NCBI GenBank assembly: GCA_965196605.1 | Contig: CBDAKK010000003.1 | Span: 80,821 to 144,820, forward strand | Length of the DNA stretch: 64,000 nucleotides | Source: Spirochaetia bacterium | GTDB lineage: Bacteria > Spirochaetota > Spirochaetia > WTKD01 > G963693115 | Reading direction: 5' to 3' | Shown: piece by piece, positions 1 through 64,000 of the stretch | How the letters are laid out: the number at the start of each line of letters is the position of its first letter | How positions within the stretch are numbered: the stretch's first letter is position 1 | The notes under the pieces: generated by a model | What the model was told of the DNA's origin: nothing | Database searches by the model: none | The model's input: the letters and a program-made list of their open reading frames with translations, nothing else | Position numbers and translations under genes: made by a program

Positions 1-1057
1 TTACCGCAATGCGCGCGTGCTTGCTTTAGACGAACCTACCAGTAGTTTGTCAAAGCTTGAAGCCGACATATTGTTTGGCATTATCAAAAATTTGCGCCAA
101 CAAGGTGTGGTTGTTATTTACATTTCGCACAGACTCGCGGAAGTTTTTGAACTATGCGATGCGTGCACGGTATTAAAAGACGGGATGCACATAGCGACCT
201 ACAAGGCACAGGATGCGCGCATGAACCGCGAAGGGCTTATTGCAGACATGACGGGACAAAAAATAGGCAACATGTACAGCTACCGTGCGCGCACTGTTGG
301 GACAGAGCTGCTAAAGGTGCAGGGTGTTTTGGGACACGGCTTGCAAGAACCCGTTGATATGCATGTGCGCGCAAAAGAAATTGTGGGACTTTTTGGCTTG
401 GTTGGCGCAGGGCGTAGTGAGCTTGCGCGCCTTGTCTACGGGCAGCAGCCCATGAAGCAAGGCAGGCTTATTCTCAACAAACAAGAGGTACGGAGGCATA
501 ATCCGCGCGCGTCAATTAAGGCGGGCATAATGTTTTTGTCAGAAGACCGCAAGAAGGACGGAATAATTCACGGGCGTAGCGTTTTGGAAAACATAAGCAT
601 AAGCAGTAGGCGCAACCTTGCGCGCGCTTCTTTTTTTGTGCAGTGGCATAAAGAGCGCAGCATGGCACAACGCTATGTTGAGAGCCTGTCCATTAAAACG
701 CCGCATCTTTTTCAAGACATTGTCAAGCTCTCAGGTGGCAATCAGCAAAAGGTAATTTTGGCGCGCTGGCTTTCTGAAGAGGGCTTGCAGGTTCTCATTG
801 TTGATGAACCGACACGCGGTATAGACGTTGGTGCAAAGAAGGAAATATATTCCATACTCTATGAACTTGCCGAGAGTGGCGTAGGCATAGTGGTAATTTC
901 AAGCGAACTGCCCGAGATTATGGGCATATGCGACCGGGCATACGTGATGCGCGAAGGGCGCATTTCTTATGAAGTGAGAAGAGATGATTTTGATGAAGAG
1001 CTCATGCTCGAACATGCATTTCCACGGGAGGATGATAGTGATGCACAACATATTTAA
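1..1057 (+). CDS. Sugar ABC transporter ATP-binding protein (CUT2 family), C-terminal part; 5' end outside window
   Basis: ORF 17..1057 is open to the window start. It has a second-NBD signature 'LSGGNQQKVILARWL' and a Walker B 'LIVDEPTRGIDV', typical of RbsA/MglA-type duplicated ATPases. Confidence 0.85.
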   Translation, partial: YRNARVLALDEPTSSLSKLEADILFGIIKNLRQQGVVVIYISHRLAEVFELCDACTVLKDGMHIATYKAQDARMNREGLIADMTGQKIGNMYSYRARTVGTELLKVQGVLGHGLQEPVDMHVRAKEIVGLFGLVGAGRSELARLVYGQQPMKQGRLILNKQEVRRHNPRASIKAGIMFLSEDRKKDGIIHGRSVLENISISSRRNLARASFFVQWHKERSMAQRYVESLSIKTPHLFQDIVKLSGGNQQKVILARWLSEEGLQVLIVDEPTRGIDVGAKKEIYSILYELAESGVGIVVISSELPEIMGICDRAYVMREGRISYEVRRDDFDEELMLEHAFPREDDSDAQHI

Positions 1058-1982
1058 AAACGTTTATAGGGAATCCATGATGGCGCTGGTTTTTCTCATA
1101 GTTTTTGTGCTTTGCGCAGTGAGCGTGCCCTATTTTTTTTCAGCGCGCAACCTTGTGGGGCTGCTGTTGTCTGTTTCGCAAATAGGCATGGTTGCGCCCA
1201 CCATGATGCTCTGCCTTGCCTCACGTGACTTTGATTTGTCCGTAGGTTCGCAAATAGCCTTTTTTTCTGTAGTAAGCGTTTTAATTGTAAATGCTACTTC
1301 GAGCATTGCGCTTTCACTGCTAGGCGTGTGCTTAAGCGGGGCGCTGGTGGGCGCGGCAAATGGCGTGTTTGTCTCCAAGCTTAAAATAAACGCCCTCATT
1401 GCTACCCTTGCAAGCATGCAAATTGTGCGCGGGCTGGCCTTTATTTTTTCCGGCGGGCAGTCTTTAAGCGCCGAGCACAGCGCCTTTTTTGTCATTGGTA
1501 CTACAACGCTTTTTGGGCTGCCCTTGCCTGTGTTTATAACCGCACTTGCCTTTGTGGCCTTTGGTTTTGTGCTCAACTACACGGTTTTTGGGCGCAACGT
1601 GTTGGCGGTTGGCGGCAATGCCGAAGCTACCTACCTTGCGGGGGTACACGTAGACCGGGTGCGCACGCTTAATTTTACCTTGCAAGGAATAATGTGCGCG
1701 CTTGCAGGTTTTATTTTGGCTTCACGCCTTACGAGCGCGCAGCCTACTGTGGCACAGGGCTTTGAGCTCAGCGTTATTTCCGCATGCGTTTTGGGCGGCG
1801 TGTCGCTGTACGGTGGCAAAGCTACCATGCTGGGTGTCATTGCGGGCGTGCTCATTATGGGCACGGTGCAAAACGTCATGAACCTGCTCAACATTCCCGT
1901 GTTTTACCAGTACGTGGTGAGCGGCACTATTTTATTACTTGCCGTAAGTGTAGACAAAATTAAAGAGCTGGGTAGCACCTAG
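1041..1982 (+). CDS. Sugar ABC transporter permease (RbsC/branched-chain-sugar permease family)
   Basis: Polytopic hydrophobic 313 aa protein with the family-typical C-terminal 'LGGVSLYGGKATMLGVIAGVLIMG' segment. An ATG at 1041 is preceded by GGAGG (1026-1030) and overlaps the end of the upstream ATPase gene. Confidence 0.8.
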   Translation: MHNIFKNVYRESMMALVFLIVFVLCAVSVPYFFSARNLVGLLLSVSQIGMVAPTMMLCLASRDFDLSVGSQIAFFSVVSVLIVNATSSIALSLLGVCLSGALVGAANGVFVSKLKINALIATLASMQIVRGLAFIFSGGQSLSAEHSAFFVIGTTTLFGLPLPVFITALAFVAFGFVLNYTVFGRNVLAVGGNAEATYLAGVHVDRVRTLNFTLQGIMCALAGFILASRLTSAQPTVAQGFELSVISACVLGGVSLYGGKATMLGVIAGVLIMGTVQNVMNLLNIPVFYQYVVSGTILLLAVSVDKIKELGST

Positions 1983-2001
1983 CACATGGAGGCATAGTTA
2001 T

Positions 2002-3120
2002 ATGAAAAGTAAAAAGCTTGTTTTGAACAAACCATACGGTACTTTTGAGCTTGTCACGCAAGAGCTGAGCACGGAGTTACAGATGCGCAGCATACTGCTA
2101 AAAACCGAGCTTGTCGGCATATGTGCCACCGATACGCACATTTATAAAGGGGCTCTTGAGAGTATTACATACCCCGTGGTCTTGGGCCATGAGTTTGTCG
2201 GCACAATACACAAAAAGGGCGCTGGTATTACACACGATAGCGCGGGAGTCCCAGTCGAGACGGGCGACAGAATTATTCCCATGCCAGCAACGCCCTGCTA
2301 TGCTTGCTCACAGTGTTTTCTGGCTGATGGGCCGCTCATTGCCTGCGAAAACTACGACGTCACCGGTTTTTCTCAAGACCAAGAAGGGTCTTTTAAAGGT
2401 GGTTTTTCTGAATATATAGAGTTGCATAATCCGAACACACGTTTTTTTAAGAGCGAGTTGGCGCCGCATATTGCCGTGCTTGCCGAGCCATTTTGCACGC
2501 CCATACATGGGGTACAGCGCATTGGAATTACCTTAAGCGATAGCGTGCTTATTCAAGGTTCTGGAGCGGTGGGCATACTTGCAATTGCCGCTGTGCGCGC
2601 CGCAGGGGCAAAGCATGTAATTGTTATTGGTGGCCCTCCTAAGCGACTAGAGCTTTGTAAAAAATTTGGAGCACAGCATGTTATTGACATTTCAGAGATT
2701 GAGGATTCTCACAAAAGAGTGCAAGAAGTGCTGCGCATTACGCGCGGGCGTGGTGTAGATGTTGCCATAGAGGCGGCGGGGGTTGCCTCAGCATTGCCCG
2801 AAGGTATTGCCTGCTTAAGAAATGGAGGCAGGTACTTAGAGCTTGGATGTTTTGCAGATGTGGGAGAAGTATCGCTCAATCCTCACAAAATGTTGCTTGC
2901 AAATAACATTACCCTCAAGGGTTCTTCGGGATATGGAGCAAGCCATTTTTTGCAAGCAATAAAAATACTTGAAATGGGGCATTTCCCCTTTGAGGAGTTG
3001 GTGTCTCATAGATTGCCGCTTAAAGATGCAGAGCAGGGTATTAAGGCACTGCTCCCTGAAAATAAATGGTCTATAGATGGGGTTGAGGCTTTCAAAATTA
3101 CCATCGACCCATCACAATAA
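2002..3120 (+). CDS. Zn-dependent alcohol/polyol dehydrogenase (MDR superfamily, sorbitol/threonine-DH-like)
   Basis: Motifs 'GICATDTHIYKG', 'GHEFVGTI' and the Rossmann 'GSGAVGILAIAA'. RBS GGAGG lies upstream of the ATG at 2002. Confidence 0.85.
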   Translation: MKSKKLVLNKPYGTFELVTQELSTELQMRSILLKTELVGICATDTHIYKGALESITYPVVLGHEFVGTIHKKGAGITHDSAGVPVETGDRIIPMPATPCYACSQCFLADGPLIACENYDVTGFSQDQEGSFKGGFSEYIELHNPNTRFFKSELAPHIAVLAEPFCTPIHGVQRIGITLSDSVLIQGSGAVGILAIAAVRAAGAKHVIVIGGPPKRLELCKKFGAQHVIDISEIEDSHKRVQEVLRITRGRGVDVAIEAAGVASALPEGIACLRNGGRYLELGCFADVGEVSLNPHKMLLANNITLKGSSGYGASHFLQAIKILEMGHFPFEELVSHRLPLKDAEQGIKALLPENKWSIDGVEAFKITIDPSQ

Positions 3121-3144
3121 ATATTTTTTATAAAGGAGTATGAC

Positions 3145-4137
3145 ATGAATAAATTACTATGCGTACTAAGTATTTTGGTAGTAGTAGTATTTGCTTGCGC
3201 AAAAGGCAAAGATAATGAAGGCGCGCTACACGCTAGCAAATCGACAATAGGGCGAGACTTGTCTATAGCGTATTCTTCATACACGCAGCGCGGCCCGTAT
3301 TTTAGCGCTATCAACAAAGCGATAGAAGCAATTACCACAAGCAAGGGCTGGAGTTTTGTTGCAACTGACGCAGAAAACAAGGCAGAAAAACAAATGGCGG
3401 ATGTGGAGGATCTTTTAATAAAAGGGATAGACTACCTCATACTCAACCCCAAGGATGCTGATGCTGGTGTACGTATTGTGAGGGCGGCACAGAAAAAAGA
3501 GATTCCCGTTATTACCATAGACAGCGACATAAGTCCCGAGGCAGCAGTGGTCACAAGGGTTTTGTCTCCCAACTTTGCTTCTAATGCTGAAATAGGGCGC
3601 TATGTTGCCGAGCATTTTGGTGCAACAAAAATTTCAATTGGCATGATAGATGGAGAAAAAGGAAATGTGGTAACAACCCAAAGACGCAATGGATTTATTC
3701 AAGGGCTTGTGAATTGGCAGTTAGACAACAGGGGGGGAACCAACCTTGCAATACGCGCACTACTCTACACGGCGTGGGATGCCGAAGGGGGTGTGCGCGG
3801 CACGGAGGATTTACTCAGCGGTTTTGATGACTTGAATGTGATATACGTAACTACTGATGATATGGCTCGGGGGGCTATTCGCACTTTGGAGGCTTCTGAA
3901 AAACAAAACGACATACAAGTAGTTGGCTTTGATGGGAGCAACGAAGGAATAAAATTGGTGCGCGATGGCAGCTATTTTGCAACGGCGCTTAATAACCCCA
4001 CGCTTATGGTAGAACAAGTCTTTGAAGTAATAGAAGCCTATGAAGGAGGGCAGCGAGCATTTCCCTCGGTAATAAGTTATGAGCCAGTCATTATAACGCA
4101 AGATACCGCGGATGCCTACGTGGGCAAGGGTTTTTAA
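3145..4137 (+). CDS. Periplasmic sugar-binding lipoprotein (LacI/RbsB-type PBP fold) of an ABC importer
   Basis: Signal peptide plus a lipobox-like 'VVVFAC'. Type-I PBP sugar-binding architecture. It is the first gene of an SBP-ATPase-permease operon. Confidence 0.8.
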   Translation: MNKLLCVLSILVVVVFACAKGKDNEGALHASKSTIGRDLSIAYSSYTQRGPYFSAINKAIEAITTSKGWSFVATDAENKAEKQMADVEDLLIKGIDYLILNPKDADAGVRIVRAAQKKEIPVITIDSDISPEAAVVTRVLSPNFASNAEIGRYVAEHFGATKISIGMIDGEKGNVVTTQRRNGFIQGLVNWQLDNRGGTNLAIRALLYTAWDAEGGVRGTEDLLSGFDDLNVIYVTTDDMARGAIRTLEASEKQNDIQVVGFDGSNEGIKLVRDGSYFATALNNPTLMVEQVFEVIEAYEGGQRAFPSVISYEPVIITQDTADAYVGKGF

Positions 4138-4174
4138 CGCGCTCAAGCCACCTGCGCGTGTGAGTAGCAAAAGC

Positions 4175-5665
4175 ATGATAACAATTACCAAGCTGTCTAA
4201 AAACTACGGAGGTATACATGCCCTTACAAATGTCTCGTTGCATGTTGCAAAGGGTAAAGTGCATAGTATTTGTGGAGAAAATGGCGCGGGGAAATCCACA
4301 CTCATAAAAATACTTGCAGGAGCAACACCGAAAAGCTCCGGGGTTTTAGAAATTGACAAGCAGGTGGTACATAGGCTTTCTCCAAAGCGGAGCATGCAAC
4401 TTGGCATAGCGGTTGTCTATCAAGAATTTTCGCTTATTGAAGATCTTTCCATAGCGGAAAATATATATTTAAGCGATATACATGCATATTCTCGGAATAT
4501 GTTTGTCAATGATACACGGATGCTCATTGACTGCACAGCGCTGTTGCAGCGTTTGCATATGCACTTTAACCCAAAGCTGCGCGTCTCTAGGCTTTCTACT
4601 GCGGAAAAGCAGCTTATTGAAATTGCAAAGGCCTTATCCAAGAACGCGAAAATTCTTATTTTAGATGAACCTACAGCAGTGCTGTCTGTCTCTGAAACAA
4701 AAACCTTATTTGAACTCCTGCTTGAATTAAAAAGCAAGGGCGTCACAATTCTCTATGTTTCTCATAGGCTACAAGAAGTACTGCATTTATCAGACAGCAT
4801 TTCGGTTTTTAGAAATGGCATGTGCGTTGCTAGTGGTGCTAAAAAGACTTTTTCAGAAGAAACAATTATTAAACACATGCTGGACAAAAAGCGCACAAAA
4901 GACCACAAGCACAAAGCAGCCCTACCAAGCAAAAAAACAGAGGTGCTTATGCGCGGTGAGAACATACGCTCACGCACGGGTGTAAAGGGTGCTAACTTTG
5001 TGGTACACAAGGGCGAAGTAGTCGGCATTGCTGGCATTGTTGGCTCAGGCAGAACCGAGCTAAGCCGCGTTTTGTTTGGCATTGATGCAATGACGGGCGG
5101 AAGATTGGAGTACAAGGGCGCGCACTTACGCATTAAAAATGCGCGCCATGCAATGCAATTAGGCATTGCCCTTGTGCCTGAGAGCAGAAAAGATCATGGG
5201 TGCATCATCGACATGAGCGTAAGGGCTAATATAGTGCTGCCACAACAAGGTTCGTTTTTACGTGCTTCATTCTTTGTGGATGAGAAAAAAGAAATAGCAT
5301 ATACACAGAGCAGTATTAAAAAATTTCAGATAAAAAGCACGCACGGCGATGCTGTAAAAAACGCGAGTGGGGGAAATCAGCAAAAGGTGGTGCTCGCCAA
5401 ATGGATGAGCATGAATCCAACCTTGCTTATTCTGGATGAACCCACACGAGGTATTGATGTAGGTGCAAAAGATGAAGTCTATGCTTTTATTCGCGATTAC
5501 AGCGCAGGCGGGGGAAGCGTGATTCTTATTTCCTCGGAATTATTTGAACTGAGATTATTAAGCGACAGAATATATGTGATGAACAAGGGTGTTTTGTCAC
5601 CTCAATTGGAAGGCGACGAAATAGATGAAGTTACTATTATGAAGTACGCACTAGGGGTACTATGA
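4175..5665 (+). CDS. Sugar ABC transporter ATP-binding protein (duplicated NBDs)
   Basis: Two Walker A motifs ('GENGAGKST', 'GIVGSGRTEL') and the signature 'ASGGNQQKVVLAKW'. The start is chosen at the ATG 4175 (MITITKL). Confidence 0.85.
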   Translation: MITITKLSKNYGGIHALTNVSLHVAKGKVHSICGENGAGKSTLIKILAGATPKSSGVLEIDKQVVHRLSPKRSMQLGIAVVYQEFSLIEDLSIAENIYLSDIHAYSRNMFVNDTRMLIDCTALLQRLHMHFNPKLRVSRLSTAEKQLIEIAKALSKNAKILILDEPTAVLSVSETKTLFELLLELKSKGVTILYVSHRLQEVLHLSDSISVFRNGMCVASGAKKTFSEETIIKHMLDKKRTKDHKHKAALPSKKTEVLMRGENIRSRTGVKGANFVVHKGEVVGIAGIVGSGRTELSRVLFGIDAMTGGRLEYKGAHLRIKNARHAMQLGIALVPESRKDHGCIIDMSVRANIVLPQQGSFLRASFFVDEKKEIAYTQSSIKKFQIKSTHGDAVKNASGGNQQKVVLAKWMSMNPTLLILDEPTRGIDVGAKDEVYAFIRDYSAGGGSVILISSELFELRLLSDRIYVMNKGVLSPQLEGDEIDEVTIMKYALGVL

Positions 5666-6627
5666 AACAAAACGCAAACAGCGCAATAAAACACGCAAAA
5701 TTAGTTGTTGGCCTGATGCAAGAAAACGTGATTATAATTTCATTTTTCAGCATAGCCATTGTGGGCGGAATTTTTGCCGAGAATTTTTTCTCACTTCAAA
5801 ATATCAACAACGTACTAAAACAAAGCGTCCCCACGGTTATGGTTTCCATGGCCATGCTGATGATAATTGTAACGGGTGGCATAGACCTTTCCGTGGGCTC
5901 GGTGCTGGCCCTGCTGTCCGTAATTATTGCCAAGGCTTCTCTCTCCCACGGCTTGGGAATAGGGGTGTTCGTTGGGCTCATGTGTGCTTTGCTCATAGGC
6001 ATGCTCAATGGCGCGCTCATTACCTATGGGAAAATGGCACCCTTTATAGCAACCCTTGTCACCATGTCGGCCGCTAGAGGCTTGGCCCTCATTATTTCTG
6101 ATGGAACAACCCTGTATTTACAAGACAGTGCAGTTCTCGATTTTTTTTCTGAAGCAACAATGCTAGGCATTCCCATACTCGCCTATGGTGCCCTCTTAGT
6201 TGTTGTTTGTTTTTTCCTGATAAAGAACAAGACCTATCTCGGCAGGTTTTGGGTTGCAATTGGCTCAAACAAAAATGCTGCCTACTTTGCGGGCATTAAC
6301 GTAAAAAAATATGAATTGATACCCTACGTATTATGTGCAATAGCATCTACCTGTGCTGCGTTTGCATATATGGCGAGAACTGCAACCGCCTCGCCTATTA
6401 TGGCGCAGGGCTTTGAACTAGACGTAATTGCTGCAGTAGTCATTGGTGGAGCAAGAATGTCGGGAGGGCGAGGCAGCGTTTTAAACACCCTTATCGGCGC
6501 GCTCATTTTAGGGCTCATTTCCAACTTAATGAACTTGCTCGGCATCCCGGGGTATCATCAACAAATAATAAAAGGCATTTTAATTGCTATTGCCGTATTG
6601 AGCGAAAACTTAAAAACAAGTACCTAA
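5662..6627 (+). CDS. Sugar ABC transporter permease (RbsC family)
   Basis: Hydrophobic 321 aa protein. Its start overlaps the stop of the ATPase gene, and it is paralogous to the 1041..1982 product. Confidence 0.8.
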   Translation: MKQNANSAIKHAKLVVGLMQENVIIISFFSIAIVGGIFAENFFSLQNINNVLKQSVPTVMVSMAMLMIIVTGGIDLSVGSVLALLSVIIAKASLSHGLGIGVFVGLMCALLIGMLNGALITYGKMAPFIATLVTMSAARGLALIISDGTTLYLQDSAVLDFFSEATMLGIPILAYGALLVVVCFFLIKNKTYLGRFWVAIGSNKNAAYFAGINVKKYELIPYVLCAIASTCAAFAYMARTATASPIMAQGFELDVIAAVVIGGARMSGGRGSVLNTLIGALILGLISNLMNLLGIPGYHQQIIKGILIAIAVLSENLKTST

Positions 6628-6663
6628 ATGTAGGCACAAACCACATAATATGAGGAGTGATGT

Positions 6664-7830
6664 ATGAAAATAACTGATGTGAAAGTATGGCTGGTAGAAG
6701 GAGCAAAGTACAACTGGACGCTGCTTAAAATTTACACCGATGAGGGCTACACAGGCGTGGGTGAAGCGACCAACTGGCCCGGGAGCCCCGTTATTGAAGC
6801 AGCTGCGCAGCACATTGGCGAGCGCATTATAGGGCTGAACCCGCTGCAAATAGACTTTATTTGGACCAAGCTTTACCGCGACCTCAACTGGATAGGCCCC
6901 TTTGGCGCAAGCATGTGCGCAATAAGCGGCATAGACATGGCCTTGCTTGACTTAAAGGCAAAGTTGCTGGGCGTACCCTGTTATGAACTGCTGGGTGGCG
7001 CCTTTAGAACCAGCATTCCCTTGTATGCAAATTATTGGTTTACGCAGGGGCAGCACACAGAACAAGACTACGCACGGCAAGCCACACGCGTTGTTGAAGA
7101 TGGCTTTGAAGCCTTAAAGTTTGACCCCTTTGCACACACCAACTACTTGTACGGCGAAGACCTGAGTACAAACTTGTCGCTTACTAAGGCGCAACAAGAG
7201 AGGGCATATGCCATAACAAAGGCCGTGCGGGACGCCGTAGGCCCCAATGTACAAATGATGATTGAAACCCACGCCATGCTTAATTATCAAAACGCCATTG
7301 TAATGGCGGAGCGGCTCAAGTCGCTTGACATTACGTGGTACGAAGAGCCCGCTGGCCCAGAGAACGTGGAAACACTCAAAGCGTTGAGAAAGCGCATAGA
7401 CCCCGCGGTTTCCATTTGTGTTGGTGAGCGCCACTATACACGCTACAACTTTAAGCCGCTTTTAGAAAACTACGTCTGCGACATTATTATGCCGGACATA
7501 ACGCGTTGCGGCGGCCCCTCAGAAATGAAGCGCATTGCAAGCATGGCAGAAATTTACAACGTGCTCATAGCCCCGCACAACCCCAATGGCCCCTTAAGCA
7601 CGCTTGCAAGCGCCCATGTGTGCGCGGCCATTCCCAACTTTTTTAGGCTGGAGTTTATAAAAAACGACGTGCCGTGGCGAGATAGCATCATCACCGCACC
7701 ATTGCCCGTAAAAGACGGCGCGCTGCATCTCTCACAAGAGGCGGGCTTGGGCGTAGACTTGGTAGAAGAAGCAATGCTTGAACACCCCGGCGTGCGCGAA
7801 ATGCGGAGTAAGGAAAACTTTTATGTCTAG
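6664..7830 (+). CDS. Enolase-superfamily dehydratase, D-galactonate dehydratase (DgoD)-like
   Basis: N-terminus 'MKITDVKVW...LLKIYTDEGYTGVGEA' together with 'SGIDMALLDLKAKLLGVPCYELLGG' matches the DgoD/mandelate-racemase family pattern. Length is 388 aa. Confidence 0.8.
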   Translation: MKITDVKVWLVEGAKYNWTLLKIYTDEGYTGVGEATNWPGSPVIEAAAQHIGERIIGLNPLQIDFIWTKLYRDLNWIGPFGASMCAISGIDMALLDLKAKLLGVPCYELLGGAFRTSIPLYANYWFTQGQHTEQDYARQATRVVEDGFEALKFDPFAHTNYLYGEDLSTNLSLTKAQQERAYAITKAVRDAVGPNVQMMIETHAMLNYQNAIVMAERLKSLDITWYEEPAGPENVETLKALRKRIDPAVSICVGERHYTRYNFKPLLENYVCDIIMPDITRCGGPSEMKRIASMAEIYNVLIAPHNPNGPLSTLASAHVCAAIPNFFRLEFIKNDVPWRDSIITAPLPVKDGALHLSQEAGLGVDLVEEAMLEHPGVREMRSKENFYV

Positions 7831-8737
7831 TGAAACAAGCCTCATGCGTGAAGAAGCGTGGCGGGGCATACTCCCCATAGTCTCCGTGCCCTTTCACGCT
7901 GATGAAGCAGTAGACTACGGCGGCTTTGTAGACACGCTGCGCTACATTGACAAAACACGCTGCACTGCCATGGTGCTTTTTGGCATTGCAAGTGAATTTT
8001 ACAAGCTCTGCGATGAGGAAAAAACCACGCTTGTCGAGGCATTTGTCACTCACCAAACAAGCAAGCAAAGGGTAATTTCCATTACAGACCACGCGAGCCA
8101 CCTAGCGGTGAAAAAAGCCGTGCAGTACCAAAGCATGGGTTGTGACGCGCTCATGCTGCTGCCGCCTTTTTTTCTTAAGCCTTCAAAAAAAGAAATTATG
8201 CGCCACATACGCGCAGTGCTTGAGGCCGTGTCTCTGCCCGTCATTGTGCAAATTGCGCCCAATGAAACAGGCACAACATATGAAGTGCATGAAATTATCA
8301 GCCTTTGCAAAGAGTTTCCACATTGCATGTTGAAGATAGAGGGCTCACCAATACCCGATGCCTTTATTAAGGCCTTGCGAAATGCGGAAAAGCGCTTGCG
8401 CATTTTCAACGGATACGCGGGTATATACATGCCTCAAATGCTCGCAATGGGCTGCGCGGGCATTATGCCGGGCTGCTCGTTTATTGAGTTGTACACCACC
8501 ATATATGAGCTTTACGAGCGCGGTGACATTGATGCAGCACAAGGGCTTCACGCAAAGTTTGTACCTTATGGAAAAACGTGGATGAGTTCTTGTGAGTACA
8601 TCATCAAGGTTGAAAAATACATTTTGATGAAGCGCGGCGTTATACAAAGCGACACATGCCGCAGCCCCTCATATGATTTGGCAGCCCATGATTATGAAGA
8701 CGTGGAAGTATTTTTAAAAACATGCGAGCTGCTGTAG
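7823..8737 (+). CDS. DapA/DHDPS-family aldolase (2-keto-3-deoxy-sugar-acid aldolase-like)
   Basis: 'GILPIVSVPFHADEAVDYGGFVDTLRYI' is a DHDPS-family N-terminal pattern. The ATG at 7823 follows an AAGGA RBS and overlaps the DgoD-like stop codon. Confidence 0.7.
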   Translation: MSSETSLMREEAWRGILPIVSVPFHADEAVDYGGFVDTLRYIDKTRCTAMVLFGIASEFYKLCDEEKTTLVEAFVTHQTSKQRVISITDHASHLAVKKAVQYQSMGCDALMLLPPFFLKPSKKEIMRHIRAVLEAVSLPVIVQIAPNETGTTYEVHEIISLCKEFPHCMLKIEGSPIPDAFIKALRNAEKRLRIFNGYAGIYMPQMLAMGCAGIMPGCSFIELYTTIYELYERGDIDAAQGLHAKFVPYGKTWMSSCEYIIKVEKYILMKRGVIQSDTCRSPSYDLAAHDYEDVEVFLKTCELL

Positions 8738-8761
8738 CACGGCATAATGCGAGGTTAAAAC

Positions 8762-9559
8762 ATGCGTTTGAAACACAAAGTAGCTATTGTAACGGGAGGG
8801 GCGCAAGGCATAGGGGCCGCCATTGTCCGTGCCTTTGTAGAAGAAGGCGCGCGTGTACTCATATGCGACATGCTCATTGAAAAGGCAGAAGAGACACGGC
8901 GTGAAATTATGGCGGCAGTCCCCTCCCATGCGCAGCTTGCATGCCACCAATGCGACATAACGCGCGTAAGCGAGGTAGAAGCCATGGTTGCCGCATGTGT
9001 AGAAGCACTGGGACAGCCTCAGGTGCTAGTAAACAACGCGGGGAGAAATTTTTTCAATGAGCCGCTTGAGACCACAGAGGACGAGTGGCGGCGCTGCATT
9101 GACAACGACTTAAGCGGCGCGTGGAACTGCGCGCGGGCAGTGCTGCCCCACATGGTGAAAAACAAGGACGGCTCAATTATAAACATGTGCTCCGTGCACG
9201 GGCATAAAATTATTCCTTCTTGTTTCCCCTACCCTGTTGCAAAACACGGACTCATTGGGCTCACAAAAGCCTTAGGCGTAGAGTACGCGCAGCACAATGT
9301 ACGCGTTAATTCCATTTCGCCCGGCTTAATAGAAACGCCCTTGGCGCTGCGCTGGTATGAGGAGTCAGTCGCGCAGGGGCTTGCAGAGGATGTGGAGAGT
9401 TTTCGCAAACAACAAGCCGAGGTGTTACCCTGCAAGCGCGTGGGTAGCCCGCGCGAAGTAGCAATGCTCACCGTGTTTCTCGCCTCAGACGAAGCACCCT
9501 TCATCAACGCCACCGACATAGTCATGGACGGAGGGCGCAGCGCGCTGTATCACGAGTGA
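8762..9559 (+). CDS. SDR-family oxidoreductase (short-chain dehydrogenase)
   Basis: 'VAIVTGGAQGIGAAI' glycine motif, NNAG, and a YxxxK-type active-site region. Length is 265 aa. Confidence 0.85.
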   Translation: MRLKHKVAIVTGGAQGIGAAIVRAFVEEGARVLICDMLIEKAEETRREIMAAVPSHAQLACHQCDITRVSEVEAMVAACVEALGQPQVLVNNAGRNFFNEPLETTEDEWRRCIDNDLSGAWNCARAVLPHMVKNKDGSIINMCSVHGHKIIPSCFPYPVAKHGLIGLTKALGVEYAQHNVRVNSISPGLIETPLALRWYEESVAQGLAEDVESFRKQQAEVLPCKRVGSPREVAMLTVFLASDEAPFINATDIVMDGGRSALYHE

Positions 9560-9704
9560 AGTTTAAAAGTAGCAAAATGGCTTACGTTTGATTCGTGGTT
9601 ATTTTTCATATTGCAGTTCCTTGTTCTCCCCCACTCCCTTGTCGATATTACTTATTTACTATTGTCGCTCAAGCAAAAATCACCAAAAGTGGTATTATAC
9701 AAAT

Positions 9705-9995
9705 ATGGAGAGACTTAGCAAAAAAGACATATCCTTAGAACAGATGGCTACACATGTTGATATTCTATCGACAAATTTTGATATTCTATCGACAAAGTTT
9801 GATATCTTATCGACAAAAGTCGACAATACATTTGATGTCCTTTCGACAAAAATTGATAATACCAATGAAAGAATTACCAATCTTGAGCAACGACTTGTTT
9901 CTAAGATAAATACCATGCAGTGGATAGGTGGACTCTTGACGGTGGGAATTTTTTTACCCATTGTTTTTGCATTATGGCAAAACATATTTAAGTGA
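9705..9995 (+). CDS. Small coiled-coil/heptad-repeat protein with a C-terminal transmembrane anchor (XhlA-like architecture, speculative)
   Basis: Heptad repeats 'DILSTNF DILSTKF DILSTKV' followed by the hydrophobic tail 'WIGGLLTVGIFLPIVFALW'. It is a paralog of the 62612..63097 product. Confidence 0.5.
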   Translation: MERLSKKDISLEQMATHVDILSTNFDILSTKFDILSTKVDNTFDVLSTKIDNTNERITNLEQRLVSKINTMQWIGGLLTVGIFLPIVFALWQNIFK

Positions 9996-10201
9996 TCTCA
10001 TAACTTGAATAGTGCCTGTACACGGCTATCATCAAATTCACTAATTAATACTCTGTGTTCTGAAGTAGTTGCTTTTAGAAAGCAGCGCTTTTCATATAGT
10101 AAAGAAGCACAAAATAACTACGAGACACACGCCACAAGTTTTGCATGTGCCGCCAAAATAACATGTCAAGCATTCACTGTGAATAAAGCCACACGATAGC
10201 T

Positions 10202-10519
10202 TCATGCATACAACTCATCTTTGGTGAATAAAGTTTTGGCACATGCATCGATATGCCTCTTAAACGGCGGATAGGTAATGCGACTATAGTTTGCTATATC
10301 AACATTATAAGGCAACATACTTTCCAAAAAGCACGTATAGAGACGGTCTTTTTCTTGTTCTGTAATATCGCCATAAATAACCAAATCAATATCTGAATTA
10401 GGTCTATAATGACCAGTTGCTCGCGATCCAAATAAAGCAACAGAGCTAATATTGTTACAGTTGCTTTTGAGTGTTTTTCTTATGACGTCTAAATAAGAAA
10501 TTCTTAATCCATGATTCAT
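10202..10519 (-). CDS. Minimal nucleotidyltransferase (MNT) toxin/antitoxin component
   Basis: Pol-beta NTase motif 'LFGSRATGHYRPNSDIDLVIYGD'. Length is 105 aa. Its coding sequence overlaps the upstream HEPN-type gene. Confidence 0.8.
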   Translation of the reverse strand: MNHGLRISYLDVIRKTLKSNCNNISSVALFGSRATGHYRPNSDIDLVIYGDITEQEKDRLYTCFLESMLPYNVDIANYSRITYPPFKRHIDACAKTLFTKDELYA

Positions 10520-10941
10520 TATAAATTGCTCATTATTTTTGCCGATAGTGTCTCATATAACTCACTAAAGCACTTCATATATTGTTTTGATACGCGTTCA
10601 ATAACCTCGTTAAATTTTTTAAAATCATAGCTATGACTCATTTTATTTCTATCATCTAAAGCACTAAGCCAGTCCTCCCCATGGGTTATAAGATTAGCAG
10701 CATATGCTTCTTTAATAACAATGCTCGGTAAAATGCTGCTAAACACAAAGTTTTCATACTCCATATAATCCTTAATCGTTTTCCAAGAAAGCTCCATGCA
10801 AAATTCAAAACGCTGTATCATACCTTCCTTTGCAATTTGCTCTAACTCTTCCTTATTATATCTATCACAAATTTCTTGCAATAAAATATACGCTCTTTTA
10901 AAGTTATCAAATCTATACTGCCATCTTGGTTTATCACTCAT
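10519..10941 (-). CDS. HEPN / nucleotidyltransferase substrate-binding (HI0074-family) protein, partner of MNT
   Basis: 140 aa helical protein. It forms the canonical two-gene HEPN/MNT arrangement with translational coupling. Confidence 0.65.
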   Translation of the reverse strand: MSDKPRWQYRFDNFKRAYILLQEICDRYNKEELEQIAKEGMIQRFEFCMELSWKTIKDYMEYENFVFSSILPSIVIKEAYAANLITHGEDWLSALDDRNKMSHSYDFKKFNEVIERVSKQYMKCFSELYETLSAKIMSNL

Positions 10942-11004
10942 ATCTATGTACTCTATTAGTGTATAAACTTATCTTAATATCTTCTACGCCGTGTATTCCC
11001 GCGG

Positions 11005-11108
11005 AGTTGCAATGCTCGCCGTGTTTCTCGCCTCGCGGACGAAGCGCCCTTCATCAACGCTACGGACATACTCATGAACGGAGGGCGCAGCGCGCTGTAT
11101 AACCAGTG
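11005..11108 (+). pseudogene. Diverged duplicate of the 3' end of the SDR gene (gene remnant)
   Basis: Nucleotides 11011-11108 are ~85% identical to 9455-9559 ('gcaatgctc.ccgtgtttctcgcctc...ggagggcgcagcgcgctgtat'). The frame is broken. Confidence 0.7.
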
Positions 11109-11256
11109 GTTTTTACGTTAATTTTTTCCGTCTATGATGGCTTGTACTTTATTGCTCACTCACACTTTATACAGTACTAGTAATATTTGAAAACCTCCAA
11201 AGTATATAATGTAATTGTTATCAAAAAACTAGCAACATCGATTTAGGAGTAGATTT

Positions 11257-12276
11257 ATGGACGCAGAACAAGAGAGCAACAATACGCTTGAAGAGATTCC
11301 AGCAAATCGAAAATTAGTTGAAGAACTTTATCTGCATGGAAAGATTACGAGAGAAACAAGGAAGTATGCTTTGAATATCCTCTATCCACATAATACATGG
11401 GGATTCTGGACATCGCGCTTGCTACTGATTATTGGAGCAACCTTGATACTTGCAGGCGTCATCTACTTCTTTGCCTTCAACTGGAGAAAAATACCACCAT
11501 TGTTAAAGTTATCTGCAATACAAATAGGCATTCTCGGCTCTATCCTTGGGGCGCGTTTTTACTCCTTACGGCGCATGAGTGGGCAAGTACTGCTACTCTG
11601 CGCTAGTGTACTCATTGGTGTATTTATGGCAGTCTTTGGACAAATTTACCAGACGGGAGCCGATGCCTACCAGCTTTTTATGATGTGGTCATTACTAACA
11701 CTTGGCTGGACTTTGATATCCACATGTGCCGCACAGTGGCTCTTTTGGCTTATAATTACTAACGCCTTCCTTATTTTGTGGTGGAAACAAGCTGCATTGC
11801 CTACAGAAGAAATGGAACTCATGATATTTACTTATATGAGCCTGTTCAACGGCGGGGTATTAGTGTTGCGTGAATACTTTGCCGAATGGAAAGCTTGTGA
11901 ATGGCTTAAAGCAGGCTGGGCACGATTTATTCTTACCCTTGCCTGCGTATCTATTATGGTTATTCCTATTATAATTTGTATTTACGATATAGAGAGACTC
12001 ACGATATCCATGGGGCTCAGCGGTGCTATTGGTATTATAGGGCATGGTGCTTTGTATTTCTGCTACCGCTATATATTACCCGATATGCGCTCCTTGGCAA
12101 TTACGATACTCTCCGTCTGCATTATCGCAGAAACCGTGTTTATAAAGCTATTATTAGAAAATTCATCAAGCGCTGGGAGTTTTTTATTTTTAGGGCTGAT
12201 AACACTCGGCATATTTATGTATGGCATCATCTACCTGCAGAAAATGGAAAAAATAATGGAGGCAAAGCATGTCTAA
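11257..12276 (+). CDS. DUF2157-family integral membrane protein
   Basis: Soluble N-terminal ~45 aa followed by multiple TM helices. It is the first gene of the conserved DUF2157-DUF4401-GDYXXLXY triad. Confidence 0.6.
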   Translation: MDAEQESNNTLEEIPANRKLVEELYLHGKITRETRKYALNILYPHNTWGFWTSRLLLIIGATLILAGVIYFFAFNWRKIPPLLKLSAIQIGILGSILGARFYSLRRMSGQVLLLCASVLIGVFMAVFGQIYQTGADAYQLFMMWSLLTLGWTLISTCAAQWLFWLIITNAFLILWWKQAALPTEEMELMIFTYMSLFNGGVLVLREYFAEWKACEWLKAGWARFILTLACVSIMVIPIIICIYDIERLTISMGLSGAIGIIGHGALYFCYRYILPDMRSLAITILSVCIIAETVFIKLLLENSSSAGSFLFLGLITLGIFMYGIIYLQKMEKIMEAKHV

Positions 12277-13378
12277 GTATATGAGTGAATACAATGCAGC
12301 GAGTTTTATAGAACACCTTAGCAACAAAGGTCTTGTAAGCAAGCAGGGGCTTACAGACTTCATCATCGCCCAACAGCATAAAAAAGAATTACCACTTTAT
12401 GTACGAATTGTAGTTGGCGTTGGCGCATTCATAACCTCTATTTGTTTCATCGTTTTTTTAGTCTTTAGCGAATTAATTGATAGTGATATAAGTTTCATTG
12501 TTTGGGGATTGCTATTCATAGCGGGGGCTATAGGATTACAAAAGCTTACTGGCAACAATAATACCATCAAGCACAAGCACAGTTTTGTGATGCAGTCTTC
12601 ATTTGCGTTTATAACTACGGGTAAAATTCTCTTTATCATAGGCATGAATGATATATTGGATTCTGATTGGGGAATTAGCCTCGCATTGTTTATTGTTACC
12701 CTTGCTACTTATAACATTTATCGCATGTCTATAGACCGCTTTCTTTCTTCGTTTGCGCTCCTCTTTTCCATTTTGGCGAACATTTGGGACGGAGACATTC
12801 TCGGCTCAAGGGAATTGTGGCTCAATGGGTTTTTCTTATTCCAGTTTGTTGGCGCTGCTATCTTGCTCACCCATAATAAAATTCCACGTGACTATACCCC
12901 ACTTTCTTACGCCCTTGTGTTCTCCCTGTGTGCCAGCGTTCTATTTTTAGCTGCGCATGCAAAATTTGAATATTTAAGACACGCAAAACTCATCAATCCA
13001 ATCTTTATCACCATAGTATTGGTCGCTGGACTTATAGCCTTATTCGTTTGGGCGGCAGGCACAGCAGAGTACCTAAAAACTCAGCCGTTCATATTAGCTT
13101 CTATAGGCGCAGTCCTTTTAGGGCTTATTTCAGCTCCGGGCGTATTACTTACCATTGCATTGATGATTCTAGGATATGCTAAACACGAAAAACCATTTAT
13201 TATCATAGGCTTGCTACTCATTCCTGTTTTCCTATTTCTGTACTACTACAATCTCGATGTTTCTTTGTTAAAAAAATCTGGAATTCTTGTTGGAAGCGGC
13301 ATAGCGCTTTTGGTAGGGAGATTTTATGTACGCTACAAAGGTTGGGACACAAGAGGTGCTTCATGCGTAGAAAAATAA
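12269..13378 (+). CDS. DUF4401-family polytopic membrane protein
   Basis: 369 aa, highly hydrophobic. It overlaps the upstream gene, and the family assignment is supported by gene context. Confidence 0.55.
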   Translation: MSKYMSEYNAASFIEHLSNKGLVSKQGLTDFIIAQQHKKELPLYVRIVVGVGAFITSICFIVFLVFSELIDSDISFIVWGLLFIAGAIGLQKLTGNNNTIKHKHSFVMQSSFAFITTGKILFIIGMNDILDSDWGISLALFIVTLATYNIYRMSIDRFLSSFALLFSILANIWDGDILGSRELWLNGFFLFQFVGAAILLTHNKIPRDYTPLSYALVFSLCASVLFLAAHAKFEYLRHAKLINPIFITIVLVAGLIALFVWAAGTAEYLKTQPFILASIGAVLLGLISAPGVLLTIALMILGYAKHEKPFIIIGLLLIPVFLFLYYYNLDVSLLKKSGILVGSGIALLVGRFYVRYKGWDTRGASCVEK

Positions 13379-13851
13379 TGATAGCCTTGTTGGTGCTTAT
13401 TCTCATTGTGTTGAACTATGGCATTTACGAAAAAGAACAAATTAAGAAACACGGAGAAACCTTGCTGCTTGAGCTTGCTCCAGTCGACCCGCGCTCTCTT
13501 ATGCAAGGAGACTATATGCGCCTCCGTTATGCCATAGAACGTCAGGCGCCTGTGCAATTGTTGGCATCCCACCAAAAGCGTGGATATATGGTTGTTCGTG
13601 CAAATGCAAATAACGTGGCGCAATTCGTACGCTTCTATCAAAAAGAAGACTTAGCTGAAGGTGATAAACTCCTACGTTTCCATAAAAATTACGAGGACAT
13701 ACGAATAATTCCCGACTCTTTCTTTTTTCAAGAAGGCCATGCTAAATATTACGAAAACACCAAATATGGCGTATTCAAATTCAACAATTCCGGTAAGCAT
13801 ATACTTGTTGGATTAGCCGATGAAAATAGAAAAACAGTAACGACTCCATAA
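13363..13851 (+). CDS. GDYXXLXY-domain protein (N-terminal TM anchor)
   Basis: Contains the literal motif 'GDYMRLRY'. RBS AAGAGGTG sits 4 nt upstream of the ATG at 13363. Confidence 0.7.
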   Translation: MRRKIMIALLVLILIVLNYGIYEKEQIKKHGETLLLELAPVDPRSLMQGDYMRLRYAIERQAPVQLLASHQKRGYMVVRANANNVAQFVRFYQKEDLAEGDKLLRFHKNYEDIRIIPDSFFFQEGHAKYYENTKYGVFKFNNSGKHILVGLADENRKTVTTP

Positions 13852-14187
13852 ATTACGCATAGAACCTATTACAAATTACAAAGAATAAATTTTTTTGAAA
13901 AAATATATTGACACGCTAAAAAGCGATACAACTAGAAACAATTAATACGCGAAGCAATACATGAAACTCGCACCAAAACCCACCGCTAGGCCAAAGTAGT
14001 AGATGTAAGTAGCTATGCGCAAGCATGAAAGCTGTAAGTAAATAAAGTTTGTACTCATGCTGGTTGTGGCCACAAATTTGGACGTCTTATGAGATGAGCG
14101 TGGAGGCTGTGCTTGTTCTTTAATGCCCGGTTTGCTTTTTATATTATTCCTTGTCTAGTAATGGTTACATTGAATTTGAATATTGAA

Positions 14188-14216
14188 TTGACAACAGTTT
14201 TTTTGCGCTATATAAT
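14188..14216 (+). promoter_or_regulatory. Consensus sigma70-type promoter for the ABC importer operon
   Basis: TTGACA (14188-14193), a 17 nt spacer, then TATAAT (14211-14216). It lies ~35 nt upstream of the SBP start. Confidence 0.6.
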
Positions 14217-14249
14217 TCAAGTATTGAAATAACTTTGTTGGAGGTTATT

Positions 14250-15485
14250 ATGAAAAAAATAATAGTGGCATTTTGCATTATGGCCTTGTCGCCCGCCATT
14301 GTATGTGCCTTAGGTTCTAAGGAAGGCGATAATTCAAATTTTGTTACATTGAAAATTATCATTCCATGGGTAAACGAAGAGCTAGAGAATTTTTTGCCCG
14401 TGCTTGAACAGTTTGAATTAGAAAACCCTACCATAAAAGTTGAGTATCAAACGGCCAAACCCGAGGATATAGCTACAATATTGTCCGTGCAATTTGCGTC
14501 TAAGAAAACCCCTGCGGATGTTATAGATATTGCATGGGCATGGTATATTCGAGAACAGGGTAAGCGTGGGCATGTGCTTTCGCTTGCGGACGTCATTCGT
14601 AAAGGCGACTTTGTAAAGGGTGCTTTTAGTGAAGTGTCCGTAGGTTCCGCGATGTACGGAGTGCCGGGAGTAGGAGGCATTACGGTGCCTGAGTACCGCA
14701 AGAGCTTTTTTGCAAAACACAAGATTAAGGGTTCTCAGTCCTTTAAAAGCACGCAGGCCTTTTTTGATGAAATACGCGCAAAGACGAATAATAAGGCAAT
14801 TATTGCAAGTGGGGGCGGTGTAGGATGGACCTTTACCAGTATTGTTGAAACGTGGATTTTGACCTTTGGCGGGAGGGACATGCACACCAAACTTCGTACG
14901 GGGAAATTGGCGTGGACGGATGCGTCGGTACGAAATATTTTTTCAAAAGAACTGCTTCCGCTTATTAGAAATGGTTATTTCGGTGAGCCGGACGAGTATG
15001 AAGCCCAACTTAAGGCAATGTGGAATGGAAAGCACGCAATTTTTGTAGGAGACAGCACTGATGCACAAATTGTAAAGCCCGCTACAGACAGAGGGGTGTT
15101 TTTACTCCCTAATCAAGATACGGTCATGTTGTGGAATGATTTTTGGTTTGTTCCTAAGTATACAAAGCACCCTAAGGAAGCGAAAAAACTTATTGCTTTT
15201 CTTGCAACGAAGGGGCAGGAGATTCAAGTTTCACGCGGTGGACGCATAGGAACTTATCTTGGCATAGATAGTTCTGTGTACCCACAAAGTGAAAAAGATA
15301 TTTTTTCTCTTTTAAATACGGTACATGTTGTTCCCGACTTAGACGATTCCATTGGAGGGAAGTTTCAGTCGACTATGTGGGATCAGCTTGCCTTGCTTTG
15401 GGCAAAGCCAAACGAAACTACGCTGGATGTAGTGCTTGAGAAGTTGCAAAGTGCTTCTGAAGAAACACGCGCGAAAAAACAATGA
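14250..15485 (+). CDS. Extracellular solute-binding lipoprotein (SBP family 1, sugar/oligosaccharide type)
   Basis: Signal peptide with lipobox 'IVCALG'. RBS GGAGG upstream. It is followed by two MalF/MalG-type permeases. Confidence 0.8.
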   Translation: MKKIIVAFCIMALSPAIVCALGSKEGDNSNFVTLKIIIPWVNEELENFLPVLEQFELENPTIKVEYQTAKPEDIATILSVQFASKKTPADVIDIAWAWYIREQGKRGHVLSLADVIRKGDFVKGAFSEVSVGSAMYGVPGVGGITVPEYRKSFFAKHKIKGSQSFKSTQAFFDEIRAKTNNKAIIASGGGVGWTFTSIVETWILTFGGRDMHTKLRTGKLAWTDASVRNIFSKELLPLIRNGYFGEPDEYEAQLKAMWNGKHAIFVGDSTDAQIVKPATDRGVFLLPNQDTVMLWNDFWFVPKYTKHPKEAKKLIAFLATKGQEIQVSRGGRIGTYLGIDSSVYPQSEKDIFSLLNTVHVVPDLDDSIGGKFQSTMWDQLALLWAKPNETTLDVVLEKLQSASEETRAKKQ

Positions 15486-15544
15486 GAGGGTAGAGAGACC
15501 ATATCGGTGTTCCAATAAGGTGTGATTTGTAACTACTCATTATT

Positions 15545-16444
15545 ATGCGTCTGAATATTCATAAGCCATCGTTTTTAGAAATTGTTTTTATAGCACCTAC
15601 GCTTATTCTCATAGCTGTTTTTATACTGCTCCCCTTGTTGCAAAGCCTTCTAACAAGCTTTTATCATGAGGGAGCCTTTGTTGGCATTCAGAATTATAAG
15701 GAGTTATTTTCCGATCCTAATTTTTTTAACCTTAAGGGTTTTTTCTCTAGCAATGAAGGAATAGGGGCCTTAGGAAATAATATCATCTGGGTTCTCATTC
15801 ATATGCCGACATCTATTATACTGGGCGCCGTTTTTGCCTTGTTATTGAATCGCAAGGTCTATGGCAGAGGTGTGATACGCACCTTTATATTCATAGGGGT
15901 TACGGTTCCCATGGTCATAGGTGACATTCTCGCGAGGTTTTTGTTTGCTCAAGGCGGTGGCATTGTGCCAGCGTTTTTTAACGCAATTGGGGTAAAGACA
16001 CTCTATGTAAACTGGCTTGCTAAGCCTTCTCTTGCATTATACGCCCTCATATTAGTTTCCATATGGTTGTGGACGGGGTATTGCATGATACTCTACATGT
16101 CGGCCTTGACAACCTTGGACGAAAGCGTGGTACAAGCCGCCGAAATGGACGGAGCTAATTCCATGCAGGTGCTCTTGTATGTCATTATTCCTCACATAAA
16201 GCCGGTAACCTATGTAATTATTGCAATGTCGCTCATATGGGAGTTGAAACTCTTTGACATTGTGTACGCGTCTACTGGTGGTGGCCCGGGTGGTGCTACC
16301 AATGTTTTGAGTCTCGAAATGTATAGAACTACGTTTAAATATTTAGAAGAAGGAAAGGGTGCGTCCATAGCGGTTTTCATGATGCTGCTATGCATTATCC
16401 CCATTGGGTTTTTAATAAGAAATCATGTGCGCGAAACATTGTAA
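15545..16444 (+). CDS. Sugar ABC permease (MalF/UgpA-type)
   Basis: Six predicted TM helices and the EAA-loop-like 'AAEMDGANSMQVLLYVIIPHIKP'. Confidence 0.8.
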   Translation: MRLNIHKPSFLEIVFIAPTLILIAVFILLPLLQSLLTSFYHEGAFVGIQNYKELFSDPNFFNLKGFFSSNEGIGALGNNIIWVLIHMPTSIILGAVFALLLNRKVYGRGVIRTFIFIGVTVPMVIGDILARFLFAQGGGIVPAFFNAIGVKTLYVNWLAKPSLALYALILVSIWLWTGYCMILYMSALTTLDESVVQAAEMDGANSMQVLLYVIIPHIKPVTYVIIAMSLIWELKLFDIVYASTGGGPGGATNVLSLEMYRTTFKYLEEGKGASIAVFMMLLCIIPIGFLIRNHVRETL

Positions 16445-16445
16445 T

Positions 16446-17294
16446 ATGAGCATGCAGGCTAACACAGTGCCGCTTGCAAGGCTTGTAAAAACCGCATGTA
16501 TGTGGGGAATAGGAATTATATGGATGATACCAATAGTCGGCATTTTTTTTGCCTCCGTGCGTCCTTCGGAAGAACTCGTGCATGGTTGGTGGAACCTCGC
16601 TCCTCTCTCGATGAGCCTCGATAATTATATAAAAGTTCTCTTCACTTCTACTATTCCGCTCATAAGGCCTCTTAAGAATTCCTTGTTCTTATCCCTCATG
16701 GGCACCTTCATTGCCATGTTTCTTGGAAGCTTAGCAGGCTATGGGTTAGCGCGTTACAAAATTCCATTGAAGACGCAACTTGTCGTAGTCTTAATTAGCA
16801 CCATGTCAGTGCCCTTTCAAATGCTCGCAATTCCCGTGTTCAAAATTATGAATTTTCTATCGCTCCTTAATTCACTCTACAGCGTTATGATTATGCATGT
16901 GGTAACAGCATTGCCGTGGATTACTTTTTTCATAATGAACTTCATGCAGACGCAAAACAGCAGCATTGAAGAGTGTGCGAAAATAGATGGGTGTTCGCAG
17001 TTCGGGGTTTTCTTTCGCATTGTTTTGCCTAACCTCTATCCCGCGCTCTTAGCCGTATTTGCCCTGCAATTTGTCTGGAGTTGGATAGATTTTTTCTTCC
17101 CCTTATTGTTTCTGTATACTCCCGACACCTATACCGCGATACAGGTTATTCCGCTTTTACGAGGGCATTTTGTCGCTAACTGGGGCGAATTATCGGCAGC
17201 GTCTGTAGTAGTTATATTTTTTCCCTTTGTTATATTCTTTCTTTTACAGAAGTATTACATAATTTCAGCAGCTGGTTGGCAAGGGAATAAATAA
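16446..17294 (+). CDS. Sugar ABC permease (MalG/UgpE-type)
   Basis: EAA-like 'ECAKIDGCSQFGVFFRIVLPNLYPAL'. The ATG at 16446 overlaps the upstream stop. Confidence 0.8.
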   Translation: MSMQANTVPLARLVKTACMWGIGIIWMIPIVGIFFASVRPSEELVHGWWNLAPLSMSLDNYIKVLFTSTIPLIRPLKNSLFLSLMGTFIAMFLGSLAGYGLARYKIPLKTQLVVVLISTMSVPFQMLAIPVFKIMNFLSLLNSLYSVMIMHVVTALPWITFFIMNFMQTQNSSIEECAKIDGCSQFGVFFRIVLPNLYPALLAVFALQFVWSWIDFFFPLLFLYTPDTYTAIQVIPLLRGHFVANWGELSAASVVVIFFPFVIFFLLQKYYIISAAGWQGNK

Positions 17295-17302
17295 GGCGAG
17301 GG

Positions 17303-18379
17303 GTGAATGTGAAAAAATACCATGTGGGATTAATAGGGCTTGGAGAAGTTGCGCAGGCTGCGCACCTCCCTGCGCTACAGAAATTGGGGCATAAGTTTTC
17401 GATATGCGCAGTATGTGATGTATCTAAAAGCACCATGCGCCACGTTGAGCATAGGTACAGTGTGCCACAGTTATTTTCAAGCGCAGAGGCTCTCATTGAA
17501 AGCGAAGATGTGGATATTGTCTTTGTTCTCTCTCCCGACCAGTATCATTACGCCCACGTAGAGCACTGCCTCGCTGCGCGCAAGCATGTCTTTGTAGAAA
17601 AGCCCTTGTGTTTATTACGCGAGCATGTTGAAAAGCTCGTTCAGCAGTCTGCGCGTCTGCCGTCCTTATGCGCCATGGTGGGGTACATGCGACGCTTTGC
17701 TCCGCCATTTTTGGAGCTCAAAAAACACATTGAAAAAGAAAAAATAGAATACGTGAACATGCGCGATGTAATTTGCGAAGGTGGGTTTTTCATGAAGCAG
17801 AGCAACCGCCTCCATTACCCACGCGATATTGCTGCAGATGCTGCTCAGCAGGGTAGGGACTTGCTGGCTACGCAGCTGAAGCAGGCCTGTGGTACTACTG
17901 ACAAGGTCGCGCAGAGGGCATATCAGGTACTTACTGGGCTGAGCTCGCATAGCCTGTCTGCCATGCGAGAGTTGTTTGGCGTACCCCGCGCGGTTCTCAG
18001 TGCGCATGTGCATAAAAATGGCGAAATGATCATCATCGTTTTTGATTACGGCAGTTTTTATCTAAGCTATGAAGTACTTATTCACAATGTAGTGCATTTT
18101 GACGCATCAATAGAGGTACTCACAAATGCAAGCTCATACACTCTGCGCTATAACACGCCCTACATCCCCAACCTGCCTTTAAGCTTGGTTGTAACGCGCT
18201 CCAATGCGCGCCATACCAGCACAACAGAATATGGACCCTATTACATAGACCCCTTTATGGCCGAGTTAGAACATCTGCACATGTGCTTGCAAACCAATGC
18301 CACACCCAAAACAAGATTTGCAGATGCGCTTGAAGATTTTATGCTCTTTGAGAAAATAATGGGGAAACTTACAGGCTAG
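17303..18379 (+). CDS. Gfo/Idh/MocA-family NAD(P)-dependent oxidoreductase
   Basis: N-terminal Rossmann 'VGLIGLGEVAQAAHLPAL' and EKP motif 'VFVEKPL'. Confidence 0.8.
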   Translation: MNVKKYHVGLIGLGEVAQAAHLPALQKLGHKFSICAVCDVSKSTMRHVEHRYSVPQLFSSAEALIESEDVDIVFVLSPDQYHYAHVEHCLAARKHVFVEKPLCLLREHVEKLVQQSARLPSLCAMVGYMRRFAPPFLELKKHIEKEKIEYVNMRDVICEGGFFMKQSNRLHYPRDIAADAAQQGRDLLATQLKQACGTTDKVAQRAYQVLTGLSSHSLSAMRELFGVPRAVLSAHVHKNGEMIIIVFDYGSFYLSYEVLIHNVVHFDASIEVLTNASSYTLRYNTPYIPNLPLSLVVTRSNARHTSTTEYGPYYIDPFMAELEHLHMCLQTNATPKTRFADALEDFMLFEKIMGKLTG

Positions 18380-18380
18380 C

Positions 18381-19253
18381 ATGACATCGTATAATGTTAC
18401 CATTGCAACCGCTCCATGTGCATGGGGTGTGTGGTATGCCGAGCATGAGAAGCAACCACGCGCAGAGCAGTACCTGCAAGAAGTTTCACAACTTGGCATA
18501 CAATGGACAGAACTTGGGCCATGGGGATTTTTAGGCACAAGTGCCGAGGAGGTGCAATCGAAAATATCGCAATACAAGCTTAAAATGTGCGGGGCAAGCC
18601 TTGCGTATCCTTTTGCTCTTTTTATGCAAGGTGCCCATGATTTTTTTACACAGGCCTTGCATGTAGCGCATAGTCTCGTGGCCTCTTCTGCACGCTACTT
18701 AATAGTCATGGACGACTCGGGCTACTATACGCCAAAGAGCTTGATGCAATGGAAGAGAGACAGTGGGAATTATATCTACTCTGTTTTATTGGAGCTACAA
18801 GCTCGTATGTGCGACATGGGATGCACGGTATTATTTCACCCGCATGCCGCGACTTGCATAGAACGCGAAGAGGAAATACTGAAGTTTCTCGAGAACACGC
18901 ATGGACGCATTCCCCTGTGCTTTGACATAGGCCATCACGCCTACTGTGGCGGAGAGCCCGGTTCTTTTTTGCAAAAACATGCAGATGTAATTCCCTACAT
19001 TCACATGAAAAACATAGATACAAACTTACAAAAGACTCTTGAACAAAAAGGCATGTCAGCAGAAGAAATATTTTCAAAGGGAGTAATGGTAGATTTAGAA
19101 AGCGGCTGCGTTGATATACCAGCGCTGAAAGGCGTACTGAAAAAAATAGACTACAATGGATTCCTCGTGTTTGAGCAAGATACATTTGGCATGCCCCTTG
19201 CTTCTATGATGAAACTGGCACAGCAAAACATAGACTATTGGGAAGGCATATAA
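18381..19253 (+). CDS. Sugar phosphate isomerase/epimerase (xylose-isomerase-like TIM barrel; IolE-like paralog)
   Basis: N-terminus 'IATAPCAWGVWY' resembles the IolE/AP-endonuclease-2 TIM barrel family. It pairs with the upstream Gfo/Idh/MocA gene in the same way as the 46459/47491 pair. Confidence 0.65.
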   Translation: MTSYNVTIATAPCAWGVWYAEHEKQPRAEQYLQEVSQLGIQWTELGPWGFLGTSAEEVQSKISQYKLKMCGASLAYPFALFMQGAHDFFTQALHVAHSLVASSARYLIVMDDSGYYTPKSLMQWKRDSGNYIYSVLLELQARMCDMGCTVLFHPHAATCIEREEEILKFLENTHGRIPLCFDIGHHAYCGGEPGSFLQKHADVIPYIHMKNIDTNLQKTLEQKGMSAEEIFSKGVMVDLESGCVDIPALKGVLKKIDYNGFLVFEQDTFGMPLASMMKLAQQNIDYWEGI

Positions 19254-20315
19254 ATGTTTTTAGATATAGAATCGACTTCGGATATTCACCTTCGCAACAT
19301 ATTGCGGATTATTATCTTTGCGATGGAACGAAAGCAAACTACGCGCAAAGAGATAGCGCGCAGTCTTGATTTAAGCGCAGGCACCGTCTCGTCTATTTGC
19401 AACAAATTGTTGCTTTGGAATATTGCGCGTGAATATAAACAAGCGTCTCAGTCCATGGGACCTAGAGTAAAGGTTTTTCTTATAAGCGAAGATGTATACT
19501 ACCTTGGCGTATTAGACTTGCACAGGCGCAAGACTGCGCGGCTGTATATTGTGCAACTGAACACTGCCGTGCTTGCGCAGTATGACTTTGCAATCCCTCC
19601 CTCCTTGCCCCAATTTTTCTTAGCGCTCGAAAAGGTGTATTTCAAGACTGTTCCAGAAGTTGTGAGAAAAAAAATAATAGGCATGGCCGTACCCATAGCA
19701 GCCACCATGTGCGAAAAAAGTCGGCGCATAGTATCGGCGACCGTCCCCATTTTTGAAGGTGTCGCACTTGAAGGTAGCTTGAAAAACTTGCTGCATGTGC
19801 CCGTTTTTGTCGAAAACGAATCGGTTGTTTGCGTACACTCCAGTGTTGTGCGGAGTGAGAAAAACGCAACACGGAGCGTCTATATATTTATTGAAGAAGG
19901 CCTCGGCATAGGGGTAATGATTAAAAACAGCATAATCTCCGGCGACAATGGCCTCGGTTCTGACGTATGCAATATAATCTCTCCGTATTCAAAAACCAAT
20001 GCAACGGTGGAACAAGTCTTATGTGAGCAATCGCAACACAGCATGAATATTAAGGCACAGACACTTGGCTATTTAGTTGGAATACTGGTAAACCTATTCG
20101 ATATAAACATATTCTACATTGGCGGGTATCTTGCACAACACATGCATCATGTACATGATGAAGTAGAAAAGACACTTGAGGAGGTTGTACTTCATAAAGA
20201 GTTACGGGCTATCACACTCATTCCCGATATTCAATACTCACAAACAATAATACACGGTTCTGCAATAGCCCTTATAAAGCAGCATGTTTCTTCTTTAAAA
20301 AGTAGGTCACAATGA
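19254..20315 (+). CDS. ROK-family transcriptional regulator (NagC/XylR-like)
   Basis: N-terminal winged-HTH 'TRKEIARSLDLSAGTVSSICNKL' plus a ROK sugar-kinase-like body. The true start may be at the internal Met (MERKQ). Confidence 0.7.
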   Translation: MFLDIESTSDIHLRNILRIIIFAMERKQTTRKEIARSLDLSAGTVSSICNKLLLWNIAREYKQASQSMGPRVKVFLISEDVYYLGVLDLHRRKTARLYIVQLNTAVLAQYDFAIPPSLPQFFLALEKVYFKTVPEVVRKKIIGMAVPIAATMCEKSRRIVSATVPIFEGVALEGSLKNLLHVPVFVENESVVCVHSSVVRSEKNATRSVYIFIEEGLGIGVMIKNSIISGDNGLGSDVCNIISPYSKTNATVEQVLCEQSQHSMNIKAQTLGYLVGILVNLFDINIFYIGGYLAQHMHHVHDEVEKTLEEVVLHKELRAITLIPDIQYSQTIIHGSAIALIKQHVSSLKSRSQ

Positions 20316-21175
20316 GTTCCGTACTAGTGTGTGTAGATCTCGGGGGTAGTTTTCTTCGCATTGCCGCAGTTGACAGTCTGGGGAATATTCTTAAGGTAGA
20401 AAAAGAAGACATTCGGCCTTATAAAAAGGACGAAAGCCATCTTGAAGCTTTTATATATGAGGCTGTTCAAAGACACATTGCCCATGCACAAGGGCTTGTG
20501 CAAGCGGTGTGTTTTTCCGTGCCTTGGGTTGTCTCTAACACGCAGTCTTCCTCTTATGCCACAAATTTTTCTTCCACATTTTCGCTCAACGCCATTATCA
20601 ACAAAATACAAAATTACCAGTTGCCCGTGTTTCAGATAAACGACGTAAATGCAGCGACCTTGGGCGAGCAATGGAAGGGCTCTCTACAAGCCGTCCAAAA
20701 TGGAGTGTATCTCAATATTGGCACGGGTGTAAGCTTGGGCATTGTAATACAAGGCGCAGTCTACAGCGGCGCGCATGGCCTAGCGGGCGAAATTGCCTTT
20801 TGTATGAGCTCGGTACAAGAAATGCGCACAGCCACGGTAGGGCAAGCGTGTTTAGAAAAAATCATTGGAGGTGAGAGTCTGCAAAAACACATTGACACCC
20901 CACATCAGCACAGTGACTTGCGCGCAGCCTTTGAAACCTTGGCCATGCATATTATTAACGTGTCTTACATACTCAATCCAAGCATTCTTGTTTTAGGCGG
21001 GGGCGTAATACGCCACCACGCCACGCATGTCGAAGAACTAGCGGCAATGCTGAAGCAAAAAATGCCACGCGACATATGCCCGCGCCTAGTACAAAGCCGC
21101 GTGCCACACGTAGAACTCGTAGGGTGTGCACGACATGCCCTGCGCCATAAGACCACGACAAACTTGCAGGAGTGA
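20312..21175 (+). CDS. ROK-family sugar kinase (glucokinase/N-acetylglucosamine kinase-like)
   Basis: 'VLVCVDLGGSFLRIAAVD' ATPase phosphate-1 motif and 'AHGLAGEIAF'. Confidence 0.75.
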   Translation: MSSVLVCVDLGGSFLRIAAVDSLGNILKVEKEDIRPYKKDESHLEAFIYEAVQRHIAHAQGLVQAVCFSVPWVVSNTQSSSYATNFSSTFSLNAIINKIQNYQLPVFQINDVNAATLGEQWKGSLQAVQNGVYLNIGTGVSLGIVIQGAVYSGAHGLAGEIAFCMSSVQEMRTATVGQACLEKIIGGESLQKHIDTPHQHSDLRAAFETLAMHIINVSYILNPSILVLGGGVIRHHATHVEELAAMLKQKMPRDICPRLVQSRVPHVELVGCARHALRHKTTTNLQE

Positions 21176-21906
21176 AAACAGTTATGAAGGTAAACCTTAG
21201 GTATAAAATTACCAAAGACTATACTCAGTTAAGCGACTGTGCCTCGGATATACTGCTACAAGCCGCGCTCAATGAGAGAGAGGCTACCTTTGTGACAGCG
21301 GCGGGCAGTACCCCCAAGCGTACGTACGAAATGTTTTGTCAAAAATATAAGGCGGAAGGCCTAGCGCCAGATCGAATTCGCATTGTTCTCCTCGATGAGT
21401 GGTGTGGTTTGCCATTTGGGCACCCCTCGTCGTGTTATGCCTTTATAAAAGATACGCTTATAAAGCCCTTGAATATTCCACATGATAATTTCATATATTT
21501 CAACAGTGCCTGCAAAGACACCGAGGCCGAATGTGCACGAATGCAAAAAATTCTCGAGGGTTTGAAAATAAGCGTGTGTGTCTTGGGCACGGGATTAAAC
21601 GGGCACATTGGGTTCAACGAACCCTCAAGGGTGTTTTACGCCAATGTTCATTACACACACTTATCCGCAACCTCACTCGCGCATCCCATGGCACAAGGCA
21701 ATGCCCCGCTCATTACAGGCGGCATTACCCTCGGCATACGCAACATACTTGCGGCTGACACCGTGCTCATGCTTGCCAATGGCGTTAAAAAACGCAAGCA
21801 TATACAACTGCTGGTAAACACCAATACCATTTCGCCCCAGCACCCCCTTACATGCCTTAAGCTACACAAAAATGCCATATGCATTGTAGACCAAAGCTGT
21901 GCATAA
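21172..21906 (+). CDS. nagB: Glucosamine-6-phosphate deaminase/isomerase (NagB family)
   Basis: 'ATFVTAAGSTPKRTYEMF' and 'VCVLGTGLNGHIGFNEP' match NagB-family motifs. Length is 244 aa. Confidence 0.75.
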   Translation: MKTVMKVNLRYKITKDYTQLSDCASDILLQAALNEREATFVTAAGSTPKRTYEMFCQKYKAEGLAPDRIRIVLLDEWCGLPFGHPSSCYAFIKDTLIKPLNIPHDNFIYFNSACKDTEAECARMQKILEGLKISVCVLGTGLNGHIGFNEPSRVFYANVHYTHLSATSLAHPMAQGNAPLITGGITLGIRNILAADTVLMLANGVKKRKHIQLLVNTNTISPQHPLTCLKLHKNAICIVDQSCA

Positions 21907-21954
21907 GCGCTTTGTGGGGGCACGCCCCCACGCCCCCCTTGGGGTAAGACGCTA

Positions 21955-22430
21955 TTTTGCGCTTACGCGCGTGAGGCTGCACGCCGTGTGTGTTCTGCTT
22001 CGCAGTATGTATGCACGCGTGCGTGCTGCCATGGCGTGGGGCGCATTATGATAATGCCTCGGACGGCTGTACTTTCTTTCTTTTCTTTTTGTGCGACGCA
22101 AAAAGAAAAGAAAGAAGAGTACCAAAGAAAGAAAAGAAAAAACCGCTGTGGGGGATGCTCCCCAACACCCCCGAGCATTCAGTGAACATCTTTTGCGCTT
22201 ACGCGCGTGAGGCTACACGCTGTGTGTGTTCTGCTTCGCAGTATGTGTGCACGCTGCGTGCTGCCATGGCGTGGGGCGCATTATGATAATGCCTCGGACG
22301 GCTGTACTTTCTTTCTTTGGTGCGAGTACTCCATTTCTGCACCGTCCATGGCGCTCTTATTTGCCCCATCCATGGGGCGAGCGACCGCTGCGCTCCGCTA
22401 TCTGAATGTCAGCACCCGCTCGCTACGCTT
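21955..22430. repeat. Two tandem ~238 bp repeat units (intergenic repeat family R1) with an internal AAAGAAAAG palindrome
   Basis: 21955-22085 is near-identical to 22193-22317. The palindrome 'ctttctttcttttcttttt-gtgcgacgc-aaaaagaaaagaaagaaga' lies at 22076-22124. Confidence 0.8.
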
Positions 22431-22479
22431 GTGAGCGCGCTCACACAAACTTACTTCCATACGATCTTCATGCTTGCGC

Positions 22480-22800
22480 GCAGTATCTATGGCATTACTG
22501 CTTTAGCACACAGGATGTTTTTGCTATAAGCTCCATCTCTGTGTCGCGTTGCGACACTTATTTTAATCGTTTCTAGCCGCTCGCCTAACGGCTCCCGACT
22601 CTTTTTTTGGTTCTTTTTTTCTCTTTTTGATGCAAGCTCCATGTTTGCACCGCACAGCGGTGCTTATGCAATAGTTGGCATCCCCTCGCTACGCTCGTGA
22701 GCGTCCTCACAGCCGTGCCATGGATGGAGCGCATTGGCTGCCATGGAGGGTAAAAAAGAAAAGAAAGAACGGCCACCCGAATGGATAGCGTATTGAGAAT
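22480..22800. repeat. R1 repeat copy forming the left inverted flank of the DUF285 gene
   Basis: Its reverse complement matches 24945-25260 at ~80% (for example 'gcaagctccatgtttgcaccgcacagcggtgcttatgca' and the 'ccatggatgg...ccatggagggtaaaaaagaaaagaaagaacggcca' core). Confidence 0.75.
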
Positions 22801-23076
22801 AGCTGCTTGGCACGCACGTCCCACGGACGGGACGCATTGTGCGCCAAGGACGGTACAAGAAGCGTTCATACAAGACTGCGTAAGCAAAACTGCGATAGCT
22901 ACCCGCGCGTTAGCGCAGAACTCGCATGATACTCCGCAAGGGGGTGTGGGGGCAGCTCCCCCACAAAGGCAAGCTTGAGCCCCACAAGGGCAAAGTCTCA
23001 TCTAGGGGTTTACATTTCCTAATAATTTCATTATGCTTGCAAATATGAAACAAAACACTTTTTTTAGGAGGACTTT

Positions 23077-24729
23077 ATGAAAAATAATAGTCATAAACAC
23101 ACAAAAACACTTTGTGTAGCACACCTTGTAGTAGCTCTTGCCTTCATGGCTTTGACCCTTGGCGGTTGCGAGCAATTAGGCGATGATCTGGCCCAAAACA
23201 GCATGGGCATTAATAAACTCACCAGCGCTACAGGAGGTGCAGGGGCTTTGCGCGATACATGTACTGCTCAGCCTACGCAGCACCCAAGAAACAAGCAAGC
23301 ATTACAAGCACTGCTTAACAAAGCTATTACCCCAACGACTCCTAGCCCCAATCTCAACTACATTGACACATGGGCCATCACGGATATGAGTAATTTATTT
23401 AAAAACAAATCTACATTCAATGGTGATATACGCTGTTGGGACACCTCCAATGTCACGAATATGGAGAACATGTTTTGGGGGGCTATGAAATTCAACCAAG
23501 ACATTGGTAACTGGGACACCTCCAAGGTCACGAATATGAGCAACATGTTTAGGGACGCTAGAGCCTTCAACCAAGACATTGGTAACTGGGACACCTCCAA
23601 GGTCACGAATATGGAGAGCATGTTTCTTGGTGCTGAAGTTTTCAATCAAGACATTGGTAACTGGGACACCTCCAAGGTCACAGATATGAACCACATGTTT
23701 GCTGATGCTAAAGTTTTCAATCAAGACATTGGTAACTGGAAGACCTCCAAGGTCACGGATATGAGCTACATGTTTCAGGGGGCTACAGCCTTCAACCAAG
23801 ACCTGAGCCGCTGGAATGTAGATAATGTAACTAAGCAGGATCATGTTTTCAACAATGCGACAGAAATGAACAAAAACAAAAGCAAGTGGCCTAAAAAATT
23901 ACTGCGCAATATATGTACTGCCCAATATACTGAGAAGCCACAAAGCACGCAAGAATTACAAGTGCTTATTAACAAAGCTATTACTTCAACAACCCCTAGC
24001 CCCAATCTCAACTACATCGACACATCGGCTATCACCGACATGAGTCGTTTATTTAAAGACAAATATACATTCAATGGCGATATACGCTGCTGGGACACCT
24101 CCAATGTCACGAATATGACACACATGTTTTGGGGTGCTACAGCCTTCAACCAAGACATAGGTAGCTGGGACACCTCCAAGGTCGAGCATATGGGCCACAT
24201 GTTTAGGGAGGCTACAGCCTTCAACCAAGACATTGGTAGCTGGGACACCTCCAAGGTCGAGTATATGTGGGGCATGTTTGAGGGTGCTACAACCTTTAAT
24301 CAAGACATAGGTAGTTGGAAGACCTCCAAGGTCGAGTATATGCAGAGCATGTTTGATGGGGCTAGCGCCTTCAACCAAGACATTAACACGAATACTAAGA
24401 AGAAGACGTGGATCACGTCTGCAGTCACGGATATGCATAGCATGTTTTCTGCTGCTACAGCCTTCAACCAAGACATAGGTAACTGGGACACCTCCAAGGT
24501 CAAGAATATGAAATACATGTTTTCCTGGGCTACAGCCTTCAACCAAGACATTGGTAGGTGGGACACCTCCAAGGTCACGACTATGGAGGACATGTTTTGG
24601 GACGCTAGAGCCTTCAACCAAGACCTGAGCCGCTGGAAGGTAGGGAGTGTGACTAAGTGGAGTCGTATTTTCAAAAATGCGACAGAAATGAACAAAGACA
24701 AAAGCAAGTGGCCTGCAAAATTTAAGTAG
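23077..24729 (+). CDS. DUF285 (BspA-type/Mycoplasma-type) repeat lipoprotein, internally duplicated two-module surface protein
   Basis: Signal peptide with lipobox 'LTLGGC'. More than 14 units of '[16 protein letters not shown]'. Two homologous modules each begin '[31 protein letters not shown]'. RBS AGGAGG upstream. Confidence 0.85.
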
Positions 24730-24944
24730 TTCTGTAATGTAAGGTGAGCCTTTGTGGAGGCTAAGGTTATGTCTCTAATAAGGCATATACACCGATAGCT
24801 GTATTGTTGTTGTGGGGGGAGTGTCCCCCCACGCCCCCCTTGGGGTAAGACGCGCTATTGGCGCTATGCGCGAGCAGCGCGGTATCACTTGCAGTGGGCT
24901 AAGACTGATGCCTTTTGTTGCCACGGCGTCAGCGCACTATGCAA

Positions 24945-25260
24945 ACATTTCGGATGGCCGTTCTTTCTTTTCTTTTTTACCCTCCATGGCAGCCAATGCG
25001 CCCCATCCATGGGGCGGCTGTGATGACGCAAAAAGAGTCGAGAGCGTAGCGAACGGGTGCAAACTACTGCATAAGTGCCGCGATGCGGCACAAACATGGA
25101 ACTTGCACCAAAGAAAGTACCAAAGAAAAGAAAAAAACATCCTGTGTGCTAAAGCAGTAATGACATAGATACGCTGCGCAAGTATTAAACAGCACCAAAA
25201 CATGAGCGAAGGGATGCAAACTATTGCATATTGCCTTGTGGAGGGAGTGTCCCCCCACGC
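24945..25260. repeat. R1 repeat copy forming the right inverted flank of the DUF285 gene
   Basis: Inverted relative to 22480-22800. It contains the same ccatgg...aaagaaaagaaag core. Confidence 0.75.
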
Positions 25261-25502
25261 CCCCCACGGGGTAAGACGCGGTATTTGCATATGCAGTGCA
25301 GCGCGGTGTCACTTGCAGTGGGCTAAGACTGATGCCTTTTGTTGCCACGGCGTCAGCGCACTATTGTACCGTTGCAAGTGATTTGAGAAAAAGTTGCAGT
25401 TGAATTGAGAAAATACCGTGTTTTAGCGTGTCTATGTGTGTTTTAACGTGTCTTTACATGGGATTTAATGAGGATAGAGATGTGGTAGTAGAGTGTGTCT
25501 TG

Positions 25503-26327
25503 TCACTCCTCTTGGAACTGCATTAAGTCAACCAAGTCATACTGTTTTTCCAGTGTATAATTTGCGGTGAGCACCTCGGTTTTTTCCTTCTCTCGCGTAC
25601 CGGTTCCTATAGAGACCGTGAATTTCATGCGCTTTGTATCCCAGCGGTGTTTCTGTATGTACTCTTCCAGCACGGGTGAGGGGTAGGAGCTCAGAAGAAA
25701 CTTGCCCTCAATGGCACTAAGTGCTGTGAGGAGCGCAGTGTAGTCTTCTATGGTGTACCCGTCATAGTGACCACAGTCGCTGTTGTAGTATGGTGGGTCG
25801 CAATAGAAGAGGGTGTGAGGGCTGTCGTAGGTACGTATGATTTTAATGGCGTCTGTACACTCAAGTTGTACGTGTTGTAAACGCTGTGCGTAGTGGTAAG
25901 AGAATGTATCGCGTTTGCGTGCTATTTTGCGGGCAGTAGTGCCGCTCATGTCGTATCCGAAAGAGCCATCAAGCATGGAGCAGAACGATTCTTGAGACAA
26001 AACCCACACTGCCCACGCGCGCTCTAAGGGTGAGAAGCGGTGCGGGTTATTGTATGTAACAAGCGCGTCATGGTGTGCCATGCGGCTGTGGAGCGTGATT
26101 TGTATTTGTTTCTCAAGTGAGACAAAGTCCTGCTGTACGATGCGGTAGAAGTTCATAAGCTCACCGTTGGTATCATTGAGTGTCTCCATCTCTGAGGGTT
26201 TCTTTGCAAAGAAGATAGCGGCACCACCACAAAATGGCTCAACGTAGCATGTGTGTGGATGGAGGAGAGGGACGATTTCTTTGACGAGGTTTTGCTTGCC
26301 TCCGTAATAGCTCACTGGCGTCTTCAT
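25503..26327 (-). CDS. DNA adenine methyltransferase, Dam/D12-class (copy B, left arm)
   Basis: 'YYGGK', 'EPFCGGAAIFF' and the catalytic 'DPPY'. It is 98% identical to the 32746..33570 product. Confidence 0.85.
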   Translation of the reverse strand: MKTPVSYYGGKQNLVKEIVPLLHPHTCYVEPFCGGAAIFFAKKPSEMETLNDTNGELMNFYRIVQQDFVSLEKQIQITLHSRMAHHDALVTYNNPHRFSPLERAWAVWVLSQESFCSMLDGSFGYDMSGTTARKIARKRDTFSYHYAQRLQHVQLECTDAIKIIRTYDSPHTLFYCDPPYYNSDCGHYDGYTIEDYTALLTALSAIEGKFLLSSYPSPVLEEYIQKHRWDTKRMKFTVSIGTGTREKEKTEVLTANYTLEKQYDLVDLMQFQEE

Positions 26328-27184
26328 GCAGCCACCTCACATGGTTTGAGTGCATACTCTTGTGCGATGAGCTCTATATCGTAGTTTGCGGTGAGTACTT
26401 CGGTTTTTGATTTGGTATGACCTTGAGATGAATTAGCAATACGTCTCTTAGAACACTGTGTGTGCCAGCCGTATTCCGATATGAAACTCTGCAGAGTGTC
26501 CGAGGGATACGAACTTAAGAGAAACATTCCCTGTATAGCACTAAGGCTTGTTAGGAGTGCGTGAAAGTCATGCTCGGAGTATCCGCCGTAGTGTCCCATA
26601 TGTGCATTAAAGTATGGTGGGTCGCAATAGAAGAGCGTGTGTGGAGTATCATAGCGTTGTATGATAGTGAGCGCATCGTCCGAATCGAGTTGCACATGCT
26701 TGAGGCGTTGCGCGAGTGTGTGAACATCAAAGGCATCTCGTTTGCGCGCGAGTGCGTTACTTGTTGTGCTACGCACGGAGCGAGAGAAACTGAAGGCGCC
26801 GTGGAAGTCGTGTGCGAATGATTGATGCGCTAAGACCCACACAGCCCATGCGCGTTTTACGGGGCTAAAGAGGTGTGGGTTCTGATAGACAACACGTGCA
26901 TCGCTGTGAGCTCTGCGACTATGGGGTGTGCTAATAATAAGAGATGTAAGTTCTTGGTTCTGTGTTTGCACGACTGAAAAGAAGTTAGTAATTTCAGCGT
27001 TGGTGTCATTGAGTGTTTCAATGGGCGCGGGTTCTTTTGCGAAAAAGACGGCCGCGCCGCCACAAAATGGCTCGACATAGCATGTGTGAGGATGCAGTCG
27101 TGGCACGATGGTGCTGGTCATAGACTGCTTACCTCCATAATAGGTAAGTGGTGTTTTCATAAGAAGTTCAAATACTCGGTACAT
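26324..27184 (-). CDS. DNA adenine methyltransferase, Dam/D12-class (copy A, left arm)
   Basis: 'YYGGKQ', 'EPFCGGAAVFF' and 'FYCDPPYFNAH'. It is ~90% identical to the right-arm copy at 31889..32749. Confidence 0.85.
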   Translation of the reverse strand: MYRVFELLMKTPLTYYGGKQSMTSTIVPRLHPHTCYVEPFCGGAAVFFAKEPAPIETLNDTNAEITNFFSVVQTQNQELTSLIISTPHSRRAHSDARVVYQNPHLFSPVKRAWAVWVLAHQSFAHDFHGAFSFSRSVRSTTSNALARKRDAFDVHTLAQRLKHVQLDSDDALTIIQRYDTPHTLFYCDPPYFNAHMGHYGGYSEHDFHALLTSLSAIQGMFLLSSYPSDTLQSFISEYGWHTQCSKRRIANSSQGHTKSKTEVLTANYDIELIAQEYALKPCEVAA

Positions 27185-27334
27185 AGTAGCTTGCTACACA
27201 CCGATATAAAGATATGGTGGTAGCAGTGTTACCGTGTGTGGGGTTGTTTGTTAACACCACATAGGGGCTGTGAGTATTCTTTTACAATACTCGCCAGTGG
27301 GTGCTGGTACACCCGCAGGCTGCCACTTTTTTGT

Positions 27335-27742
27335 TTATGGTAGCGCGTCTTTTTTTGCTTTACTAAGTTTCTTTTGAGCGTCTACATATGCACGGTATTC
27401 GTGGTAGTGGCGGTAGTCAATATTGGTGGTATCCGTGATTTTGTTTATGCACACGCGTATGCCGCAGTTTATGTAGTAGGCTTCGTTTTTGCCTTTTTCG
27501 CGTGCCCAGTTTTGAATGGCAGCGTCAGTTTCTCCGTCAATACAGTCTTCCTGCTCTGCACGCGTGGCGGCGTCTACCCATGTGCCTGTGGTGGTATCGC
27601 CGACCCATGAGGGCTTGAGCATGGCCTGCGGCGGCGGTGTGGTGTGTGCTATGGTAAGACTTAAGTCTTTGGGTGGTGGGCTATCAAACTGCCCTATGAT
27701 GTGTCCATTTTTGTCTAGTTCGTAATATGTTTTTGTGCTCAT
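27335..27742 (-). CDS. Small phage protein in the tail-fibre-assembly-chaperone (P2 gpG) position, left arm
   Basis: 135 aa and 100% identical to 31331..31738. It sits downstream of the tail-fibre-like gene. The functional call is from position and size only. Confidence 0.4.
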   Translation of the reverse strand: MSTKTYYELDKNGHIIGQFDSPPPKDLSLTIAHTTPPPQAMLKPSWVGDTTTGTWVDAATRAEQEDCIDGETDAAIQNWAREKGKNEAYYINCGIRVCINKITDTTNIDYRHYHEYRAYVDAQKKLSKAKKDALP

Positions 27743-27755
27743 TTTTAGTGCTCCT

Positions 27756-28730
27756 TTATGCAGTGCGTTTCCAAATACGCACGGTGTAATTTACGGGTCT
27801 ATTTTCAGCTGCAGTGGTAACTACTGTAGATACGGAAAATCTATATCCTACTCTATCACTGTGTCTTCTAGATGAGCCATCTGACCAACCCCAGTCGTCT
27901 CCTTGATCTACAATGCTCATGTTTTGTTGCGAGCCATAACCCCATCCCAAATTTGTCTTAAATGCAAATGTAAAATCTCGAATAGCATCAGTCTGTTTTC
28001 CTGTTTGAAATTTTTTTGCGCCATAATAGTCGTTGTCCCTACCCTCGGCACGAAAGAAGCAATCTGCGTATTGACTACTGATGTTTTGCCATGTCATGGT
28101 GTTGCCCCAGAGTTGTTGTGGAGTAGGTTGGTTTGGAAACTGGGTGTAGATAAAGCCGATGGGAATGGCGGAATTTAGTACGTCTTTCTTTGCTTGCGTG
28201 ATGGCGTTTTGTGCTTCGGTTTTTGCTTTGGTGATTTCAGCCATAAGTTCACTTTTTAACTGCTGACGTAGTGAGGTAAGAGAATTCCATCCGTGCGCAG
28301 ATTCACGGGGTGTAAGGTCGATGGTATTGTTTTTCACTTGTGCGAGGACAACATCATTGGCTTGTTTGTCCGTAGACAAAACGACATGCACGGTAGTCTT
28401 ATCCCCGCGTGTTTTCCATGTTTGCTTTTGTTGAATATCGTGCGTTGTGGTAGTATCTACAACCGAGTGACGCAGTACCACGAGTCCGTCTTTTTTATCT
28501 ATTGTAGTCTTGGCGGTGAGCGCGAGCCGTTGTCCATTAGGGGCAACAGCATCTCCCGCACTAATGACAACCTTCCCCGCGCCATCCATGCTCACGGTTA
28601 GCCCCGAGAGTACACCCGTGCCTGTGATAGCGTGCGTACTCTCATGTAGCGCATCCTCGGTATTCTGCTGAAGTATATCGAAGTCGTTGGGGGTAGGTGT
28701 CATACCTTCGTAAAAATGATGTTTTTTCAT
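27756..28730 (-). CDS. Putative phage tail-fibre / receptor-binding protein (P2 gpH position), left arm
   Basis: 324 aa and 100% identical to 30343..31317. The Thr/Gly-rich N-terminal part and a C-terminal region ('IGFIYTQFPNQPTPQQLWGN...CFFRAEG') are reminiscent of tail-collar-type domains. Gene order J-I-H-G. Confidence 0.5.
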   Translation of the reverse strand: MKKHHFYEGMTPTPNDFDILQQNTEDALHESTHAITGTGVLSGLTVSMDGAGKVVISAGDAVAPNGQRLALTAKTTIDKKDGLVVLRHSVVDTTTTHDIQQKQTWKTRGDKTTVHVVLSTDKQANDVVLAQVKNNTIDLTPRESAHGWNSLTSLRQQLKSELMAEITKAKTEAQNAITQAKKDVLNSAIPIGFIYTQFPNQPTPQQLWGNTMTWQNISSQYADCFFRAEGRDNDYYGAKKFQTGKQTDAIRDFTFAFKTNLGWGYGSQQNMSIVDQGDDWGWSDGSSRRHSDRVGYRFSVSTVVTTAAENRPVNYTVRIWKRTA

Positions 28731-29338
28731 AAGTTTCTATCTCCTGTGTTTGTATGTGATTTTTTCGTGTTTTCATTAAAAATAACAAAGCCTACATCGG
28801 GTGGGGTGTTGGTCTCTAGGTAACTTGCTAACTCTGTACGTTTTTCTCTCGTACTGTTTTGTATAGAGAGATAGAGCCCCTCACCGTTCATGATGATGCC
28901 TGTTTTGATGGGTGTGCCGTATGGTGCATGTCCTACGGTGAACGCATCCTTAGGCATTTCTATGATGCGGTATCGGTCTTTAAAATTGCTGTTCATGAAT
29001 TCCGTGAGAGCCTTTCTGGTACCGAGGTACTTCATGGTACGCGATGCTAAGGCTAGACGTTCACGCATACTGGTCTCGCTTTCATTCCCAACTTCTGGAA
29101 GCGCTAATGCGTTCGCATGCATGTTCATGTAGTGTCTATTACCCAAAGAGGGGAAGAACCCGCGAAAGAGAGAACGCGTATCGTATATTAGGATACCGAG
29201 CAGTATGTGGAGTACTACATAAAGTTTTCCGAGTTTGGGGCGAGTTCTGTCTTTTTCAAACGAGTGTTGTGCAACTAAAAGCAAAGTGGCTCCGCTCTGC
29301 AACAGGCGATGTGCCACTACTTTACAAAGCAGAGTCAC
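28727..29338 (-). CDS. Phage tail protein I-like (P2 gpI position), left-arm diverged copy
   Basis: 203 aa. The C-terminal 30 aa are identical to the 29768..30346 product, and the remainder is ~60-75% identical. The 5' end abuts and overlaps the baseplate-J fragment. Confidence 0.45.
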   Translation of the reverse strand: MTLLCKVVAHRLLQSGATLLLVAQHSFEKDRTRPKLGKLYVVLHILLGILIYDTRSLFRGFFPSLGNRHYMNMHANALALPEVGNESETSMRERLALASRTMKYLGTRKALTEFMNSNFKDRYRIIEMPKDAFTVGHAPYGTPIKTGIIMNGEGLYLSIQNSTREKRTELASYLETNTPPDVGFVIFNENTKKSHTNTGDRNL

Positions 29339-29763
29339 AGGGCATAGATGGCGTTAGAGAAGCAAAAGTGTTTCGTGCGCCCAGTGGGTTTGGGTCAGTG
29401 CGCGTGGTGCTACGCGGTGCAAACAATACGCAAGTCGGTACTGATATAGTGACAAAGGTGCGTGCTCGACTCGATACAGTGGGGCTTATAGGGCGAAATA
29501 CGGTAGTCGATACCGTAGGATTCGCCCCTCTTACCGTCAGTTGTACCTATGCAGGTACACTTACGGAAACAGAAGCAAAAAAAAGAATAACCGACTATTT
29601 TTATTCGCTTGGCATTGGCACGCGCTATACCATGCAAGATTTATACAACTTGTTTGACGACCAAGATGCCATTCAGTTTACCACGCCAACGGCAAGCGAT
29701 AAGACGCTTGGCAATGATGGTGTATACAAACTTACAAGCGTGAGGGCAACCAAGAAGGTGTAG
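29320..29763 (+). pseudogene. Baseplate J-like protein, C-terminal fragment only (truncated at the inverted-duplication junction)
   Basis: 'VRVVLRGANNTQVGTDIVTKVRARLDTVGLIGRNTVVDTVGF' is baseplate-J C-terminal-like. The upstream part of the ORF (29044-29338) overlaps the antisense I' gene. No N-terminal J domain is present. Confidence 0.5.
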
Positions 29764-29767
29764 TGTA

Positions 29768-30346
29768 ATGGCGTTTGAAAAATTTGTAGAAAAACAGATA
29801 GAAAAAAGCTCGTATGAAGGAGACCGGAAGAAAATACAGCTCGGCCGGTTGTATTCGGTGATGCGAGTATTGTGTGCAGTTGTAGCAAGCGATACACGAG
29901 ATGTGTTTCGAGCATTTTTCCCCGCGTTGGGTACTCGCACTTTTATGGACAGACACGCTAAAGCATTAGCGTTACCACACATTAAAAACGAAAGTGACAA
30001 AAGTTTGAGAGACCGCCTTACTGTTGCAACGCATACGATGACCTATCTCGGTACGCGCCAAGCATTCACTCAGTTTATGGAGAGTAATTTTAAGAGTAGG
30101 TGCCGCGTCATTGAAATGCCGAAGAATGCGTTTACTGTAGGACACCTACCCTATGGCACGCCCATTGGCACTGGCATAATTATGGCTGGCGAAGGACTCT
30201 ATGTGTACGTGCAAAACATTACGGCAGAGGAACGCATTGAGCTTGAAAGTTACCTAGAGACCAACACCCCGCCCGATGTAGGCTTTGTTATTTTTAATGA
30301 AAACACGAAAAAATCACATACAAACACAGGAGATAGAAACTTATGA
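29768..30346 (+). CDS. Phage tail protein I-like (P2 gpI position), right arm
   Basis: 192 aa. It immediately follows the J fragment, overlaps the start of the downstream tail-fibre-like gene, and is paralogous to 28727..29338. Confidence 0.45.
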   Translation: MAFEKFVEKQIEKSSYEGDRKKIQLGRLYSVMRVLCAVVASDTRDVFRAFFPALGTRTFMDRHAKALALPHIKNESDKSLRDRLTVATHTMTYLGTRQAFTQFMESNFKSRCRVIEMPKNAFTVGHLPYGTPIGTGIIMAGEGLYVYVQNITAEERIELESYLETNTPPDVGFVIFNENTKKSHTNTGDRNL

Positions 30347-31317
30347 AAAAACATCATTTTTACGAAGGTATGACACCTACCCCCAACGACTTCGATATAC
30401 TTCAGCAGAATACCGAGGATGCGCTACATGAGAGTACGCACGCTATCACAGGCACGGGTGTACTCTCGGGGCTAACCGTGAGCATGGATGGCGCGGGGAA
30501 GGTTGTCATTAGTGCGGGAGATGCTGTTGCCCCTAATGGACAACGGCTCGCGCTCACCGCCAAGACTACAATAGATAAAAAAGACGGACTCGTGGTACTG
30601 CGTCACTCGGTTGTAGATACTACCACAACGCACGATATTCAACAAAAGCAAACATGGAAAACACGCGGGGATAAGACTACCGTGCATGTCGTTTTGTCTA
30701 CGGACAAACAAGCCAATGATGTTGTCCTCGCACAAGTGAAAAACAATACCATCGACCTTACACCCCGTGAATCTGCGCACGGATGGAATTCTCTTACCTC
30801 ACTACGTCAGCAGTTAAAAAGTGAACTTATGGCTGAAATCACCAAAGCAAAAACCGAAGCACAAAACGCCATCACGCAAGCAAAGAAAGACGTACTAAAT
30901 TCCGCCATTCCCATCGGCTTTATCTACACCCAGTTTCCAAACCAACCTACTCCACAACAACTCTGGGGCAACACCATGACATGGCAAAACATCAGTAGTC
31001 AATACGCAGATTGCTTCTTTCGTGCCGAGGGTAGGGACAACGACTATTATGGCGCAAAAAAATTTCAAACAGGAAAACAGACTGATGCTATTCGAGATTT
31101 TACATTTGCATTTAAGACAAATTTGGGATGGGGTTATGGCTCGCAACAAAACATGAGCATTGTAGATCAAGGAGACGACTGGGGTTGGTCAGATGGCTCA
31201 TCTAGAAGACACAGTGATAGAGTAGGATATAGATTTTCCGTATCTACAGTAGTTACCACTGCAGCTGAAAATAGACCCGTAAATTACACCGTGCGTATTT
31301 GGAAACGCACTGCATAA
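30343..31317 (+). CDS. Putative phage tail-fibre / receptor-binding protein (gpH position), right arm
   Basis: Identical 324 aa protein to 27756..28730. Even the embedded antisense ORFs are identical, so the two copies are identical at nucleotide level. Confidence 0.5.
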   Translation: MKKHHFYEGMTPTPNDFDILQQNTEDALHESTHAITGTGVLSGLTVSMDGAGKVVISAGDAVAPNGQRLALTAKTTIDKKDGLVVLRHSVVDTTTTHDIQQKQTWKTRGDKTTVHVVLSTDKQANDVVLAQVKNNTIDLTPRESAHGWNSLTSLRQQLKSELMAEITKAKTEAQNAITQAKKDVLNSAIPIGFIYTQFPNQPTPQQLWGNTMTWQNISSQYADCFFRAEGRDNDYYGAKKFQTGKQTDAIRDFTFAFKTNLGWGYGSQQNMSIVDQGDDWGWSDGSSRRHSDRVGYRFSVSTVVTTAAENRPVNYTVRIWKRTA

Positions 31318-31330
31318 AGGAGCACTAAAA

Positions 31331-31738
31331 ATGAGCACAAAAACATATTACGAACTAGACAAAAATGGACACATCATAGGGCAGTTTGATAGCCCACCAC
31401 CCAAAGACTTAAGTCTTACCATAGCACACACCACACCGCCGCCGCAGGCCATGCTCAAGCCCTCATGGGTCGGCGATACCACCACAGGCACATGGGTAGA
31501 CGCCGCCACGCGTGCAGAGCAGGAAGACTGTATTGACGGAGAAACTGACGCTGCCATTCAAAACTGGGCACGCGAAAAAGGCAAAAACGAAGCCTACTAC
31601 ATAAACTGCGGCATACGCGTGTGCATAAACAAAATCACGGATACCACCAATATTGACTACCGCCACTACCACGAATACCGTGCATATGTAGACGCTCAAA
31701 AGAAACTTAGTAAAGCAAAAAAAGACGCGCTACCATAA
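31331..31738 (+). CDS. Small protein in the tail-fibre-assembly (gpG) position, right arm
   Basis: Identical 135 aa protein to 27335..27742. Confidence 0.4.
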   Translation: MSTKTYYELDKNGHIIGQFDSPPPKDLSLTIAHTTPPPQAMLKPSWVGDTTTGTWVDAATRAEQEDCIDGETDAAIQNWAREKGKNEAYYINCGIRVCINKITDTTNIDYRHYHEYRAYVDAQKKLSKAKKDALP

Positions 31739-31888
31739 ACAAAAAAGTGGCAGCCTGCGGGTGTACCAGCACCCACTGGCGAGTATTGTAGAAGCATACT
31801 CACAGCCCCTATGTGGTGTTACAACACAACCCCACACACGGTAACACTGCTACCACCATACTGTTATATCGGTGTGAGGCAGGTTACT

Positions 31889-32749
31889 ATGTACGGAGTA
31901 TTTGAACTTTTTATGAAAACACCACTTACCTATTACGGAGGTAAACAGTCTATGACACGCACCATCGTGCCACGACTGCACCCTCACACGTGCTATGTCG
32001 AGCCCTTCTGTGGCGGCGCGGCCGTCTTTTTCGCAAAAGAACCCGCGCCCATTGAAACACTCAATGACACCAACGCTGAAATTACAAACTTCTTTTCAGT
32101 CGTGCAAACAAAAAAACAGGAACTTACATCTCTTGTTGTAAGCACATCTCATAGTCGCAGAGCTCACAGCGATGCTCGTGTTGTCTATCAGAACCCACAC
32201 CTCTTTAACCCCGTAAAACGCGCATGGGCTGTGTGGGTCTTAGCGCATCAATCATTCGCACACGACTTCCATGGTGCCTTCAGGTTCTCTCGCTCCGTGC
32301 GTAGCACAACAAGTAACGCACTCGCGCGCAAACGAGATACCTTCGATGTCCACACACTCGCACAACGCATCAAGTATGTGCAGTTAGAATGTGACGATGC
32401 ACTCACCATCATACAACGCTATGATACTCCGCACACGCTTTTCTACTGCGACCCACCATACTTTAATGCACATATGGGACACTACGGAGGATACACCGAA
32501 CAAGACTTTTACGCACTCCTGAAAAGTCTTAGTGCTATACAGGGAACATTTCTCTTAAGTTCGTATCCCTCGGACACTCTGCAGAGTTTCACCTCAAAAC
32601 ACGGATGGTACACACAGTGTTCTCGGAGACGTATTGTTAATTCGCCTCAAGGTCATACTAAATCAAAGACCGAAGTACTTACCGCAAACTACAATACAGA
32701 GTTCATCGCACAAGAGTATGCACTCAAACCATGTGAGGTGGCTGCATGA
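31889..32749 (+). CDS. DNA adenine methyltransferase, Dam/D12-class (copy A', right arm)
   Basis: Same motifs as 26324..27184 ('EPFCGGAAVFF', 'DPPYFNAH'). The start is chosen at 'MYGVFELFMKTPL', matching the left copy. Confidence 0.8.
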   Translation: MYGVFELFMKTPLTYYGGKQSMTRTIVPRLHPHTCYVEPFCGGAAVFFAKEPAPIETLNDTNAEITNFFSVVQTKKQELTSLVVSTSHSRRAHSDARVVYQNPHLFNPVKRAWAVWVLAHQSFAHDFHGAFRFSRSVRSTTSNALARKRDTFDVHTLAQRIKYVQLECDDALTIIQRYDTPHTLFYCDPPYFNAHMGHYGGYTEQDFYALLKSLSAIQGTFLLSSYPSDTLQSFTSKHGWYTQCSRRRIVNSPQGHTKSKTEVLTANYNTEFIAQEYALKPCEVAA

Positions 32750-33570
32750 AGACGCCAGTGAGCTATTACGGAGGTAAGCAAAATCTCGTCAAAGAAATCG
32801 TCCCACTCCTACACCCACACACCTGTTACGTAGAACCCTTCTGCGGCGGTGCCGCTATCTTCTTCGCAAAGAAACCTTCAGAAATGGAAACACTTAACGA
32901 CACAAACGGTGAGCTTATGAATTTCTACCGCATAGTACAGCAAGACTTTGTCTCACTCGAAAAACAAATACAAATCACGCTTCACAGCCGTATGGCACAC
33001 CACGATGCGCTTGTTACATACAACAACCCGCACCGCTTCTCGCCCCTTGAGCGTGCGTGGGCAGTGTGGGTTTTGTCTCAAGAATCGTTCTGCTCCATGC
33101 TTGATGGCTCTTTCGGATACGACATGAGCGGCACTACTGCCCGCAAAATAGCACGCAAACGCGATACATTCTCTTACCACTACGCACAGCGACTCCAGCA
33201 TGTACAGCTCGAATGTACAGACGCGATTAAAATCATACGCACCTACGACAGTCCTCATACTCTCTTTTACTGCGACCCACCGTATTACAACAGCGACTGT
33301 GGACACTATGACGGATACACCATAGAAGACTACACCGCACTCCTCAAGGCACTTAGTGTCATTGAGGGAAAATTCCTGTTAAGTTCTTATCCATCACCCG
33401 TGCTGGAAGAGTGCATACAGAAACACCGCTGGGATACAAAGCGCATGAAATTCACGGTTTCTATAGGAACTGGTACTCGGGACAAGGAAAAAACCGAGGC
33501 GCTTACCGCAAATTACACACTGGAAAAACAATACGATTTAGTCGATTTGATGCAGTTCCGAGAAGAGTGA
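32746..33570 (+). CDS. DNA adenine methyltransferase, Dam/D12-class (copy B', right arm)
   Basis: 274 aa. It differs from 25503..26327 by about 5 residues. Confidence 0.85.
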   Translation: MKTPVSYYGGKQNLVKEIVPLLHPHTCYVEPFCGGAAIFFAKKPSEMETLNDTNGELMNFYRIVQQDFVSLEKQIQITLHSRMAHHDALVTYNNPHRFSPLERAWAVWVLSQESFCSMLDGSFGYDMSGTTARKIARKRDTFSYHYAQRLQHVQLECTDAIKIIRTYDSPHTLFYCDPPYYNSDCGHYDGYTIEDYTALLKALSVIEGKFLLSSYPSPVLEECIQKHRWDTKRMKFTVSIGTGTRDKEKTEALTANYTLEKQYDLVDLMQFREE

Positions 33571-34018
33571 CAAAATACACTCTATTACCCCCCCATTAAA
33601 TCCCATCTAAAGACACGTTAAAACACATATAGACACTCTAAAATACGGTATTTTCTCAATTCAACTGCAACTTTTTCTCAAATCACTTGCCCCCTACAGC
33701 ACAAAGAGTTGTAGTATATAAAACTCATTTGTATATGCTACAACTCTAATTGCTTGGTTTATCTCATTTTTTTAGCGGAATTTATCTCGCGCGGGTATAC
33801 ATAATTTAACTCCTGTAAAATATTAATTTTTATGTATGTACAGTATAACATAATTACAAATTAATTAAATTAATATTTCATTTGTGAAATTTATGTGAGA
33901 ATAAATTATGAGACTGCCAGCATAGCTTCGCCAGCAATGATGACGCACAAATAACTTGCAGCCTGCAGGTTTGGGTGGCGTTGTCGTTTCTAGGCTGTAA
34001 AGCAACTCACTTCAGCGC

Positions 34019-34825
34019 CTACGAGCCCTTATAACCCCACACCGCCGCGTCTGCGCCCTTGTCCAAAAGCCACGTGTGCGGCTCCACAAACTGGCGGCTG
34101 TCGGGGCCAAACTTTGCCTCAGGCAAGTGTGGTATCATCCATATATAATACATGGCGTAGCCCGGCGCCGCGGTTTGCGGATGCACCACCCAGGGCTCTA
34201 TCATAAGCGTGGACTTGTCTTTGAGCTTGTACACCTTGTCCCCCACCTCCCCAAAGCCAAAGCCGTGAGAAGGAAAAAACCTATAGTGGTAGACCTCGGG
34301 CTGCGGGTGATTGTGTGGCGGGTAGCTCGACCACCTACCGGGAAAGTTGACCACCTCACCGAGCACCATGTTGGAATACGGCGCACTTGCTGCGTCAAAA
34401 ACCGTGCGCACCACGCGCGTTGAGGTGCCCTGCAACACCCCGTCCCCAAACTTGGCAGTTTGCACCTCACTGGGCGCGTAAAACACCGGCGCAAAGTCGC
34501 GCGCATTCTCTGTTTGCTGCAAGGCAAGCTCCGCCTCACCGTGCGCCTCAATTTCAACCGCGCAGCCCGCGCTCACATGCAGCACATGCGGCGCCTCGTC
34601 CAAGAGCGAACCACGCGAAACGCGCTGCGTGCCCCCATTCCAACTCAGCGTAAGCGAGCCGTTTAAAACTAACAGCGCGCTCTCACAACGCTCACTTACT
34701 ACGCGGTAGCGCTGCCCCTGTTGCAAGTTTATAAGCCCAAAGTTCATGAGCATGGCGCTGTGCTTGCCATCACGTTCGGTTATGGGCGTGTACACCCCCT
34801 CACCCTGCGAGTAGTACTCTATCAT
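34019..34825 (-). CDS. iolB: 5-deoxy-glucuronate isomerase-like cupin (IolB/KduI family), paralog 1
   Basis: 'GRWSSYPPHNHPQPEVYHYRF' is the IolB signature region. Length is 268 aa. Confidence 0.7.
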   Translation of the reverse strand: MIEYYSQGEGVYTPITERDGKHSAMLMNFGLINLQQGQRYRVVSERCESALLVLNGSLTLSWNGGTQRVSRGSLLDEAPHVLHVSAGCAVEIEAHGEAELALQQTENARDFAPVFYAPSEVQTAKFGDGVLQGTSTRVVRTVFDAASAPYSNMVLGEVVNFPGRWSSYPPHNHPQPEVYHYRFFPSHGFGFGEVGDKVYKLKDKSTLMIEPWVVHPQTAAPGYAMYYIWMIPHLPEAKFGPDSRQFVEPHTWLLDKGADAAVWGYKGS

Positions 34826-34930
34826 AGCCTCTCCTTCTTCTTAATCTACAACCATGGCAACCTAAATATATATAGAAAGCCTCTGTCCTATATATTCTGT
34901 CCTACTATATATAGCCATTGTATAGCCTGC

Positions 34931-35950
34931 CTATATCTCCGAAACGCGCACAATGCGCTTCTCTTTAAACGAAACCGTGAAGGCCTCCGCCACTTGGTTG
35001 GCGTACACCCCGTCATCCACGCTTATGGGTGAAGCCTTGCCCTCCACAATGCATGAGAAAAACTGCTCAGCCTCAGTACGAAAGGCATCCTCAAACCTGT
35101 CGAAGAAGGTGTACACGCATTCCTGCCGCTTACCATGCTTGTCCAAAATTTCCACGTCCGTCCACGCAGGCGTAAAGCCTATGCGCAGCATACCCTTTGT
35201 GCCATATATCTCCGCCTGTGTAGCATGCCCATGATGCGCGGTGCGACTTGCCGATATAATAGCTATCTTGCCATCAGCGCACTGCCCCGTGGCCACCGTG
35301 TTGTCCGCATCCCCCATGTCGCCAAACTCAGGAAAGGCGCGGCTCGTCCCCACAGCGTGCACGCTCTCTACGTCGCTTTGCAAAAACCAGCGCGCAAGGT
35401 CTATGTCATGCACGTTAAAGTCGTAGAATATGCCACCCGAGGTCTTGGTAAAACCAAGCTGGAAGGGCGCAAAGTCGCTGTGGTCTACGGTTTGCGACTT
35501 TATTAAAAACGGCTCTCCAATGAGCCCCTCCTCTATGTTTTGCTTTGCGCGCATGTACGCCTTATCAAAGCGCCGCACAAAGCCCAGCATAAAAACTCGG
35601 CTCGGCTTTTGGTGCACGGCAAGCTCCCCTTGCACCGCGCGGCACTCCTCCATGCTCACGCCCAAGGGCTTTTTACAAAACACATGCTTGCCCGCCTTTA
35701 CACCCTTGGTAATGTGCGCCGCATGCTCCGAAGTACTCGTTGCCATAAACAGCGCCTCTACATCACTACGCGCTAGCAAGTCGTCAAAGTCCTCATACAA
35801 CTCCACATCACCCAAATGCTCACGCGCCCACGCAAGCTCCTCAGGCACAATGCTACACACAGCACGCACCCTACACTCGGGTATACGCTGCAAGTTTTTC
35901 GCATGGCTCTTGCCAATGCGACCCAGTCCAATAAGCGCAGTCTTTATCAT
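34931..35950 (-). CDS. iolG: Gfo/Idh/MocA oxidoreductase, myo-inositol 2-dehydrogenase-like
   Basis: 'KTALIGLGRIGKSHAKNL' Rossmann motif and 'HVFCEKPL'. The start is set at the internal Met (MIKTAL). Confidence 0.75.
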   Translation of the reverse strand: MIKTALIGLGRIGKSHAKNLQRIPECRVRAVCSIVPEELAWAREHLGDVELYEDFDDLLARSDVEALFMATSTSEHAAHITKGVKAGKHVFCKKPLGVSMEECRAVQGELAVHQKPSRVFMLGFVRRFDKAYMRAKQNIEEGLIGEPFLIKSQTVDHSDFAPFQLGFTKTSGGIFYDFNVHDIDLARWFLQSDVESVHAVGTSRAFPEFGDMGDADNTVATGQCADGKIAIISASRTAHHGHATQAEIYGTKGMLRIGFTPAWTDVEILDKHGKRQECVYTFFDRFEDAFRTEAEQFFSCIVEGKASPISVDDGVYANQVAEAFTVSFKEKRIVRVSEI

Positions 35951-36072
35951 GTCCTTACTGTAATGAGCGCGAAACACCCCTGTCTACGCACCACCCCCAA
36001 TAGCAAACAACACTAAAAAAGGACAACACGTATTCCTAATACTGTGTTGCTGCACTTCACAAGCTCAGCGCT

Positions 36073-37503
36073 TCATTGGCATTGCCCATGCGAGAGTGTA
36101 CGACCCTTTACACAATAGGTTTCCCTTATCCCAATACCACTCAGAAAGTCCCTGTCGTGGGATATCACCATCATCGCAGCGGGGTAATGAGAGAGAATCT
36201 GGCTCACATGCTGCTTCGTCTCAATGTCGAGGTTATTCGTAACCTCATCTAACAACAACAATTGCGGCGTAGAAGCTGCAATGAGCGCAAGAGACAAACG
36301 CGCCTTTTCTCCCCCCGAAAGCCTCCTCACCAATGCATCCAGCTCCTCATTGTTACGAAACAAAAAATTGTGTAAGTGCGCACGCATCTGTGCTTCGCTC
36401 CATGCAGGCACGCGCTCATGCAAGGACTCTATAACCGAACTCTCGAGATTTAAAAAGGCATAATGCTGATCAAGATACCCAATGGCGGCTGCCCTTGGCA
36501 TATGCCAGTCGCCCGTTGTAATGACCTCAGGACTATTCAGAATAGCCTTGAATATTGTAGACTTGCCACTGCCATTATCTCCGCTTATAGCAACTCGTGC
36601 TTGCGAAGAGACACAAATATTGATGTTCCTCACAAGCGAAGGCCTCGCTTCATAGCCCACCGCTCCCTCATTAATGGACAGCAGTGTAGCACCCCTTACA
36701 ACACCAGAGGGTAAGGAAAACCTTGGAGCACCAAGCTCCCCCAAGGGCATGTCAGACAAGGCTTGCAAAACACGCCGCTTTGTGTGGGCAATGGCTTTAT
36801 TGTTTTTATTCTGCGTCATTTGCCCCCGCCCCTGCGCCGCCTTTAAGGCAAGCGTATCTCCCGAGTACTTTTTCTCACCATACGCTTTTCTCTTCTTAGC
36901 CCTCCGTTGTTCTTTCATAAGCGCCTCATGCGTCTGCTTCTTCTCTTCCTTCAGACGCATCAGTTGCACTTCCATAGACTTCCTTTTGGCATGCCTCTCG
37001 TTCATATAATCAGCGTAGCGCCCAGAAAAGACATGCACCGCTCCATGCTCAATGTGCCATAAGGTGCTCGTTACGGTGTTCAAAAGCTCAGCATCATGCG
37101 AGGCAATAATTACAGTCCCATAATATGAGGCAAGCATTTTCATAATGCGCCTTCTATTCTTACCGTCCAAGTGATTAGTCGGTTCGTCTAACAATAAAAG
37201 CGCAGGCTCCATCATCAACTCATTGGTCAAAGCCGTAATAAAACGCTGCCCACCACTCACAGCATGAGAGGCTTCAATAACCTGTGGAACGTACCCACAA
37301 CGCACGTCACTTGGCAGTGTTATAGCACCATGCGCAGGCTCCAACTCCCCCCGCAGCGCCTTGAGCAAGACTGATTTTCCCGAGCCATTCCTACCAATAA
37401 CGCCAATGCGGCTGTGAGGAAAAACCCGAGTACTAAAGTTTTCAAAACACACCTTGTGGGAGAAGGCAAGGCACAGGTTCTGTATTACCATTGGTTTATG
37501 CAT
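36073..37503 (-). CDS. ABC-F family ATPase (two ABC domains joined by a charged linker, no TM domain)
   Basis: 'GRNGSGKS' and 'GDNGSGKST' Walker A motifs. Signatures 'VSGGQRFITAL' and 'LSGGEKARLSLA'. A K/R/E-rich inter-domain linker. Confidence 0.75.
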   Translation of the reverse strand: MHKPMVIQNLCLAFSHKVCFENFSTRVFPHSRIGVIGRNGSGKSVLLKALRGELEPAHGAITLPSDVRCGYVPQVIEASHAVSGGQRFITALTNELMMEPALLLLDEPTNHLDGKNRRRIMKMLASYYGTVIIASHDAELLNTVTSTLWHIEHGAVHVFSGRYADYMNERHAKRKSMEVQLMRLKEEKKQTHEALMKEQRRAKKRKAYGEKKYSGDTLALKAAQGRGQMTQNKNNKAIAHTKRRVLQALSDMPLGELGAPRFSLPSGVVRGATLLSINEGAVGYEARPSLVRNINICVSSQARVAISGDNGSGKSTIFKAILNSPEVITTGDWHMPRAAAIGYLDQHYAFLNLESSVIESLHERVPAWSEAQMRAHLHNFLFRNNEELDALVRRLSGGEKARLSLALIAASTPQLLLLDEVTNNLDIETKQHVSQILSHYPAAMMVISHDRDFLSGIGIRETYCVKGRTLSHGQCQ

Positions 37504-37627
37504 GAGCAGACTTCCTTACAGTATAGCTATATGTACCATTTACTAAACAACACTAAAAAAGGACGCATCTATGTTAGCTTGAAAGTAAAGAATAATGCAA
37601 CACCTTTGCATATAATAAGTAACAATT

Positions 37628-38632
37628 ATGGCACCTACTGCTTTTAAAGAACAAGCCCCCATTGACTGCATAACACTGGGGCGTGCAAACGTAGACCTAT
37701 ACCCACCCGTGGGGCAGCGCCTTAATGCAGCGCGCACCTACGAGGTATTTGTGGGAGGCTCGCCCGCCAACATTGCCGTAGGCATTGCAAAACACGGCCT
37801 CAAGACGGGCATTATAACGCGCGTGGCAGACGACGCACACGGGCGCTTTGTGGTAGACTACCTCACCGCCTGTGGAATTGACACCACACAAGTACAGTAC
37901 GACACCAGTGGCAAAAAAACCTCCCTTGCCTTTGCCGAACGCTGCAGGGAAGACGCCACAACCATTATGTACCGCGAAGCCGCCACAGACATTGCCCTCG
38001 ATGCACGCGAACTCTCACAAGCATACATAGAGTCAGCAAAGGCGCTGTTTATATCCGGCACCGCCTTGGTGCAAGAACCCTCACGCAGTGCTGTACATGA
38101 AGCAATACGCATGGCCAATGCGACGGACGTCTTCCTTGCCATGGACATAGACTACCGCCCCTACGGGTGGAGCTCTGAAAAAGAAACCAAAAGCGTCTTG
38201 TCAGAAGCTGCGCGCAAATGCCACCTCCTCATAGGCACACGCGACGAGTTTGAAGTGCTGGGCTGCGATCCAAGCATGAGCGACGAAGCATGCGCAGAAG
38301 GCTTTTTACGAGAGCGCGCAGAACTGGTGGTAATAAAATACGGCAAAAAAGGCGCACACGCCTTTAGCAAGAGTGGCGCAACGCACCGCGGCATGATACT
38401 GCCCGCGCGCCTTGTAAAACCATGGGGCGCAGGAGACGCCTTTGCAAGCTCCTTACTCGCCACCCTCATGCAAGGCGAAAACCTTGAACAGTCGCTTACC
38501 TACGGCGCAGCAGCAGCCGCCTTGGTAATTTCGGGCAACTCATGCACCGAAGCCATGCCCAACCGCGAAGAACTCGACCATTTTATATATCAATGGCGGA
38601 CCAAGAATTTGGACGCAACGTGGCAAGACTAA
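37628..38632 (+). CDS. iolC: PfkB-family carbohydrate kinase, 5-dehydro-2-deoxygluconokinase (IolC)-like
   Basis: N-terminus 'ITLGRANVDLYP...VGGSPANIAVG' and C-terminal 'GAGDAF' motif. Confidence 0.75.
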   Translation: MAPTAFKEQAPIDCITLGRANVDLYPPVGQRLNAARTYEVFVGGSPANIAVGIAKHGLKTGIITRVADDAHGRFVVDYLTACGIDTTQVQYDTSGKKTSLAFAERCREDATTIMYREAATDIALDARELSQAYIESAKALFISGTALVQEPSRSAVHEAIRMANATDVFLAMDIDYRPYGWSSEKETKSVLSEAARKCHLLIGTRDEFEVLGCDPSMSDEACAEGFLRERAELVVIKYGKKGAHAFSKSGATHRGMILPARLVKPWGAGDAFASSLLATLMQGENLEQSLTYGAAAAALVISGNSCTEAMPNREELDHFIYQWRTKNLDATWQD

Positions 38633-38698
38633 TGCACCATGAAGCATTAAGAAATGCGCAACACAATAATTAAGGAATGCACAATTTAAGGAGGAAGC

Positions 38699-39544
38699 AT
38701 GCCCGCACACATACAACCCTACAACAACGCCAACGTCCCCATAGTAGGGCAAGAGCACAACATGCTACAGCGCACCTTCTTTAATAAGGTAGTTCTCACA
38801 AAAGGTGAAAGTTTTTCATACACACTGCAAGACTACGAAAGCTGCTGCGTAGTAAGCAGTGGCACATGCACAATAGGCGTGGGCGAAGAACGCTATGAAC
38901 ACGTAGGCAAACGCCACCACTTGTTTGAAGGCAAGCCCGACTCCGTGTACGTGCCACGCGCCAAGCAAACCACCATAAAAGCGCAGTCCGAAACACTGGA
39001 GGTATACATTGCAGGCGGCAAAGCAGACAAGGACTTACCAGCATTTAGAATATCGCCTGAAGACGTAGAGGTGGTACAATATGGAAGCGACGAAACCAAG
39101 ACGCACCGCAAGATATACCACATACTGGGCAAGGCATTCGAAGGGCGCGTAGACAAACTGCTGGTAAGCGAACTCTTCACCGTAGGCGCGGGCGGCTGGT
39201 CGGGCTTTCCCCCACACAAACACCACGTAGAGCGAGTCCCGCACGAAACAGACCACGAAGAAGTCTACCACTTCAAATTTAACCCCGCACACGGCTTTGG
39301 CGCACAATTTGCCTATGTAGAAGACGACGACTTTGGCCCCGTCTACCACATAAAAGACGCCTCCACCATCATACTAGACAAGTCCTACCACCCCGCAGTA
39401 GCCGCCCCCGGCTACGAAATGTATTACTTCACCATACTGGTAGGCAAGTCACAACGCCCGCTTATACAGCACTTTCACCCCACACACGAGTACCAATGCC
39501 ACACCATACCGGGAATCATGGACATGGTAAGCGCCTTTAAATAG
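38699..39544 (+). CDS. iolB: 5-deoxy-glucuronate isomerase (IolB family), paralog 2
   Basis: 'GGWSGFPPHKHHVERVPHETDHEEVYHFKF' cupin signature. Length is 281 aa. Confidence 0.75.
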   Translation: MPAHIQPYNNANVPIVGQEHNMLQRTFFNKVVLTKGESFSYTLQDYESCCVVSSGTCTIGVGEERYEHVGKRHHLFEGKPDSVYVPRAKQTTIKAQSETLEVYIAGGKADKDLPAFRISPEDVEVVQYGSDETKTHRKIYHILGKAFEGRVDKLLVSELFTVGAGGWSGFPPHKHHVERVPHETDHEEVYHFKFNPAHGFGAQFAYVEDDDFGPVYHIKDASTIILDKSYHPAVAAPGYEMYYFTILVGKSQRPLIQHFHPTHEYQCHTIPGIMDMVSAFK

Positions 39545-39587
39545 CAATACACCAATACATGTATAGCCTTGCACTACAATATAAAGT

Positions 39588-40526
39588 ATGCAACGCAAAA
39601 TAAAACAACAGCAAATCATAACGGAACTCTTTGGATTCATCACGCAGCAGATGATACAGAACAACACCGCCAACCCCCTAGACGTGCGCATATCACTCAA
39701 CGAGTTTGAAACCCACCTCAACGCGAGACTCGGCACACAGCTGAGGTCTACGCAGCACATCTACCAACAAATACGCGCCTATGAACGCGCACGCTTTGTC
39801 AAGCTGTACAAACGCCTCCCCAACAACGTGGGCGACATCGTGCTCTCCATAAATGACGCAACCACCTATCAAGCAAAGTCCTTCTTGCATGTGGGACTCA
39901 AACTTGCACTTGCACATGGACTCTACGACCGCATATCCCACCTGTACGAAAAAGAGCAGCGTAAGCACGCGCTCAACATCTACTTTAGCGCAGGCACGGA
40001 GTCACTGTACTTGGCTCGGCGCCTGCTTGAAAACTACCAACACCCCCTCAACATTTACACGCACAACCTCGGCATTATACAAGCATATCTACAAGACTGC
40101 ATACACCTCAAACACATACACGTCTACACGCGCTTTGGTGCCATTAACCAAGAGACTTACACCATTTTGGAAGGCACAGAAGACCTCTATGCCAAAACCA
40201 GCTTTGACGTCATAATTGGCTCCACCGCCTACATTGACAAAAACGGCCTGTTCATAGAGTCGGAAGAAGAAAACCACTACAAGCGCGAAGCCTACAGCAT
40301 AATGCAAGGCTTACGCATACTCGTTTTGACCCTCTTTGAGTTTGCCGCCGACCCCAACGTGGTACAGCACAAGTACGCTAATGTCGAGGACTTTGACTAC
40401 ATCATAGTCCCCTCTAAAAAGCTCATTGACAAGTTTCGTACGCAGCTGGATGCGCTGCCCTTTGAAACCATTATTAGCTACTACACCTACGAGGTACTCG
40501 AGCAAAAAGGGCGCAACACCCAATAA
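39588..40526 (+). CDS. Hypothetical protein with a DeoR-C-like sugar-phosphate sensor fold (possible divergent IolR-type regulator)
   Basis: Segments 'IYFSAGTESLYLARRL', 'NIYTHNLGIIQAYL', 'VIIGSTAYIDKNGLF' and 'FDYIIVPSKKL' resemble the DeoR C-terminal domain. No clear HTH is found. It is adjacent to iolC/iolB. Confidence 0.35.
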   Translation: MQRKIKQQQIITELFGFITQQMIQNNTANPLDVRISLNEFETHLNARLGTQLRSTQHIYQQIRAYERARFVKLYKRLPNNVGDIVLSINDATTYQAKSFLHVGLKLALAHGLYDRISHLYEKEQRKHALNIYFSAGTESLYLARRLLENYQHPLNIYTHNLGIIQAYLQDCIHLKHIHVYTRFGAINQETYTILEGTEDLYAKTSFDVIIGSTAYIDKNGLFIESEEENHYKREAYSIMQGLRILVLTLFEFAADPNVVQHKYANVEDFDYIIVPSKKLIDKFRTQLDALPFETIISYYTYEVLEQKGRNTQ

Positions 40527-40565
40527 ACCACACCCTACAGGAGACACACCCTCACGCTGGCACAA

Positions 40566-40716
40566 GGGAAGTGTTCCCTCTAGAGCAGGGGAAGTGTTCC
40601 CTTAGGGCTGAGGGAGGTGTTCCCTCTAGGGCTGAGGGAGTGCCTAGCCTCAGGCTGGCTAGTGCGTAGCCTAGTGCGGGCTGAGCGCTTTGTGGGGGCG
40701 CGCTGCCCCACAAAGA
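40566..40716. terminator. Convergent-gene terminator region: three 23-bp direct repeats plus the GTGGGGG/CCCCCAC palindrome
   Basis: 'gggaagtgttccctctagagcag / gggaagtgttcccttagggctga / gggaggtgttccctctagggctga', then 'ctttgtgggggcgcgctgccccacaaag' (10 bp stem). Confidence 0.5.
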
Positions 40717-40720
40717 CAAA

Positions 40721-42964
40721 CTATCTATACTCCATTTTGCGTATGGTGTTGTTGCCTGTGTCGCTCACATATATTGTTTTGCCGTCTTGGGCTACGGCTA
40801 TGCCCTGTGGGGCATTAAAGCGTGCATGAGCGTCATTGCCGTCCTTGTTGCCAGTAAAATATCTTGACGAAAGCCACTTACTTGTATCCCTGCCTGCAAG
40901 AGTGGTAATGGTATATGGCGCTGTAGTGCTTATGGCTCGTATGCGATCCTTATACGTATCGGGAACATATAAGGTAGCGCCATCGGGGCTGAGTGCTACA
41001 TCCTTGGGGCTATTAAATTCTCTGGGGGTATTGGTTCCGCCACCAGTAATTAATGTAGTCGTGGGAGTGCTGGCGTTAATTCCACTGAGCATTGCTACCG
41101 CATGTTCGTATGGAGCAACAAAGTATAGGCTGGTGTTGTTTTGTCCCACTACCATACCGTGCATGCCCCAAAAATCAAATGTAACAGTACGCTCAACAAC
41201 CTGAAACGAAGAGTTAAGCACCTCAACTTTACCCGTAACACTAGCAACTGGAATAGTGCTCACGGCATAGGGGCTTGTAGTGTTCAGCTTGCGCAGGCCA
41301 ACACGGTCAGAAAAGTACACGGCAGCACCATCGGGGGACACGGATATACCATATGGATAGGGTATTTTTGCGGCTTCTCCGTTGCCGTTTAGGTTAGCTG
41401 CATTGTTATCCTTACTGCCGTCTCCCGCAATGGTTTTTACTTCATAGGGTGCTGTGGTGCTTATGGTGCGTATGCGATGGTTGTCCCCATCAACGAGGTA
41501 CATGATGTCCCCGTGTCGTGTTATGTCTATAGGGTTGCTGAACTTTGCCTTTGTGCCCGCCGCATCGTCGGCATAGCCCGCTGTGCCATCTCCCGCAATG
41601 GTGGTAACGGTGTGCGGTGATGCGGTGCTTATGGCGCGCACGCTGTTGTTACCGCTGTCGACAACGTACAGAGTAGCTCCGTCTGAACTTAAGTCCATGC
41701 CCCGTGGTTCGTTAAATTGAGCCTGTGTCCCCGCTACGCTTGTGCTCAGCCCTGCGCTGCCCCCTCCTGCAATGGTGGTAACCACCCATGTTTTGGTAAA
41801 GGTGAGGGGCTCACTGTCTACGCTGCTCGCCTTGTACTTCTCGTCTGCCTTGCGCGTTGCTACTACTACTACGTCTTGCGCAGGGCCTGTGGTGGCGCTC
41901 ACCTTGCCGTTTCCTTCATCAATGGTTACGCCAGCAGGTATTGGTTCTTTGAGGGCGTAGCTGTGTTCCGCATCTGGGGTAAACTCCATGTCCGTGCCCC
42001 ACGGCCCCGTTGTGGACTTAAAACTCGGCTTTGTTGCTGCCTTGCCAGGTTGTTTGTCAAAGGTGAGGGGCTCGCTTTCTACGCTCGCTTCTTCATACTT
42101 CTCATCCGCCTTGCGTGTTGCCACTACTACTACGTTTTGCGCAGGGCCTGTGGTGGCGCTCACCTTGCCAGTAGTTGTATTAATGGTTACGCCAGTAGGC
42201 TTTGGTTCTTTGAGGGCGTAGCTGTGTCCCGCCTCTGGGGTAAACGCTATGTCCGTGCCCCACGGTGCCGCTGTGACCTTAAACTTTGGCGGGTTCGCCG
42301 TTCCTTTTTGCCTTACAAATGCAACAGCATCGCTTTCCTGTGTTTGTGTACTCTTGTCTTCTGCGGTAAAGGTTGCTACCACCACCACGTCGTCCACCTT
42401 TTTTTGGGCGGTAATAATTCCTTCCTTGTCACTGGTAGTGGTGTCCACGCTCGCCCCGGTCGTGGCATCCTTTAATGCATAGCTGTGGTTGGGCATTTTC
42501 AAAAAGCGTATTTCTGTACCCCACGCTGTGTTGCTTGCCGTAAAGACGGGCTTTACAAGCTTGGGGTCGCTTACAATAAGGGTGTAGCTTGCCTTGGACT
42601 CCTTGTAGTCTTGGTTTGCCTTTTTTGTTGCGTGTACGGTGAGCGTGCCATTCTCGCTCACGCTTACTTCTCCGCTTGCTTTGTCTATGCTAGCGCCCGT
42701 ACCGCTTACGCTGTATTCAATGGCTCGCGTATCTTCAGCATTGCTTTTTTCTTCCGCTGCCGCCTGAGTGAACCTTTGTTGCGTCTTAAACACTGTTGCC
42801 TTGTTGTAGGCAAAGTTCAGTGCATTGCCGTCTTTAAGCGCTGTTCCACCACCGCCACCACCAGTGTCTCGTATCTTCGGCTTTATGGGGTTGCTTCGTA
42901 CTTCCGTTCCGGGACAAGAAGCGATAAAAAACATTACTATGCTCAGTAAAACAAAAGTCCTCAT
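40721..42964 (-). CDS. Large surface lipoprotein: three tandem Ig-like (BIG-type) repeats followed by an NHL-repeat beta-propeller
   Basis: Signal peptide with lipobox 'FIASC'. RBS AGGAGG 8 nt upstream of the ATG at 42964. Three ~80 aa repeats ('PWGTD..FTP.A.HSYALKEP.P.GVTI....GKVSATTGPAQ.VVVVATRKADEKY'). The C-terminus carries NHL motifs ('LYVVDSGNNSVRAIS', 'YLVDGDNHRIRTIS', 'IYVSDTGNNTIRKM'). Confidence 0.8.
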   Translation of the reverse strand: MRTFVLLSIVMFFIASCPGTEVRSNPIKPKIRDTGGGGGGTALKDGNALNFAYNKATVFKTQQRFTQAAAEEKSNAEDTRAIEYSVSGTGASIDKASGEVSVSENGTLTVHATKKANQDYKESKASYTLIVSDPKLVKPVFTASNTAWGTEIRFLKMPNHSYALKDATTGASVDTTTSDKEGIITAQKKVDDVVVVATFTAEDKSTQTQESDAVAFVRQKGTANPPKFKVTAAPWGTDIAFTPEAGHSYALKEPKPTGVTINTTTGKVSATTGPAQNVVVVATRKADEKYEEASVESEPLTFDKQPGKAATKPSFKSTTGPWGTDMEFTPDAEHSYALKEPIPAGVTIDEGNGKVSATTGPAQDVVVVATRKADEKYKASSVDSEPLTFTKTWVVTTIAGGGSAGLSTSVAGTQAQFNEPRGMDLSSDGATLYVVDSGNNSVRAISTASPHTVTTIAGDGTAGYADDAAGTKAKFSNPIDITRHGDIMYLVDGDNHRIRTISTTAPYEVKTIAGDGSKDNNAANLNGNGEAAKIPYPYGISVSPDGAAVYFSDRVGLRKLNTTSPYAVSTIPVASVTGKVEVLNSSFQVVERTVTFDFWGMHGMVVGQNNTSLYFVAPYEHAVAMLSGINASTPTTTLITGGGTNTPREFNSPKDVALSPDGATLYVPDTYKDRIRAISTTAPYTITTLAGRDTSKWLSSRYFTGNKDGNDAHARFNAPQGIAVAQDGKTIYVSDTGNNTIRKMEYR

Positions 42965-43129
42965 GAGAGACACCTCCTCTGATGCTATTCTTAAGGTTAC
43001 TTGTATTAATAAAATAGTAATAATTAAATTAATATCAAGTGCATTTATGTTATTTTTGGCTTTTTATGCAGGGGGCAAATTTGCCTTTGTGGAGGGCGGC
43101 AACGCTTAGTTACAGCAGTTGCTCGCTGT

Positions 43130-44285
43130 CGCTCACGCTGGTTAATGAAGACGCACTATTAAGAGCTAAAGCAGTCATGAGCCTAGGGCTCATGTGTGTA
43201 CTGGGCGGCGGTGCGTGGGGCGGCACGGTAGCTTTAGGCGCGTGAGGGTGCTTTGCAAGTGTTAAGCAGTCTGCACTGGCGCACAGTGTTTCTTCCGCGG
43301 CGCCCCACCTTTGGAGTGACAGCAGTCATTCGCCTACGGCTCATGTGTGTACTGGGCGGCGGCGCTTGGGGCGGCACGGTAGCTTTAGGCGCGTGAGGGT
43401 GCTTTGCAAGTGTTAAGCAGTCTGCACTGGCGCACAGTGTTTCTTCCGCGGCGCCCCACCTTTGGAGTGACAGCAGTCATTCGCCTACGGCTCATGTGTG
43501 TACTGGGCGGCGGTGCGTGGGGCGGCACGGTAGCTTTAGGCGCGTGAGGGTGCTTTGCAAGTGTTAAGCAGTCTGCACTGGCGCACAGTGTTTCTTCCGC
43601 GGCGCCCCACCTTTGGAGTGACAGCAGTCATTCGCCTACGGCTCATGTGTGTACTGGGCGGCGGTGCGTGGGGCGGCACGGTAGCTTTAGGCGCGTGAGG
43701 GTGCTTTGCAAGTGTTAAGCAGTCTGCACTGGCGCACAGTGTTTCTTCCGCGGCGCGGCTAAGGCGCGCAAAGGTGCCTTGCCTAGGTAGCGCTGCTTAA
43801 ACGCGTAAGGGTGACTTTGTGAGTGCAAGCAGTCTGCTGGCGCACCGTGTGTTTTGGGCGCCGCGGCTTGGACGCGAGGTTTGCTTTAACGCGTGTAAGT
43901 TACTTTGCATGTATAAGCTGCCTGCGTCCCGCAGTCTGTATTCCGCGCTGCGGCTAAAGCCGCAAAGTAGCTTTGCGTAGGTGGCGCTGCTTAAACGCGT
44001 AAGGGTGCTTTGTGAGTGCAAGCAGTCTGCTGGCGCACCGTGTGTTTTGGGCGCCGCGGCTAAAGCGCGCAAAGCTGCCTTGCCTAGGTGGCGTTGCTTA
44101 AGCGCGTAAGAGTTGCTTTGCGAGTGTAAGCAGCCTGCGCTGACGCGCCGTGTGTTTTGGGCGCCGCGACTTAGGCGCGAGGTTTGCTTTAACGCGTGTA
44201 AGTTACTTTGCATGTATAAGCTGCCTGCGTCCCGCAGTCTGTATTCCGCGGCGGTGCGTGGGGCGGCACGGTAGCTTTAGGCGCG
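43130..44285. repeat. Compound tandem-repeat array: about 4 copies of a ~153 bp unit (43175-43790), then degenerate ~100-200 bp units
   Basis: The unit 'cagcagtcattcgcctacggctcatgtgtgtactgggcggcggtgcgtggggcggcacggtagctttaggcgcgtgagggtgctttgcaagtgttaagcagtctgcactggcgcacagtgtttcttccgcggcgccccacctttggagtga' recurs with a period of ~153 bp. A second family ('gcgctgcttaaacgcgtaagggtgctttgtgagtgcaagcagtctgctggcgcaccgtgtgttttgggcgccgcgg') recurs in 43790-44280. Confidence 0.85.
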
Positions 44286-44295
44286 TGAGGGTGCT

Positions 44296-44523
44296 TTAGG
44301 AATAAACGGTGAGCGTACCATTTTCGCTCACGCTTACTTCTCCGCTTGCTTTGTCTATGCTAGCGCCCGTACCGCTTACGCTGTATTCAATGGCTCGCGT
44401 ATCTTCAGCATTGCTTTTTTCTTCCGCTGCCGTCTGAGTGAACCTTTGTTGCGTCTTAGTCACAGAAAGCGTGCATACAATACCGCTATAGCAAATTGCA
44501 TGCTGCGCTAGCGCTTTAGCCAC
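44296..44523 (-). pseudogene. Detached duplicate of the 5' coding region of the NHL/Ig lipoprotein gene (gene fragment)
   Basis: 44300-44460 is near-identical to 42640-42800. The encoded peptide 'TQQRFTQTAAEEKSNAEDTRAIEYSVSGTGASIDKASGEVSVSENGTLTV' equals residues ~60-110 of the 747 aa protein. No signal peptide and no continuation. Confidence 0.7.
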
Positions 44524-44595
44524 ACAAGACGTTCATCTAACACAGGGAGTTGTGGCGACACTCCCCACACACAAAGAGCAATAGCCCCCTTAGTG

Positions 44596-45729
44596 TTATT
44601 TGAATTTCGGCCATTTACTTTTATCTTTGTTCATTTTTGTCACACTGTTAAAAATATTATCCCACCTCGTCACACTATCTACCTTCCAGCCGCTAAGGTC
44701 TTGGTTGAACGCTGTAGCACGAGCAAACATCCATGCCATATTCGTGACTTTGGACGTGTCCCAGCTACCAATGCCTTGGTTGAAAGATGTAGCACTATAA
44801 AACATGTCTTCCATATTCTTTACCTGAGACGTGTCCCAGTTACTAATGTCTTCGTTAAAAGCTATAGCCTTAGAAAACATATATGACATATCCCTGACCT
44901 GAGAGGTGTTCCACTGACCAATGTCTTGGTTGAAAGATGTAGCACTATAAAACATGTCTTCCATATTCTTTACCTGAGACGTGTCCCAGTTACTAATGTC
45001 TTCGTTAAAAGCTATAGCCTTAGAAAACATATATGACATATCCCTGACCTGAGAGGTGTTCCACTGACCAATGTCTTGAGTGAAAACCCCAGCCCCCCAA
45101 AACATGCCTACCATATCCGTGACCTGAGACGTGTTCCAGCACTTTATATCACCATTGAATTTAGATTCCCCTTGAAATAAACGATTCATATTAGTAATAG
45201 CTGATGTATCGATGTGATTGAGATTAGGACTAGGAGTCGCTGAGGTAATAGCCTTGTTAAGCAATGCTTGTAATGCTACCTTGTTTTGTGGATGCTGAGT
45301 CTCTGTTGCACCACATGAATTCTTCCAGATTACCGACAAGCTTATATCAGAAGTAATTGCTGTGTTCTCATCATGCTTTTGCTTGTTATGTTCGAAGCGT
45401 TCTAGCGTACGGGTTATTCCATTGACCACACTATACGTAAGTTTGCTCGTTATACCAACATCTTTTAAGCTTTGACCAGCTTTGAGGATAAGGGTATTGT
45501 CTGTAGACCCTCCCGTTAAGGTACCTCCATGTAATGCAAAGGTTACGGTAAATGAGCTGGTGGCTAATTTATTCATGCCAATGGTGTTTAAGGGGCTTGA
45601 AACTAAGTTTTGAGCTGCATCATCTAATAATTGATCGCATCCCCCAAAGGTAAAAGTTATTAAAGCAAAGGTTGTTACAACGATTACTGCGCGAAATGCT
45701 TGTATGTATTTATGATTACTGTGTTTCAT
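44596..45729 (-). CDS. DUF285 repeat lipoprotein (paralog 2) with a distinct N-terminal domain and an exact 150 bp internal tandem duplication
   Basis: Lipobox 'FTFGGC'. Repeats of 'FNEDISNWDTSQVKNMEDMFYSATSFNQDIGQWNTSQVRDMSYMFSKAIA' occur twice identically (nt 44770-44920 equals 44920-45070). The 5' leader resembles that of the 23077 gene. Confidence 0.85.
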   Translation of the reverse strand: MKHSNHKYIQAFRAVIVVTTFALITFTFGGCDQLLDDAAQNLVSSPLNTIGMNKLATSSFTVTFALHGGTLTGGSTDNTLILKAGQSLKDVGITSKLTYSVVNGITRTLERFEHNKQKHDENTAITSDISLSVIWKNSCGATETQHPQNKVALQALLNKAITSATPSPNLNHIDTSAITNMNRLFQGESKFNGDIKCWNTSQVTDMVGMFWGAGVFTQDIGQWNTSQVRDMSYMFSKAIAFNEDISNWDTSQVKNMEDMFYSATSFNQDIGQWNTSQVRDMSYMFSKAIAFNEDISNWDTSQVKNMEDMFYSATSFNQGIGSWDTSKVTNMAWMFARATAFNQDLSGWKVDSVTRWDNIFNSVTKMNKDKSKWPKFK

Positions 45730-46074
45730 AAAATCCTCCTAAAAAATATATTATTTCATATTTGTAATTATATAATAACTATTATGATATGCAAAGAGAC
45801 GCAGGATTGTCTTGGCGGGGGTTCGGCCCCACGCCCCCATGATGTATGACGTTCTTATGCGCTCCGCGCGTGAGGGTACTTTGTAAGTGCTAGCAGCCTA
45901 CTCAGCCCGTGAGTTTGCCTTTGTAGGGGCAAGCACCCATACCCCTGAGCATGAGTAAACACCTTTTGTGCTGACGCGCGGTGTTGCTTGGCATGTGAGA
46001 GGTAGCTTAATAGCGTATCTGCGAATACCTATGTTACGCTTCGCGTTGCTGCGCTAGATCCAGTTGTCAGCAGT

Positions 46075-46200
46075 GACTTCGTATCTGCGCAGCAGGATGG
46101 TCGCTCGTCCCATGGACGGGGCAAATAGAGCGCCATGGACGGTGCAGAAATGGAGTACTCGCACCAAAGAAAGAAAGTACAGTTATCTGAAGACTTAGCA
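46075..46200. repeat. R1 intergenic repeat copy (inverted relative to 22300-22400)
   Basis: 'ggtcgctcgtcccatggacggggcaaatagagcgccatggacggtgcagaaatggagtactcgcaccaaagaaagaaagtacag' is the reverse complement of 22300-22395. Confidence 0.8.
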
Positions 46201-46458
46201 TACCGCGCTAGCGCCTTAGCCGCACAAGGCGTCCACGCAATGCCGCGCAAGCAAAACACACACAGCGTCAGCTACAATACAGAGACCCGCGCGGAGCGCA
46301 GATAGGCTTGCCCCCACAAAGCCCACAATGTGTCTCTAATTTAGCATTTCAATCTTGAGAAGTAAGGCTTGCTGATGAGTGTATGTGCCTGAGGTGCGTG
46401 CTAGTCCTATGGTACAATTTGTTATTAATAACAGCGTGTTTACGCACAGGAGGTATGT

Positions 46459-47451
46459 ATGAAGAAACAGTTTGCACTTTTTGGCACGGGGCGTATTGGG
46501 GCTGTGCATGCGCGGAACATTGCCTTGCATGCGCAGGCAGAGCTTGCCTATGTATATGATGTATTTGAAGAGTCGGCGCGGGCGTGTGCGCAGCAGTACG
46601 GGGCACGCTGCGCTGCATCACCTGAGGAGATATGGAACTCGGACGTAGATGCGGTGGTCATTGCGTCTTCGACAAACACGCATGCAGGCTTGTTGAGCGC
46701 GGCGCTTAAAGCGGGTAAGGCTGTGTACTGCGAAAAGCCCATTGACCTCGATATAGGCAAAGTACGGGGGGTGGTAGCGGAGGCTAGGGACTCGGAGCTG
46801 CCGGTTTTTATAGGCTTTAGCCGACGTTTTGATGGAAACCACCGCGGGGTTTACCGCGCCATACGCGAGGGGAGCATAGGGGATATTGAGCTTATGCACA
46901 TAACCTCACGCGACTTGAGCCCGCCGTCTCTTGAGTACATACAGGTTTCGGGCGGGCAGTTTAGAGACCAAACCATACATTGCTTTGACCTTGTGCGCTG
47001 GCTTACGGGTGCAGAGCCTGTGGAGGTATATGCATGCGCGTCCGTGCTGGTGGACAAGGCCATTGGGGAGGCGGGTGATGTTGACACTGCTATGCTAACC
47101 CTGAAAATGCCGAGCGGGGCATTGTGCCATATAAATAATAGTCGGCGCTCTGCCTACGGCTACGATGAATATATTGAAGTCTTTGGTTCAAAGGGCATGG
47201 TGCAGTCACGGCGTAAGCCTACGGCGGAGGTTTCGTTGTACAGCGGAGCTAGCGTGGTTTCGAGTGGTTTGCATTCGGGTTGGTTTGAGCGCATGGAGCA
47301 CACCTTTGAAATTGCGCTTGACACCTTTGTGCGCACGCTTTTGGGGGAAGGGCTTGAGTACCCCAACGCGAGTGACGGGCTGAGGGCGCAGCTTATAGCG
47401 GAGGCTGCCGTGGCTTCATTAAAGGCAAACAAGCCGGTGTCAATAGAATAA
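46459..47451 (+). CDS. iolG: Gfo/Idh/MocA oxidoreductase, myo-inositol 2-dehydrogenase (IolG)-like
   Basis: 'KKQFALFGTGRIGAVHARNI' and 'VYCEKPI'. Length is 330 aa. Confidence 0.8.
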   Translation: MKKQFALFGTGRIGAVHARNIALHAQAELAYVYDVFEESARACAQQYGARCAASPEEIWNSDVDAVVIASSTNTHAGLLSAALKAGKAVYCEKPIDLDIGKVRGVVAEARDSELPVFIGFSRRFDGNHRGVYRAIREGSIGDIELMHITSRDLSPPSLEYIQVSGGQFRDQTIHCFDLVRWLTGAEPVEVYACASVLVDKAIGEAGDVDTAMLTLKMPSGALCHINNSRRSAYGYDEYIEVFGSKGMVQSRRKPTAEVSLYSGASVVSSGLHSGWFERMEHTFEIALDTFVRTLLGEGLEYPNASDGLRAQLIAEAAVASLKANKPVSIE

Positions 47452-47490
47452 GCGCATGGTACGTGCGCATGTAATGAGGAGTTTGAAAGG

Positions 47491-48387
47491 ATGATACGAG
47501 TTGGAAATGCCCCGTGTTCGTGGGGCGTGATAGAGAATGTTGCGGGTGAGCGCGGGGCTTATGCGCGCGTTTTGGACGAAATGCATGAGACGGGCTACCG
47601 CGGGACGGAGCTTGGCGATTGGGGCTTTATGCCCACAGACCCGCGCGTGCTGCGCGATGAACTGAGTCGGCGTTCTTTAGAGCTTACGGGTTCGTGGGTA
47701 ACCGTGTATTTGCAGGATGCGGCGCGGCGCGCACAAAGTGAGGCGGACGCCGTGAGGACGGCGCGGCTTTTGGCCGAAGTGGGCGGACAAGAGGGCGTGA
47801 TAGTGCTGGGCAACGACCCCTATGGTGATGCGGTGCGCATGCAGAACGCGGGGCGTATACAGAGTGAACACGGCATGAGCGCGGAGCAGTGGCGCGCCTT
47901 TGTAGAGGGCGCACAGCGCGTGGCGTCTGCGGTAAAACGCGAGAGTGGCTTGCGTACCGTGTTGCATCATCACATTGGCACGTGGGTGGAGACGCCTACG
48001 GAGGTGGAAACCTTTTTGGAGCGCACCGACCCGGAGCTTATAGGCATTGTTTTTGACACGGGGCACTACAGCTTTGGTGGTGGTAATGCCCTTGAGGGCT
48101 TGCAAAAACATGCGCAGCGCGTGTGGTACGTGCACTTTAAAGACCATGACCCGCATGCTGCTGCGCGCGCTAGAGCGCATGAGTGTGATGCAGTGCAGGC
48201 TGTGGAGCAGGGGGTGTTTTGTGAGCTTGGCAAGGGTGACGTCGACTTTGAGGCGGTGCTTGCCTCCTTAGAGGGCATGGGCTACCAGGGCTGGGTTGTT
48301 GTGGAGCAGGACGTGCTGCCGGGCATGGGCAGCCCCAAAGAAAGTGCGGCGCGCAACAGGGCGTACTTGCAGAGCTTGGGGCTGTAG
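47491..48387 (+). CDS. iolE: Inosose dehydratase (IolE)-like sugar phosphate isomerase/epimerase TIM-barrel protein
   Basis: '[13 protein letters not shown]...[36 protein letters not shown]' matches the IolE N-terminal pattern. It follows iolG. Confidence 0.75.
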
Positions 48388-48409
48388 GCTTAGTGGGGTA
48401 CATGACGCC

Positions 48410-48850
48410 ATGAACAGGGTCACGCTTATTACTTTGGCGGTTGACAACTTAGCCGAGGCGCAGAGTTTTTATGCGCGTTTAGGCTGGGAGCTTACAGAAG
48501 CAGTACCTGATATGATAGCTTTTTATGACTTGCAGGGGCTCATGCTCGGGCTTTACAACGCGGCCAAGCATGCTGAAGACATGGGGTGTGATGCGGCCTC
48601 TCTTGGCACGGGTAAGTCTGCGCTGGCGGTGAATTTTGCTACTGAGGCGGAAGTGGACGCGGCCTATGAGCGCGCAATTTCAGCAGGCGCACGGGTAATT
48701 CATGCGCCCAAAAAGGTGTTTTGGGGTGGTTATTCTTCCCTGTGGCGTGACCCCTATGGGCATGTGTGGGAATACGCCATGAATCCATTTTGGACACTGG
48801 ACGAGAACGGACGCTTAGTGGACACGGGAGCGCAAAGCACTGACCAGTAG
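48410..48850 (+). CDS. VOC-family (glyoxalase/bleomycin-resistance fold) protein
   Basis: 'VTLITLAVDNLAEAQSFYARLGWE' beta-alpha-beta-beta-beta start. ~146 aa from the ATG at 48410. Confidence 0.65.
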   Translation: MNRVTLITLAVDNLAEAQSFYARLGWELTEAVPDMIAFYDLQGLMLGLYNAAKHAEDMGCDAASLGTGKSALAVNFATEAEVDAAYERAISAGARVIHAPKKVFWGGYSSLWRDPYGHVWEYAMNPFWTLDENGRLVDTGAQSTDQ

Positions 48851-48953
48851 GCTGGTGTATGAGCGCCCTTTAGTAAGACACTGCTAAGGCACGACTAAAA
48901 CACATGCTAGGTCGCAGCAAAACAAGGGCACGTGTACTATACTTGTATGTACA

Positions 48954-49781
48954 ATGCCCATTGCAGAACTACATGCATTATTCACAAGCCCAGTTTCGTA
49001 TGCATTGTTAGCGCTTTCGGCGCTACTTATTGGCATGTCGAAAATGGGCTTTCCGGGCATTAACATTATTTCTACGCCTATTGTCATTTACCTTGTGCAG
49101 GATGTGCGGGTGTCCATAGCCTTGGCGCTGCTACTGCTCTACCCCGGCGACATTGTGGCTGTGCTGCATTTCAGAAAGTCTTGTAATAAGAAGGTATTTT
49201 TCATGTTCACGCCCTACGCAATTGTGGGCGTTCTTGCTGCGGGGTTCATCGGGGTGTTTTTGTCGCGGACAACGCTACTCGCCCTCATAGTCTTTCTCAT
49301 ACTCGCTTTCGCGCTTATTATGATAATACAAGAGATACACTACCTAGTGCGGCGCAGGAAAAATGCTGCGCGTATTCATGGAGAAGAAGCGCACCGTGCC
49401 CCAAAGCCTCAGTCATTGGGCAGAAGCATGATTTTGGGGTTGCTCGTCTTTTCAAGCGGTGCTTCCTCTACGCTTGCAAGTGCCTCGGGTCCCATTACCT
49501 CTTTGTATTTGCTAACCCTGCGCATGGACAAAAAAAGCTTTATAGGCACCGGCGCGGTACTGTACATTACGTACAACACCGTCAAGTTGTTCATTTTCAC
49601 GCTTATGTGGAAGGTCATAAGCGTGCCCTTGCTTTTGTACAGCCTCACGGTTACTCCGTGGGCAATAGCGGGCGCGTACCTCTCACGCAGCATATCAAAA
49701 AACATTCCTGAGCATGTTTACCGCTGGGTAATAATTGCGCTTGTGTGTGCCGCGGGTTTTTCGCTTATGCGCTTATTATAA
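48954..49781 (+). CDS. TauE/SafE (DUF81) family anion exporter membrane protein
   Basis: 275 aa polytopic protein. 'LIGMSKMGFPGINIISTPIVIYL' is a TauE-type first helix pair. Confidence 0.7.
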   Translation: MPIAELHALFTSPVSYALLALSALLIGMSKMGFPGINIISTPIVIYLVQDVRVSIALALLLLYPGDIVAVLHFRKSCNKKVFFMFTPYAIVGVLAAGFIGVFLSRTTLLALIVFLILAFALIMIIQEIHYLVRRRKNAARIHGEEAHRAPKPQSLGRSMILGLLVFSSGASSTLASASGPITSLYLLTLRMDKKSFIGTGAVLYITYNTVKLFIFTLMWKVISVPLLLYSLTVTPWAIAGAYLSRSISKNIPEHVYRWVIIALVCAAGFSLMRLL

Positions 49782-49807
49782 TACGCCTACTATAATAAAT
49801 AGTACTT

Positions 49808-50269
49808 ATGCGTTGTCCCCAATGCCAAACCGATGAAGACAAGGTTCTTGAAACGCGCGTGCTTGCACATGGGCAGGTTATTCGTAGAAGGCGCAGTTGC
49901 CTGCATTGCGACTTTCGCTTTACGTCCTATGAGCGAGTGGAGGAGCGCCCCCTCACCGTGGTAAAAAAGAACAACACGCGTGAGCTTTTTAGCAGGGAGA
50001 AGTTGCGCAATGGCATTGCAACTGCGGTGCGCAAGCGTCCCGTGTCGCAGGACGTTATAGAAAACATGCTTGATGAAATTGAGGAAGACGCGCATATACG
50101 CTCGGGCACCACGCATGAAATTTCGTCTTCTACACTCGGTGACATGATCATAGCCCGCTTGCAAGGCGTAGATACCGTTGCGTATTTGCGCTTTGTGTCG
50201 GTCTATCGCAATTTTGAAAATGTGGACGGATTTATTCGCGAAATACAGTTGTTATCGCAAGATAAATAG
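49808..50269 (+). CDS. nrdR: Transcriptional repressor NrdR (zinc ribbon + ATP-cone)
   Basis: 'MRCPQCQ...VLETRV...RRRRSCLHCDFRFTSYERVEE' is diagnostic. Length is 153 aa. Confidence 0.9.
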   Translation: MRCPQCQTDEDKVLETRVLAHGQVIRRRRSCLHCDFRFTSYERVEERPLTVVKKNNTRELFSREKLRNGIATAVRKRPVSQDVIENMLDEIEEDAHIRSGTTHEISSSTLGDMIIARLQGVDTVAYLRFVSVYRNFENVDGFIREIQLLSQDK

Positions 50270-50283
50270 TTATAATAAGCATT

Positions 50284-50682
50284 ATGAGTTCCAACAAAAT
50301 TCACGAACAAGAAGAAGCACTTTCACAAGAGGTTCACTCTTTCCAAGACGAACAAGAGCGCGTTCGTTCTATCATTGGCGCCATAGGTGGCTCTCACAAA
50401 AAAATGTACACGCGCATTATCAATATTGGCTTTATCATCTCCCTGTTGGTGTTGTTTTTTTTAGAGTTTTTCACAGATTTACTCGACAAACTGCTGGCAG
50501 TTGAAATTGGTGTATTGCTTGTCTCCATAAAAATTTTGTGGATGATGTACGAGCAGTCGCGTGTAGAGCACTTTATGTTTTGGATTCTAAGCTCCATTGA
50601 GTTTCAAGTAGCAAGCATAGACAAAAAAATTGATGCTATGAACAAGACGAAAAACAAAGATTCCTCCTCCTCTAAAAAGTAG
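50284..50682 (+). CDS. Hypothetical small membrane protein
   Basis: 132 aa with two hydrophobic helices and a charged N-terminus. No recognisable family. Confidence 0.4.
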   Translation: MSSNKIHEQEEALSQEVHSFQDEQERVRSIIGAIGGSHKKMYTRIINIGFIISLLVLFFLEFFTDLLDKLLAVEIGVLLVSIKILWMMYEQSRVEHFMFWILSSIEFQVASIDKKIDAMNKTKNKDSSSSKK

Positions 50683-51071
50683 CCTTACATGTTTTAAGCC
50701 TACTGGTAGCAGCGCGGCGCGTTGGTTTTGCGCAGAATGGTGTGTGCCCATGCAGGGTTCACGGCATGGGGAGAATAACGCGTGGTACGTGAGCGCAAAA
50801 TAATTGTTGCTGCCAAAACTGCGGGAGACTTCGCCGCGCTGTAGGCATGCTCATGCGTAAAAACAGGCACAGTACAAACCACAGCACAAGCTTAAGAATA
50901 CACACCACACCTTAGCGCCGCTAGAGTATTTAAGACACTAGCATTACTCACAGTCATGCATGCATAAACTTTAATTTTTTAAAAAGACTCTGAGCCGCAC
51001 AATTGCTTTAGGCATGCCCTAAAATGCTTATTCATATAAGGAAATAATTTTTTTTATTTGAAAAAAATTAT

Positions 51072-51100
51072 TGACGGAGTTTAACAAAAGAAATACACTA
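51072..51100 (+). promoter_or_regulatory. Candidate sigma70-type promoter for the third ABC importer operon
   Basis: TTGACG, a 17 nt spacer, then TACACT. It lies ~30 nt upstream of the ATG at 51129. Confidence 0.35.
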
Positions 51101-51128
51101 AAAACAAAAATAACATTAGGGGGTACTT

Positions 51129-52088
51129 ATGTTTAAAAAAGCATTGTGTGTTTTGTTTTTAATTTTTGTGTGCAATAGTTTTATAATGGCTGCAGAAATT
51201 AAGATTGGATTAGCGTATTTAGACGTGCAAGGGTTTTATGCGGGAGTGCGGCAGGGCGTACTGGATGCAAGCACAAGTCATGCAAAAAATACATTTTCAT
51301 TTATAGAAAGTAATTCTTCAGGGGACGTGTCTAAAGAACTACAGTTTGTAAACAATGCTATTACAGCGCGGGTAAGTGTTCTCATTATGTCTGCGGTTTC
51401 TACCAATGGTTCTCGAAAAGCCTTTAAGAATGCGAAGAAGGCGGGAATACCAATAATATGCTACAACACGTGCCTCGAAGATTTGGATGCATATGTCTAC
51501 ACCTACGCCTTGGGTGACCCAAAAAGGTTTGGTTTTTTGTCAGGAGAGAGACTGGTAAACATTAAGAAGGAAGAAAACATAAAAAAGCTTGCCGTGGGTA
51601 TTGTGAACTGCGAAATGTACGAAGTGTGCGTGCAAAGAAAAGAGGGCTTTGAATGCGCGCTGCAAAAAACCAAAACCGCTTATGATATAGTGGCAAATCA
51701 AGAAGGCACAGAGCTCGATAAAGCTATAGATGTTGCAATACAAATGGTAAACGCAAACCCAAGTATCAACATACTCTACGGGGAGTCGGGGGGAGCAACC
51801 TTGGGCGCTGTACGAGCAGTAAGAAAACTGAATAAGGTGGGAAAAATATTTGTAGTGGGCAGCGACATGACCACGGACATAGCACAAGAATTGAAAAAGA
51901 ACGACGTACTAAAGGGCATAACCGATATATCAGGTAAGGCCATGGGGGAACTTGCCTTTAGGCTTGCACTGAAGGCGGTTAACAAACAAAGGCTCAATGA
52001 CAAAATAGTCCCCGCGGAAATAAAGGTGTACCGTTCATCATTAGATGCGCAAGAATGGCTGGAGACTCACAAGGACGGCTTGCCCTAG
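51129..52088 (+). CDS. Periplasmic sugar-binding protein (type-I PBP, RbsB/LsrB-like) of an ABC importer
   Basis: Signal peptide, then the 'IKIGLAYLDVQGFYAGVRQG' PBP start. Length is 319 aa. Confidence 0.75.
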   Translation: MFKKALCVLFLIFVCNSFIMAAEIKIGLAYLDVQGFYAGVRQGVLDASTSHAKNTFSFIESNSSGDVSKELQFVNNAITARVSVLIMSAVSTNGSRKAFKNAKKAGIPIICYNTCLEDLDAYVYTYALGDPKRFGFLSGERLVNIKKEENIKKLAVGIVNCEMYEVCVQRKEGFECALQKTKTAYDIVANQEGTELDKAIDVAIQMVNANPSINILYGESGGATLGAVRAVRKLNKVGKIFVVGSDMTTDIAQELKKNDVLKGITDISGKAMGELAFRLALKAVNKQRLNDKIVPAEIKVYRSSLDAQEWLETHKDGLP

Positions 52089-52115
52089 GGCCTTAATGTT
52101 GGTTGCGGACAAGGC

Positions 52116-53636
52116 ATGCAAGACGCACTACTACACGCAGAAAATATTAGCAAAAAGTTTGGGAATACCATAGCGCTTGACAGGGTGTCTCTGCGTATTC
52201 CTGAAGCAAGGGTGTATGCGCTTTTAGGAAAAAACGGCGCGGGGAAATCAACCTTAATCAACACTCTCACGGGGGCACTTGTGCCCGACAGTGGAGAAGT
52301 CTACATACGCGATACAGCGTTAGAGGGAATGGGCGCAAAAAGAATAACGCATGCTCAATCTTTAGGGGTAAGCGTGGTGTATCAAGAGCTTACGGTTATA
52401 GATTATCTATCCGTGATGGACAATGTATTTCTCGGCACATGGTATAGCAGGCATGGAGTCATAGATACAAAAAAAGCCACGTTAGAATTACAAAGCATTT
52501 TTGATGAGCTACAACTCAACATAGATGCACATGCCTTGCTTATCAAGCTCTCTCCCTCGCAAAGACAACTGGTGGAAATTTCTAGGGCACTTATACAAAA
52601 GCCGCAATTGTTAATATTAGATGAACCCACAAGTTCCTTGGGGCTTCATGAGGTAGCAATACTTTTTAGGATGATACGCAAGCTACAAGAAAACAAATCA
52701 TCGATTATATATGTAAGTCACCGCATGTCGGAAATACATGAGATAGCCGACACCATAGGGATAATGAGGGACGGGAAACTTATATCCGAAATAGAACAAA
52801 AAGACTCTAGCGTTGAAAAGGTGGTGCGCCTCATGTTGGGAGAAGCGTATAGTCCCACACAAGGCAAGACAGCGCGTAAGGGCCCTGCGCGCGCAAAAGA
52901 GCCTTGCTTGAAAGTTGTAAACATAAGCCTAAAGCCAAAAATTAAGGACTTGTCCTTCACGCTTTATAAAGGAGAAATACTCGGAATAGCGGGACTGCTG
53001 GGCTCGGGCAGAAGCGAAATTTTGGAAGCACTCGCAGGTTTGCGAAAAATAGATGAGGGCTCTGTTCAATTAATGACAGACAAGCGCTTTTTAGACATTA
53101 CGGCGCATGGTTTTTTAAAAACAAAAATGCATGGAGTAGGCTTTGTATCTGAAGACAGAAAAAAATGCGGAATACTCCCCAACCTTTCCGTTGAAGAAAA
53201 TGTGGTGCTAACAAACATGGCGCGCGTAAGCAGGTGTTCTGTCATCAACAGCCGTAAAGTAAAAAAAGACACGGCGCGCATTGTCCGCGAAATGGACATC
53301 AAGCTTGAGAGTACAAAAACGAATATTCTCTCATTATCCGGAGGCAACCAACAAAAGGTGGTTATAGGCAAATGGTTTTACACCAACTGCAAGGTACTGC
53401 TCCTCGACGAACCCACTCGTGGAGTTGATATAAAATCTAAAACGCAAATTTATGAACTGGTACAAAATTGGGTAAAAAAAACCAACAGCAGCGCGCTGGT
53501 GGTTTCCAGCGAAATAGAGGAGCTGCCCTTGCTCTGCGACAGGATAGTAATTTTGAACAAGGGGCGCATGATAAACCCTACTGCAGGGCACGCGGATGCG
53601 GACGCTCTTTTGACTCAAATTTTAAAAGAAGGATGA
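52116..53636 (+). CDS. Sugar ABC transporter ATP-binding protein (duplicated NBDs)
   Basis: 'GKNGAGKST', 'GLLGSGRSE' and the signature 'LSGGNQQKVVIGKW'. Confidence 0.85.
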   Translation: MQDALLHAENISKKFGNTIALDRVSLRIPEARVYALLGKNGAGKSTLINTLTGALVPDSGEVYIRDTALEGMGAKRITHAQSLGVSVVYQELTVIDYLSVMDNVFLGTWYSRHGVIDTKKATLELQSIFDELQLNIDAHALLIKLSPSQRQLVEISRALIQKPQLLILDEPTSSLGLHEVAILFRMIRKLQENKSSIIYVSHRMSEIHEIADTIGIMRDGKLISEIEQKDSSVEKVVRLMLGEAYSPTQGKTARKGPARAKEPCLKVVNISLKPKIKDLSFTLYKGEILGIAGLLGSGRSEILEALAGLRKIDEGSVQLMTDKRFLDITAHGFLKTKMHGVGFVSEDRKKCGILPNLSVEENVVLTNMARVSRCSVINSRKVKKDTARIVREMDIKLESTKTNILSLSGGNQQKVVIGKWFYTNCKVLLLDEPTRGVDIKSKTQIYELVQNWVKKTNSSALVVSSEIEELPLLCDRIVILNKGRMINPTAGHADADALLTQILKEG

Positions 53637-53637
53637 A

Positions 53638-54600
53638 ATGCGACAGAGTAAAAAAACAGCACTATCGTTTTTTATAAAGAACGCCAATGAGATGATATTG
53701 ATAGTCATACTAAGCTTTTTATACATGGTATTTTCCTATTTCACAGAATACTTTAACACATGGCAAACGCAAAAGTACGTCTTAATACAGTGTGCAAAAA
53801 TAGGGCTCCCAGCGCTCACCATGACCTTTGTCATCATATGCGGTGAAATAGACGTAAGCACCGGCCCCATGGTTGCATTTTTGTCGGTTGTTTTTGCATA
53901 TTTGCTACAGTTTGAATACAATTTTTTTCTAGCTTTTGCCTGCATAGCGCTCTTGGGTGCCTGCTTTGGCGCTTTTGTGGGCATGATGAGAACCTACTTT
54001 TTGGTGCCAAGTTTTGTAGGTACCTTGTCATTGTGGCTAGCGCTGAGAGGCAGCGCCGTTTACATAACAAACGCGAGTTCCGTAGCAATACCCAATACAG
54101 ACACGCTCTCTTTTTTTGATTCCTCAATTTTCGCCATACCCGTAAGCGTCTTAATGCTGCTTTTAGGGATTGCGCTGTTTTACTTTATGTCTGTAAAAAC
54201 CGTGTACGGAAGGTCGGTGTATGCCATTGGTGGTAATGCACGCTCTGCGCTTTTAAGCGGAATACCTGTGCATAAAATACGAATAGCAACATTCGTTTTT
54301 TCTGGAATTATGGCTGCAATAACGGCGCTCATTTTTACCGCTGAGTCTGAGGTAGGAAGTCCCACAACGGCAAATGGTTTGGAGTTTAACGTAATATCCG
54401 CGGTTGTCATTGGCGGTTCAGCCTTGTCAGGAGGGCGCGGGTCGGTTTTGGGCTCAATGTTAGGCGTGCTTGTCATTAGCACCATTAACACGGGGCTTGT
54501 ACAAATTGGGGTAAATTCAAATTTACAAAAAGTTATGAGCGCAGTCATTATTCTCATAGCGGTTTTAATAAATAATCTCATTATGAAAAAAAAGGAGTAA
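53638..54600 (+). CDS. Sugar ABC transporter permease (RbsC family)
   Basis: Hydrophobic 320 aa protein with 'GGSALSGGRGSVLGSMLGVLVI'. Confidence 0.8.
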   Translation: MRQSKKTALSFFIKNANEMILIVILSFLYMVFSYFTEYFNTWQTQKYVLIQCAKIGLPALTMTFVIICGEIDVSTGPMVAFLSVVFAYLLQFEYNFFLAFACIALLGACFGAFVGMMRTYFLVPSFVGTLSLWLALRGSAVYITNASSVAIPNTDTLSFFDSSIFAIPVSVLMLLLGIALFYFMSVKTVYGRSVYAIGGNARSALLSGIPVHKIRIATFVFSGIMAAITALIFTAESEVGSPTTANGLEFNVISAVVIGGSALSGGRGSVLGSMLGVLVISTINTGLVQIGVNSNLQKVMSAVIILIAVLINNLIMKKKE

Positions 54601-54604
54601 GATT

Positions 54605-55648
54605 ATGTCTACAAAAATGGTAGCGTGCTATTTGCCCGGAAACTCAAGCACGCAGCTACAACGCGTGAACATACCCGCGCCGCGCCACGGATAAGTGCTT
54701 ATAAAAATGCAGGCCTCTGGCATATGTGGCTCGGACATAAAGTACATTTATCACAAGCACCTTGGTACGGAAGGCACGGCATATAAAGGCGTCATAGCAG
54801 GCCATGAACCTTGTGGCATAATTGTAGAAACAAGCGCAGAAAGCACGTACTTCAAGCTTGATGATAGGGTTATTGTCTACCATATTTCAGGCTGCGGGTT
54901 TTGTAGAAACTGCAGAAATGGATATCAGATATCATGCGCTAGCACACAAAGAGCCGCCTATGGATGGCAAAGGGACGGGGGGCACAGCGAGTACATGGTG
55001 GCGGAAGAAAAAGACTTGATAAAACTACCCCAAAGCTTGAGCTATGACGACGGCGCTTTTATTTCTTGTGGAGCGGGCACGGCCTATGAGGCTGCCCTAC
55101 GAGCGGGAGTAAGTGGCTCGGACATAGCATTAATAGTAGGCCTCGGGCCTGTGGGACAAGCCTTAGCAATGATATGCAAGGGACGCGGCTCCCCAAGGGT
55201 CATTGGGGTGGATGTAGTACAATCACGTGTTGATGCAGCAGTGGAAAAAGGACTCATAGATACGGGGTTCATCTTTGACGAAGCCATAAAAGATGAAATT
55301 ATAGAGCTGAGCAAGGGCGGGGCTCATTGCTCGTTTGACTGCACGGGCAACGCGGATGCGCGCCTACTAGCTTTGCAAGCCTCAAGGGAATGGGGCAGAA
55401 CCGTATACATAGGGGAGCAGGGGCATGTGCAATTTCAAGTAAGCGCAGACCTCATGTACAAGCAAAGAAGCCTCTATGGCTCTTGGGTTACAAGCCTTGG
55501 CAACATGGAACGCTGCTGTGAAGACTTTGACATGTGGGGCAAACACCCCGCAAAAATTATAAGCAACCGCTTCAGTTTACACGAGATTGAAGAGGCATAT
55601 AAACTTGTTGCGAAGGGACACAGCGGCAAAGTTATCATAACATTCTAA
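54605..55648 (+). pseudogene. Zn-dependent alcohol dehydrogenase (MDR) gene interrupted by an in-frame TAA at codon 30
   Basis: A strong RBS (AAGGAG) precedes the ATG at 54605. The frame reads 'MSTKMVACYLPGNSSTQLQRVNIPAPRHG*VLIKMQASGICGSD', with a TAA at 54692-54694 in the conserved N-terminal strand. Downstream of the stop is a complete ADH body (GHEPCG, GLGPVG). Confidence 0.6.
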
Positions 55649-55649
55649 G

Positions 55650-56540
55650 ATGGACTTCTACACTATTGCAAACAAGCATTTTACTATAACCATTGCGCGA
55701 CAAGGTGGCGCTGTAGTAAAGGCACAATACAAGGGCGAAGACATTTTAAGAGAACACGTGAATTACACCAATGACTTTAGCATTTTACGCACGGGCTGCT
55801 TCCCCCTCGTCCCCTTTGGCAACAGAATAGAAAATAACACATTCAGTTTTGAGAGCACGCACTATGAGGTTTTCAAAAACATAGGCTTTGACCCCTTGCA
55901 TGTGCACGGGGACGCGTGGCTTGAAGACTGGGAGCTGCATTCTCATGAAGAAGAAGGCATGAGCATAAAAGTTAGCATTGCATCTACCAAAAACCCCTAC
56001 CATTATGAGGCATACCAGCATTTCAAAATTACGGAAGACGACTTTACTATCACGCTGAAAGTTATCAACAAGGGCAAGCGCCTACCCTTCGGCCTAGGCT
56101 TCCATCCCTTTTTTCCGCTTACAAAAGACACCATGCTCTTTGCAAAAGCGAGCTGCTATTGGACGGAGAAGGAGCACTTTTTGCCAGACGAAAAAAAACC
56201 ACTGGAGCCCGAACTAGACTTTAATGCCCCCAATCTTGTTCCACACACATGGTGCAACAATTGCTTTGAAGGATGGGATGGAAGCGCGATTATACGCTAC
56301 CCGCACAATACATTGAACATTCATGTCAAAGCGCCCTTGAGCAATTATTACTTTTTGTTTGTCTCAAGCCGCGAATTTGAAAAAAACTACCATGATGATT
56401 ATTTTTGCTTTGAGCCCATGACGCATTGTGCAAATGCGCACAACCAGAGTAGCTTAGGCGGATTGCAAGTGCTTAACAAGGGAGCATGCCTATCGCTGAG
56501 TATGTCGTTATCACCGTACTTTTCACAAAGCACCATGTAA
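55650..56540 (+). CDS. Aldose 1-epimerase-family protein (mutarotase-like)
   Basis: 'FPLVPFGNRIENNTFSF' and 'HGDAW' match galactose-mutarotase-family motifs. Length is 296 aa. Confidence 0.7.
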   Translation: MDFYTIANKHFTITIARQGGAVVKAQYKGEDILREHVNYTNDFSILRTGCFPLVPFGNRIENNTFSFESTHYEVFKNIGFDPLHVHGDAWLEDWELHSHEEEGMSIKVSIASTKNPYHYEAYQHFKITEDDFTITLKVINKGKRLPFGLGFHPFFPLTKDTMLFAKASCYWTEKEHFLPDEKKPLEPELDFNAPNLVPHTWCNNCFEGWDGSAIIRYPHNTLNIHVKAPLSNYYFLFVSSREFEKNYHDDYFCFEPMTHCANAHNQSSLGGLQVLNKGACLSLSMSLSPYFSQSTM

Positions 56541-56858
56541 GAAGATGTACGGTATATTTTTGAGAGCGCAATAGTAAAGAAGCTCTGTCGATATAGCCTC
56601 TCTACCATTGCCCATGAGCCCGAGAAAAACACTGGTGTTTTTTGCACAGGCACTGCCACGGGGTTTTGTGTGCCCGCACAGGCTTGTAAGGCATGACTGA
56701 GGAGGGTTGCCCACACCAAAGGCAAAGGTGACTCTGTTAACATAGCTTCACTATTGGAAAACTACAATGCGCTAGATATATCAGAGTTTCATATTGTATA
56801 ATTTGTTTAAGGAGGATTGTTAGCCAATTTTTAGCGTAGGTGGCACATCCCAATATGT

Positions 56859-58508
56859 ATGAAAGCAAACGAAGCAAGTTTATTAACCATCATTCAAAAA
56901 CGTGCCCAATTTATTATTCCCATATATCAGCGGACTTATAGTTGGCAATATAAACAATGCAAAAAATTATTTGAAGATATTCTAAAAGCATCGGAATCTC
57001 AAGGACACTTTGTAGGTTCAATCGTTTACTTTGAGCCCGATATTCATACCGCAACAGAAATACAAAAGTATTTAGTAATTGATGGACAACAAAGAGTAAC
57101 TACCGTCACTTTATTAATTGCAGGCTTGGTTCGATTTATTGAAGAGAATCCAGACTGCCAAATAGATACCACATCAGAAAAGTTAAGGAATTATTATTTA
57201 TGTAATCCTGCAGAAAAGGACACGAATTTATACCTCAAATTACTATTGACGAAAAAAGATAAAGAAACCTTAGAAAATCTTGTAACCAATAAGCCTTTAC
57301 CTCACGAACGATCTAATAAGATAGTTGAAAATTATGACTATTTCTACAAACAAATCAATAACAATAACATCAAGAAAATATACCAAGGATTGCAAAAATT
57401 ACTAGTAATTGATGTTGCACTAGAAAAGGGAAAAGATAATCCGCAGTTAATCTTCGAGAGTTTGAACTCCACAGGTTTAGACTTATCACAAGCAGACCTT
57501 ATTAGAAACTATATTTTAATGAGACAAGAGAATACATTTCAAAAATATCTCTATGAAAAATACTGGTATCCTATGGAACAAAGCTTTGGAGAGGAGATAG
57601 ATAAATTACCTTGGTTTATGCGTGATTATTTAACTATGAAGTTACATAACATTCCAAAAACAGAAGAGGTTTATGACAAGTTTAAAGCTTATTTCCATAG
57701 CAAGAAGGATGCAGGAATAGAAACTATAGTACGTAATCTTTATGAATATTCTCAATATTATATTGCCATTGTTTTAGGGAAAGAAAAAGATACAACGCTA
57801 CAATCTCTATTTAGGGAAATTACTACATTAAGGATGGAGACATCCTATCCTTTTTTATTGGCAGTTTATAAAGATTATGAAGATAAGGTTATAACATTAC
57901 ATGAGTTTATAGAAATAGCACACTTAGCTAAAAACTATGTATTTAGACGTGCTATTTGCGGCATTCCCACGAATAGTTTAAACAAAACATTTGCCATATT
58001 CTATAAAAGCATTAAAAAAGACACCTATTTAGAATCGGTAAAAGCAACATTTTTACTCATGGAGGGGTATAAAAGATTTCCTAATGATGCAGAGTTTACA
58101 AGAGAATTTCAGGTAAAGGATATATATAACTTTAGGTCAAGAAACTATCTATTAAAATCCTTAGAAAACTTTAAGCGCAAAGAATTAGTAAATGCTGAAA
58201 ACTATACCATTGAGCATATAATTCCACAAAACAAAGAAATCTCTCAAGCATGGCAACAAGAATTAGGCGAAAACTGGAAAATAGTAAGGGAAAAATATTT
58301 GCACACATTAGGTAATATAACACTCACTGCGTATAATTCCGAATTGTCAGATAGACCATTTATCGATAAAAAAAATATAAAAGGAGGCTTTAACGAGAGT
58401 CCTTTATTTCTCAATAAATCCGTTCGTAAAGCTGAAGTTTGGAATGAAAAAGCAATTAACAACAGAGCAGAAGAATTATCTCAAAGAGCATTACAAGTAT
58501 GGCCGTGA
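56859..58508 (+). CDS. GmrSD-like type IV (modification-dependent) restriction endonuclease homolog: DUF262 (ParB-like NTPase) + DUF1524 (His-Me finger)
   Basis: DUF262 motifs 'IPIYQRTYSW' and 'VIDGQQRVTTVTLLI'. DUF1524 motifs 'TIEHIIPQ' and 'LGNITLTAYNSELSD'. AT-rich relative to the flanks. Confidence 0.8.
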   Translation: MKANEASLLTIIQKRAQFIIPIYQRTYSWQYKQCKKLFEDILKASESQGHFVGSIVYFEPDIHTATEIQKYLVIDGQQRVTTVTLLIAGLVRFIEENPDCQIDTTSEKLRNYYLCNPAEKDTNLYLKLLLTKKDKETLENLVTNKPLPHERSNKIVENYDYFYKQINNNNIKKIYQGLQKLLVIDVALEKGKDNPQLIFESLNSTGLDLSQADLIRNYILMRQENTFQKYLYEKYWYPMEQSFGEEIDKLPWFMRDYLTMKLHNIPKTEEVYDKFKAYFHSKKDAGIETIVRNLYEYSQYYIAIVLGKEKDTTLQSLFREITTLRMETSYPFLLAVYKDYEDKVITLHEFIEIAHLAKNYVFRRAICGIPTNSLNKTFAIFYKSIKKDTYLESVKATFLLMEGYKRFPNDAEFTREFQVKDIYNFRSRNYLLKSLENFKRKELVNAENYTIEHIIPQNKEISQAWQQELGENWKIVREKYLHTLGNITLTAYNSELSDRPFIDKKNIKGGFNESPLFLNKSVRKAEVWNEKAINNRAEELSQRALQVWP

Positions 58509-58928
58509 CCAGATTTAGATGAGAATATTTTACGCATCTATAGGCCATCTGAAATAATAAAAGACACTATTGAATATTCAATACAGCAGTATGAATATTT
58601 ACAAAACGATATGTTGGACTTGTATCGCTCATTTGAAAAAAAAGTACTAAATATTGATGCCACGATAAAAGTTGAGTTTACAAAAAAATATATAGCCTTT
58701 AAGGCACAAACAAACTTTGTTAACGTTATTCCTCAAAAAGCAAGACTACGTTTAAACTTAAATATAAATTTCGATAAAATCCAAGACCCAAAAAAACTTT
58801 GTACAGATATAAGCAATACCGGAAACTGGGGTAATGGTAATGCAGCCGTATATGTATCTCATGCATCAGAACTAGATGATATAATTGAACTCACAAAACA
58901 AGCCTTTGAAGAGCAAATGAATGATTAG
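58509..58928 (+). CDS. C-terminal extension ORF, in frame with the GmrSD-like gene and separated from it by a single TGA (105 aa from the first ATG at 58611)
   Basis: No stop codons occur between the TGA at 58506-58508 and 58928 in the same frame ('…LQVWP*PDLDENILRIYRPSEII…MLDLYRSFEKKVL…'). Confidence 0.5.
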   Translation, partial: PDLDENILRIYRPSEIIKDTIEYSIQQYEYLQNDMLDLYRSFEKKVLNIDATIKVEFTKKYIAFKAQTNFVNVIPQKARLRLNLNINFDKIQDPKKLCTDISNTGNWGNGNAAVYVSHASELDDIIELTKQAFEEQMND

Positions 58929-59079
58929 AAATGTAAAGCTTGGAACTGCCACAGTCGCCTTTTTCTAACCTTGTGTTTCTCTAACCCTTTGGGTTTAGGT
59001 TGACGGTAGGTACTGGCACTTGCGCTTATCAAGCACCGTCAATACATAAAGCGTATGTTGTGTACAATGAGCGTAAAGC

Positions 59080-60471
59080 ATGTGCGCATTAGTAGCAAAT
59101 AAAGAGACTTATGACTTTTTGCACCGCGGGTGTACGCGCGTGGTGCGTGACCCCCTATGGACTGCCATAGGCTACGACGAGGCCTGCTCTGCCTTGCTAG
59201 AGAGCCCCACGCTCATGAAGCTGCACAACATTCGTCAGTTGGGCCCCACGGCGCTTGTGTACCCCGGCGCCACTCACACGCGCTACAGCCACAGCCTTGG
59301 CGTCATGCACCTTGCGCGCCTTGTGCTTTTAGAACTCATGAAGCGCAAACACTGCCCGCGCATAAGCGTAGCAGAGGCCAAGGCATTTTTGGCGGCGGCG
59401 CTCCTCCACGACGTGGGGCACTTCCCCTACACGCATAGCCTCAAAGAACTACCGCTACCACCCCATGAGGAAATAAGCGCGGCGCTTATAAGCGGAAACG
59501 GGGACGTATTAGAAGAGAGTCTTGAAGAGGGCGCAGCGGCGCGGCTTAAGACTCACGTAGAAAAAAGTCCGCTCCCTGCCCTCCTTACACAGTGGGGAGT
59601 AGCGCCTCCATACGCCGCCGCAATAGTCTCCAACAAACTACACGCAGCGCATGAAGATGAACGCGCACTCTTAACCATGTTCCGCACCATTCTTTCAGGC
59701 GCACTGGACCCCGACAAGCTTGACTACCTGTGTCGCGATGCGTTTTTTTGCGGCGTGCCCTACGGCATACAAGACGTAGACTTTGCCATACGTTCCATAG
59801 ACATAGATGAGAACATGCGCATATGCTTGAAGTCTTACATGCCCACAGAACACATTTTGTTTTCAAAGTACCTTATGTATAAAAGCGTTTATTGGCACAG
59901 CAAGGTGCGCGCCGCCACAGCCATGGTGAAACACGCGCTCTTTCACGCAATTACAAAAACGGTAATTATGCCGCATGAACTTTTGTTTTTAACGGATGAG
60001 GAATTTCACACCCTGTGTAGAGCGCGCGTTAAAAACTGTGAAAAACTTGCGCTTGTAGATGCCGTGCGCTGCGGTAGTTTGCACGCATGCCTAGCTTCAT
60101 GTGACGTAACACAAGAGATGCACGCCTTGGAAAGCTTGCCCCTACGCAGCGCTTGTGAGGCTGCACTCTCACAGCATTTGGGAATACCACATGTTATAAT
60201 AGACTTACCGGAGCGCATAGCCTTTGAAAGCCCTTATGACTCTCCGCCAGTGCCCATTGAAATTGCAAGCGCCCAAGCGCATCACACTGAAAAACATGAA
60301 AACCACAACGCTACTGTTTTTGACCAGCACACCGCCGCTCACTTTAGCACGGTGCTACGAAGACTGCGCGTGTTTGTTCCGCAAAGCCCTAAAGCAGAAG
60401 GCCTCATGCACAATGTACACATAGGGCACATAGTACAAAACGAGATACAAGAAGCGCTTGGAGGAGCGTAA
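59080..60471 (+). CDS. HD-domain phosphohydrolase, dNTP triphosphohydrolase (Dgt/SAMHD1)-like
   Basis: 'THTRYSHSLGVMHLARL' and 'LLHDVGHFPYTHS' HD motifs. The true start may be at a later Met (MKLHNIRQ). Confidence 0.75.
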   Translation: MCALVANKETYDFLHRGCTRVVRDPLWTAIGYDEACSALLESPTLMKLHNIRQLGPTALVYPGATHTRYSHSLGVMHLARLVLLELMKRKHCPRISVAEAKAFLAAALLHDVGHFPYTHSLKELPLPPHEEISAALISGNGDVLEESLEEGAAARLKTHVEKSPLPALLTQWGVAPPYAAAIVSNKLHAAHEDERALLTMFRTILSGALDPDKLDYLCRDAFFCGVPYGIQDVDFAIRSIDIDENMRICLKSYMPTEHILFSKYLMYKSVYWHSKVRAATAMVKHALFHAITKTVIMPHELLFLTDEEFHTLCRARVKNCEKLALVDAVRCGSLHACLASCDVTQEMHALESLPLRSACEAALSQHLGIPHVIIDLPERIAFESPYDSPPVPIEIASAQAHHTEKHENHNATVFDQHTAAHFSTVLRRLRVFVPQSPKAEGLMHNVHIGHIVQNEIQEALGGA

Positions 60472-60475
60472 GGCC

Positions 60476-62335
60476 ATGTCAAACACACCAACAATACGCA
60501 TACTCGGTGAATACACGGCAAAGCAAATTGCCGCAGGTGAGGTTATAGAGCGCCCGTCCTGTGTGGTGCGCGAGCTTATAGACAACAGCATTGACGCGGG
60601 TTCTCACAACATTGAAGTACAACTAAAAAACGGCGGGCTTGATAGCATATGCGTCTCCGACGACGGGCGCGGCATGAGCGCTGAAGACCTTGCGCTCTGC
60701 TGCTATTCACACGCAACTTCCAAAATACAAAGCGCTGAAGACCTGCTTGCACTGAGCAGCATGGGCTTTAGGGGTGAGGCGTTGGCAAGCATAAGCGCTA
60801 TAAGCAAGACCATCATTACGAGTTTTGATTCCTTAAGCAAACGCGCGCACGAAATTACGGTTGAGGGTGACAAGTCCTCAGAAGTGCATGAGGCTGTTCA
60901 CAACAAGGGCACGCGCATATGCATTCAACAACTTTTTGGTGCCATACCCGTACGCAAAAAATTTCTCGCCTCAATTTCCGCAGAGCGCATGCGGGTGAAA
61001 AACATCATGGTAGAAAAGGCAGCCGCATTCCCCAACATTGCCTTTACGCTTAAAGAAGGTGTTAAAACCATTGTGCGCATACCGCGCGAAGACGCCTTTA
61101 CTCGTGCGGTGCGTGTCAGTAACCAAGAAGACTCACGCATGTTTGTGTGGTATGAAGACGCGCAAGAAGGGCATGCACCTTTTGCAAAAGAAGAACCCCA
61201 CACAAGCCACGGAGCACCGCGCATGCAAGCCGCGCTTGGGCTTACCGAAATTGCTACAAGAACGAGAAAGCACATTCACTTGTACGTCAACCAGCGACCC
61301 GTGCGTTCTTTTCAACTGGCGCAGGCGGTAGAATACGCATACAAAGACATTATTCACACGGGTGCGTTTCCACAAGCGGTAGTTTTTTTAAGCATAGCGC
61401 CGTCTGAGGTTGACGTAAACGTACACCCAAGCAAGCAAGAGGTGCGCATAAAACCCATGGCGCAGGTGCGCTCGCTTATAATACGCAGCGTTGCCTCAGC
61501 CTTAGAAAGCCAAGCGCGCGCGCTACCGCAGTACAAAGTAGTTAGCAATGATGCTCCAGCGTCTACCAAAATTCAAGACATATTCAAAGGCGAAGAAAAA
61601 CCCGCTCTGCATTTTGCAAAAACGGCGCACACAAGCCTACCAAAAAAACACAGCGCTTCTGCGCACAGGCACATTGCCCCTCGTTCCTTTAGCACCACAC
61701 GCAACAGCGCGCACGCAGTAAACGCAGCATCCATATCGGCGTTGAGTGAGCGCGCTGCGCCATACAAAACCGAAGCACCAGTGAGAGAAGAAGACGCATT
61801 TTTTATAGGCTGCGCATTTGCAAGCTACGCCGTTTTTGAAGTGAAGACAGAACTACTTTTTTTGGACTTTCATGCAACTCATGAGCGGCAGCTTTTCGAT
61901 GCTCTTTTAGAAAAACCACAACCACAGCCGCTGGTTGTGCCGGTGCCGCTTGTTTTGGACATGGCTGAGGAAACACGGACATTAGCACAAGAAGCCTACA
62001 AGCACATAGGCATTGTTATAGAAGAGCAGAAAAAAGATGAAGAACCACACTACGCACTTTCACAAGTGCCACAAGCCCTGTATACGCGCGCTACTAGCAT
62101 TGCCGAGTTGATAGACAGTACGGACTACGCGGCAGAGGGCGTGAACCTAGAGCTTTTTGCCCGCAAGGCCTGCAAGGGCGCGGTAAAGGCGGGAGACCAC
62201 ATAGACGCACAAAATGCCTACGCGCTACTTTCTTACGCACAAAAACTTGAGCGACCACGCTGCCCTCACGGCAGACCCTTGTGGGCCAGCATAGCAAAAT
62301 CAGCCCTTGACAGCATGGTAGGCAGAACAGCGTAA
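60476..62335 (+). CDS. mutL: DNA mismatch repair protein MutL
   Basis: GHKL ATPase N-terminus 'AAGEVIERPSCVVRELIDNSIDAG' and 'FRGEALASI'. C-terminal dimerisation domain. RBS GAGGAG upstream of the ATG at 60476. Confidence 0.9.
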   Translation: MSNTPTIRILGEYTAKQIAAGEVIERPSCVVRELIDNSIDAGSHNIEVQLKNGGLDSICVSDDGRGMSAEDLALCCYSHATSKIQSAEDLLALSSMGFRGEALASISAISKTIITSFDSLSKRAHEITVEGDKSSEVHEAVHNKGTRICIQQLFGAIPVRKKFLASISAERMRVKNIMVEKAAAFPNIAFTLKEGVKTIVRIPREDAFTRAVRVSNQEDSRMFVWYEDAQEGHAPFAKEEPHTSHGAPRMQAALGLTEIATRTRKHIHLYVNQRPVRSFQLAQAVEYAYKDIIHTGAFPQAVVFLSIAPSEVDVNVHPSKQEVRIKPMAQVRSLIIRSVASALESQARALPQYKVVSNDAPASTKIQDIFKGEEKPALHFAKTAHTSLPKKHSASAHRHIAPRSFSTTRNSAHAVNAASISALSERAAPYKTEAPVREEDAFFIGCAFASYAVFEVKTELLFLDFHATHERQLFDALLEKPQPQPLVVPVPLVLDMAEETRTLAQEAYKHIGIVIEEQKKDEEPHYALSQVPQALYTRATSIAELIDSTDYAAEGVNLELFARKACKGAVKAGDHIDAQNAYALLSYAQKLERPRCPHGRPLWASIAKSALDSMVGRTA

Positions 62336-62611
62336 AAACACACGAGTATTTTTGCACCTTTGTGGGAGACGCACCCCACAAAGGTAAACTTGCGTCAGCT
62401 ACAACACACACGGCGTAGCCTACTCGTACGTAAGCGCTGAAATGCGTATATACACTTGGTAATGTTGATATACTACCCATATTGAGATTCCTCGATTGTT
62501 TGTTTTTTATTTTCTCTGTCTTACTCACTCTGTTTGCACGCAGCAATTTGAATCCACCTCGCTTTTATATGTAGTTTTTTCATTGAAAAATATTTCTGAT
62601 ATAATACACAT

Positions 62612-63097
62612 ATGGCGCTTGCTACTGTCACCACAAGACAAAAAACTGCTCCTCTCGGAAGTCCCAAGAATACAAAAATAAAGGCTCCCAAAGCTCAAGC
62701 AAAATCAGTAGTAAGCAGTCTGCTAGCCCCAACAGTAAGCCCGTATGACTTTCTTTCTGAACGTATTACGGGGATTGATATAAAAATAGACGCAACAAAA
62801 AATGAACTTTCTGAGCGCATTACAAGCGTTGACAAAAAAATAGACTTAGTAGAAAAAAACTTGAATACTCGCATTGATGCACTTGACGAGAAATTAACTA
62901 CCCGTATTGATGGGTTAGAAAAAAACATGAATACCCGCATTGATGCAACGAATATCCGCATTGATGGGTTAGAAAACAGCATGAATACGCGTATTGATAG
63001 CCTTGAAAAAAGCATGAGTAGATCATTTACGATGTTGACTATTGTCATGGCTTTTGTGGGAATTGGGCTTGCGCTACTTCAAATATTTGGCAACTAA
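62612..63097 (+). CDS. Coiled-coil 11-residue-repeat protein with a C-terminal TM anchor (paralog of 9705..9995)
   Basis: Repeats 'NTRIDALDEKL / TTRIDGLEKNM / NTRIDATNIRIDGLENSM / NTRIDSLEKSM' followed by 'LTIVMAFVGIGLALLQIF'. Confidence 0.5.
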   Translation: MALATVTTRQKTAPLGSPKNTKIKAPKAQAKSVVSSLLAPTVSPYDFLSERITGIDIKIDATKNELSERITSVDKKIDLVEKNLNTRIDALDEKLTTRIDGLEKNMNTRIDATNIRIDGLENSMNTRIDSLEKSMSRSFTMLTIVMAFVGIGLALLQIFGN

Positions 63098-63376
63098 TAA
63101 TTAATAATTTGTTGTATAACAAAATCTGCACCAACCCTTCCGTAACACCTCAAGGTACTTGCGCCTATAGGCAAATATAGTCGCGCATAAGCGCAAGAAA
63201 CGCTCGCTTAAGTACTTGGGGGTGTGGGGGACACTCCCCCACAAAGGCAAATGTGCATTTGATGATTCGTATATTGACTATAAGAAAGCATTCATTTATT
63301 ATGAGAATTAAGCGTGGCATCTGCCATTGCATAATTTCAGTAATTTATAATATTTAACTTTTCTAGGAGGATTCAT

Positions 63377-63649
63377 ATGAAAGTTACTCCCATTGGAGAC
63401 CGTGTATTATTAAAAATAGCGGCAGAAGAAAGCAAGACAAAGAGCGGCATTATTATTCCCGACACGGCACAAGAAAAAACGCAAACGGGTACCGTCATTG
63501 CTGTAGGAAGCGGTGAAGAGATACAAGAGGCGAAGATTAAGACCGGACAAAAGGTTTTGTACGATAAGTACGCGGGTTCTCAAATTGAAATAGACAAGGT
63601 TGAACACCTCGTTTTGCCAGTAAAAGACATTCTTGCGACTATTGAATAG
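63377..63649 (+). CDS. groES: Co-chaperonin GroES
   Basis: 'VTPIGDRVLLK…ESKTKSGIIIPDTAQEKTQTGTVIAVG' is diagnostic. Length is 90 aa. RBS AGGAGG upstream. Confidence 0.9.
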   Translation: MKVTPIGDRVLLKIAAEESKTKSGIIIPDTAQEKTQTGTVIAVGSGEEIQEAKIKTGQKVLYDKYAGSQIEIDKVEHLVLPVKDILATIE

Positions 63650-63671
63650 TTGTACGCCTACGTTTTTTCAT

Positions 63672-63702
63672 AAAGCACTGCAATACGCAGTGCTTTTTTT
63701 TT
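63672..63702 (+). terminator. Rho-independent terminator after groES
   Basis: Hairpin 'agcactgc-aatac-gcagtgct' followed by a T9 run. Confidence 0.75.
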
Positions 63703-63725
63703 GCGCTTAGAGGCTTTGGGTGATG

Positions 63726-64000
63726 TTAGGCATTACTAATGCGTGCGCCAAGTTGCTCCAAGCAGTGGTAGAAAGACGGGAAGGTAATTGCTGCCACATC
63801 GGCATGCGCTATGCTTATGCTCTGCCGTGCCGCAAGGGCGCCAATGGCAAAGGCCATTGCTACGCGGTGGTCGTGGTGAGAATGTACCTGCCCGCCTTCT
63901 AAGCCATGACTTGATTGTATTACCAGTGCATCGTCATATTCCTTAAGGCGTGCGCCAAGGCGTGTGAGTTCTGCGTGCATGACGGCAATGCGGTTGGTTT
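63726..64000 (-). CDS. aroA: 3-phosphoshikimate 1-carboxyvinyltransferase (EPSP synthase), C-terminal part; gene continues beyond the window
   Basis: 'SHHDHRVAMAFAIGALAA…ITFPSFY' is the AroA C-terminus. Confidence 0.8.
   Translation of the reverse strand, partial: TNRIAVMHAELTRLGARLKEYDDALVIQSSHGLEGGQVHSHHDHRVAMAFAIGALAARQSISIAHADVAAITFPSFYHCLEQLGARISNA

Follow-up and report, generated by a model that had tools for sequence, protein, structure and literature searches.

The DNA analysed here, a window of 64 kb, carries two genes for DUF285/PARCEL lipoproteins, both accompanied by copies of a newly described repeat family, called U below, which is non-coding, hairpin-rich and lineage specific. 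Our explanation for the interval around the larger gene (DUF285-1), to which we give about an even chance of being right, is that an accessory DUF285/PARCEL gene lies in a local cluster of U units, that the block was duplicated once, that the inverted pair U3/U4 is a relic and that the units are passive. The U units would have multiplied locally through tandem and inverted duplication, and the whole block (U sense, U antisense, leader, gene, U sense) would later have been copied once as a segment, giving rise to the second locus. The inverted pair would be an old structural relic rather than a programmed switch. We infer that the present-day role of U is most likely passive: its stable hairpins may serve as transcript-end or insulator structures, insulating the lipoprotein gene so that it would run from its own promoter rather than by read-through from the sugar operon, and the units may leave this site open, from time to time, to rearrangement of an illegitimate or homeologous kind. 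The first-pass annotation had interpreted the repeats as a MITE-like mobile or recombinogenic element that could vary surface proteins; that interpretation is partly supported.

The DUF285-1 protein matches Pfam DUF285 in five stretches (E = 5e-167) and the NCBIfam PARCEL repeat TIGR02167 in nine; the paralog matches DUF285 at E = 6e-94 and TIGR02167 in six stretches. These repeats are tandem, of about 25 aa each, with a DNA period of 75 nt. Both genes have the tandem repeats and the lipobox-cysteine signal peptide of PARCEL/DUF285 surface lipoproteins, the signal being a prediction only, with lipoboxes scored by eye against the rule [LVI][ASTVI][GAS]C. The two-module duplication proposed earlier for DUF285-1 was recovered as an 83% match between 23249-23548 and 23903-24202, at an offset of 654 nt. 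A homology search with DUF285 found no orthologues, its matches being dominated by long multi-repeat proteins at no more than 57% identity. No contingency tract was found at the DUF285 genes except for a T6-T7 run in the 5' UTR. In mycoplasma genomes, DUF285/PARCEL genes occupy the most variable and rearranged regions (PMC2824730, PMC2996958).

A U unit is about 240-530 nt long and consists, in order, of a G-box hairpin, some 130 nt, a polypyrimidine tract, CCATGG-rich hairpins, a polypurine tract and a tail. Nine copies or fragments, spanning 60-530 nt, are present in the window (Table 1). Every one lies within about 1.2 kb of a DUF285 gene, which bears out the earlier statement that the repeats flank both paralogs, and an nhmmer profile built without the G-box matches, in the 64 kb, only the copies adjoining these two genes; the G-box is the only part of U that occurs elsewhere in the window. 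The tandem pair described upstream of DUF285-1 is real (21955-22190 and 22191-22430, 97% identical across the first 129 nt), but its period is 235-236 nt and not 238. The right side is also tandem, with 92% identity between 25236-25364 (U5) and 24810-24940 (U4), a feature previously overlooked. Pairwise identity between the tandem units and the inverted arms is just 55-62%; despite this, a six-way alignment displays a common architecture, in agreement with the single family claimed before, and on this alignment the assignment of both to one family appears defensible. GC content is stepwise, at 51-59% in U units, 40-45% in genes and 22-36% in leaders. A coding origin of U was rejected, as the ORFs of the arms lie in different frames, the indels are not multiples of three and Pfam gave no match, including for the longer arm ORF. 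An assembly artefact was ruled out, the U copies differing by 8-45% and hence being distinct sequences.

Table 1. Features of the two DUF285 loci and related elements (window coordinates)
Feature	Position	Strand	Remarks
U1	21908..22146	+	Starts 2 nt past the stop of the nagB-like gene; G-box hairpin 21913-21938, Ta/Tb segment, perfect polyPy/polyPu hairpin 22072-22118; hairpin folding z = -5.4
U2, second tandem unit	22144..22466	+	nhmmer E = 1.6e-51; degenerate G-box 22147-22172, Ta/Tb 97% identical to U1, CCATGG-rich interior common with U6
U3, left inverted arm	22446..22978	-	Antisense to gene; G-box 22940-22965 on the side closest to the gene
Promoter-like site TTTACA-17-TATGCT	23009..23037	+	In leader common with paralog; followed by AGGAGG ribosome-binding site
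DUF285/PARCEL repeat lipoprotein gene (DUF285-1)	23077..24729	+	550 aa, lipobox LTLGGC, two-module internal duplication
U4, right inverted arm	24806..25235	+	Sense; core folding z = -3.6; G-box 24811-24838, polyPy 24955-24978, interior hairpins, polyPu 25108-25136, tail
U5, truncated tandem copy of U4	25232..25373	+	Ends at start of 3.8-kb inverted duplication
Solitary G-box-like palindrome	40688..40714	+	Between two convergent genes
U9, degenerate unit	44430..44581	-	Sense, 15 nt downstream of paralog's stop; nhmmer E = 5e-5, 2e-3; degenerate G-box 44546-44578 and Ta/Tb-like stretch
DUF285/PARCEL lipoprotein paralog	44596..45729	-	377 aa, lipobox TFGGC
U7 and U8, partial units (G-box and start of Ta)	45811-45880, 45919-45980	+	Antisense to paralog
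U6	46060..46325	-	Sense, upstream of paralog; collinear with U2, 83% over 172 nt
mutL gene	60458-62335		
Solitary G-box	63218..63250	-	Between KID-repeat gene and groES (start 63377)

The inverted copies reported to bracket DUF285-1 are U3 and U4, whose cores are 79-81% identical. BLAST aligned 22602-22781 with 25137-24949 (81%, E = 2e-35) and 22473-22522 with 25182-25133 (94%); at sensitive settings it aligned 22602-22795 with 25136-24935 (79%, E = 2e-44), and MAFFT carried the arms out to their G-box ends (Table 1). Over the whole arms, 75.5% of the 376 aligned positions are identical; nine indels, none of them a multiple of three in length, add up to 146 gap columns. An insert of 83 nt in U3, which includes the hairpin 22541-22557, is missing from U4. 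The core quoted earlier, ccatggatgg...ccatggagggtaaaaaagaaaagaaagaacggcca, is present in both arms. The longest exact stretches measure 47 and 30 nt, and a 47-nt run was reached in 4 of 20000 shuffles. This block and a 56-nt exact block common to U2 and U6 occupy the homologous unit position and are the most conserved stretch in each pair. The outer edges of U3/U4 show no short direct repeats, and the only short inverted pair at the arms is the generic G-box (78%).

The two DUF285 loci are collinear, U7/U8 occupying at the paralog the position that U3 has at DUF285-1. As order and orientation are the same at both loci, the whole block would have been duplicated once, and a block of gene plus flanks has, judging from this collinearity, been copied at least once. 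Such copying agrees with the literature, in which DUF285/PARCEL genes are portrayed as accessory and mobile (PMC2996958, PMC2824730). Since the loci are collinear paralogs, the association of U with DUF285 amounts to about one independent observation, not two. The conserved leader that had been recognized in front of both genes aligns at 72% (23009-23199 with 45795-45607), and the paralog protein is 55-58% identical in amino acids to either module of DUF285-1. A repeat copy does exist near the paralog, as had been noted (46099-46268, minus strand, 83% to 22217-22386), but it lies 370-540 nt upstream of the paralog start (45729) and not 1 kb away. This identity between U2 and U6 exceeds that of the adjoining coding sequence (69-75%). 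The paralog also has an inverted bracket, previously overlooked, which has decayed.

The G-rich hairpin heading each U unit had likewise escaped the first-pass annotation. Its consensus is GTGGGGG-N4-5-CCCCCAC-N-CCCCC, and seven strong and about four degenerate copies, all intergenic, are distributed over six intergenic regions; the pattern gives nine matches (two pairs overlap on one copy each) against 0.01 expected. Being short GC-rich imperfect palindromes repeated between genes, the G-boxes have the sequence character of REP/BIME-type elements. G-boxes occur 7 nt past the stop of the nagB-like gene, 82 nt past that of DUF285-1, about 18 nt past that of the paralog and 7 nt past that of the NHL gene; those at 45813 and 45921 lie between divergent genes, away from any gene end. 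No T-runs follow the G-boxes. Intrinsic terminators were rejected, the scan giving counts at shuffle level. The promoter-like site in the leader is a consensus match only, such sites being as frequent in this region as in shuffled sequence. A sigma-54 promoter in the conserved core was rejected, the correct spacing being present in U6 only. Folding of the hairpins is more stable than that of shuffled sequences (z from -2.2 to -5.4). A known RNA family was also rejected, as Rfam gave no match, whether at its gathering thresholds or with E relaxed to 1, and no tRNA was detected.

Outside the window, a metagenome scan with the G-box pattern found 58 loci, which are spread over about 30 lineages unrelated to one another (GC 30-75%) and whose likeness ends at the hairpin; these are best regarded as convergent or chance hairpins, not relatives. 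The 20-nt core CTCCATGGCAGCCAATGCGC has six single matches in GTDB representative genomes, from unrelated phyla and with likeness confined to the seed, and viral contigs contained no match to either the G-box or this core. A distant-mode plasmid search with the upstream repeat region (21907-23076) and a phage search with a 324-aa tail-like protein gave no match. The nagB-like and ABC-F proteins each have one match at 100%, on a 209-kb contig; their next closest homologues are 41% and 55% identical and come from mixed phyla. In agreement with the earlier statement that the window encodes no transposase or invertase, scans with Pfam or NCBIfam found no recombinase, transposase or invertase domain in the roughly 58 ORFs of at least 120 aa that they covered. 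The neighbourhood is visibly prone to rearrangement: a 3.8-kb inverted duplication truncates U5, tandem arrays with a 151-nt unit are present, and the paralog is adjoined by a gene fragment in duplicate.

The shared architecture of U, the collinear loci, the indel-rich arms, the promoter-like site inside the bracket and the rearrangement-prone neighbourhood point to a relic. The passive role of the hairpins would be consistent with G-boxes near gene ends and with folding more stable than in shuffles; the missing T-runs and the two G-boxes far from gene ends count against it. The exact blocks, the excess of U2/U6 identity over that of coding sequence and the preserved pairing hint at constraint or at homogenisation after the duplication, neither of which would be expected of a purely passive relic.

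Phase or antigenic variation could also arise if exchange between U3 and U4 inverted the gene, or if exchange between direct units deleted it, a switch that we consider very improbable. The inverted arms are real, and their heterogeneous identity could represent gene-conversion patches. The minimum for RecA-dependent exchange in E. coli is roughly 25 nt, and the exact stretches of 47 and 30 nt are at or above it. However, frequent homologous exchange seems unlikely given an arm identity of 75-80%, the many gap columns, the short exact runs and the presence of mutL, and the direct pairs capable of deletion (U1/U2 versus U4) are only 59% identical. The earlier proposal of inversion-based phase variation meets a further difficulty: the only promoter-like site and the conserved leader sit inside the bracketed segment, so that an inversion would carry the promoter along with the gene and would not uncouple them. 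An inverton has short near-perfect repeats, a nearby serine or tyrosine recombinase and altered promoter-gene linkage; here the arms measure 400-530 nt at 75.5% identity with nine indels, the ORFs scanned (about 58) include no such enzyme, and the predicted promoter stays linked to its gene. No short crisp recombination sites were found at the arms beyond the generic G-box, and the bracket of the paralog has decayed, which would not be expected if an intact inverted repeat were under selection. As an interpretation of the layout, the switch is weak.

It is unlikely that DUF285 was moved as part of a non-autonomous, MITE-bounded composite element, with U units at its ends and an enzyme encoded elsewhere to mobilise it, although both paralogs have the same inverted bracket layout, conservation is higher in U2/U6 than in the flanked genes, long exact blocks fall at one common unit position, hairpins are preserved via compensatory changes, GC content is stepwise, and PARCEL genes are known to be mobile both horizontally and within genomes (PMC2996958). 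Against such a cassette, and against the MITE-like label given earlier, U has neither terminal inverted repeats nor sharp termini: its 5' end is the G-box, its 3' ends differ among copies, and the only inverted repeat inside it, the polyPy/polyPu pair, is not terminal. Target-site duplications were not found, the units, of varying length, abutting one another head to tail or a stop codon. All copies in the 64 kb are at the two paralogous loci, the window encodes no transposase, and the scattered single matches of the 20-nt core in GTDB representatives, its absence from viral contigs and the lack of a plasmid match for the upstream repeat region also count against it. That U is an undescribed structured non-autonomous element, whose inverted copies can capture and move the lipoprotein gene as a cassette, whose conserved core, the polypyrimidine tract with the CCATGG hairpin, is recognised by a recombinase or transposase from another part of the genome and whose two loci are two insertions, seems to us decidedly improbable. 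If the cassette were real, the surface protein would gain diversity through exchange between its two loci. Alternatively, transcripts of U may serve as small RNAs, or as structures in UTRs by which the DUF285 genes are controlled, which we regard as distinctly unlikely. In the cores of U4 and U3 folding is more stable than in shuffled sequences (z = -3.6 and -2.6), 91.6% of the cells of the proposed structure are paired against 25-46% with slid partners, six of its pairs have changes on both sides, the interior hairpins keep their pairing through five such changes, and a strongly conserved block has the same position in both subfamilies. This comparison, however, involves four sequences from two subfamilies, so that the covariation amounts to about one contrast. 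Template switching, moreover, enables quasi-palindromes to correct themselves, for which selection is not needed. The absence of Rfam matches, even at E up to 1, weighs against a structured RNA, as does that of any promoter or terminator conserved across units.

What is described here is a lineage-specific intergenic repeat family at a rearrangement hotspot, and the understanding of antigenic variation is unchanged by it. Should U be shown to move or recombine, it would represent a novel means by which PARCEL/DUF285 surface proteins are shuffled outside the mycoplasmas, in this case in a lineage of which few members have been sampled. Its recognition is also of use in annotation and assembly, as such repeats break assemblies and yield spurious ORFs of 40-138 aa.

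Several known systems resemble parts of this arrangement. Like the REP/BIME elements and REPINs of proteobacteria, the G-box is a short GC-rich hairpin that recurs between genes at several places, often soon after a stop codon, with both orientations represented and copies clustered; unlike them, it only heads a much longer unit (240-530 nt), shows no doublet (REPIN) geometry and has no RAYT-type (IS200/IS605-like) transposase in the window. ERIC/IRU, the modular BOX of pneumococci, RUP and the Correia elements of Neisseria share with U a non-coding, modular and hairpin-forming nature, a size of at most a few hundred nucleotides, lineage specificity and a location next to surface or accessory genes, whereas U lacks terminal inverted repeats and target duplications, varies in length, is arranged in tandem and is confined, within the window, to two paralogous loci. 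In MITE-bounded composites such as integron mobilisation units a passenger gene also lies between inverted non-autonomous repeats, but these have defined terminal repeats, target duplications and near-identical flanks, none of which is seen here. A surface-protein gene bracketed by inverted repeats is likewise found in fimS, Hin/Gin/Cin, the Bacteroides invertons and the mycoplasma vpma/vsa systems; such switches use near-perfect repeats of about 10-35 bp and a dedicated, usually adjacent recombinase, and either invert a promoter or swap coding ends, whereas the arms described here are of about 400-530 nt and 75-80% identity, with no recombinase in the window and a promoter that travels with the gene. 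The PARCEL genes of the Mycoplasma mycoides cluster and of M. agalactiae (drp genes) belong to the same repeat protein family as those described here and share with them a lipoprotein signal, multiple diverged paralogs, a location in variable, rearranged regions, and coding repeats of dyad symmetry accompanied by long antisense ORFs (PMC2996958, PMC2824730). The mycoplasma genes are accompanied by ICEs, insertion sequences and homopolymer or dinucleotide contingency tracts, whereas those described here are accompanied by the non-coding U units.

The inverted repeat around the 550-aa DUF285 lipoprotein gene is genuine and far beyond chance (22602-22795 against 25136-24935, 79% identity, E=2e-44), and a second inverted match accompanies it (22467-22522 against 25188-25133, 89-94%). 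In a global alignment the two arms reach a G-rich hairpin on the side facing the gene, which gives the limits tabulated for U3 and U4; over 376 aligned bases the arms share 75.5% identity, and nine indels account for a further 146 columns. The tandem pair at 21955-22430 repeats every 235-236 nt, its two units sharing 97% identity over 129 nt; the second of them matches the copy at 46099-46268 at 83%. The coordinates in the first-pass annotation were essentially correct, except that this 46-kb copy lies ~0.4-0.5 kb from the DUF285 paralog and not 1 kb.

A six-way alignment reveals one architecture, here called U, in the tandem units, both inverted arms, the truncated unit at 25232-25373 and the 46-kb copy. 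Each unit is headed by a G-rich hairpin, the G-box ((CTTT)GTGGGGG-N4-5-CCCCCAC-R-CCCCC), with a Ta/Tb segment of ~130 nt behind it. Next come a polypyrimidine tract, the interior, where CCATGG…CCATCCATGGGGCG hairpins lie, and the polypurine partner with which the first tract pairs; a tail ends the unit. Identities are 87% (U4/U5), 75% (U3/U4) and 69-72% (U1/U2 and U2/U6) within subfamilies, and 53-64% between them. A profile built without the G-box recovered the six training copies and one extra match, a degenerate unit at 44430-44564 (-), directly 3' of the paralog's stop. Counting the partial units U7/U8, the order is the same at both DUF285 loci, namely U sense, U antisense, leader, gene and U sense, which suggests that the bracket is older than the paralog duplication and that the entire block was copied as a segment.

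Location of the U units, the DUF285 genes and the adjacent inverted duplication
Feature	Position	Strand	Description
U1	21908-22146	+	tandem unit
U2	22144-22466	+	tandem unit
U3	22446-22978	-	left inverted arm
DUF285/PARCEL lipoprotein gene	23077-24729	+	550 aa, lipoprotein signal …LTLGGC
U4	24806-25235	+	right inverted arm
U5	25232-25373	+	truncated unit
Giant inverted duplication	25374-33690		arms 25374-29183 and 29890-33690, ~3.8 kb each
U9	44430-44581	-	degenerate unit
DUF285 paralog	44596-45729	-	377 aa, signal type as in 550-aa protein
U7/U8	45811-45980	+	partial units
U6	46060-46325	-	46-kb copy

The 550-aa protein matches Pfam DUF285 (E=5e-167) as well as the NCBIfam PARCEL repeat TIGR02167. 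Its coding repeats have a 75-nt period, and the gene contains a two-module internal duplication (23249-23548 against 23903-24202, 83%), to each module of which the paralog is 55-58% identical at the protein level. The two paralogs do have a leader in common, as previously proposed (72% over 191 nt). Upstream lies a sugar-catabolism operon, the last gene of which is nagB-like and stops at 21906; downstream lies a phage-tail remnant. PARCEL/DUF285 genes are mobile both horizontally and intragenomically and occupy those parts of mycoplasma genomes that vary most (PMC2996958, PMC2824730), a context that fits an accessory, often rearranged gene. Two open reading frames of 149 aa (23395-23844) and 190 aa (24049-24621) run through the DUF285 repeats on the minus strand; they fit the dyad symmetry described for PARCEL coding repeats (PMC2996958) and are probably not genes.

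The U family itself appears to be undescribed so far. Among GTDB representative genomes its core gave six single matches, all unrelated, and was otherwise absent; viral contigs lacked it as well, and the upstream repeat region (21907-23076) had no plasmid match. In a collection of 5.8 billion proteins, near-identical sequences came from the source contig alone, and the nearest homologues outside it, spread over mixed phyla, were only 41% identical for the nagB-like protein (21172-21906) and 55% for an ABC-F protein (36073-37503); such values for two ordinary metabolic or housekeeping proteins point to a very poorly sampled lineage. A coding origin of U was considered and rejected, as the indel lengths are not divisible by three, the open reading frames of the two arms do not share a frame and Pfam gave no match.

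Several features are suggestive of constraint. Compared with shuffled sequences, the units have the more stable folds (z = -5.4 for the polypyrimidine/polypurine hairpin of U1, -3.6 for the U4 core, -2.6 for the U3 core). Six G-box segments were folded as well; four score about -2.2 to -2.9, those of U3 (22925-22985, z = -1.0) and U7 (45800-45860, z = -0.7) being weaker. The most conserved stretch lies at one and the same place in both subfamily pairs, spanning the pyrimidine tract and the first CCATGG; it is exact over 47 nt in U3/U4 (22729-22775 against 24955-25001) and 56 nt in U2/U6, and a run of 47 was attained in only 4 of 20000 match-vector shuffles. U2 and U6 are also more similar (83%) than the adjacent coding sequence (69-75%). 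One interior hairpin is paired in all four copies despite three adjacent both-sided changes; in the comparison of U3 with U4, a second hairpin stays paired across two such changes. Overall, 91.6% of cells are paired in the proposed interior pairing against 25-46% with partners slid, a comparison of four sequences from two subfamilies that is effectively one contrast. Self-correction of quasi-palindromes is possible without selection.

The neighbourhood looks prone to rearrangement. U5 is truncated by the left end of the giant inverted duplication, whose arms, 92-95% complementary and 706 nt apart, each carry two D12-class adenine methyltransferase genes and open reading frames of 135, 324 and about 200 aa. 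With a Baseplate_J fragment at its centre (29044-29763), the region looks like a phage or contractile-tail remnant after palindromic duplication. Between an NHL-repeat gene and the DUF285 paralog (43012-44463) lie 3.9 tandem copies of a 151-nt repeat (43170-43756, 98%) along with related repeats of 107 nt (43945-44179), and a 158-nt 5' coding piece of the NHL gene (42636-42793) is duplicated at 44306-44463 (97%). Elsewhere, the last 93 nt of a short-chain dehydrogenase gene (9473-9565) recur at 11023-11115 (82%), and the insert between the two copies, of 34% GC, contains a HEPN-type NTase_sub_bind gene (10519-10941); the arrangement resembles an integrated islet whose target end was duplicated. 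An island of 31-32% GC, in a window of 47% GC, holds a GmrSD-type restriction endonuclease gene (56859-58508).

The first-pass annotation took these repeats to suggest a MITE-like mobile or recombinogenic element that could mediate inversion, deletion or cassette exchange of surface lipoproteins; the observation was confirmed and the interpretation is in part supported. As it had stated, no transposase, integrase or invertase was found among about 58 open reading frames scanned in the window. A cassette bounded by MITEs and mobilized in trans is unlikely, given that terminal inverted repeats, target duplications and a uniform length were not found in U units. A recombination switch acting through the units is very improbable. 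The sole promoter-like site (TTTACA-17-TATGCT, 23009-23037) and the conserved leader both lie inside the bracket, so inversion would take the promoter along and the gene would not be turned off; moreover, the arms are old and carry many indels, the window contains mutL, direct U pairs through which the gene could be deleted share only about 59% identity and the bracket around the paralog has decayed to fragments. Rare homologous exchange may occur at the 47-nt or 30-nt exact blocks, but there is no indication of a programmed switch. Phase variation of the drp family was deemed unlikely by the authors of the M. agalactiae study (PMC2996958, PMC2824730).

The stable folding could instead belong to a structured RNA or cis-regulator; Rfam and tRNA searches of U units gave no match, and we regard this as improbable. 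The reading that we favour, with about an even chance of being right, is that of an accessory PARCEL lipoprotein block among clustered copies of a structured, lineage-specific repeat. Local tandem and inverted duplication would account for the growth of the repeat, and the entire block would later have been copied once. The hairpins would probably serve as transcript ends or insulators and also be fragile sites; such fragility is suggested by the 3.8-kb inverted duplication, the 151-nt arrays and the gene fragment duplicated next to the paralog.

On its own, the G-box has a wider distribution than U. Seven good copies, plus degenerate ones, are present in the window (nine pattern matches against 0.01 expected, two pairs overlapping on one copy each), including one upstream of groES at 63218. 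Between convergent genes at 40565-40714, three tandem copies of a 23-nt hairpin repeat (AGGGAAGTGTTCCCT core) precede a G-box-like perfect palindrome, CTTTGTGGGG…CCCCACAAAG (40688-40714), probably a bidirectional transcript-end structure. In metagenome contigs (loci L007-L064), CTTTGTGGGGG-N3-6-CCCCCAC-N-CCCCC occurs in about 30 unrelated lineages with GC contents from 30% to 75%, and no likeness to U beyond the hairpin itself was found at these loci. Several of these G-boxes directly follow putative tRNA-gene 3' ends in low-GC contigs, and many copies lie at contig ends. In kind, the U family belongs with the known REP/BIME-, BOX- or ERIC-like intergenic repeats beside variable surface genes.

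Follow-up and report, generated by a model that had tools for sequence, protein, structure and literature searches.

Two Mu-like phage right ends lying head-to-head: a probable prophage remnant in an uncultured spirochaete

Deletion derivatives of Mu prophages have lost the left (early) region and kept the right-end genes. This right end (S/U, mom, attR) is built in Mu and Mu-like phages from baseplate and fibre genes, a small ORF, a DNA-modification gene and the right terminus. The mom position is held by the Dam-related methylases Hin1523, Nma1821 and Hia5 in FluMu, Pnme1 and an element of H. influenzae aegyptius (PMC3299994). Transposable prophages also occur in spirochaetes: those of Leptospira carry a DNA methyltransferase as one of their conserved orthologous groups and, where intact, are bounded by 6-bp target duplications (PMC8705779).

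Here, we describe a spirochaete locus with the same right-end order in two inverted copies. The window, that is, the whole stretch of DNA analysed (64 kb), contains an inverted repeat of ~3.8 kb per arm, which is 92% identical overall and includes a perfect tract of 1,519 bp. A repeat search of the window pairs 25484-29183 with 29890-33589 (3,700 nt, 92% complementary) and the outer tips 25374-25473 with 33591-33690 (100 nt, 95% complementary), in agreement with the ~3.9-kb reverse-complementary arms of a first-pass annotation. Its gene content also holds for both arms: an I-position ORF, a 324-aa ORF (H), a 135-aa ORF (G) and two PF02086 D12-class methylases (MT-A and MT-B). We consider it probable that the region is a defective remnant, in which two Mu-like (transposable) myophages, related yet distinct and hosted by an uncultured spirochaete, have left their right ends head-to-head, phage B on the left and phage A on the right. 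An intact prophage A (L001/L135) sits on another contig. The features of the locus are the following (coordinates, strand, description):

25236..25364, unstranded: host intergenic repeat copy abutting the left arm, 92-99% identical to window 24810-24940
25374..25473, minus: non-coding outer tip of the left arm, starting 5'-TG
25503..26327, minus: MT-B, left copy, 274 aa, Dam-family N6-adenine DNA methyltransferase (PF02086, 82 bits; DPPY at residue 177)
26324..27184, minus: MT-A, left copy, 286 aa, paralogue of MT-B (PF02086, 67 bits; DPPY at residue 188)
27283..28801, partner 30272..31790, unstranded: perfect-identity tract, 1,519 nt, the longest perfect run, with flanks 82% and ~91% identical
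27335..27742, minus: G, left copy, 135-aa ORF where a fibre chaperone would lie, 100% identity with the right copy
27756..28730, minus: H, left copy, 324-aa baseplate-attached fibre or receptor-binding protein (domain, profile and model evidence)
28727..29275, minus: I gene, left copy (Mu gp48 / P2 gpI position), ~10 codons lost at the 5' end, identified by alignment to the right copy
29275..29276, unstranded: central junction, ...GTGTTGTGCAAC / TAAAAGCAAAGTGG..., with identity to the intact prophage starting exactly at 29276 (L001 8934, J codon 201)
29276..29763, plus: remaining 3' part of the baseplate J gene (codons 201-362 of 362), with a Baseplate_J match and the same sequence as in the complete 362-aa J of L001
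29768..30346, plus: I gene, right copy, intact, 192 aa, same sequence as P0002 and the L001/L135 gene
30343..31317, plus: H, right copy, 324-aa fibre protein, same protein in the intact prophage L001
31331..31738, plus: G, right copy, 135-aa ORF in the chaperone position (by position and identity)
31889..32749, plus: MT-A, right copy, 286-aa form, ORF extendable upstream to 31811 (by identity to the left copy and motifs)
32746..33570, plus: MT-B, right copy, 274 aa (by identity to the left copy and motifs)
33571..33799, plus: non-coding right end of phage A, whose terminal module finishes with ...GCGCGGGTATA-3'

Window positions 29276-33799 match L001 8934-13458 with 0 substitutions over 4,524 nt and one homopolymer indel. 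The intact prophage encodes a Mu-like protease, gpT capsid, Mu gp36, tail S, DUF2586 sheath, tape measure and Baseplate_J (362 aa), followed by ORFs of 192, 324, 135, 286 (methylase) and 274 aa (methylase) and then by non-phage genes; with Mu gpT, Mu protease and Mu gp36 upstream, it supports the earlier view of the J-I-H-G order as Mu-like and phage-derived. Over its full length, its capsid shares 46.5% identity with the capsids of MP22, DMS3 and JBD, which are transposable phages of Pseudomonas. As the right arm is the end of this intact Mu-like prophage (J, I, H, G, MT-A, MT-B), each arm can be read as a Mu-like right end. Beyond 33799 / L001 13458 the two sequences are unrelated, so the same phage occupies different chromosomal sites, and from its head-gene family, the differing flanks and its end repeats we infer that phage A transposes. 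Judging by sequence identity, the right arm appears to be a very recent copy of phage A that still ends at the phage's right terminus. This end comprises an inner repeat pair (33647-33690), a hairpin (33705-33747) and GAGATAAA motifs 12-19 and 35-42 nt from the tip; its final ...TA-3' fits the TA-TA class (PMC8705779) and also the ends of the record of Winogradskyella phage Peternella_1.

With 93.7% identity to phage A, the left arm would derive from a separate, diverged lineage; its I and MT-B proteins were found on this contig only, and no intact phage B was seen. Two tandem 22-bp repeats at its tip, TGCAAGTGATTTGAGAAAAAGT and TGCAGTTGAATTGAGAAAATAC, are candidate sites for transposase binding: as a pair, the motif is confined to the two arm tips within the 64-kb window, and the left pair is as far from its tip as the terminal pair of phage A. 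On the right, the phage sequence extends to 33799, 109 bp past the repeat, and this stretch has no counterpart in the left arm, where the host repeat at 25236-25364 occupies its place. The host repeat copies diverge at 25365, 9 bp before the left arm tip. This tip may have been truncated, or it may be an intact end of a different type. The element is not bracketed by a 5- or 6-bp target duplication (ACCGT versus CATAA), and therefore it did not arrive as a unit. The site is flanked by a DUF285 gene and iolB. Among the flanking ORFs examined no recombinase was found, as had been stated before.

At the centre, J is truncated at the junction, as annotated, with only codons 201-362 left, and the central ORF accordingly matches Baseplate_J by its C-terminal part only; the full-length 362-aa J matches PDB baseplate-J / triplex proteins at 5e-7. 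The proposed ~430-bp core was correct in containing J only as a C-terminal part, but the unique centre extends from 29276 to ~29797 and includes, besides J codons 201-362, the start of the right I gene (~10 codons). Similarly, the 203-aa ORF that had been taken for the left I gene is a chimera, whose first 21 codons are antisense J. As the junction lies inside both genes, interrupting J at codon 201 and the left I gene ~10 codons in, it looks like an illegitimate deletion.

Along the arms, divergence changes from gene to gene. The I genes share 69% nucleotide and 66% amino acid identity, H and G are 100% identical, and the values are 91.9% and 89.6% for MT-A and 89.5% and 97.8% for MT-B; the mosaic described earlier, with identical H and G and ~90% for MT-A, therefore stands, except that ~98% for MT-B applies to the protein only. 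Between arms, dS is >2 (2.2) for I, 0 for H and G, 0.22 for MT-A and 0.70 for MT-B, and dN/dS is 0.14 for I, 0.23 for MT-A and 0.018 for MT-B. By these estimates, the arms would be mosaic in the manner of phages, having diverged under purifying selection and not by decay in situ. An inverted duplication, as the locus had been named, does not describe it: a free-standing prophage matches the right arm without a substitution and the left one at 93.7%, and dS runs from 0 to >2. The perfect tract covers the last 25 codons of I, the whole of H and G and ~50 bp further, and 1,519 identical bases in a row amid ~8% divergence are far beyond chance. It is probably a gene-conversion tract, for which the conversion between arms suggested earlier is a reasonable reading, but it could also be a module that both phages had in common before insertion.

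The products of the tail genes are recognizable to different degrees. A profile of the I family gave a weak match to PDB 9ki1, 'Baseplate protein gp48' (E=0.011), and family searches with the 135-aa ORF gave no match. The C-terminal domain of the 324-aa protein (~residues 165-324) occurs in >1,000 proteins, where Kelch, C-type lectin, CBM and tail-collar modules are its fusion partners; its alignment profile matches the 'Short tail fiber' 9cuy at 3e-14, and the folds that an AlphaFold2 model (pLDDT 76.7) resembles, at a borderline level, are those of TssK, a CIS baseplate protein and T4 gp10. Beside these fibre genes the remainder of the tail is missing: nothing for sheath, tube or hub is encoded in the window.

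None of the four methylase copies is disrupted; each has FCGGAA and DPPY motifs, and MT-A and MT-B are paralogues (57% identity). MT-B scores 93.5 bits against TIGR00571 dam, below the cut-off, matches E. coli Dam structures at 1e-10 and is 57% identical to the last gene of Peternella_1. In an intact phage, such an enzyme would protect phage DNA against restriction. The attachment of methylases to tail-fibre genes had been called unusual. Yet a Dam-family methylase comes last or nearly last, right after the tail-fibre genes, in both Peternella_1 and Shewanella phage MuM16-1, methylase homologues lie near one end of other 37-40 kb phage records (e.g. Curvibacter TJ1 and Pseudomonas Bise), and FluMu, Pnme1 and Hia5 are further cases (PMC3299994). 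By analogy, this placement appears to be normal for Mu-like phages. The local variation is the tandem paralogue pair only; a single methylase holds this position in the 26 IMG/VR relatives found.

These observations suggest the following course. Each arm would represent the last genes of a phage, namely I (baseplate wedge partner), the fibre gene H, the small chaperone-position gene G and two Dam-family paralogues at the mom position, adjoining the right terminus. Two prophages may have lain in opposite orientation, so that their left ends (transposase, kil, lysis) pointed at each other. At least one illegitimate deletion would then have taken out both left halves and joined codon ~10 of the phage B I gene to codon 201 of the phage A J gene; such deletions would be favoured because they disarm the prophages. 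Finally, RecA-type gene conversion between the inverted arms may have homogenised 1.5 kb (the end of I, H and G). Of the earlier description as 'domesticated or decaying', the second half is apt, given the truncated J and I genes, and no sign of domestication was found.

It is unlikely, though, of the alternatives, the least so, that the locus arose by an in-situ fold-back (template-switch) duplication of one prophage right end, with the left arm later partly overwritten by a second phage. The unique spacer from J codon 201 to I codon ~10, the start of the arms inside I and the sameness of H and G in both arms would suit such an event. However, it calls for at least two replacement tracts (I; MT-A through MT-B to the tip) in place of one conversion tract, it sits poorly with the strong dS differences between neighbouring genes, and it should have passed the terminus into an inverted right flank, whereas the left arm is without the terminal 109 bp and abuts the host repeat. 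It is very unlikely that a metagenome or long-read assembly joined two prophage copies artificially, as a chimera or hairpin. The source does look metagenome-assembled, the window-specific proteins are on a single contig of 209,485 bp (NCBI, ENA), and identical 1.5-kb repeats together with several related prophages in the population may confuse an assembler; missing-adapter or hairpin errors, however, yield identical arms and no spacer, instead of 92% arms around a ~0.5-kb unique centre, and overlap-based joining across a repeat would not bring together two non-homologous, oppositely oriented positions such as J codon 201 and I codon ~10.

We give least credence to a retained device, in which the arms recombine by homology, so that the centre is flipped or the copies become alike (host-range or methylation phase variation), or in which two right ends form a 'mini-Mu' mobilisable by a resident helper phage. 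The four methylase ORFs and both copies of H and G are intact, the methylases are under strong purifying selection, the repeat pairs at both tips resemble transposase-binding sites, and intact phage A is in the same population. Yet the purifying selection is explained by divergence inside functional phages, and the right arm, with 0 substitutions relative to the intact phage, is too recent to have decayed. Flipping 28802-30271 swaps gene fragments only, and as the fibre and chaperone-position copies are identical, it offers no alternative state; neither this locus nor the intact phage has an invertase. Mobilisation as a unit is at odds with the lack of a target-site duplication around the 8.4-kb unit and of the phage A terminal module at the left tip, and the tail genes are useless without those for sheath, tube and hub. 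The switch proposed in the first-pass annotation thus does not agree with identical fibre copies, genes diverging from the centre, a centre of fragments and a missing invertase. The head-to-head remnant is a structure without a predicted switching function, and ordinary prophage decay is its most likely origin.

Among the described systems, the Mu-like right end resembles this remnant in gene order, in its Dam-related mom-position methylases with motif I and DPPY, and in the Mu-type head genes of the intact relative. By score, the enzymes here come closer to classical Dam than is described for Hia5, which gives its name to a non-specific subfamily (PMC3299994). Mu-like phages have one modification gene in place of two tandem paralogues, Mu has the gin invertase and G segment, neither of which is found here, and here right ends alone survive, twice and inverted. 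Peternella_1 (NC_062754), a transposable myophage of Flavobacteriia, has the closest methylase among deposited phages (both 274 aa), encoded by its last gene, 70 bp from the right end, after a ~311-aa tail-fibre gene and a small ORF of 112 aa that holds the position of our 135-aa ORF; MuM16-1 has the same layout. Peternella_1 shares the DUF2586 sheath with phage A, encodes transposases A and B at its left end, and its record has TA at both ends and paired repeats spaced by ~22 bp. However, its fibre and I-position proteins have no detectable similarity to those here, and it has a single methylase in an intact 39.6-kb genome. The Leptospira transposable prophages (PMC8705779), likened by description, share spirochaete hosts, a size of ~38 kb and the conserved methyltransferase group; their TA-TA group has the terminus of phage A, which is known by one end, and their 6-bp target duplications cannot exist around this remnant.

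The Mu G segment (Gin) and P1 C segment (Cin) also have inverted fibre and chaperone-position copies beside a DNA-modification gene in a Mu-like context. Unlike here, they are flipped by a serine invertase at ~34 bp repeats, not flanked by kilobase repeats, the G segment genes converge instead of diverging from the centre, and their fibre copies differ in specificity; intact phage A has a single, non-invertible copy. The loss of the transposase, kil and lysis side, the retained right-end late genes and the illegitimate junction are reminiscent of the Mu deletion derivatives, with the difference that here two truncated ends of different lineages meet at one junction.

The element at about 25374-33799 of the window sits among chromosomal genes for sugar and inositol catabolism and is a genuine inverted repeat, as the first-pass annotation had described it; a repeat search of the window, the ORFs and their Pfam matches all bear this out. 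Read from the centre outwards, each arm carries an I-position ORF (I), a 324-aa ORF (H), a 135-aa ORF (G) and two PF02086 (D12-class) adenine methyltransferases (MT-A and MT-B). The central ORF matches the Baseplate_J family (J) solely in the C-terminal part of that family, in line with the earlier description of the core, but some details of that description needed revision: the 203-aa left 'I' ORF is a chimera whose codons 1-21 are antisense J, the unique centre spans 29276 to about 29797, and on the right phage-derived sequence runs past the repeat. The parts of the element are the following:

25374-25473 and 33591-33690: pair of outer tips, 100 nt, 95%
25484-29183 and 29890-33589: inverted arms, 3,700 nt, 92% complementary
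27283-28801 and 30272-31790: tract of perfect identity between the arms, 1,519 bp
29275/29276: central junction
29276 to about 29797: unique centre
33691-33799: phage-derived sequence extending 109 bp past the repeat, on the right side only

When the 324-aa protein was looked up by exact sequence, it was found on another contig (L001/L135; ENA ERZ25066843 ctg2040_69x_c, 49,815 bp), in which the late region of a prophage is intact. Other contigs carry this protein as well, five in number, the longest of 1.14 Mb. Its gene order runs from a Mu-like protease (PF10123), a Mu gpT major capsid protein (PF10124), Mu gp36 (PF07030), tail S, a DUF2586 sheath and a tape measure protein through small baseplate proteins to Baseplate_J (362 aa) and ORFs of 192, 324, 135, 286 (methylase) and 274 aa (methylase), and then to non-phage genes. 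Positions 29276-33799 of the window are collinear with 8934-13458 of this contig without a single substitution. Over 4,524 nt the two differ just once, in how long a C-homopolymer in non-coding DNA after MT-B is (about 33588-33595); this may be a homopolymer error of sequencing or assembly. Beyond 33799 and 13458 the two sequences are unrelated, and the flanks differ: in the window the phage adjoins the iolB operon, in L001 a gene cluster that includes a BCCT transporter. The point where identity stops is therefore the right terminus of a phage, which we call phage A and which resides at different chromosomal sites in the two contigs. We considered whether the terminal 109 bp might be a host repeat, and rejected this, as they occur nowhere but at the phage end.

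Host-like genes (the BCCT transporter, a SPASM-domain protein) take up more than 7 kb of the contig with the intact prophage. The suffix of this contig's name suggests a circular call; it may be a chromosomal segment circularised by mistake, or the prophage may sit on a plasmid. Host intergenic repeat families occupy 21900-22970 and 24810-25364 of the window, where a 131-bp unit (24810-24940) recurs at 25236-25364 (92-99%), and 16895-17139 and 19931-20634 of L001. That related host repeats flank the intact prophage suggests that both contigs come from closely related hosts. Directly left of the element lies a gene for a 550-aa DUF285 (BspA-like) surface-type protein with an internal 75-nt periodicity (23077-24729). 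Elsewhere in the window, most of which has 45-55% GC, we noted a three-gene DUF2157-DUF4401-GDYXXLXY cluster of low GC (11257-13851; 34-42%), a second repeat-rich surface-type protein, namely a lipoprotein with PARCEL repeats (44596-45729), and a gene for a GmrSD-family type IV (modification-dependent) restriction endonuclease (56859-58508) within an island of 31-32% GC.

The head genes identify the phage as Mu-like: in L001, PF10124, PF10123 and PF07030 precede the shared J, I, H, G and methylase genes. For gpT, 891 family homologues turned up. The phage A capsid is 46.5% identical, over its full length, to those of the transposable Pseudomonas phages MP22, DMS3 and JBD24 (JBD phages), and the sheath is distantly related to those of Faecalibacterium phage Mushu, Meiothermus phages MMP7 and MMP17 and Flavobacterium phages. 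A DDE transposase (MuA) and a MuB-type ATPase are present in Winogradskyella phage Peternella_1 and in Shewanella MuM16-1, both of which carry a homologous methylase at the right end. We therefore take each arm to be a right-end module from a Mu-like myophage; a transposase and a left end of phage A would lie outside the sequence seen here. This lineage, from an uncultured spirochaete, is rare. Only three members of the I-position family were found in 5.8 billion protein clusters, and no further copies turned up for H in species-representative genomes, IMG/VR and deposited phages, for the I alignment in IMG/VR and JGI metagenomes, or for a DNA pattern built from the end repeats in JGI metagenomes. 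An empty-site and synteny test based on IolB, whose gene adjoins the element, turned up no sister genome of sufficient closeness: the protein is at best 60% identical to proteins from Spirochaetia MAGs, and IolB relatives in species-representative genomes, again no more than 60% identical, have no neighbour genes in common with the left flank.

The tail proteins agree with this assignment to different degrees. J matches PF04865 and, at 5e-7, baseplate-J and triplex proteins in the PDB. The I-position protein has no Pfam, PHROG or NCBIfam match, and its family profile gives a weak, collinear match to PDB 9ki1, 'Baseplate protein gp48' (E=0.011). In H, the C-terminal ~160 residues are common to more than 1,000 proteins with varied N-termini, where this domain is fused to Kelch, C-type lectin, CBM or tail-collar modules, and the alignment profile matches a 'Short tail fiber' in the PDB at 3e-14. 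The N-terminus of H gives a weak CIS13 match. We disregarded matches of the H alignment to C-type lectins in the PDB, which stem from N-terminal lectin domains of some of the aligned homologues. A single-sequence structure model of H was unusable (pLDDT 36); an alignment-based AlphaFold2 model (pLDDT 76.7) gave borderline fold matches, at E of about 1e-3, to TssK, a contractile-injection-system baseplate protein and T4 gp10. Taken together, these results make H look like a modular protein of the fibre or receptor-binding kind. For the 135-aa ORF no relatives were detected beyond this phage group, and it is termed chaperone-like by its position only. Profiles of H and I showed no homology to the Peternella_1 proteins at the same positions.

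With the right arm being phage A, the left arm stands for a diverged type, phage B, which is seen solely here. It is 93.7% identical to free-standing phage A, and the degree of divergence changes abruptly along its length:

Identity and divergence between the left and right arms (segment; nucleotide identity; amino acid identity; dS; dN/dS)
I genes; 69%; 66%; above 2 (saturated); 0.14
End of I, H, G and ~50 bp beyond (perfect tract); 100%; 100%; 0 for H and G; not applicable for H and G
MT-A; 91.9%; 89.6%; 0.22; 0.23
MT-B; 89.5%; 97.8%; 0.70; 0.018

The mosaic identity reported by the first-pass annotation is thus real, with 1,519 bp at 100% beside I genes at 69%, and its percentages for the methylases hold at the protein level. 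A simple duplication, as it had proposed, is at odds with a right arm equal to phage A, a left arm only 93.7% identical to it and the jumps in dS along the arms. Such abrupt shifts are the expected pattern for a mosaic of two lineages that diverged as functional phages while exchanging modules, and are unlike the decay of two copies in place. The perfect tract, in which the H and G copies are complete and divergently oriented, has sharp borders, beyond which identity falls to 82% at one end and about 91% at the other. A recent gene conversion between the inverted arms is the best reading of it, the alternative being a module recently shared by both phages. Since another contig carries a third version of the 135-aa protein, 93% identical, the H/G module is not invariant in the population. 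Read as conversion, the locus offers a clean natural case of a sharp 1.5-kb tract between diverged inverted repeats.

How the two arms came to face away from each other can be judged from their ends and from the junction. The right end of phage A (33691-33799, equal to L001 13350-13458) finishes ...GCGCGGGTATA-3' (...TATA-3'). Copies of the motif GAGATAAA lie 12-19 and 35-42 nt from the end, followed by a hairpin and, ~110 bp further in, a second repeat pair. The left tip reads 5'-TGCAAGTGATTTGAGAAAAAGT TGCAGTTGAATTGAGAAAATAC, starts with 5'-TG and has its motif pair at 13-20 and 35-42 nt, the spacing of the terminal pair of phage A. The left arm ends at the inner repeat pair, adjoining a copy of the host intergenic repeat, and its tip could be either truncated or the intact end of some other type. 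No target duplication of 5 or 6 bp surrounds the 8.4-kb unit (ACCGT/TACCGT on the left versus CATAA/CATAAT on the right, or CCCCT there when the inner end is taken), so the unit was not inserted as one transposon, and for two truncated prophages the lack of a duplication is expected. At the centre, identity to phage A begins at 29276, which is codon 201 of 362 in J, and to the left, on the opposite strand, lies a B-type I gene missing ~10 codons. The junction joins two internal, non-homologous positions in opposite orientation and is therefore an illegitimate join. Strand transfer by a transposase was discarded as its maker, since it would have placed a phage terminus there, and none is present. 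Scanning for promoters and terminators was not informative (3 promoter-like sites versus 14 expected), and no Rfam families or tRNAs were found.

In our view, the region is most likely a defective Mu-like prophage remnant, built from the right ends of Mu-like phages. Its history would most likely have started with two related prophages in opposite orientation, with the left end of each pointing towards the other. Illegitimate deletion, in one or more steps, would then have removed both left parts, with repressor, transposase, kil and lysis genes, heads and most tail genes, together with any host DNA between the two; deletions of this kind are favoured by selection, since they disarm prophages. 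Gene conversion over H and G between the surviving right ends would have come afterwards. A fold-back duplication of a single prophage end would account for the geometry of two arms around a spacer, but it requires two later replacement tracts and should have given the left arm a copy of both terminus and right flank, neither of which it has, and we consider it unlikely. An assembly chimera is very unlikely, given that hairpin artefacts yield identical arms without a spacer and that the junction does not lie at a repeat.

The first-pass annotation had suggested a domesticated or decaying tail module that could act as a switch of host range or methylation. It was right that no recombinase is encoded nearby: among the ORFs examined, up to about 10 kb away in both directions, none has a recombinase domain, nor does any in the right end of the intact phage. 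A shufflon resembling the G segment was rejected, as there is neither a serine invertase nor a set of alternative fibre ends; in place of alternative convergent fibre C-termini with short crossover repeats, the H and G copies are identical, divergent and complete. Lacking the defining features of Gin/Cin/Hin-type systems, the element is not an invertible switch of this kind. Moreover, recombination between the perfect repeats would flip just 28802-30271, which holds gene fragments, and the fibre genes stand in the remnant without the rest of the tail; a host-range or methylation switch is thus not supported. No evidence for domestication was found either. The right arm, with no substitutions relative to the intact phage, has had too little time to decay: at least the right half of the element is very young, which explains its intact ORFs without domestication.

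A reading in which selection, as opposed to passive scarring, maintains the remnant deserves very little credence, since nothing observed supports a selected switch or a mobilisable element with two right ends. It comes in two versions. If the methylases had been co-opted by the host, with the arms as mutual repair templates, the four intact genes (two diverged paralogue pairs) would serve, for example, epigenetic regulation or protection from methylation-sensitive defence; if the unit were a mini-phage with two right ends, a resident intact phage A would mobilise and package it, spreading a cassette of fibre and methylase genes. As it stands, a striking 8-kb palindrome with tail-fibre genes and four methylase genes is most likely prophage debris, and its annotation is corrected here. 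To call it a phase-variation locus, or its enzymes host 'orphan' methylases, would take expression data. The novelties are small ones: a rare phage lineage, tandem methylase paralogues and a TA-finishing end outside Leptospira.

The methylases themselves are paralogues with 57% identity. They score 67-82 bits against PF02086 (gathering cut-off 22), match E. coli Dam structures at 1e-10 and retain motif I (FCGGAA) and DPPY in all four copies, and are hence predicted to be N6-adenine methyltransferases of the D12/Dam family. Against the NCBIfam model 'dam' for site-specific GATC enzymes they reach 93.5 and 77.2 bits, below its curated cut-off of 114.85. The frame of the right-arm MT-A can be extended upstream to a 312-aa ORF (31811-31888 versus 27185-27262 on the left), whereas both the intact phage and the left arm give 286 aa. 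A mom-type promoter would be expected in the ~150 bp that separate the 135-aa ORF from MT-A, a stretch that lies within or borders the tract of perfect identity.

MT-B ends 229 bp from the terminus of phage A, which is the position of mom in Mu. The best match among deposited phages is the last gene of Peternella_1, of the same length, 57% identical and 70 bp from the right end, and the fully annotated Mu-like phage MuM16-1 has the same arrangement. Homologues lie near one end of the 37-40 kb records of Curvibacter TJ1, Pseudomonas Bise, Acidovorax Aval and Ralstonia YO374_1 and occur in Campylobacter prophage-fragment records (cje0220), and at the matched position each of the 26 IMG/VR loci found with MT-A has just one homologue. 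In FluMu, Pnme1 and an H. influenzae aegyptius element, the mom position of Mu is taken by Dam-related methylases, enzymes that shield DNA from many restriction enzymes (Drozdz et al.; PMC3299994), and a DNA methyltransferase is among the conserved orthologous groups of Leptospira transposable prophages (Olo Ndela et al.; PMC8705779). Given these examples, a methylase beside tail-fibre genes is the rule for such phages and not the oddity that the first-pass annotation saw in it; the tandem pair of diverged Dam-family paralogues is the only local peculiarity. With the non-specific m6A methylases of the Hia5/Hin1523 type (PMC3299994), MT-A and MT-B share the syntenic position.

The ends allow a similar comparison. 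A 'TA-TA' class of transposable prophage ends was described in Leptospira, its occurrence in other bacteria being left open (PMC8705779). The TA finish of phage A, of which the right end alone is seen, is consistent with this class, and its repeats are candidate transposase-binding sites. The Peternella_1 record (NC_062754; 1-60, 39590-39649) starts with 5'-TA, finishes with TA-3' and has paired repeats ~22 bp apart; together, the two phages hint that TA-TA ends are not confined to Leptospira. Peternella_1 is also comparable in its layout, with transposases A and B at the left end, a DUF2586 sheath, and a tail fibre gene, a small ORF and a methylase gene as its last genes.

What the first reader, a model, noticed from the sequence alone, without database searches (positions are those of the whole stretch)
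56859..60471. Defence-type pair next to mutL: GmrSD-like type IV restriction protein split from an in-frame C-terminal ORF by a single TGA, plus a dGTPase-like HD protein
- The DUF262+DUF1524 protein (GmrSD architecture) ends at a TGA at 58506-58508.
- The next 140 codons are open in the same frame and contain the annotated 105 aa ORF. One stop codon therefore separates a potential ~689 aa fusion.
- This could be a recent nonsense mutation (inactivated, possibly self-toxic nuclease), programmed readthrough, or a genuine two-gene split.
- The region is AT-rich compared with mutL, suggesting horizontal acquisition.
- Directly downstream is an HD-domain dNTP-triphosphohydrolase-like gene. dGTPase/SAMHD1-like enzymes are known anti-phage nucleotide-depletion effectors.
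- The 105 aa domain is not one I can assign. It may be a specificity or regulatory module.
Basis: partly seen in the sequence, partly recalled or inferred. Interest (0 to 1): 0.6.

Follow-up and report, generated by a model that had tools for sequence, protein, structure and literature searches.

The report
Restriction gene cut by one stop codon
A foreign, AT-rich anti-phage restriction gene (GmrSD type with a DUF5655 tail) in a spirochaete genome is cut in two by one base change to a stop codon, and the HD gene beside it is an ordinary conserved spirochaete gene, so this is a routine truncated defence gene.

Summary
ORF 56859-58508 (549 aa, GmrSD_N + GmrSD_C) ends at TGA 58506-58508. The next 139 codons are open in the same frame up to TAA 58926-58928.

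- **Tail domain:** it can be assigned. It is Pfam DUF5655 (54 bits, cut-off 24).
- **Ancestral state:** all 119 best homologs (56-73% identity, mostly Bacteroidota) are single proteins of about 690 aa with all three domains. They cover 100% of the fused query.
- **The change:** the two closest homologs whose DNA I read have TCA (Ser) where the window has TGA. DNA similarity to four homolog genes (68-76%) runs straight through the stop.
- **Genetic code:** TGA ends 12 of 46 long ORFs in the window, so it is a normal stop here. No SECIS-like hairpin follows it, and no homolog shares the stop.

The simplest reading is a single TCA→TGA nonsense change, or a base-call error, in a horizontally acquired one-gene island (31% GC against 47% for the window). 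The cut falls on a natural module boundary. Many relatives, and the profiles built for the tested defence protein HEC-06, end there.

The HD protein is SAMHD1/EF1143-like and matches the host in GC. It is present in 27 spirochaete genomes without a GmrSD neighbour, next to or near mutL in seven. It is not a defence partner.

The parts
56750..58950 (+). AT-rich single-gene island (about 2.2 kb, GC about 0.31), inserted between an aldose-epimerase-like gene and the HD-mutL pair
   Evidence: GC profiles. This is the lowest GC of 46 long ORFs. Nucleotide similarity to four homolog genes is confined to 56852-58930. No integrase, tRNA or convincing flanking repeat was found.
56859..58508 (+). GmrSD-like type IV restriction core ORF, 549 aa, ending at the premature TGA
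   Evidence: Pfam GmrSD_N at aa 10-219 and GmrSD_C at aa 408-542. End-to-end matches to PADLOC 'Orf5' PDLC02693 (E 5e-172, 2-542 of 543) and HEC-06 PDLC04157 (E 8e-69).
57081..57095 (+). DGQQR motif (aa 75-79), the NTP-hydrolysis motif of the DUF262 domain
   Evidence: Motif located. Its role was shown by mutation in HEC-06 (bioRxiv 10.1101/2024.01.29.577857) and described for DndI (PMC11662687).
58212..58226 (+). EHIIP motif (aa 452-456), the HNH/His-Me finger nuclease motif of the DUF1524 domain
   Evidence: Motif located. It corresponds to EHICP of HEC-06, where E471A and H472A abolish defence.
58506..58508 (+). In-frame TGA. The two closest homologs whose DNA was read have TCA (Ser) here
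   Evidence: Codon alignment: window CCG TGA CCA against L001 and L029 CCA TCA CC(A/T). Ser is the usual residue in the closest homologs shown, and the column is a sense codon in all 119 homologs.
58509..58928 (+). 139 in-frame codons after the stop: a linker of about 32 aa plus a DUF5655 domain (aa 33-135, bases 58605-58913)
   Evidence: PF18899 at 54.4 bits against a cut-off of 24. PADLOC PDC-S18, C-terminal part, E 2e-24. AlphaFold model with pLDDT 87. All 20 columns invariant in alignment A1 (43 sequences, window row included) carry the family residue in the window.
58611..58928 (+). Annotated 105-aa ORF. It starts at an ancestral internal Met codon and is most likely a gene remnant rather than an independent gene
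   Evidence: It is the first start codon after the stop. The 20 nt upstream (TATGAATATTTACAAAACGAT) contain no GGAGG-like Shine-Dalgarno stretch. The Met lies in the DML/EML motif shared by the homologs.
59080..60471 (+). Neighbour that is not part of the island: a SAMHD1/EF1143-like HD phosphohydrolase, a conserved spirochaete gene ahead of mutL
   Evidence: HD + HD_assoc_2 domains. PDB relatives 2hek, 2q14, 2o6i and SAMHD1. GC 0.52. Homologs in 27 Spirochaetota genomes, with mutL directly downstream in L002, L003 and L007.

Best explanation
**What it is.** A spirochaete acquired a single-gene defence module by horizontal transfer from a Bacteroidota-like donor. The module is a GmrSD-like type IV restriction enzyme: a DUF262 NTPase with a DGQQR motif, a DUF1524 HNH nuclease with an EHIIP motif, and a C-terminal DUF5655 domain, about 689 aa in all.

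**What happened.** One C→G change turned a Ser codon (TCA) in the linker between the nuclease and DUF5655 into TGA. TGA is an ordinary stop in this genome.

**Consequence.** Translation now ends after residue 549. The product is the complete two-domain core without its DUF5655 tail. The 139 codons after the stop, including the annotated 105-aa 'gene', are most likely an untranslated remnant.

**Is the core still active?** The cut falls on a natural module boundary. About 30 of the 150 representative relatives end there, as do the profiles built for the tested defence protein HEC-06. The core may therefore still work as a restriction nuclease, perhaps with altered targeting or regulation.

**The HD gene.** It is an unrelated, vertically inherited SAMHD1-family phosphohydrolase paired with mutL.

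**Shown:** the architecture, the ancestral fusion, the one-base difference, the foreign composition, and the conservation of the HD gene.
**Inferred:** that the tail is not expressed, that the core keeps activity, and that DUF5655 binds DNA.
For: - All 119 best homologs are 686-718 aa with GmrSD_N + GmrSD_C + DUF5655 and cover 100% of the fused query. Only the window's own protein is 549 aa.
- The stop column is a sense codon in every homolog and is Ser in most of the closest homologs shown.
- The codon is TCA in L001 and L029 against TGA in the window.
- Nucleotide similarity of 68-76% to four homolog genes runs without a break from 56852-56859 to 58918-58930, through the stop.
- TGA ends 12 of 46 long ORFs in the window.
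- The gene is 0.31 GC against 0.466 for the window. The relatives are Flavobacteriia/Bacteroidota, while the host's HD protein has only spirochaete relatives.
- No ATG, GTG or TTG lies between the stop and 58611, and no Shine-Dalgarno stretch precedes 58611.
- There is a mild sign of relaxed constraint after the stop. The window departs from the family residue at 10 of 63 columns that are ≥90% conserved after the stop, against 17 of 265 before it (Fisher p = 0.02). It is the strongest outlier among 120 sequences.
- The core can stand alone. It matches 543-569-position PADLOC profiles end to end. About 30 of 150 representative relatives are 549-591 aa with nothing after GmrSD_C.
Against: - Reads cannot be inspected, so a base-call or assembly error (an intact gene) is not excluded.
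- Overall divergence of the tail is not accelerated. The ratio of C-part to N-part divergence is 1.28, against 1.32 ± 0.15 for the family.
- The tail has no further stop or frameshift, and it carries the family residue at all 20 columns invariant in alignment A1. The lesion is therefore very recent, or the tail is still under selection.
- Pro-UGA-C is, from my own knowledge of E. coli work, a weak termination context. Some full-length protein could still be made.
- No second isolate or metagenome copy was found for comparison.
Confidence: 0.72

Rival explanations
1. Sequencing or assembly error. The true codon is TCA, and the genome encodes an intact 689-aa GmrSD-DUF5655 enzyme.
For: The difference is a single base. 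The tail is fully open, carries the family residue at all 20 columns invariant in alignment A1, and has diverged at the normal family rate.
Against: The site (GGCCGTGACCAG) is not in a homopolymer or repeat, where errors concentrate. Substitution errors are rare in finished consensus sequence. The tail has an excess of changes at conserved positions.
Confidence: 0.12
2. Functional gene fission. The 549-aa nuclease core and a separately translated DUF5655 protein of about 105 aa work together in trans.
For: The 105-aa ORF begins two residues into the first helix of the predicted DUF5655 fold, so it would encode almost the whole domain. The stop sits in a flexible linker (pLDDT below 50 at tail residues 13-19). 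The tail carries the family residue at all 20 columns invariant in alignment A1. The slot after GmrSD_C is modular in relatives, which carry DUF5655, DUF4268, DUF4268+DUF4357, an unassigned extension, or nothing.
Against: None of the 119 closest homologs is split. The ATG is an inherited internal Met codon with no Shine-Dalgarno stretch, and it lies 102 nt past the stop. Promoter-like matches in the region are at chance level, 12 found against 10.6 expected. The 34 linker codons are also intact, which a two-gene arrangement does not require.
Confidence: 0.08
3. Stop-codon readthrough, programmed or leaky, gives a mixture of 549-aa and 689-aa proteins.
For: From my own knowledge, the context CCG-UGA-C (Pro before the stop, C after it) is among the weakest RF2 termination contexts in E. 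coli. The frame stays open.
Against: The stop is unique to this sequence among 120 relatives. The surrounding context is simply inherited (CCA TCA CCA in L001). No stimulating structure lies downstream (MFE -11.5 kcal/mol, z = -0.68). Basal UGA leak is typically a few percent at most.
Confidence: 0.05
4. GmrSD and the HD dNTPase form a two-gene defence pair that combines restriction with nucleotide depletion.
For: The two genes are adjacent on the same strand, 151 nt apart. The HD protein belongs to the SAMHD1/dNTPase superfamily. Some members of that superfamily are anti-phage.
Against: HD is 0.52 GC and the island is 0.31. HD homologs occur in 27 Spirochaetota genomes with no GmrSD within 8 kb. 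mutL is downstream in L002, L003 and L007, and within about 6 kb in L004, L026 and L028. None of the four GmrSD-DUF5655 homolog genes whose contigs I examined has an HD neighbour. HD scores 16 bits against a cut-off of 400 for the anti-phage dGTPase model, and 22.6 bits, local only, for PADLOC dGTPase.
Confidence: 0.03
5. The TGA encodes selenocysteine, or is a sense codon under an alternative genetic code.
For: From my own knowledge, some spirochaetes decode Sec.
Against: TGA ends 12 of 46 long ORFs, and the conserved genes are intact under table 11. No SECIS-like hairpin follows the stop. The column is variable (Ser, Ala, Arg, Glu, Tyr) and lies in a linker. The window has no tRNA-Sec.
Confidence: 0.01

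Closest known systems
HEC-06 (GmrSD-like single-gene antiphage protein; Payne et al., bioRxiv 10.1101/2024.01.29.577857)
   Same: The 549-aa core matches three of the four HEC-06 PADLOC profiles end to end (E 8e-69 to 2e-64). It has the DGQQR and EH(I/V)xP motifs whose mutation abolishes HEC-06 defence. The relatives whose contigs I examined lie beside RM and other defence genes.
   Different: The best PADLOC match is a different profile group, 'Orf5' PDLC02693 (E 5e-172). The ancestral form of this gene carries an extra C-terminal DUF5655 that the HEC-06 profiles (558-569 positions) lack. Here that tail is cut off by a stop codon.
GmrSD / Eco94GmrSD / BrxU (type IV restriction enzymes that depend on DNA modification)
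   Same: The same DUF262 + DUF1524 architecture and a single-chain fusion. From the literature, these enzymes have NTP-stimulated nuclease activity against modified phage DNA (PMC4437046, PMC8565348).
   Different: The relationship is distant, and neither appears among PDB sequence hits at E ≤ 0.01. The substrate of this clade is unknown. The extra C-terminal domains described for the family in 2015 were DUF4268, DUF4357 and DNA_binding_1, not DUF5655 (PMC4619093).
DndI (PDB 9JFL) and SspE (PDB 6JIV): phosphorothioate-sensing DUF262-HNH nickases
   Same: DndI is the closest solved structure by sequence (profile E 4e-21 over positions 10-552). It has the same DGQQR NTPase plus HNH arrangement.
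   Different: Those enzymes work with dnd or ssp modification genes. No such hit appears among the genes listed beside the homologs. The window's neighbours were read from the ORF list only. Neither enzyme has DUF5655.
DUF5655 (PF18899) and PADLOC candidate PDC-S18
   Same: The tail scores 54 bits against DUF5655. It also matches the C-terminal 108 positions of PDC-S18 (E 2e-24).
   Different: No function is known, and only one paper in the library mentions the domain. The only structural lead is a weak resemblance to E. coli YjbR (2fki: Foldseek E 0.056, probability 0.91, TM 0.43-0.48). From my own knowledge, YjbR is a 'double-wing' putative DNA-binding fold.
SAMHD1 / EF1143 family HD dNTP triphosphohydrolases (for the neighbouring gene)
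   Same: HD + HD_assoc_2 domains. PDB relatives 2hek, 2q14 and 2o6i (EF1143) at E 1e-25 to 1e-29, and SAMHD1 at 1e-16. His, His-Asp and Asp stretches (YSHSLGVMH, LHDVGH, DKLDYLCRD) that I read as the H..HD..D signature are visible in the translation.
   Different: It is not the Dgt-type anti-phage dGTPase (16 bits against a cut-off of 400). It is conserved across spirochaetes beside mutL. Its activity has not been tested.

Membership tests
GmrSD-like type IV restriction enzymes | N-terminal DUF262/GmrSD_N (ParB-like NTPase) domain above Pfam's gathering score | tested here: met
   PF03235 at 126.3 bits against 33.2, aa 10-219.
GmrSD-like type IV restriction enzymes | C-terminal DUF1524/GmrSD_C (His-Me finger / HNH) domain above the gathering score | tested here: met
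   PF07510 at 75.7 bits against 23, aa 408-542, entirely upstream of the TGA.
GmrSD-like type IV restriction enzymes | DGQQR NTP-hydrolysis motif and (D/E)H nuclease motif intact | tested here: met
   DGQQR at aa 75-79 and EHIIP at aa 452-456. These are the motifs defined.
GmrSD-like type IV restriction enzymes | Modification-dependent DNA cleavage and protection against phage | not testable with these tools
   This needs biochemistry and phage challenge.
GmrSD + DUF5655 fusion clade (about 690 aa) | One continuous reading frame through all three domains | tested here: not met
   TGA at 58506-58508 interrupts the frame. All 119 closest homologs are continuous.
DUF5655 (PF18899) | Score above the gathering cut-off | tested here: met
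   54.4 bits against 24, at residues 33-135 of the 139-aa tail.
Programmed UGA recoding (selenocysteine or readthrough) | Stop codon conserved in homologs, with a downstream stimulatory hairpin (SECIS) | tested here: not met
   None of the 119 homologs has a stop in this column. The fold of 58500-58580 is no better than shuffles (z = -0.68).
Anti-phage dGTPase (NF041026; PADLOC dGTPase) | Whole-protein score above the curated cut-off | tested here: not met
   16.4 bits against 400, and TIGR01353 at 26 against 152. PADLOC dGTPase gives 22.6 bits over aa 65-120 only.
SAMHD1/EF1143-like HD phosphohydrolases (the neighbouring gene) | HD domain plus HD_assoc_2 region, with homology to solved family members | tested here: met
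   PF01966 at 34.7 against 22, and PF19276 at 38.4 against 23.1. PDB hits 2hek, 2q14, 2o6i and SAMHD1. dNTPase activity cannot be tested here.
Defence island or defence gene pair (GmrSD + HD) | The partner genes co-occur in relatives and share a foreign origin | tested here: not met
   No co-occurrence in 27 HD loci or in the contigs of four GmrSD homolog genes. GC is 0.52 against 0.31.

The most novel reading that the evidence does not exclude
The position after the GmrSD nuclease domain may be a swappable 'sensor slot'. Relatives fill it with DUF5655, DUF4268, DUF4268+DUF4357, unassigned domains, or nothing. DUF5655 would be a YjbR-like double-wing DNA-binding module that sets target specificity or restrains the nuclease. 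On this reading, the split in this genome is a viable fission in which the detached DUF5655 still acts in trans, or its loss retunes the enzyme for a new host.
Probability: 0.08. Interest if true: 0.45.

Novelty: new member of a known kind. Interest (0 to 1): 0.15.

Why it matters
- **For annotation:** the 549-aa and 105-aa entries should be read as one interrupted GmrSD-DUF5655 gene. The HD gene should not be counted as a defence gene because of where it sits.
- **For biology:** the locus is a small, clean example of a single defence gene moving between phyla (Bacteroidota-like donor to a spirochaete) and then being truncated exactly at a domain boundary.
- **Open question it touches:** what the uncharacterised DUF5655 tail contributes to GmrSD-type enzymes. 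It is present in 79 of 150 representative relatives. Comparing this natural truncation with a repaired TCA allele would be a ready-made experiment.

Tried and rejected
- **Alternative genetic code:** rejected. TGA ends 12 of 46 long ORFs.
- **Selenocysteine or a structured readthrough signal:** rejected. No hairpin better than shuffles and no tRNA in the window.
- **Mobile-element borders:** no convincing flanking direct or inverted repeats, integrase or tRNA target. How the island inserted is unknown.
- **A second copy of the locus, to check the TGA:** an exact-pattern scan of metagenome contigs with N at the mutated base found nothing. The window's own protein could not be located on a contig by look-up.
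- **Empty-site comparison in a close relative:** not possible. The nearest HD homologs are only 47-50% identical, and their upstream genes are not syntenic.
- **dN/dS on the tail:** not attempted. At about 75% nucleotide identity, synonymous sites are probably saturated. I used relative divergence and departures at conserved columns instead, and these give mixed signals.
- **Independent promoter or Shine-Dalgarno for the 105-aa ORF:** promoter-like hits are at chance level, and no Shine-Dalgarno stretch is visible.


Full report
**1. The observation**

ORF 56859-58508 encodes 549 aa and ends at TGA 58506-58508. Read in the same frame, the next 139 codons (PDLDEN...EEQMND) stay open until TAA 58926-58928. 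They contain the 105-aa ORF that starts at ATG 58611. Both pieces are on record as separately called proteins on one 209-kb contig.

The region is strongly AT-rich. The gene is 0.31 GC, while the other 45 long ORFs range from 0.40 to 0.61 and the whole window is 0.466. GC drops at about 56750 and recovers at about 58950.

**2. What the pieces are**

The 549-aa protein has GmrSD_N (DUF262, 126 bits) and GmrSD_C (DUF1524, 76 bits). Its DGQQR motif lies at aa 75-79 and its EHIIP motif at aa 452-456. These are the motifs whose mutation abolishes defence in the validated GmrSD-like protein HEC-06. DGQQR is also the key NTP-hydrolysis motif described for DndI.

The protein matches PADLOC profiles end to end: 'Orf5' PDLC02693 (E 5e-172, positions 2-542 of 543) and HEC-06 PDLC04157 (E 8e-69). 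The closest solved structure by sequence is DndI, 9JFL.

It is Pfam DUF5655 (PF18899), at 54 bits against a cut-off of 24, covering residues 33-135 of the 139-aa tail. It also matches the C-terminal part of the PADLOC candidate PDC-S18 (E 2e-24).

An AlphaFold model built on 43 aligned sequences is confident (pLDDT 87). It shows a floppy linker (residues 13-19 below pLDDT 50), then a helix, five strands and a long C-terminal helix. Foldseek against the PDB gives only a weak match to E. coli YjbR (E 0.056, probability 0.91, TM 0.43-0.48), with DUF1801 and frataxin-like α/β folds further down the list. From my own knowledge, YjbR is a 'double-wing' putative DNA-binding fold. A DNA-binding role for DUF5655 is therefore a lead, not a result. 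The paper library contains almost nothing on DUF5655.

**3. One gene or two?**

I searched with the fused 689-aa sequence. All 119 best homologs (56-73% identity) are single proteins of 686-718 aa carrying GmrSD_N + GmrSD_C + DUF5655, and each covers 100% of the query. The only 549-aa entry is the window's own protein.

In the alignment, the stop column is a sense codon in every homolog. It is Ser in most of the closest homologs shown, and Arg, Glu, Ala or Tyr further out. It sits between an invariant Trp two positions before and a nearly invariant Pro right after.

- **DNA level:** the two closest homologs whose DNA I could read have CCA TCA CC(A/T), where the window has CCG TGA CCA. One C→G change is enough.
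- **Continuity:** nucleotide similarity of 68-76% to four homolog genes runs without a break from 56852-56859 to 58918-58930, straight through the stop. It ends at the borders of the fused ORF.

The ancestral state is therefore a single fused gene. A conserved two-gene system is ruled out.

**4. Is the TGA read as something else?**

- TGA ends 12 of 46 long ORFs in the window, several at ATGA-type operon junctions, and the conserved genes are intact under the standard code.
- The 81 nt from 58500 fold no better than shuffled sequence (z = -0.68).
- The window holds no tRNA.
- The stop is not shared by any relative.

Programmed recoding is not supported. One caveat comes from my own knowledge: Pro-UGA-C is a poor termination context in E. 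coli, so a low level of leaky full-length protein cannot be excluded. That context is simply inherited from CCA TCA CCA.

**5. Is the tail decaying?**

The signals are mixed.

- **Against decay:** the ratio of tail divergence to core divergence is 1.28 for the window, against 1.32 ± 0.15 for other pairs in the family. There are no further stops or frameshifts. All 20 columns invariant in alignment A1, which includes the window's own row, carry the family residue in the window.
- **For decay:** at columns that are ≥90% conserved in the family, the window differs at 10 of 63 after the stop and at 17 of 265 before it (Fisher p = 0.02). That is the highest tail value among 120 sequences. The replacements are also somewhat less conservative (mean BLOSUM62 of 0.4 against 1.2).

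This fits a fairly recent lesion with the first signs of relaxed constraint. It does not exclude a sequencing error or continued selection.

No start codon lies between the stop and ATG 58611. That ATG is an inherited internal Met codon (the DML motif), and no Shine-Dalgarno stretch precedes it. Promoter-like matches in the region are at chance level.

**6. What does the truncation do?**

The stop falls in the linker, after the complete nuclease domain. I looked at 150 representative relatives (36-61% identity):

| What follows GmrSD_C | Representatives |
|---|---|
| DUF5655 tail | 79 |
| Nothing (proteins of 549-591 aa) | about 30 |
| DUF4268, DUF4268+DUF4357, or an unassigned extension of about 150 aa | about 30 |
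| Shorter or intermediate-length entries | remainder |

The HEC-06 profiles also end at this boundary. The 2015 survey of the family already noted that extra domains sit in the variable C-terminal part, and it named DUF4268 and DUF4357 (PMC4619093).

The 549-aa product therefore equals a naturally occurring architecture and may well keep its activity. This argues against the idea that the mutation disarmed a toxic nuclease. Which DNA the enzyme attacks is unknown. Members of this superfamily sense modified cytosines (GmrSD, BrxU) or phosphorothioate (SspE, DndI).

**7. Origin and context**

Named relatives are Flavobacteriia and other Bacteroidota: Crocinitomicaceae, Psychroserpens, Nonlabens, Arcticibacterium, Aequorivita, Zunongwangia and Owenweeksia. 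Their genes are also 0.30-0.35 GC.

On the contigs of the four homolog genes I examined, the fused gene sits beside defence genes with varying partners:

- **L001:** type I RM genes plus a Piwi/pAgo gene.
- **L029 and L030:** MmeI/Eco57I-like type IIG enzymes, and L029 also carries conjugation genes (TraG, TraO).
- **L031:** a PLD-SNF2 helicase plus an Eco57I-like methylase.
- **L032:** type I RM genes.

None of these has an HD neighbour. The gene therefore looks like an autonomous one-gene module.

The host is a spirochaete with no close relative in the databases. The best HD homologs are only 47-50% identical, and every hit that carries an organism name, 23 of the 120 listed, is from Spirochaetota. 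I found no integrase, tRNA or flanking repeat at the island borders.

**8. The HD gene**

The protein has HD + HD_assoc_2 domains. Its solved relatives are 2hek, 2q14, 2o6i (EF1143) and SAMHD1. It belongs to the SAMHD1-like dNTPase family in the broad sense.

- It scores only 16 bits against the 400-bit cut-off of the anti-phage dGTPase model.
- Its GC (0.52) matches mutL (0.51).
- Homologs occur in 27 spirochaete genomes. mutL lies directly downstream in L002, L003 and L007, and within about 6 kb in L004, L026 and L028. No GmrSD gene is nearby in any of them.

The adjacency is an accident of where the island landed.

**9. Verdict**

This is a horizontally acquired GmrSD-DUF5655 type IV restriction gene interrupted by one nonsense substitution, or a base-call error, at a domain boundary. 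It sits next to an unrelated conserved HD-mutL pair.

It is a new member of a known kind and of low general interest. The one mildly interesting point is the uncharacterised DUF5655 module, whose role this natural truncation could help to test.

Noticed in passing
window 25374-28970 and 30103-33690: A 3.6-kb inverted duplication (93.7% identity) with about 1.1 kb between the arms. Each arm carries three ORFs, and one 324-aa ORF is 100% identical between the arms. It could be an invertible segment or a recent duplication.
   Followed up: partly
window 43170-43756, 43692-44250, 44693-45139 and 23437-24722: Tandem repeats offset by about 150 bp (86-98% identity) at 43170-45139, and repeats of 78-86% identity within 23437-24722. 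They appear to lie inside or near long ORFs and probably encode repeat proteins.
   Followed up: no
window 62612-63097: A 161-aa ORF in an AT-rich stretch, with repeated 'NTRIDxLEKxM'-type 11-residue units and a C-terminal hydrophobic helix. It looks like a membrane-anchored coiled-coil protein.
   Followed up: no
L001 3942-8073: In the closest homolog's contig, the 690-aa GmrSD-DUF5655 gene starts 8 nt after a 683-aa Piwi-domain (prokaryotic Argonaute) gene. That gene follows a type I RM hsdR gene and a YgjP-like gene. The pAgo and GmrSD genes may form one operon.
   Followed up: no
window 59080-62335; L002, L003, L007: A SAMHD1-like HD phosphohydrolase lies directly upstream of mutL in this genome and in its nearest spirochaete relatives. 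In the window the HD stop overlaps the longest mutL ORF. This hints at a housekeeping link between dNTP-pool control and mismatch repair.
   Followed up: partly
window 59000-59045: An inverted repeat, TTGACGGT ... ACCGTCAA, with a loop of about 28 nt, lies between the end of the island and the HD start codon. It has no T-run, so it does not look like a terminator. It may be a regulatory site.
   Followed up: no
representatives P0138, P0142, P0144, P0146, P0158, P0162, P0175 and P0193: Many GmrSD relatives of 700-800 aa carry C-terminal extensions of 150-250 aa that match no Pfam family. These are unclassified modules in the same slot that DUF5655 and DUF4268 occupy.
   Followed up: no
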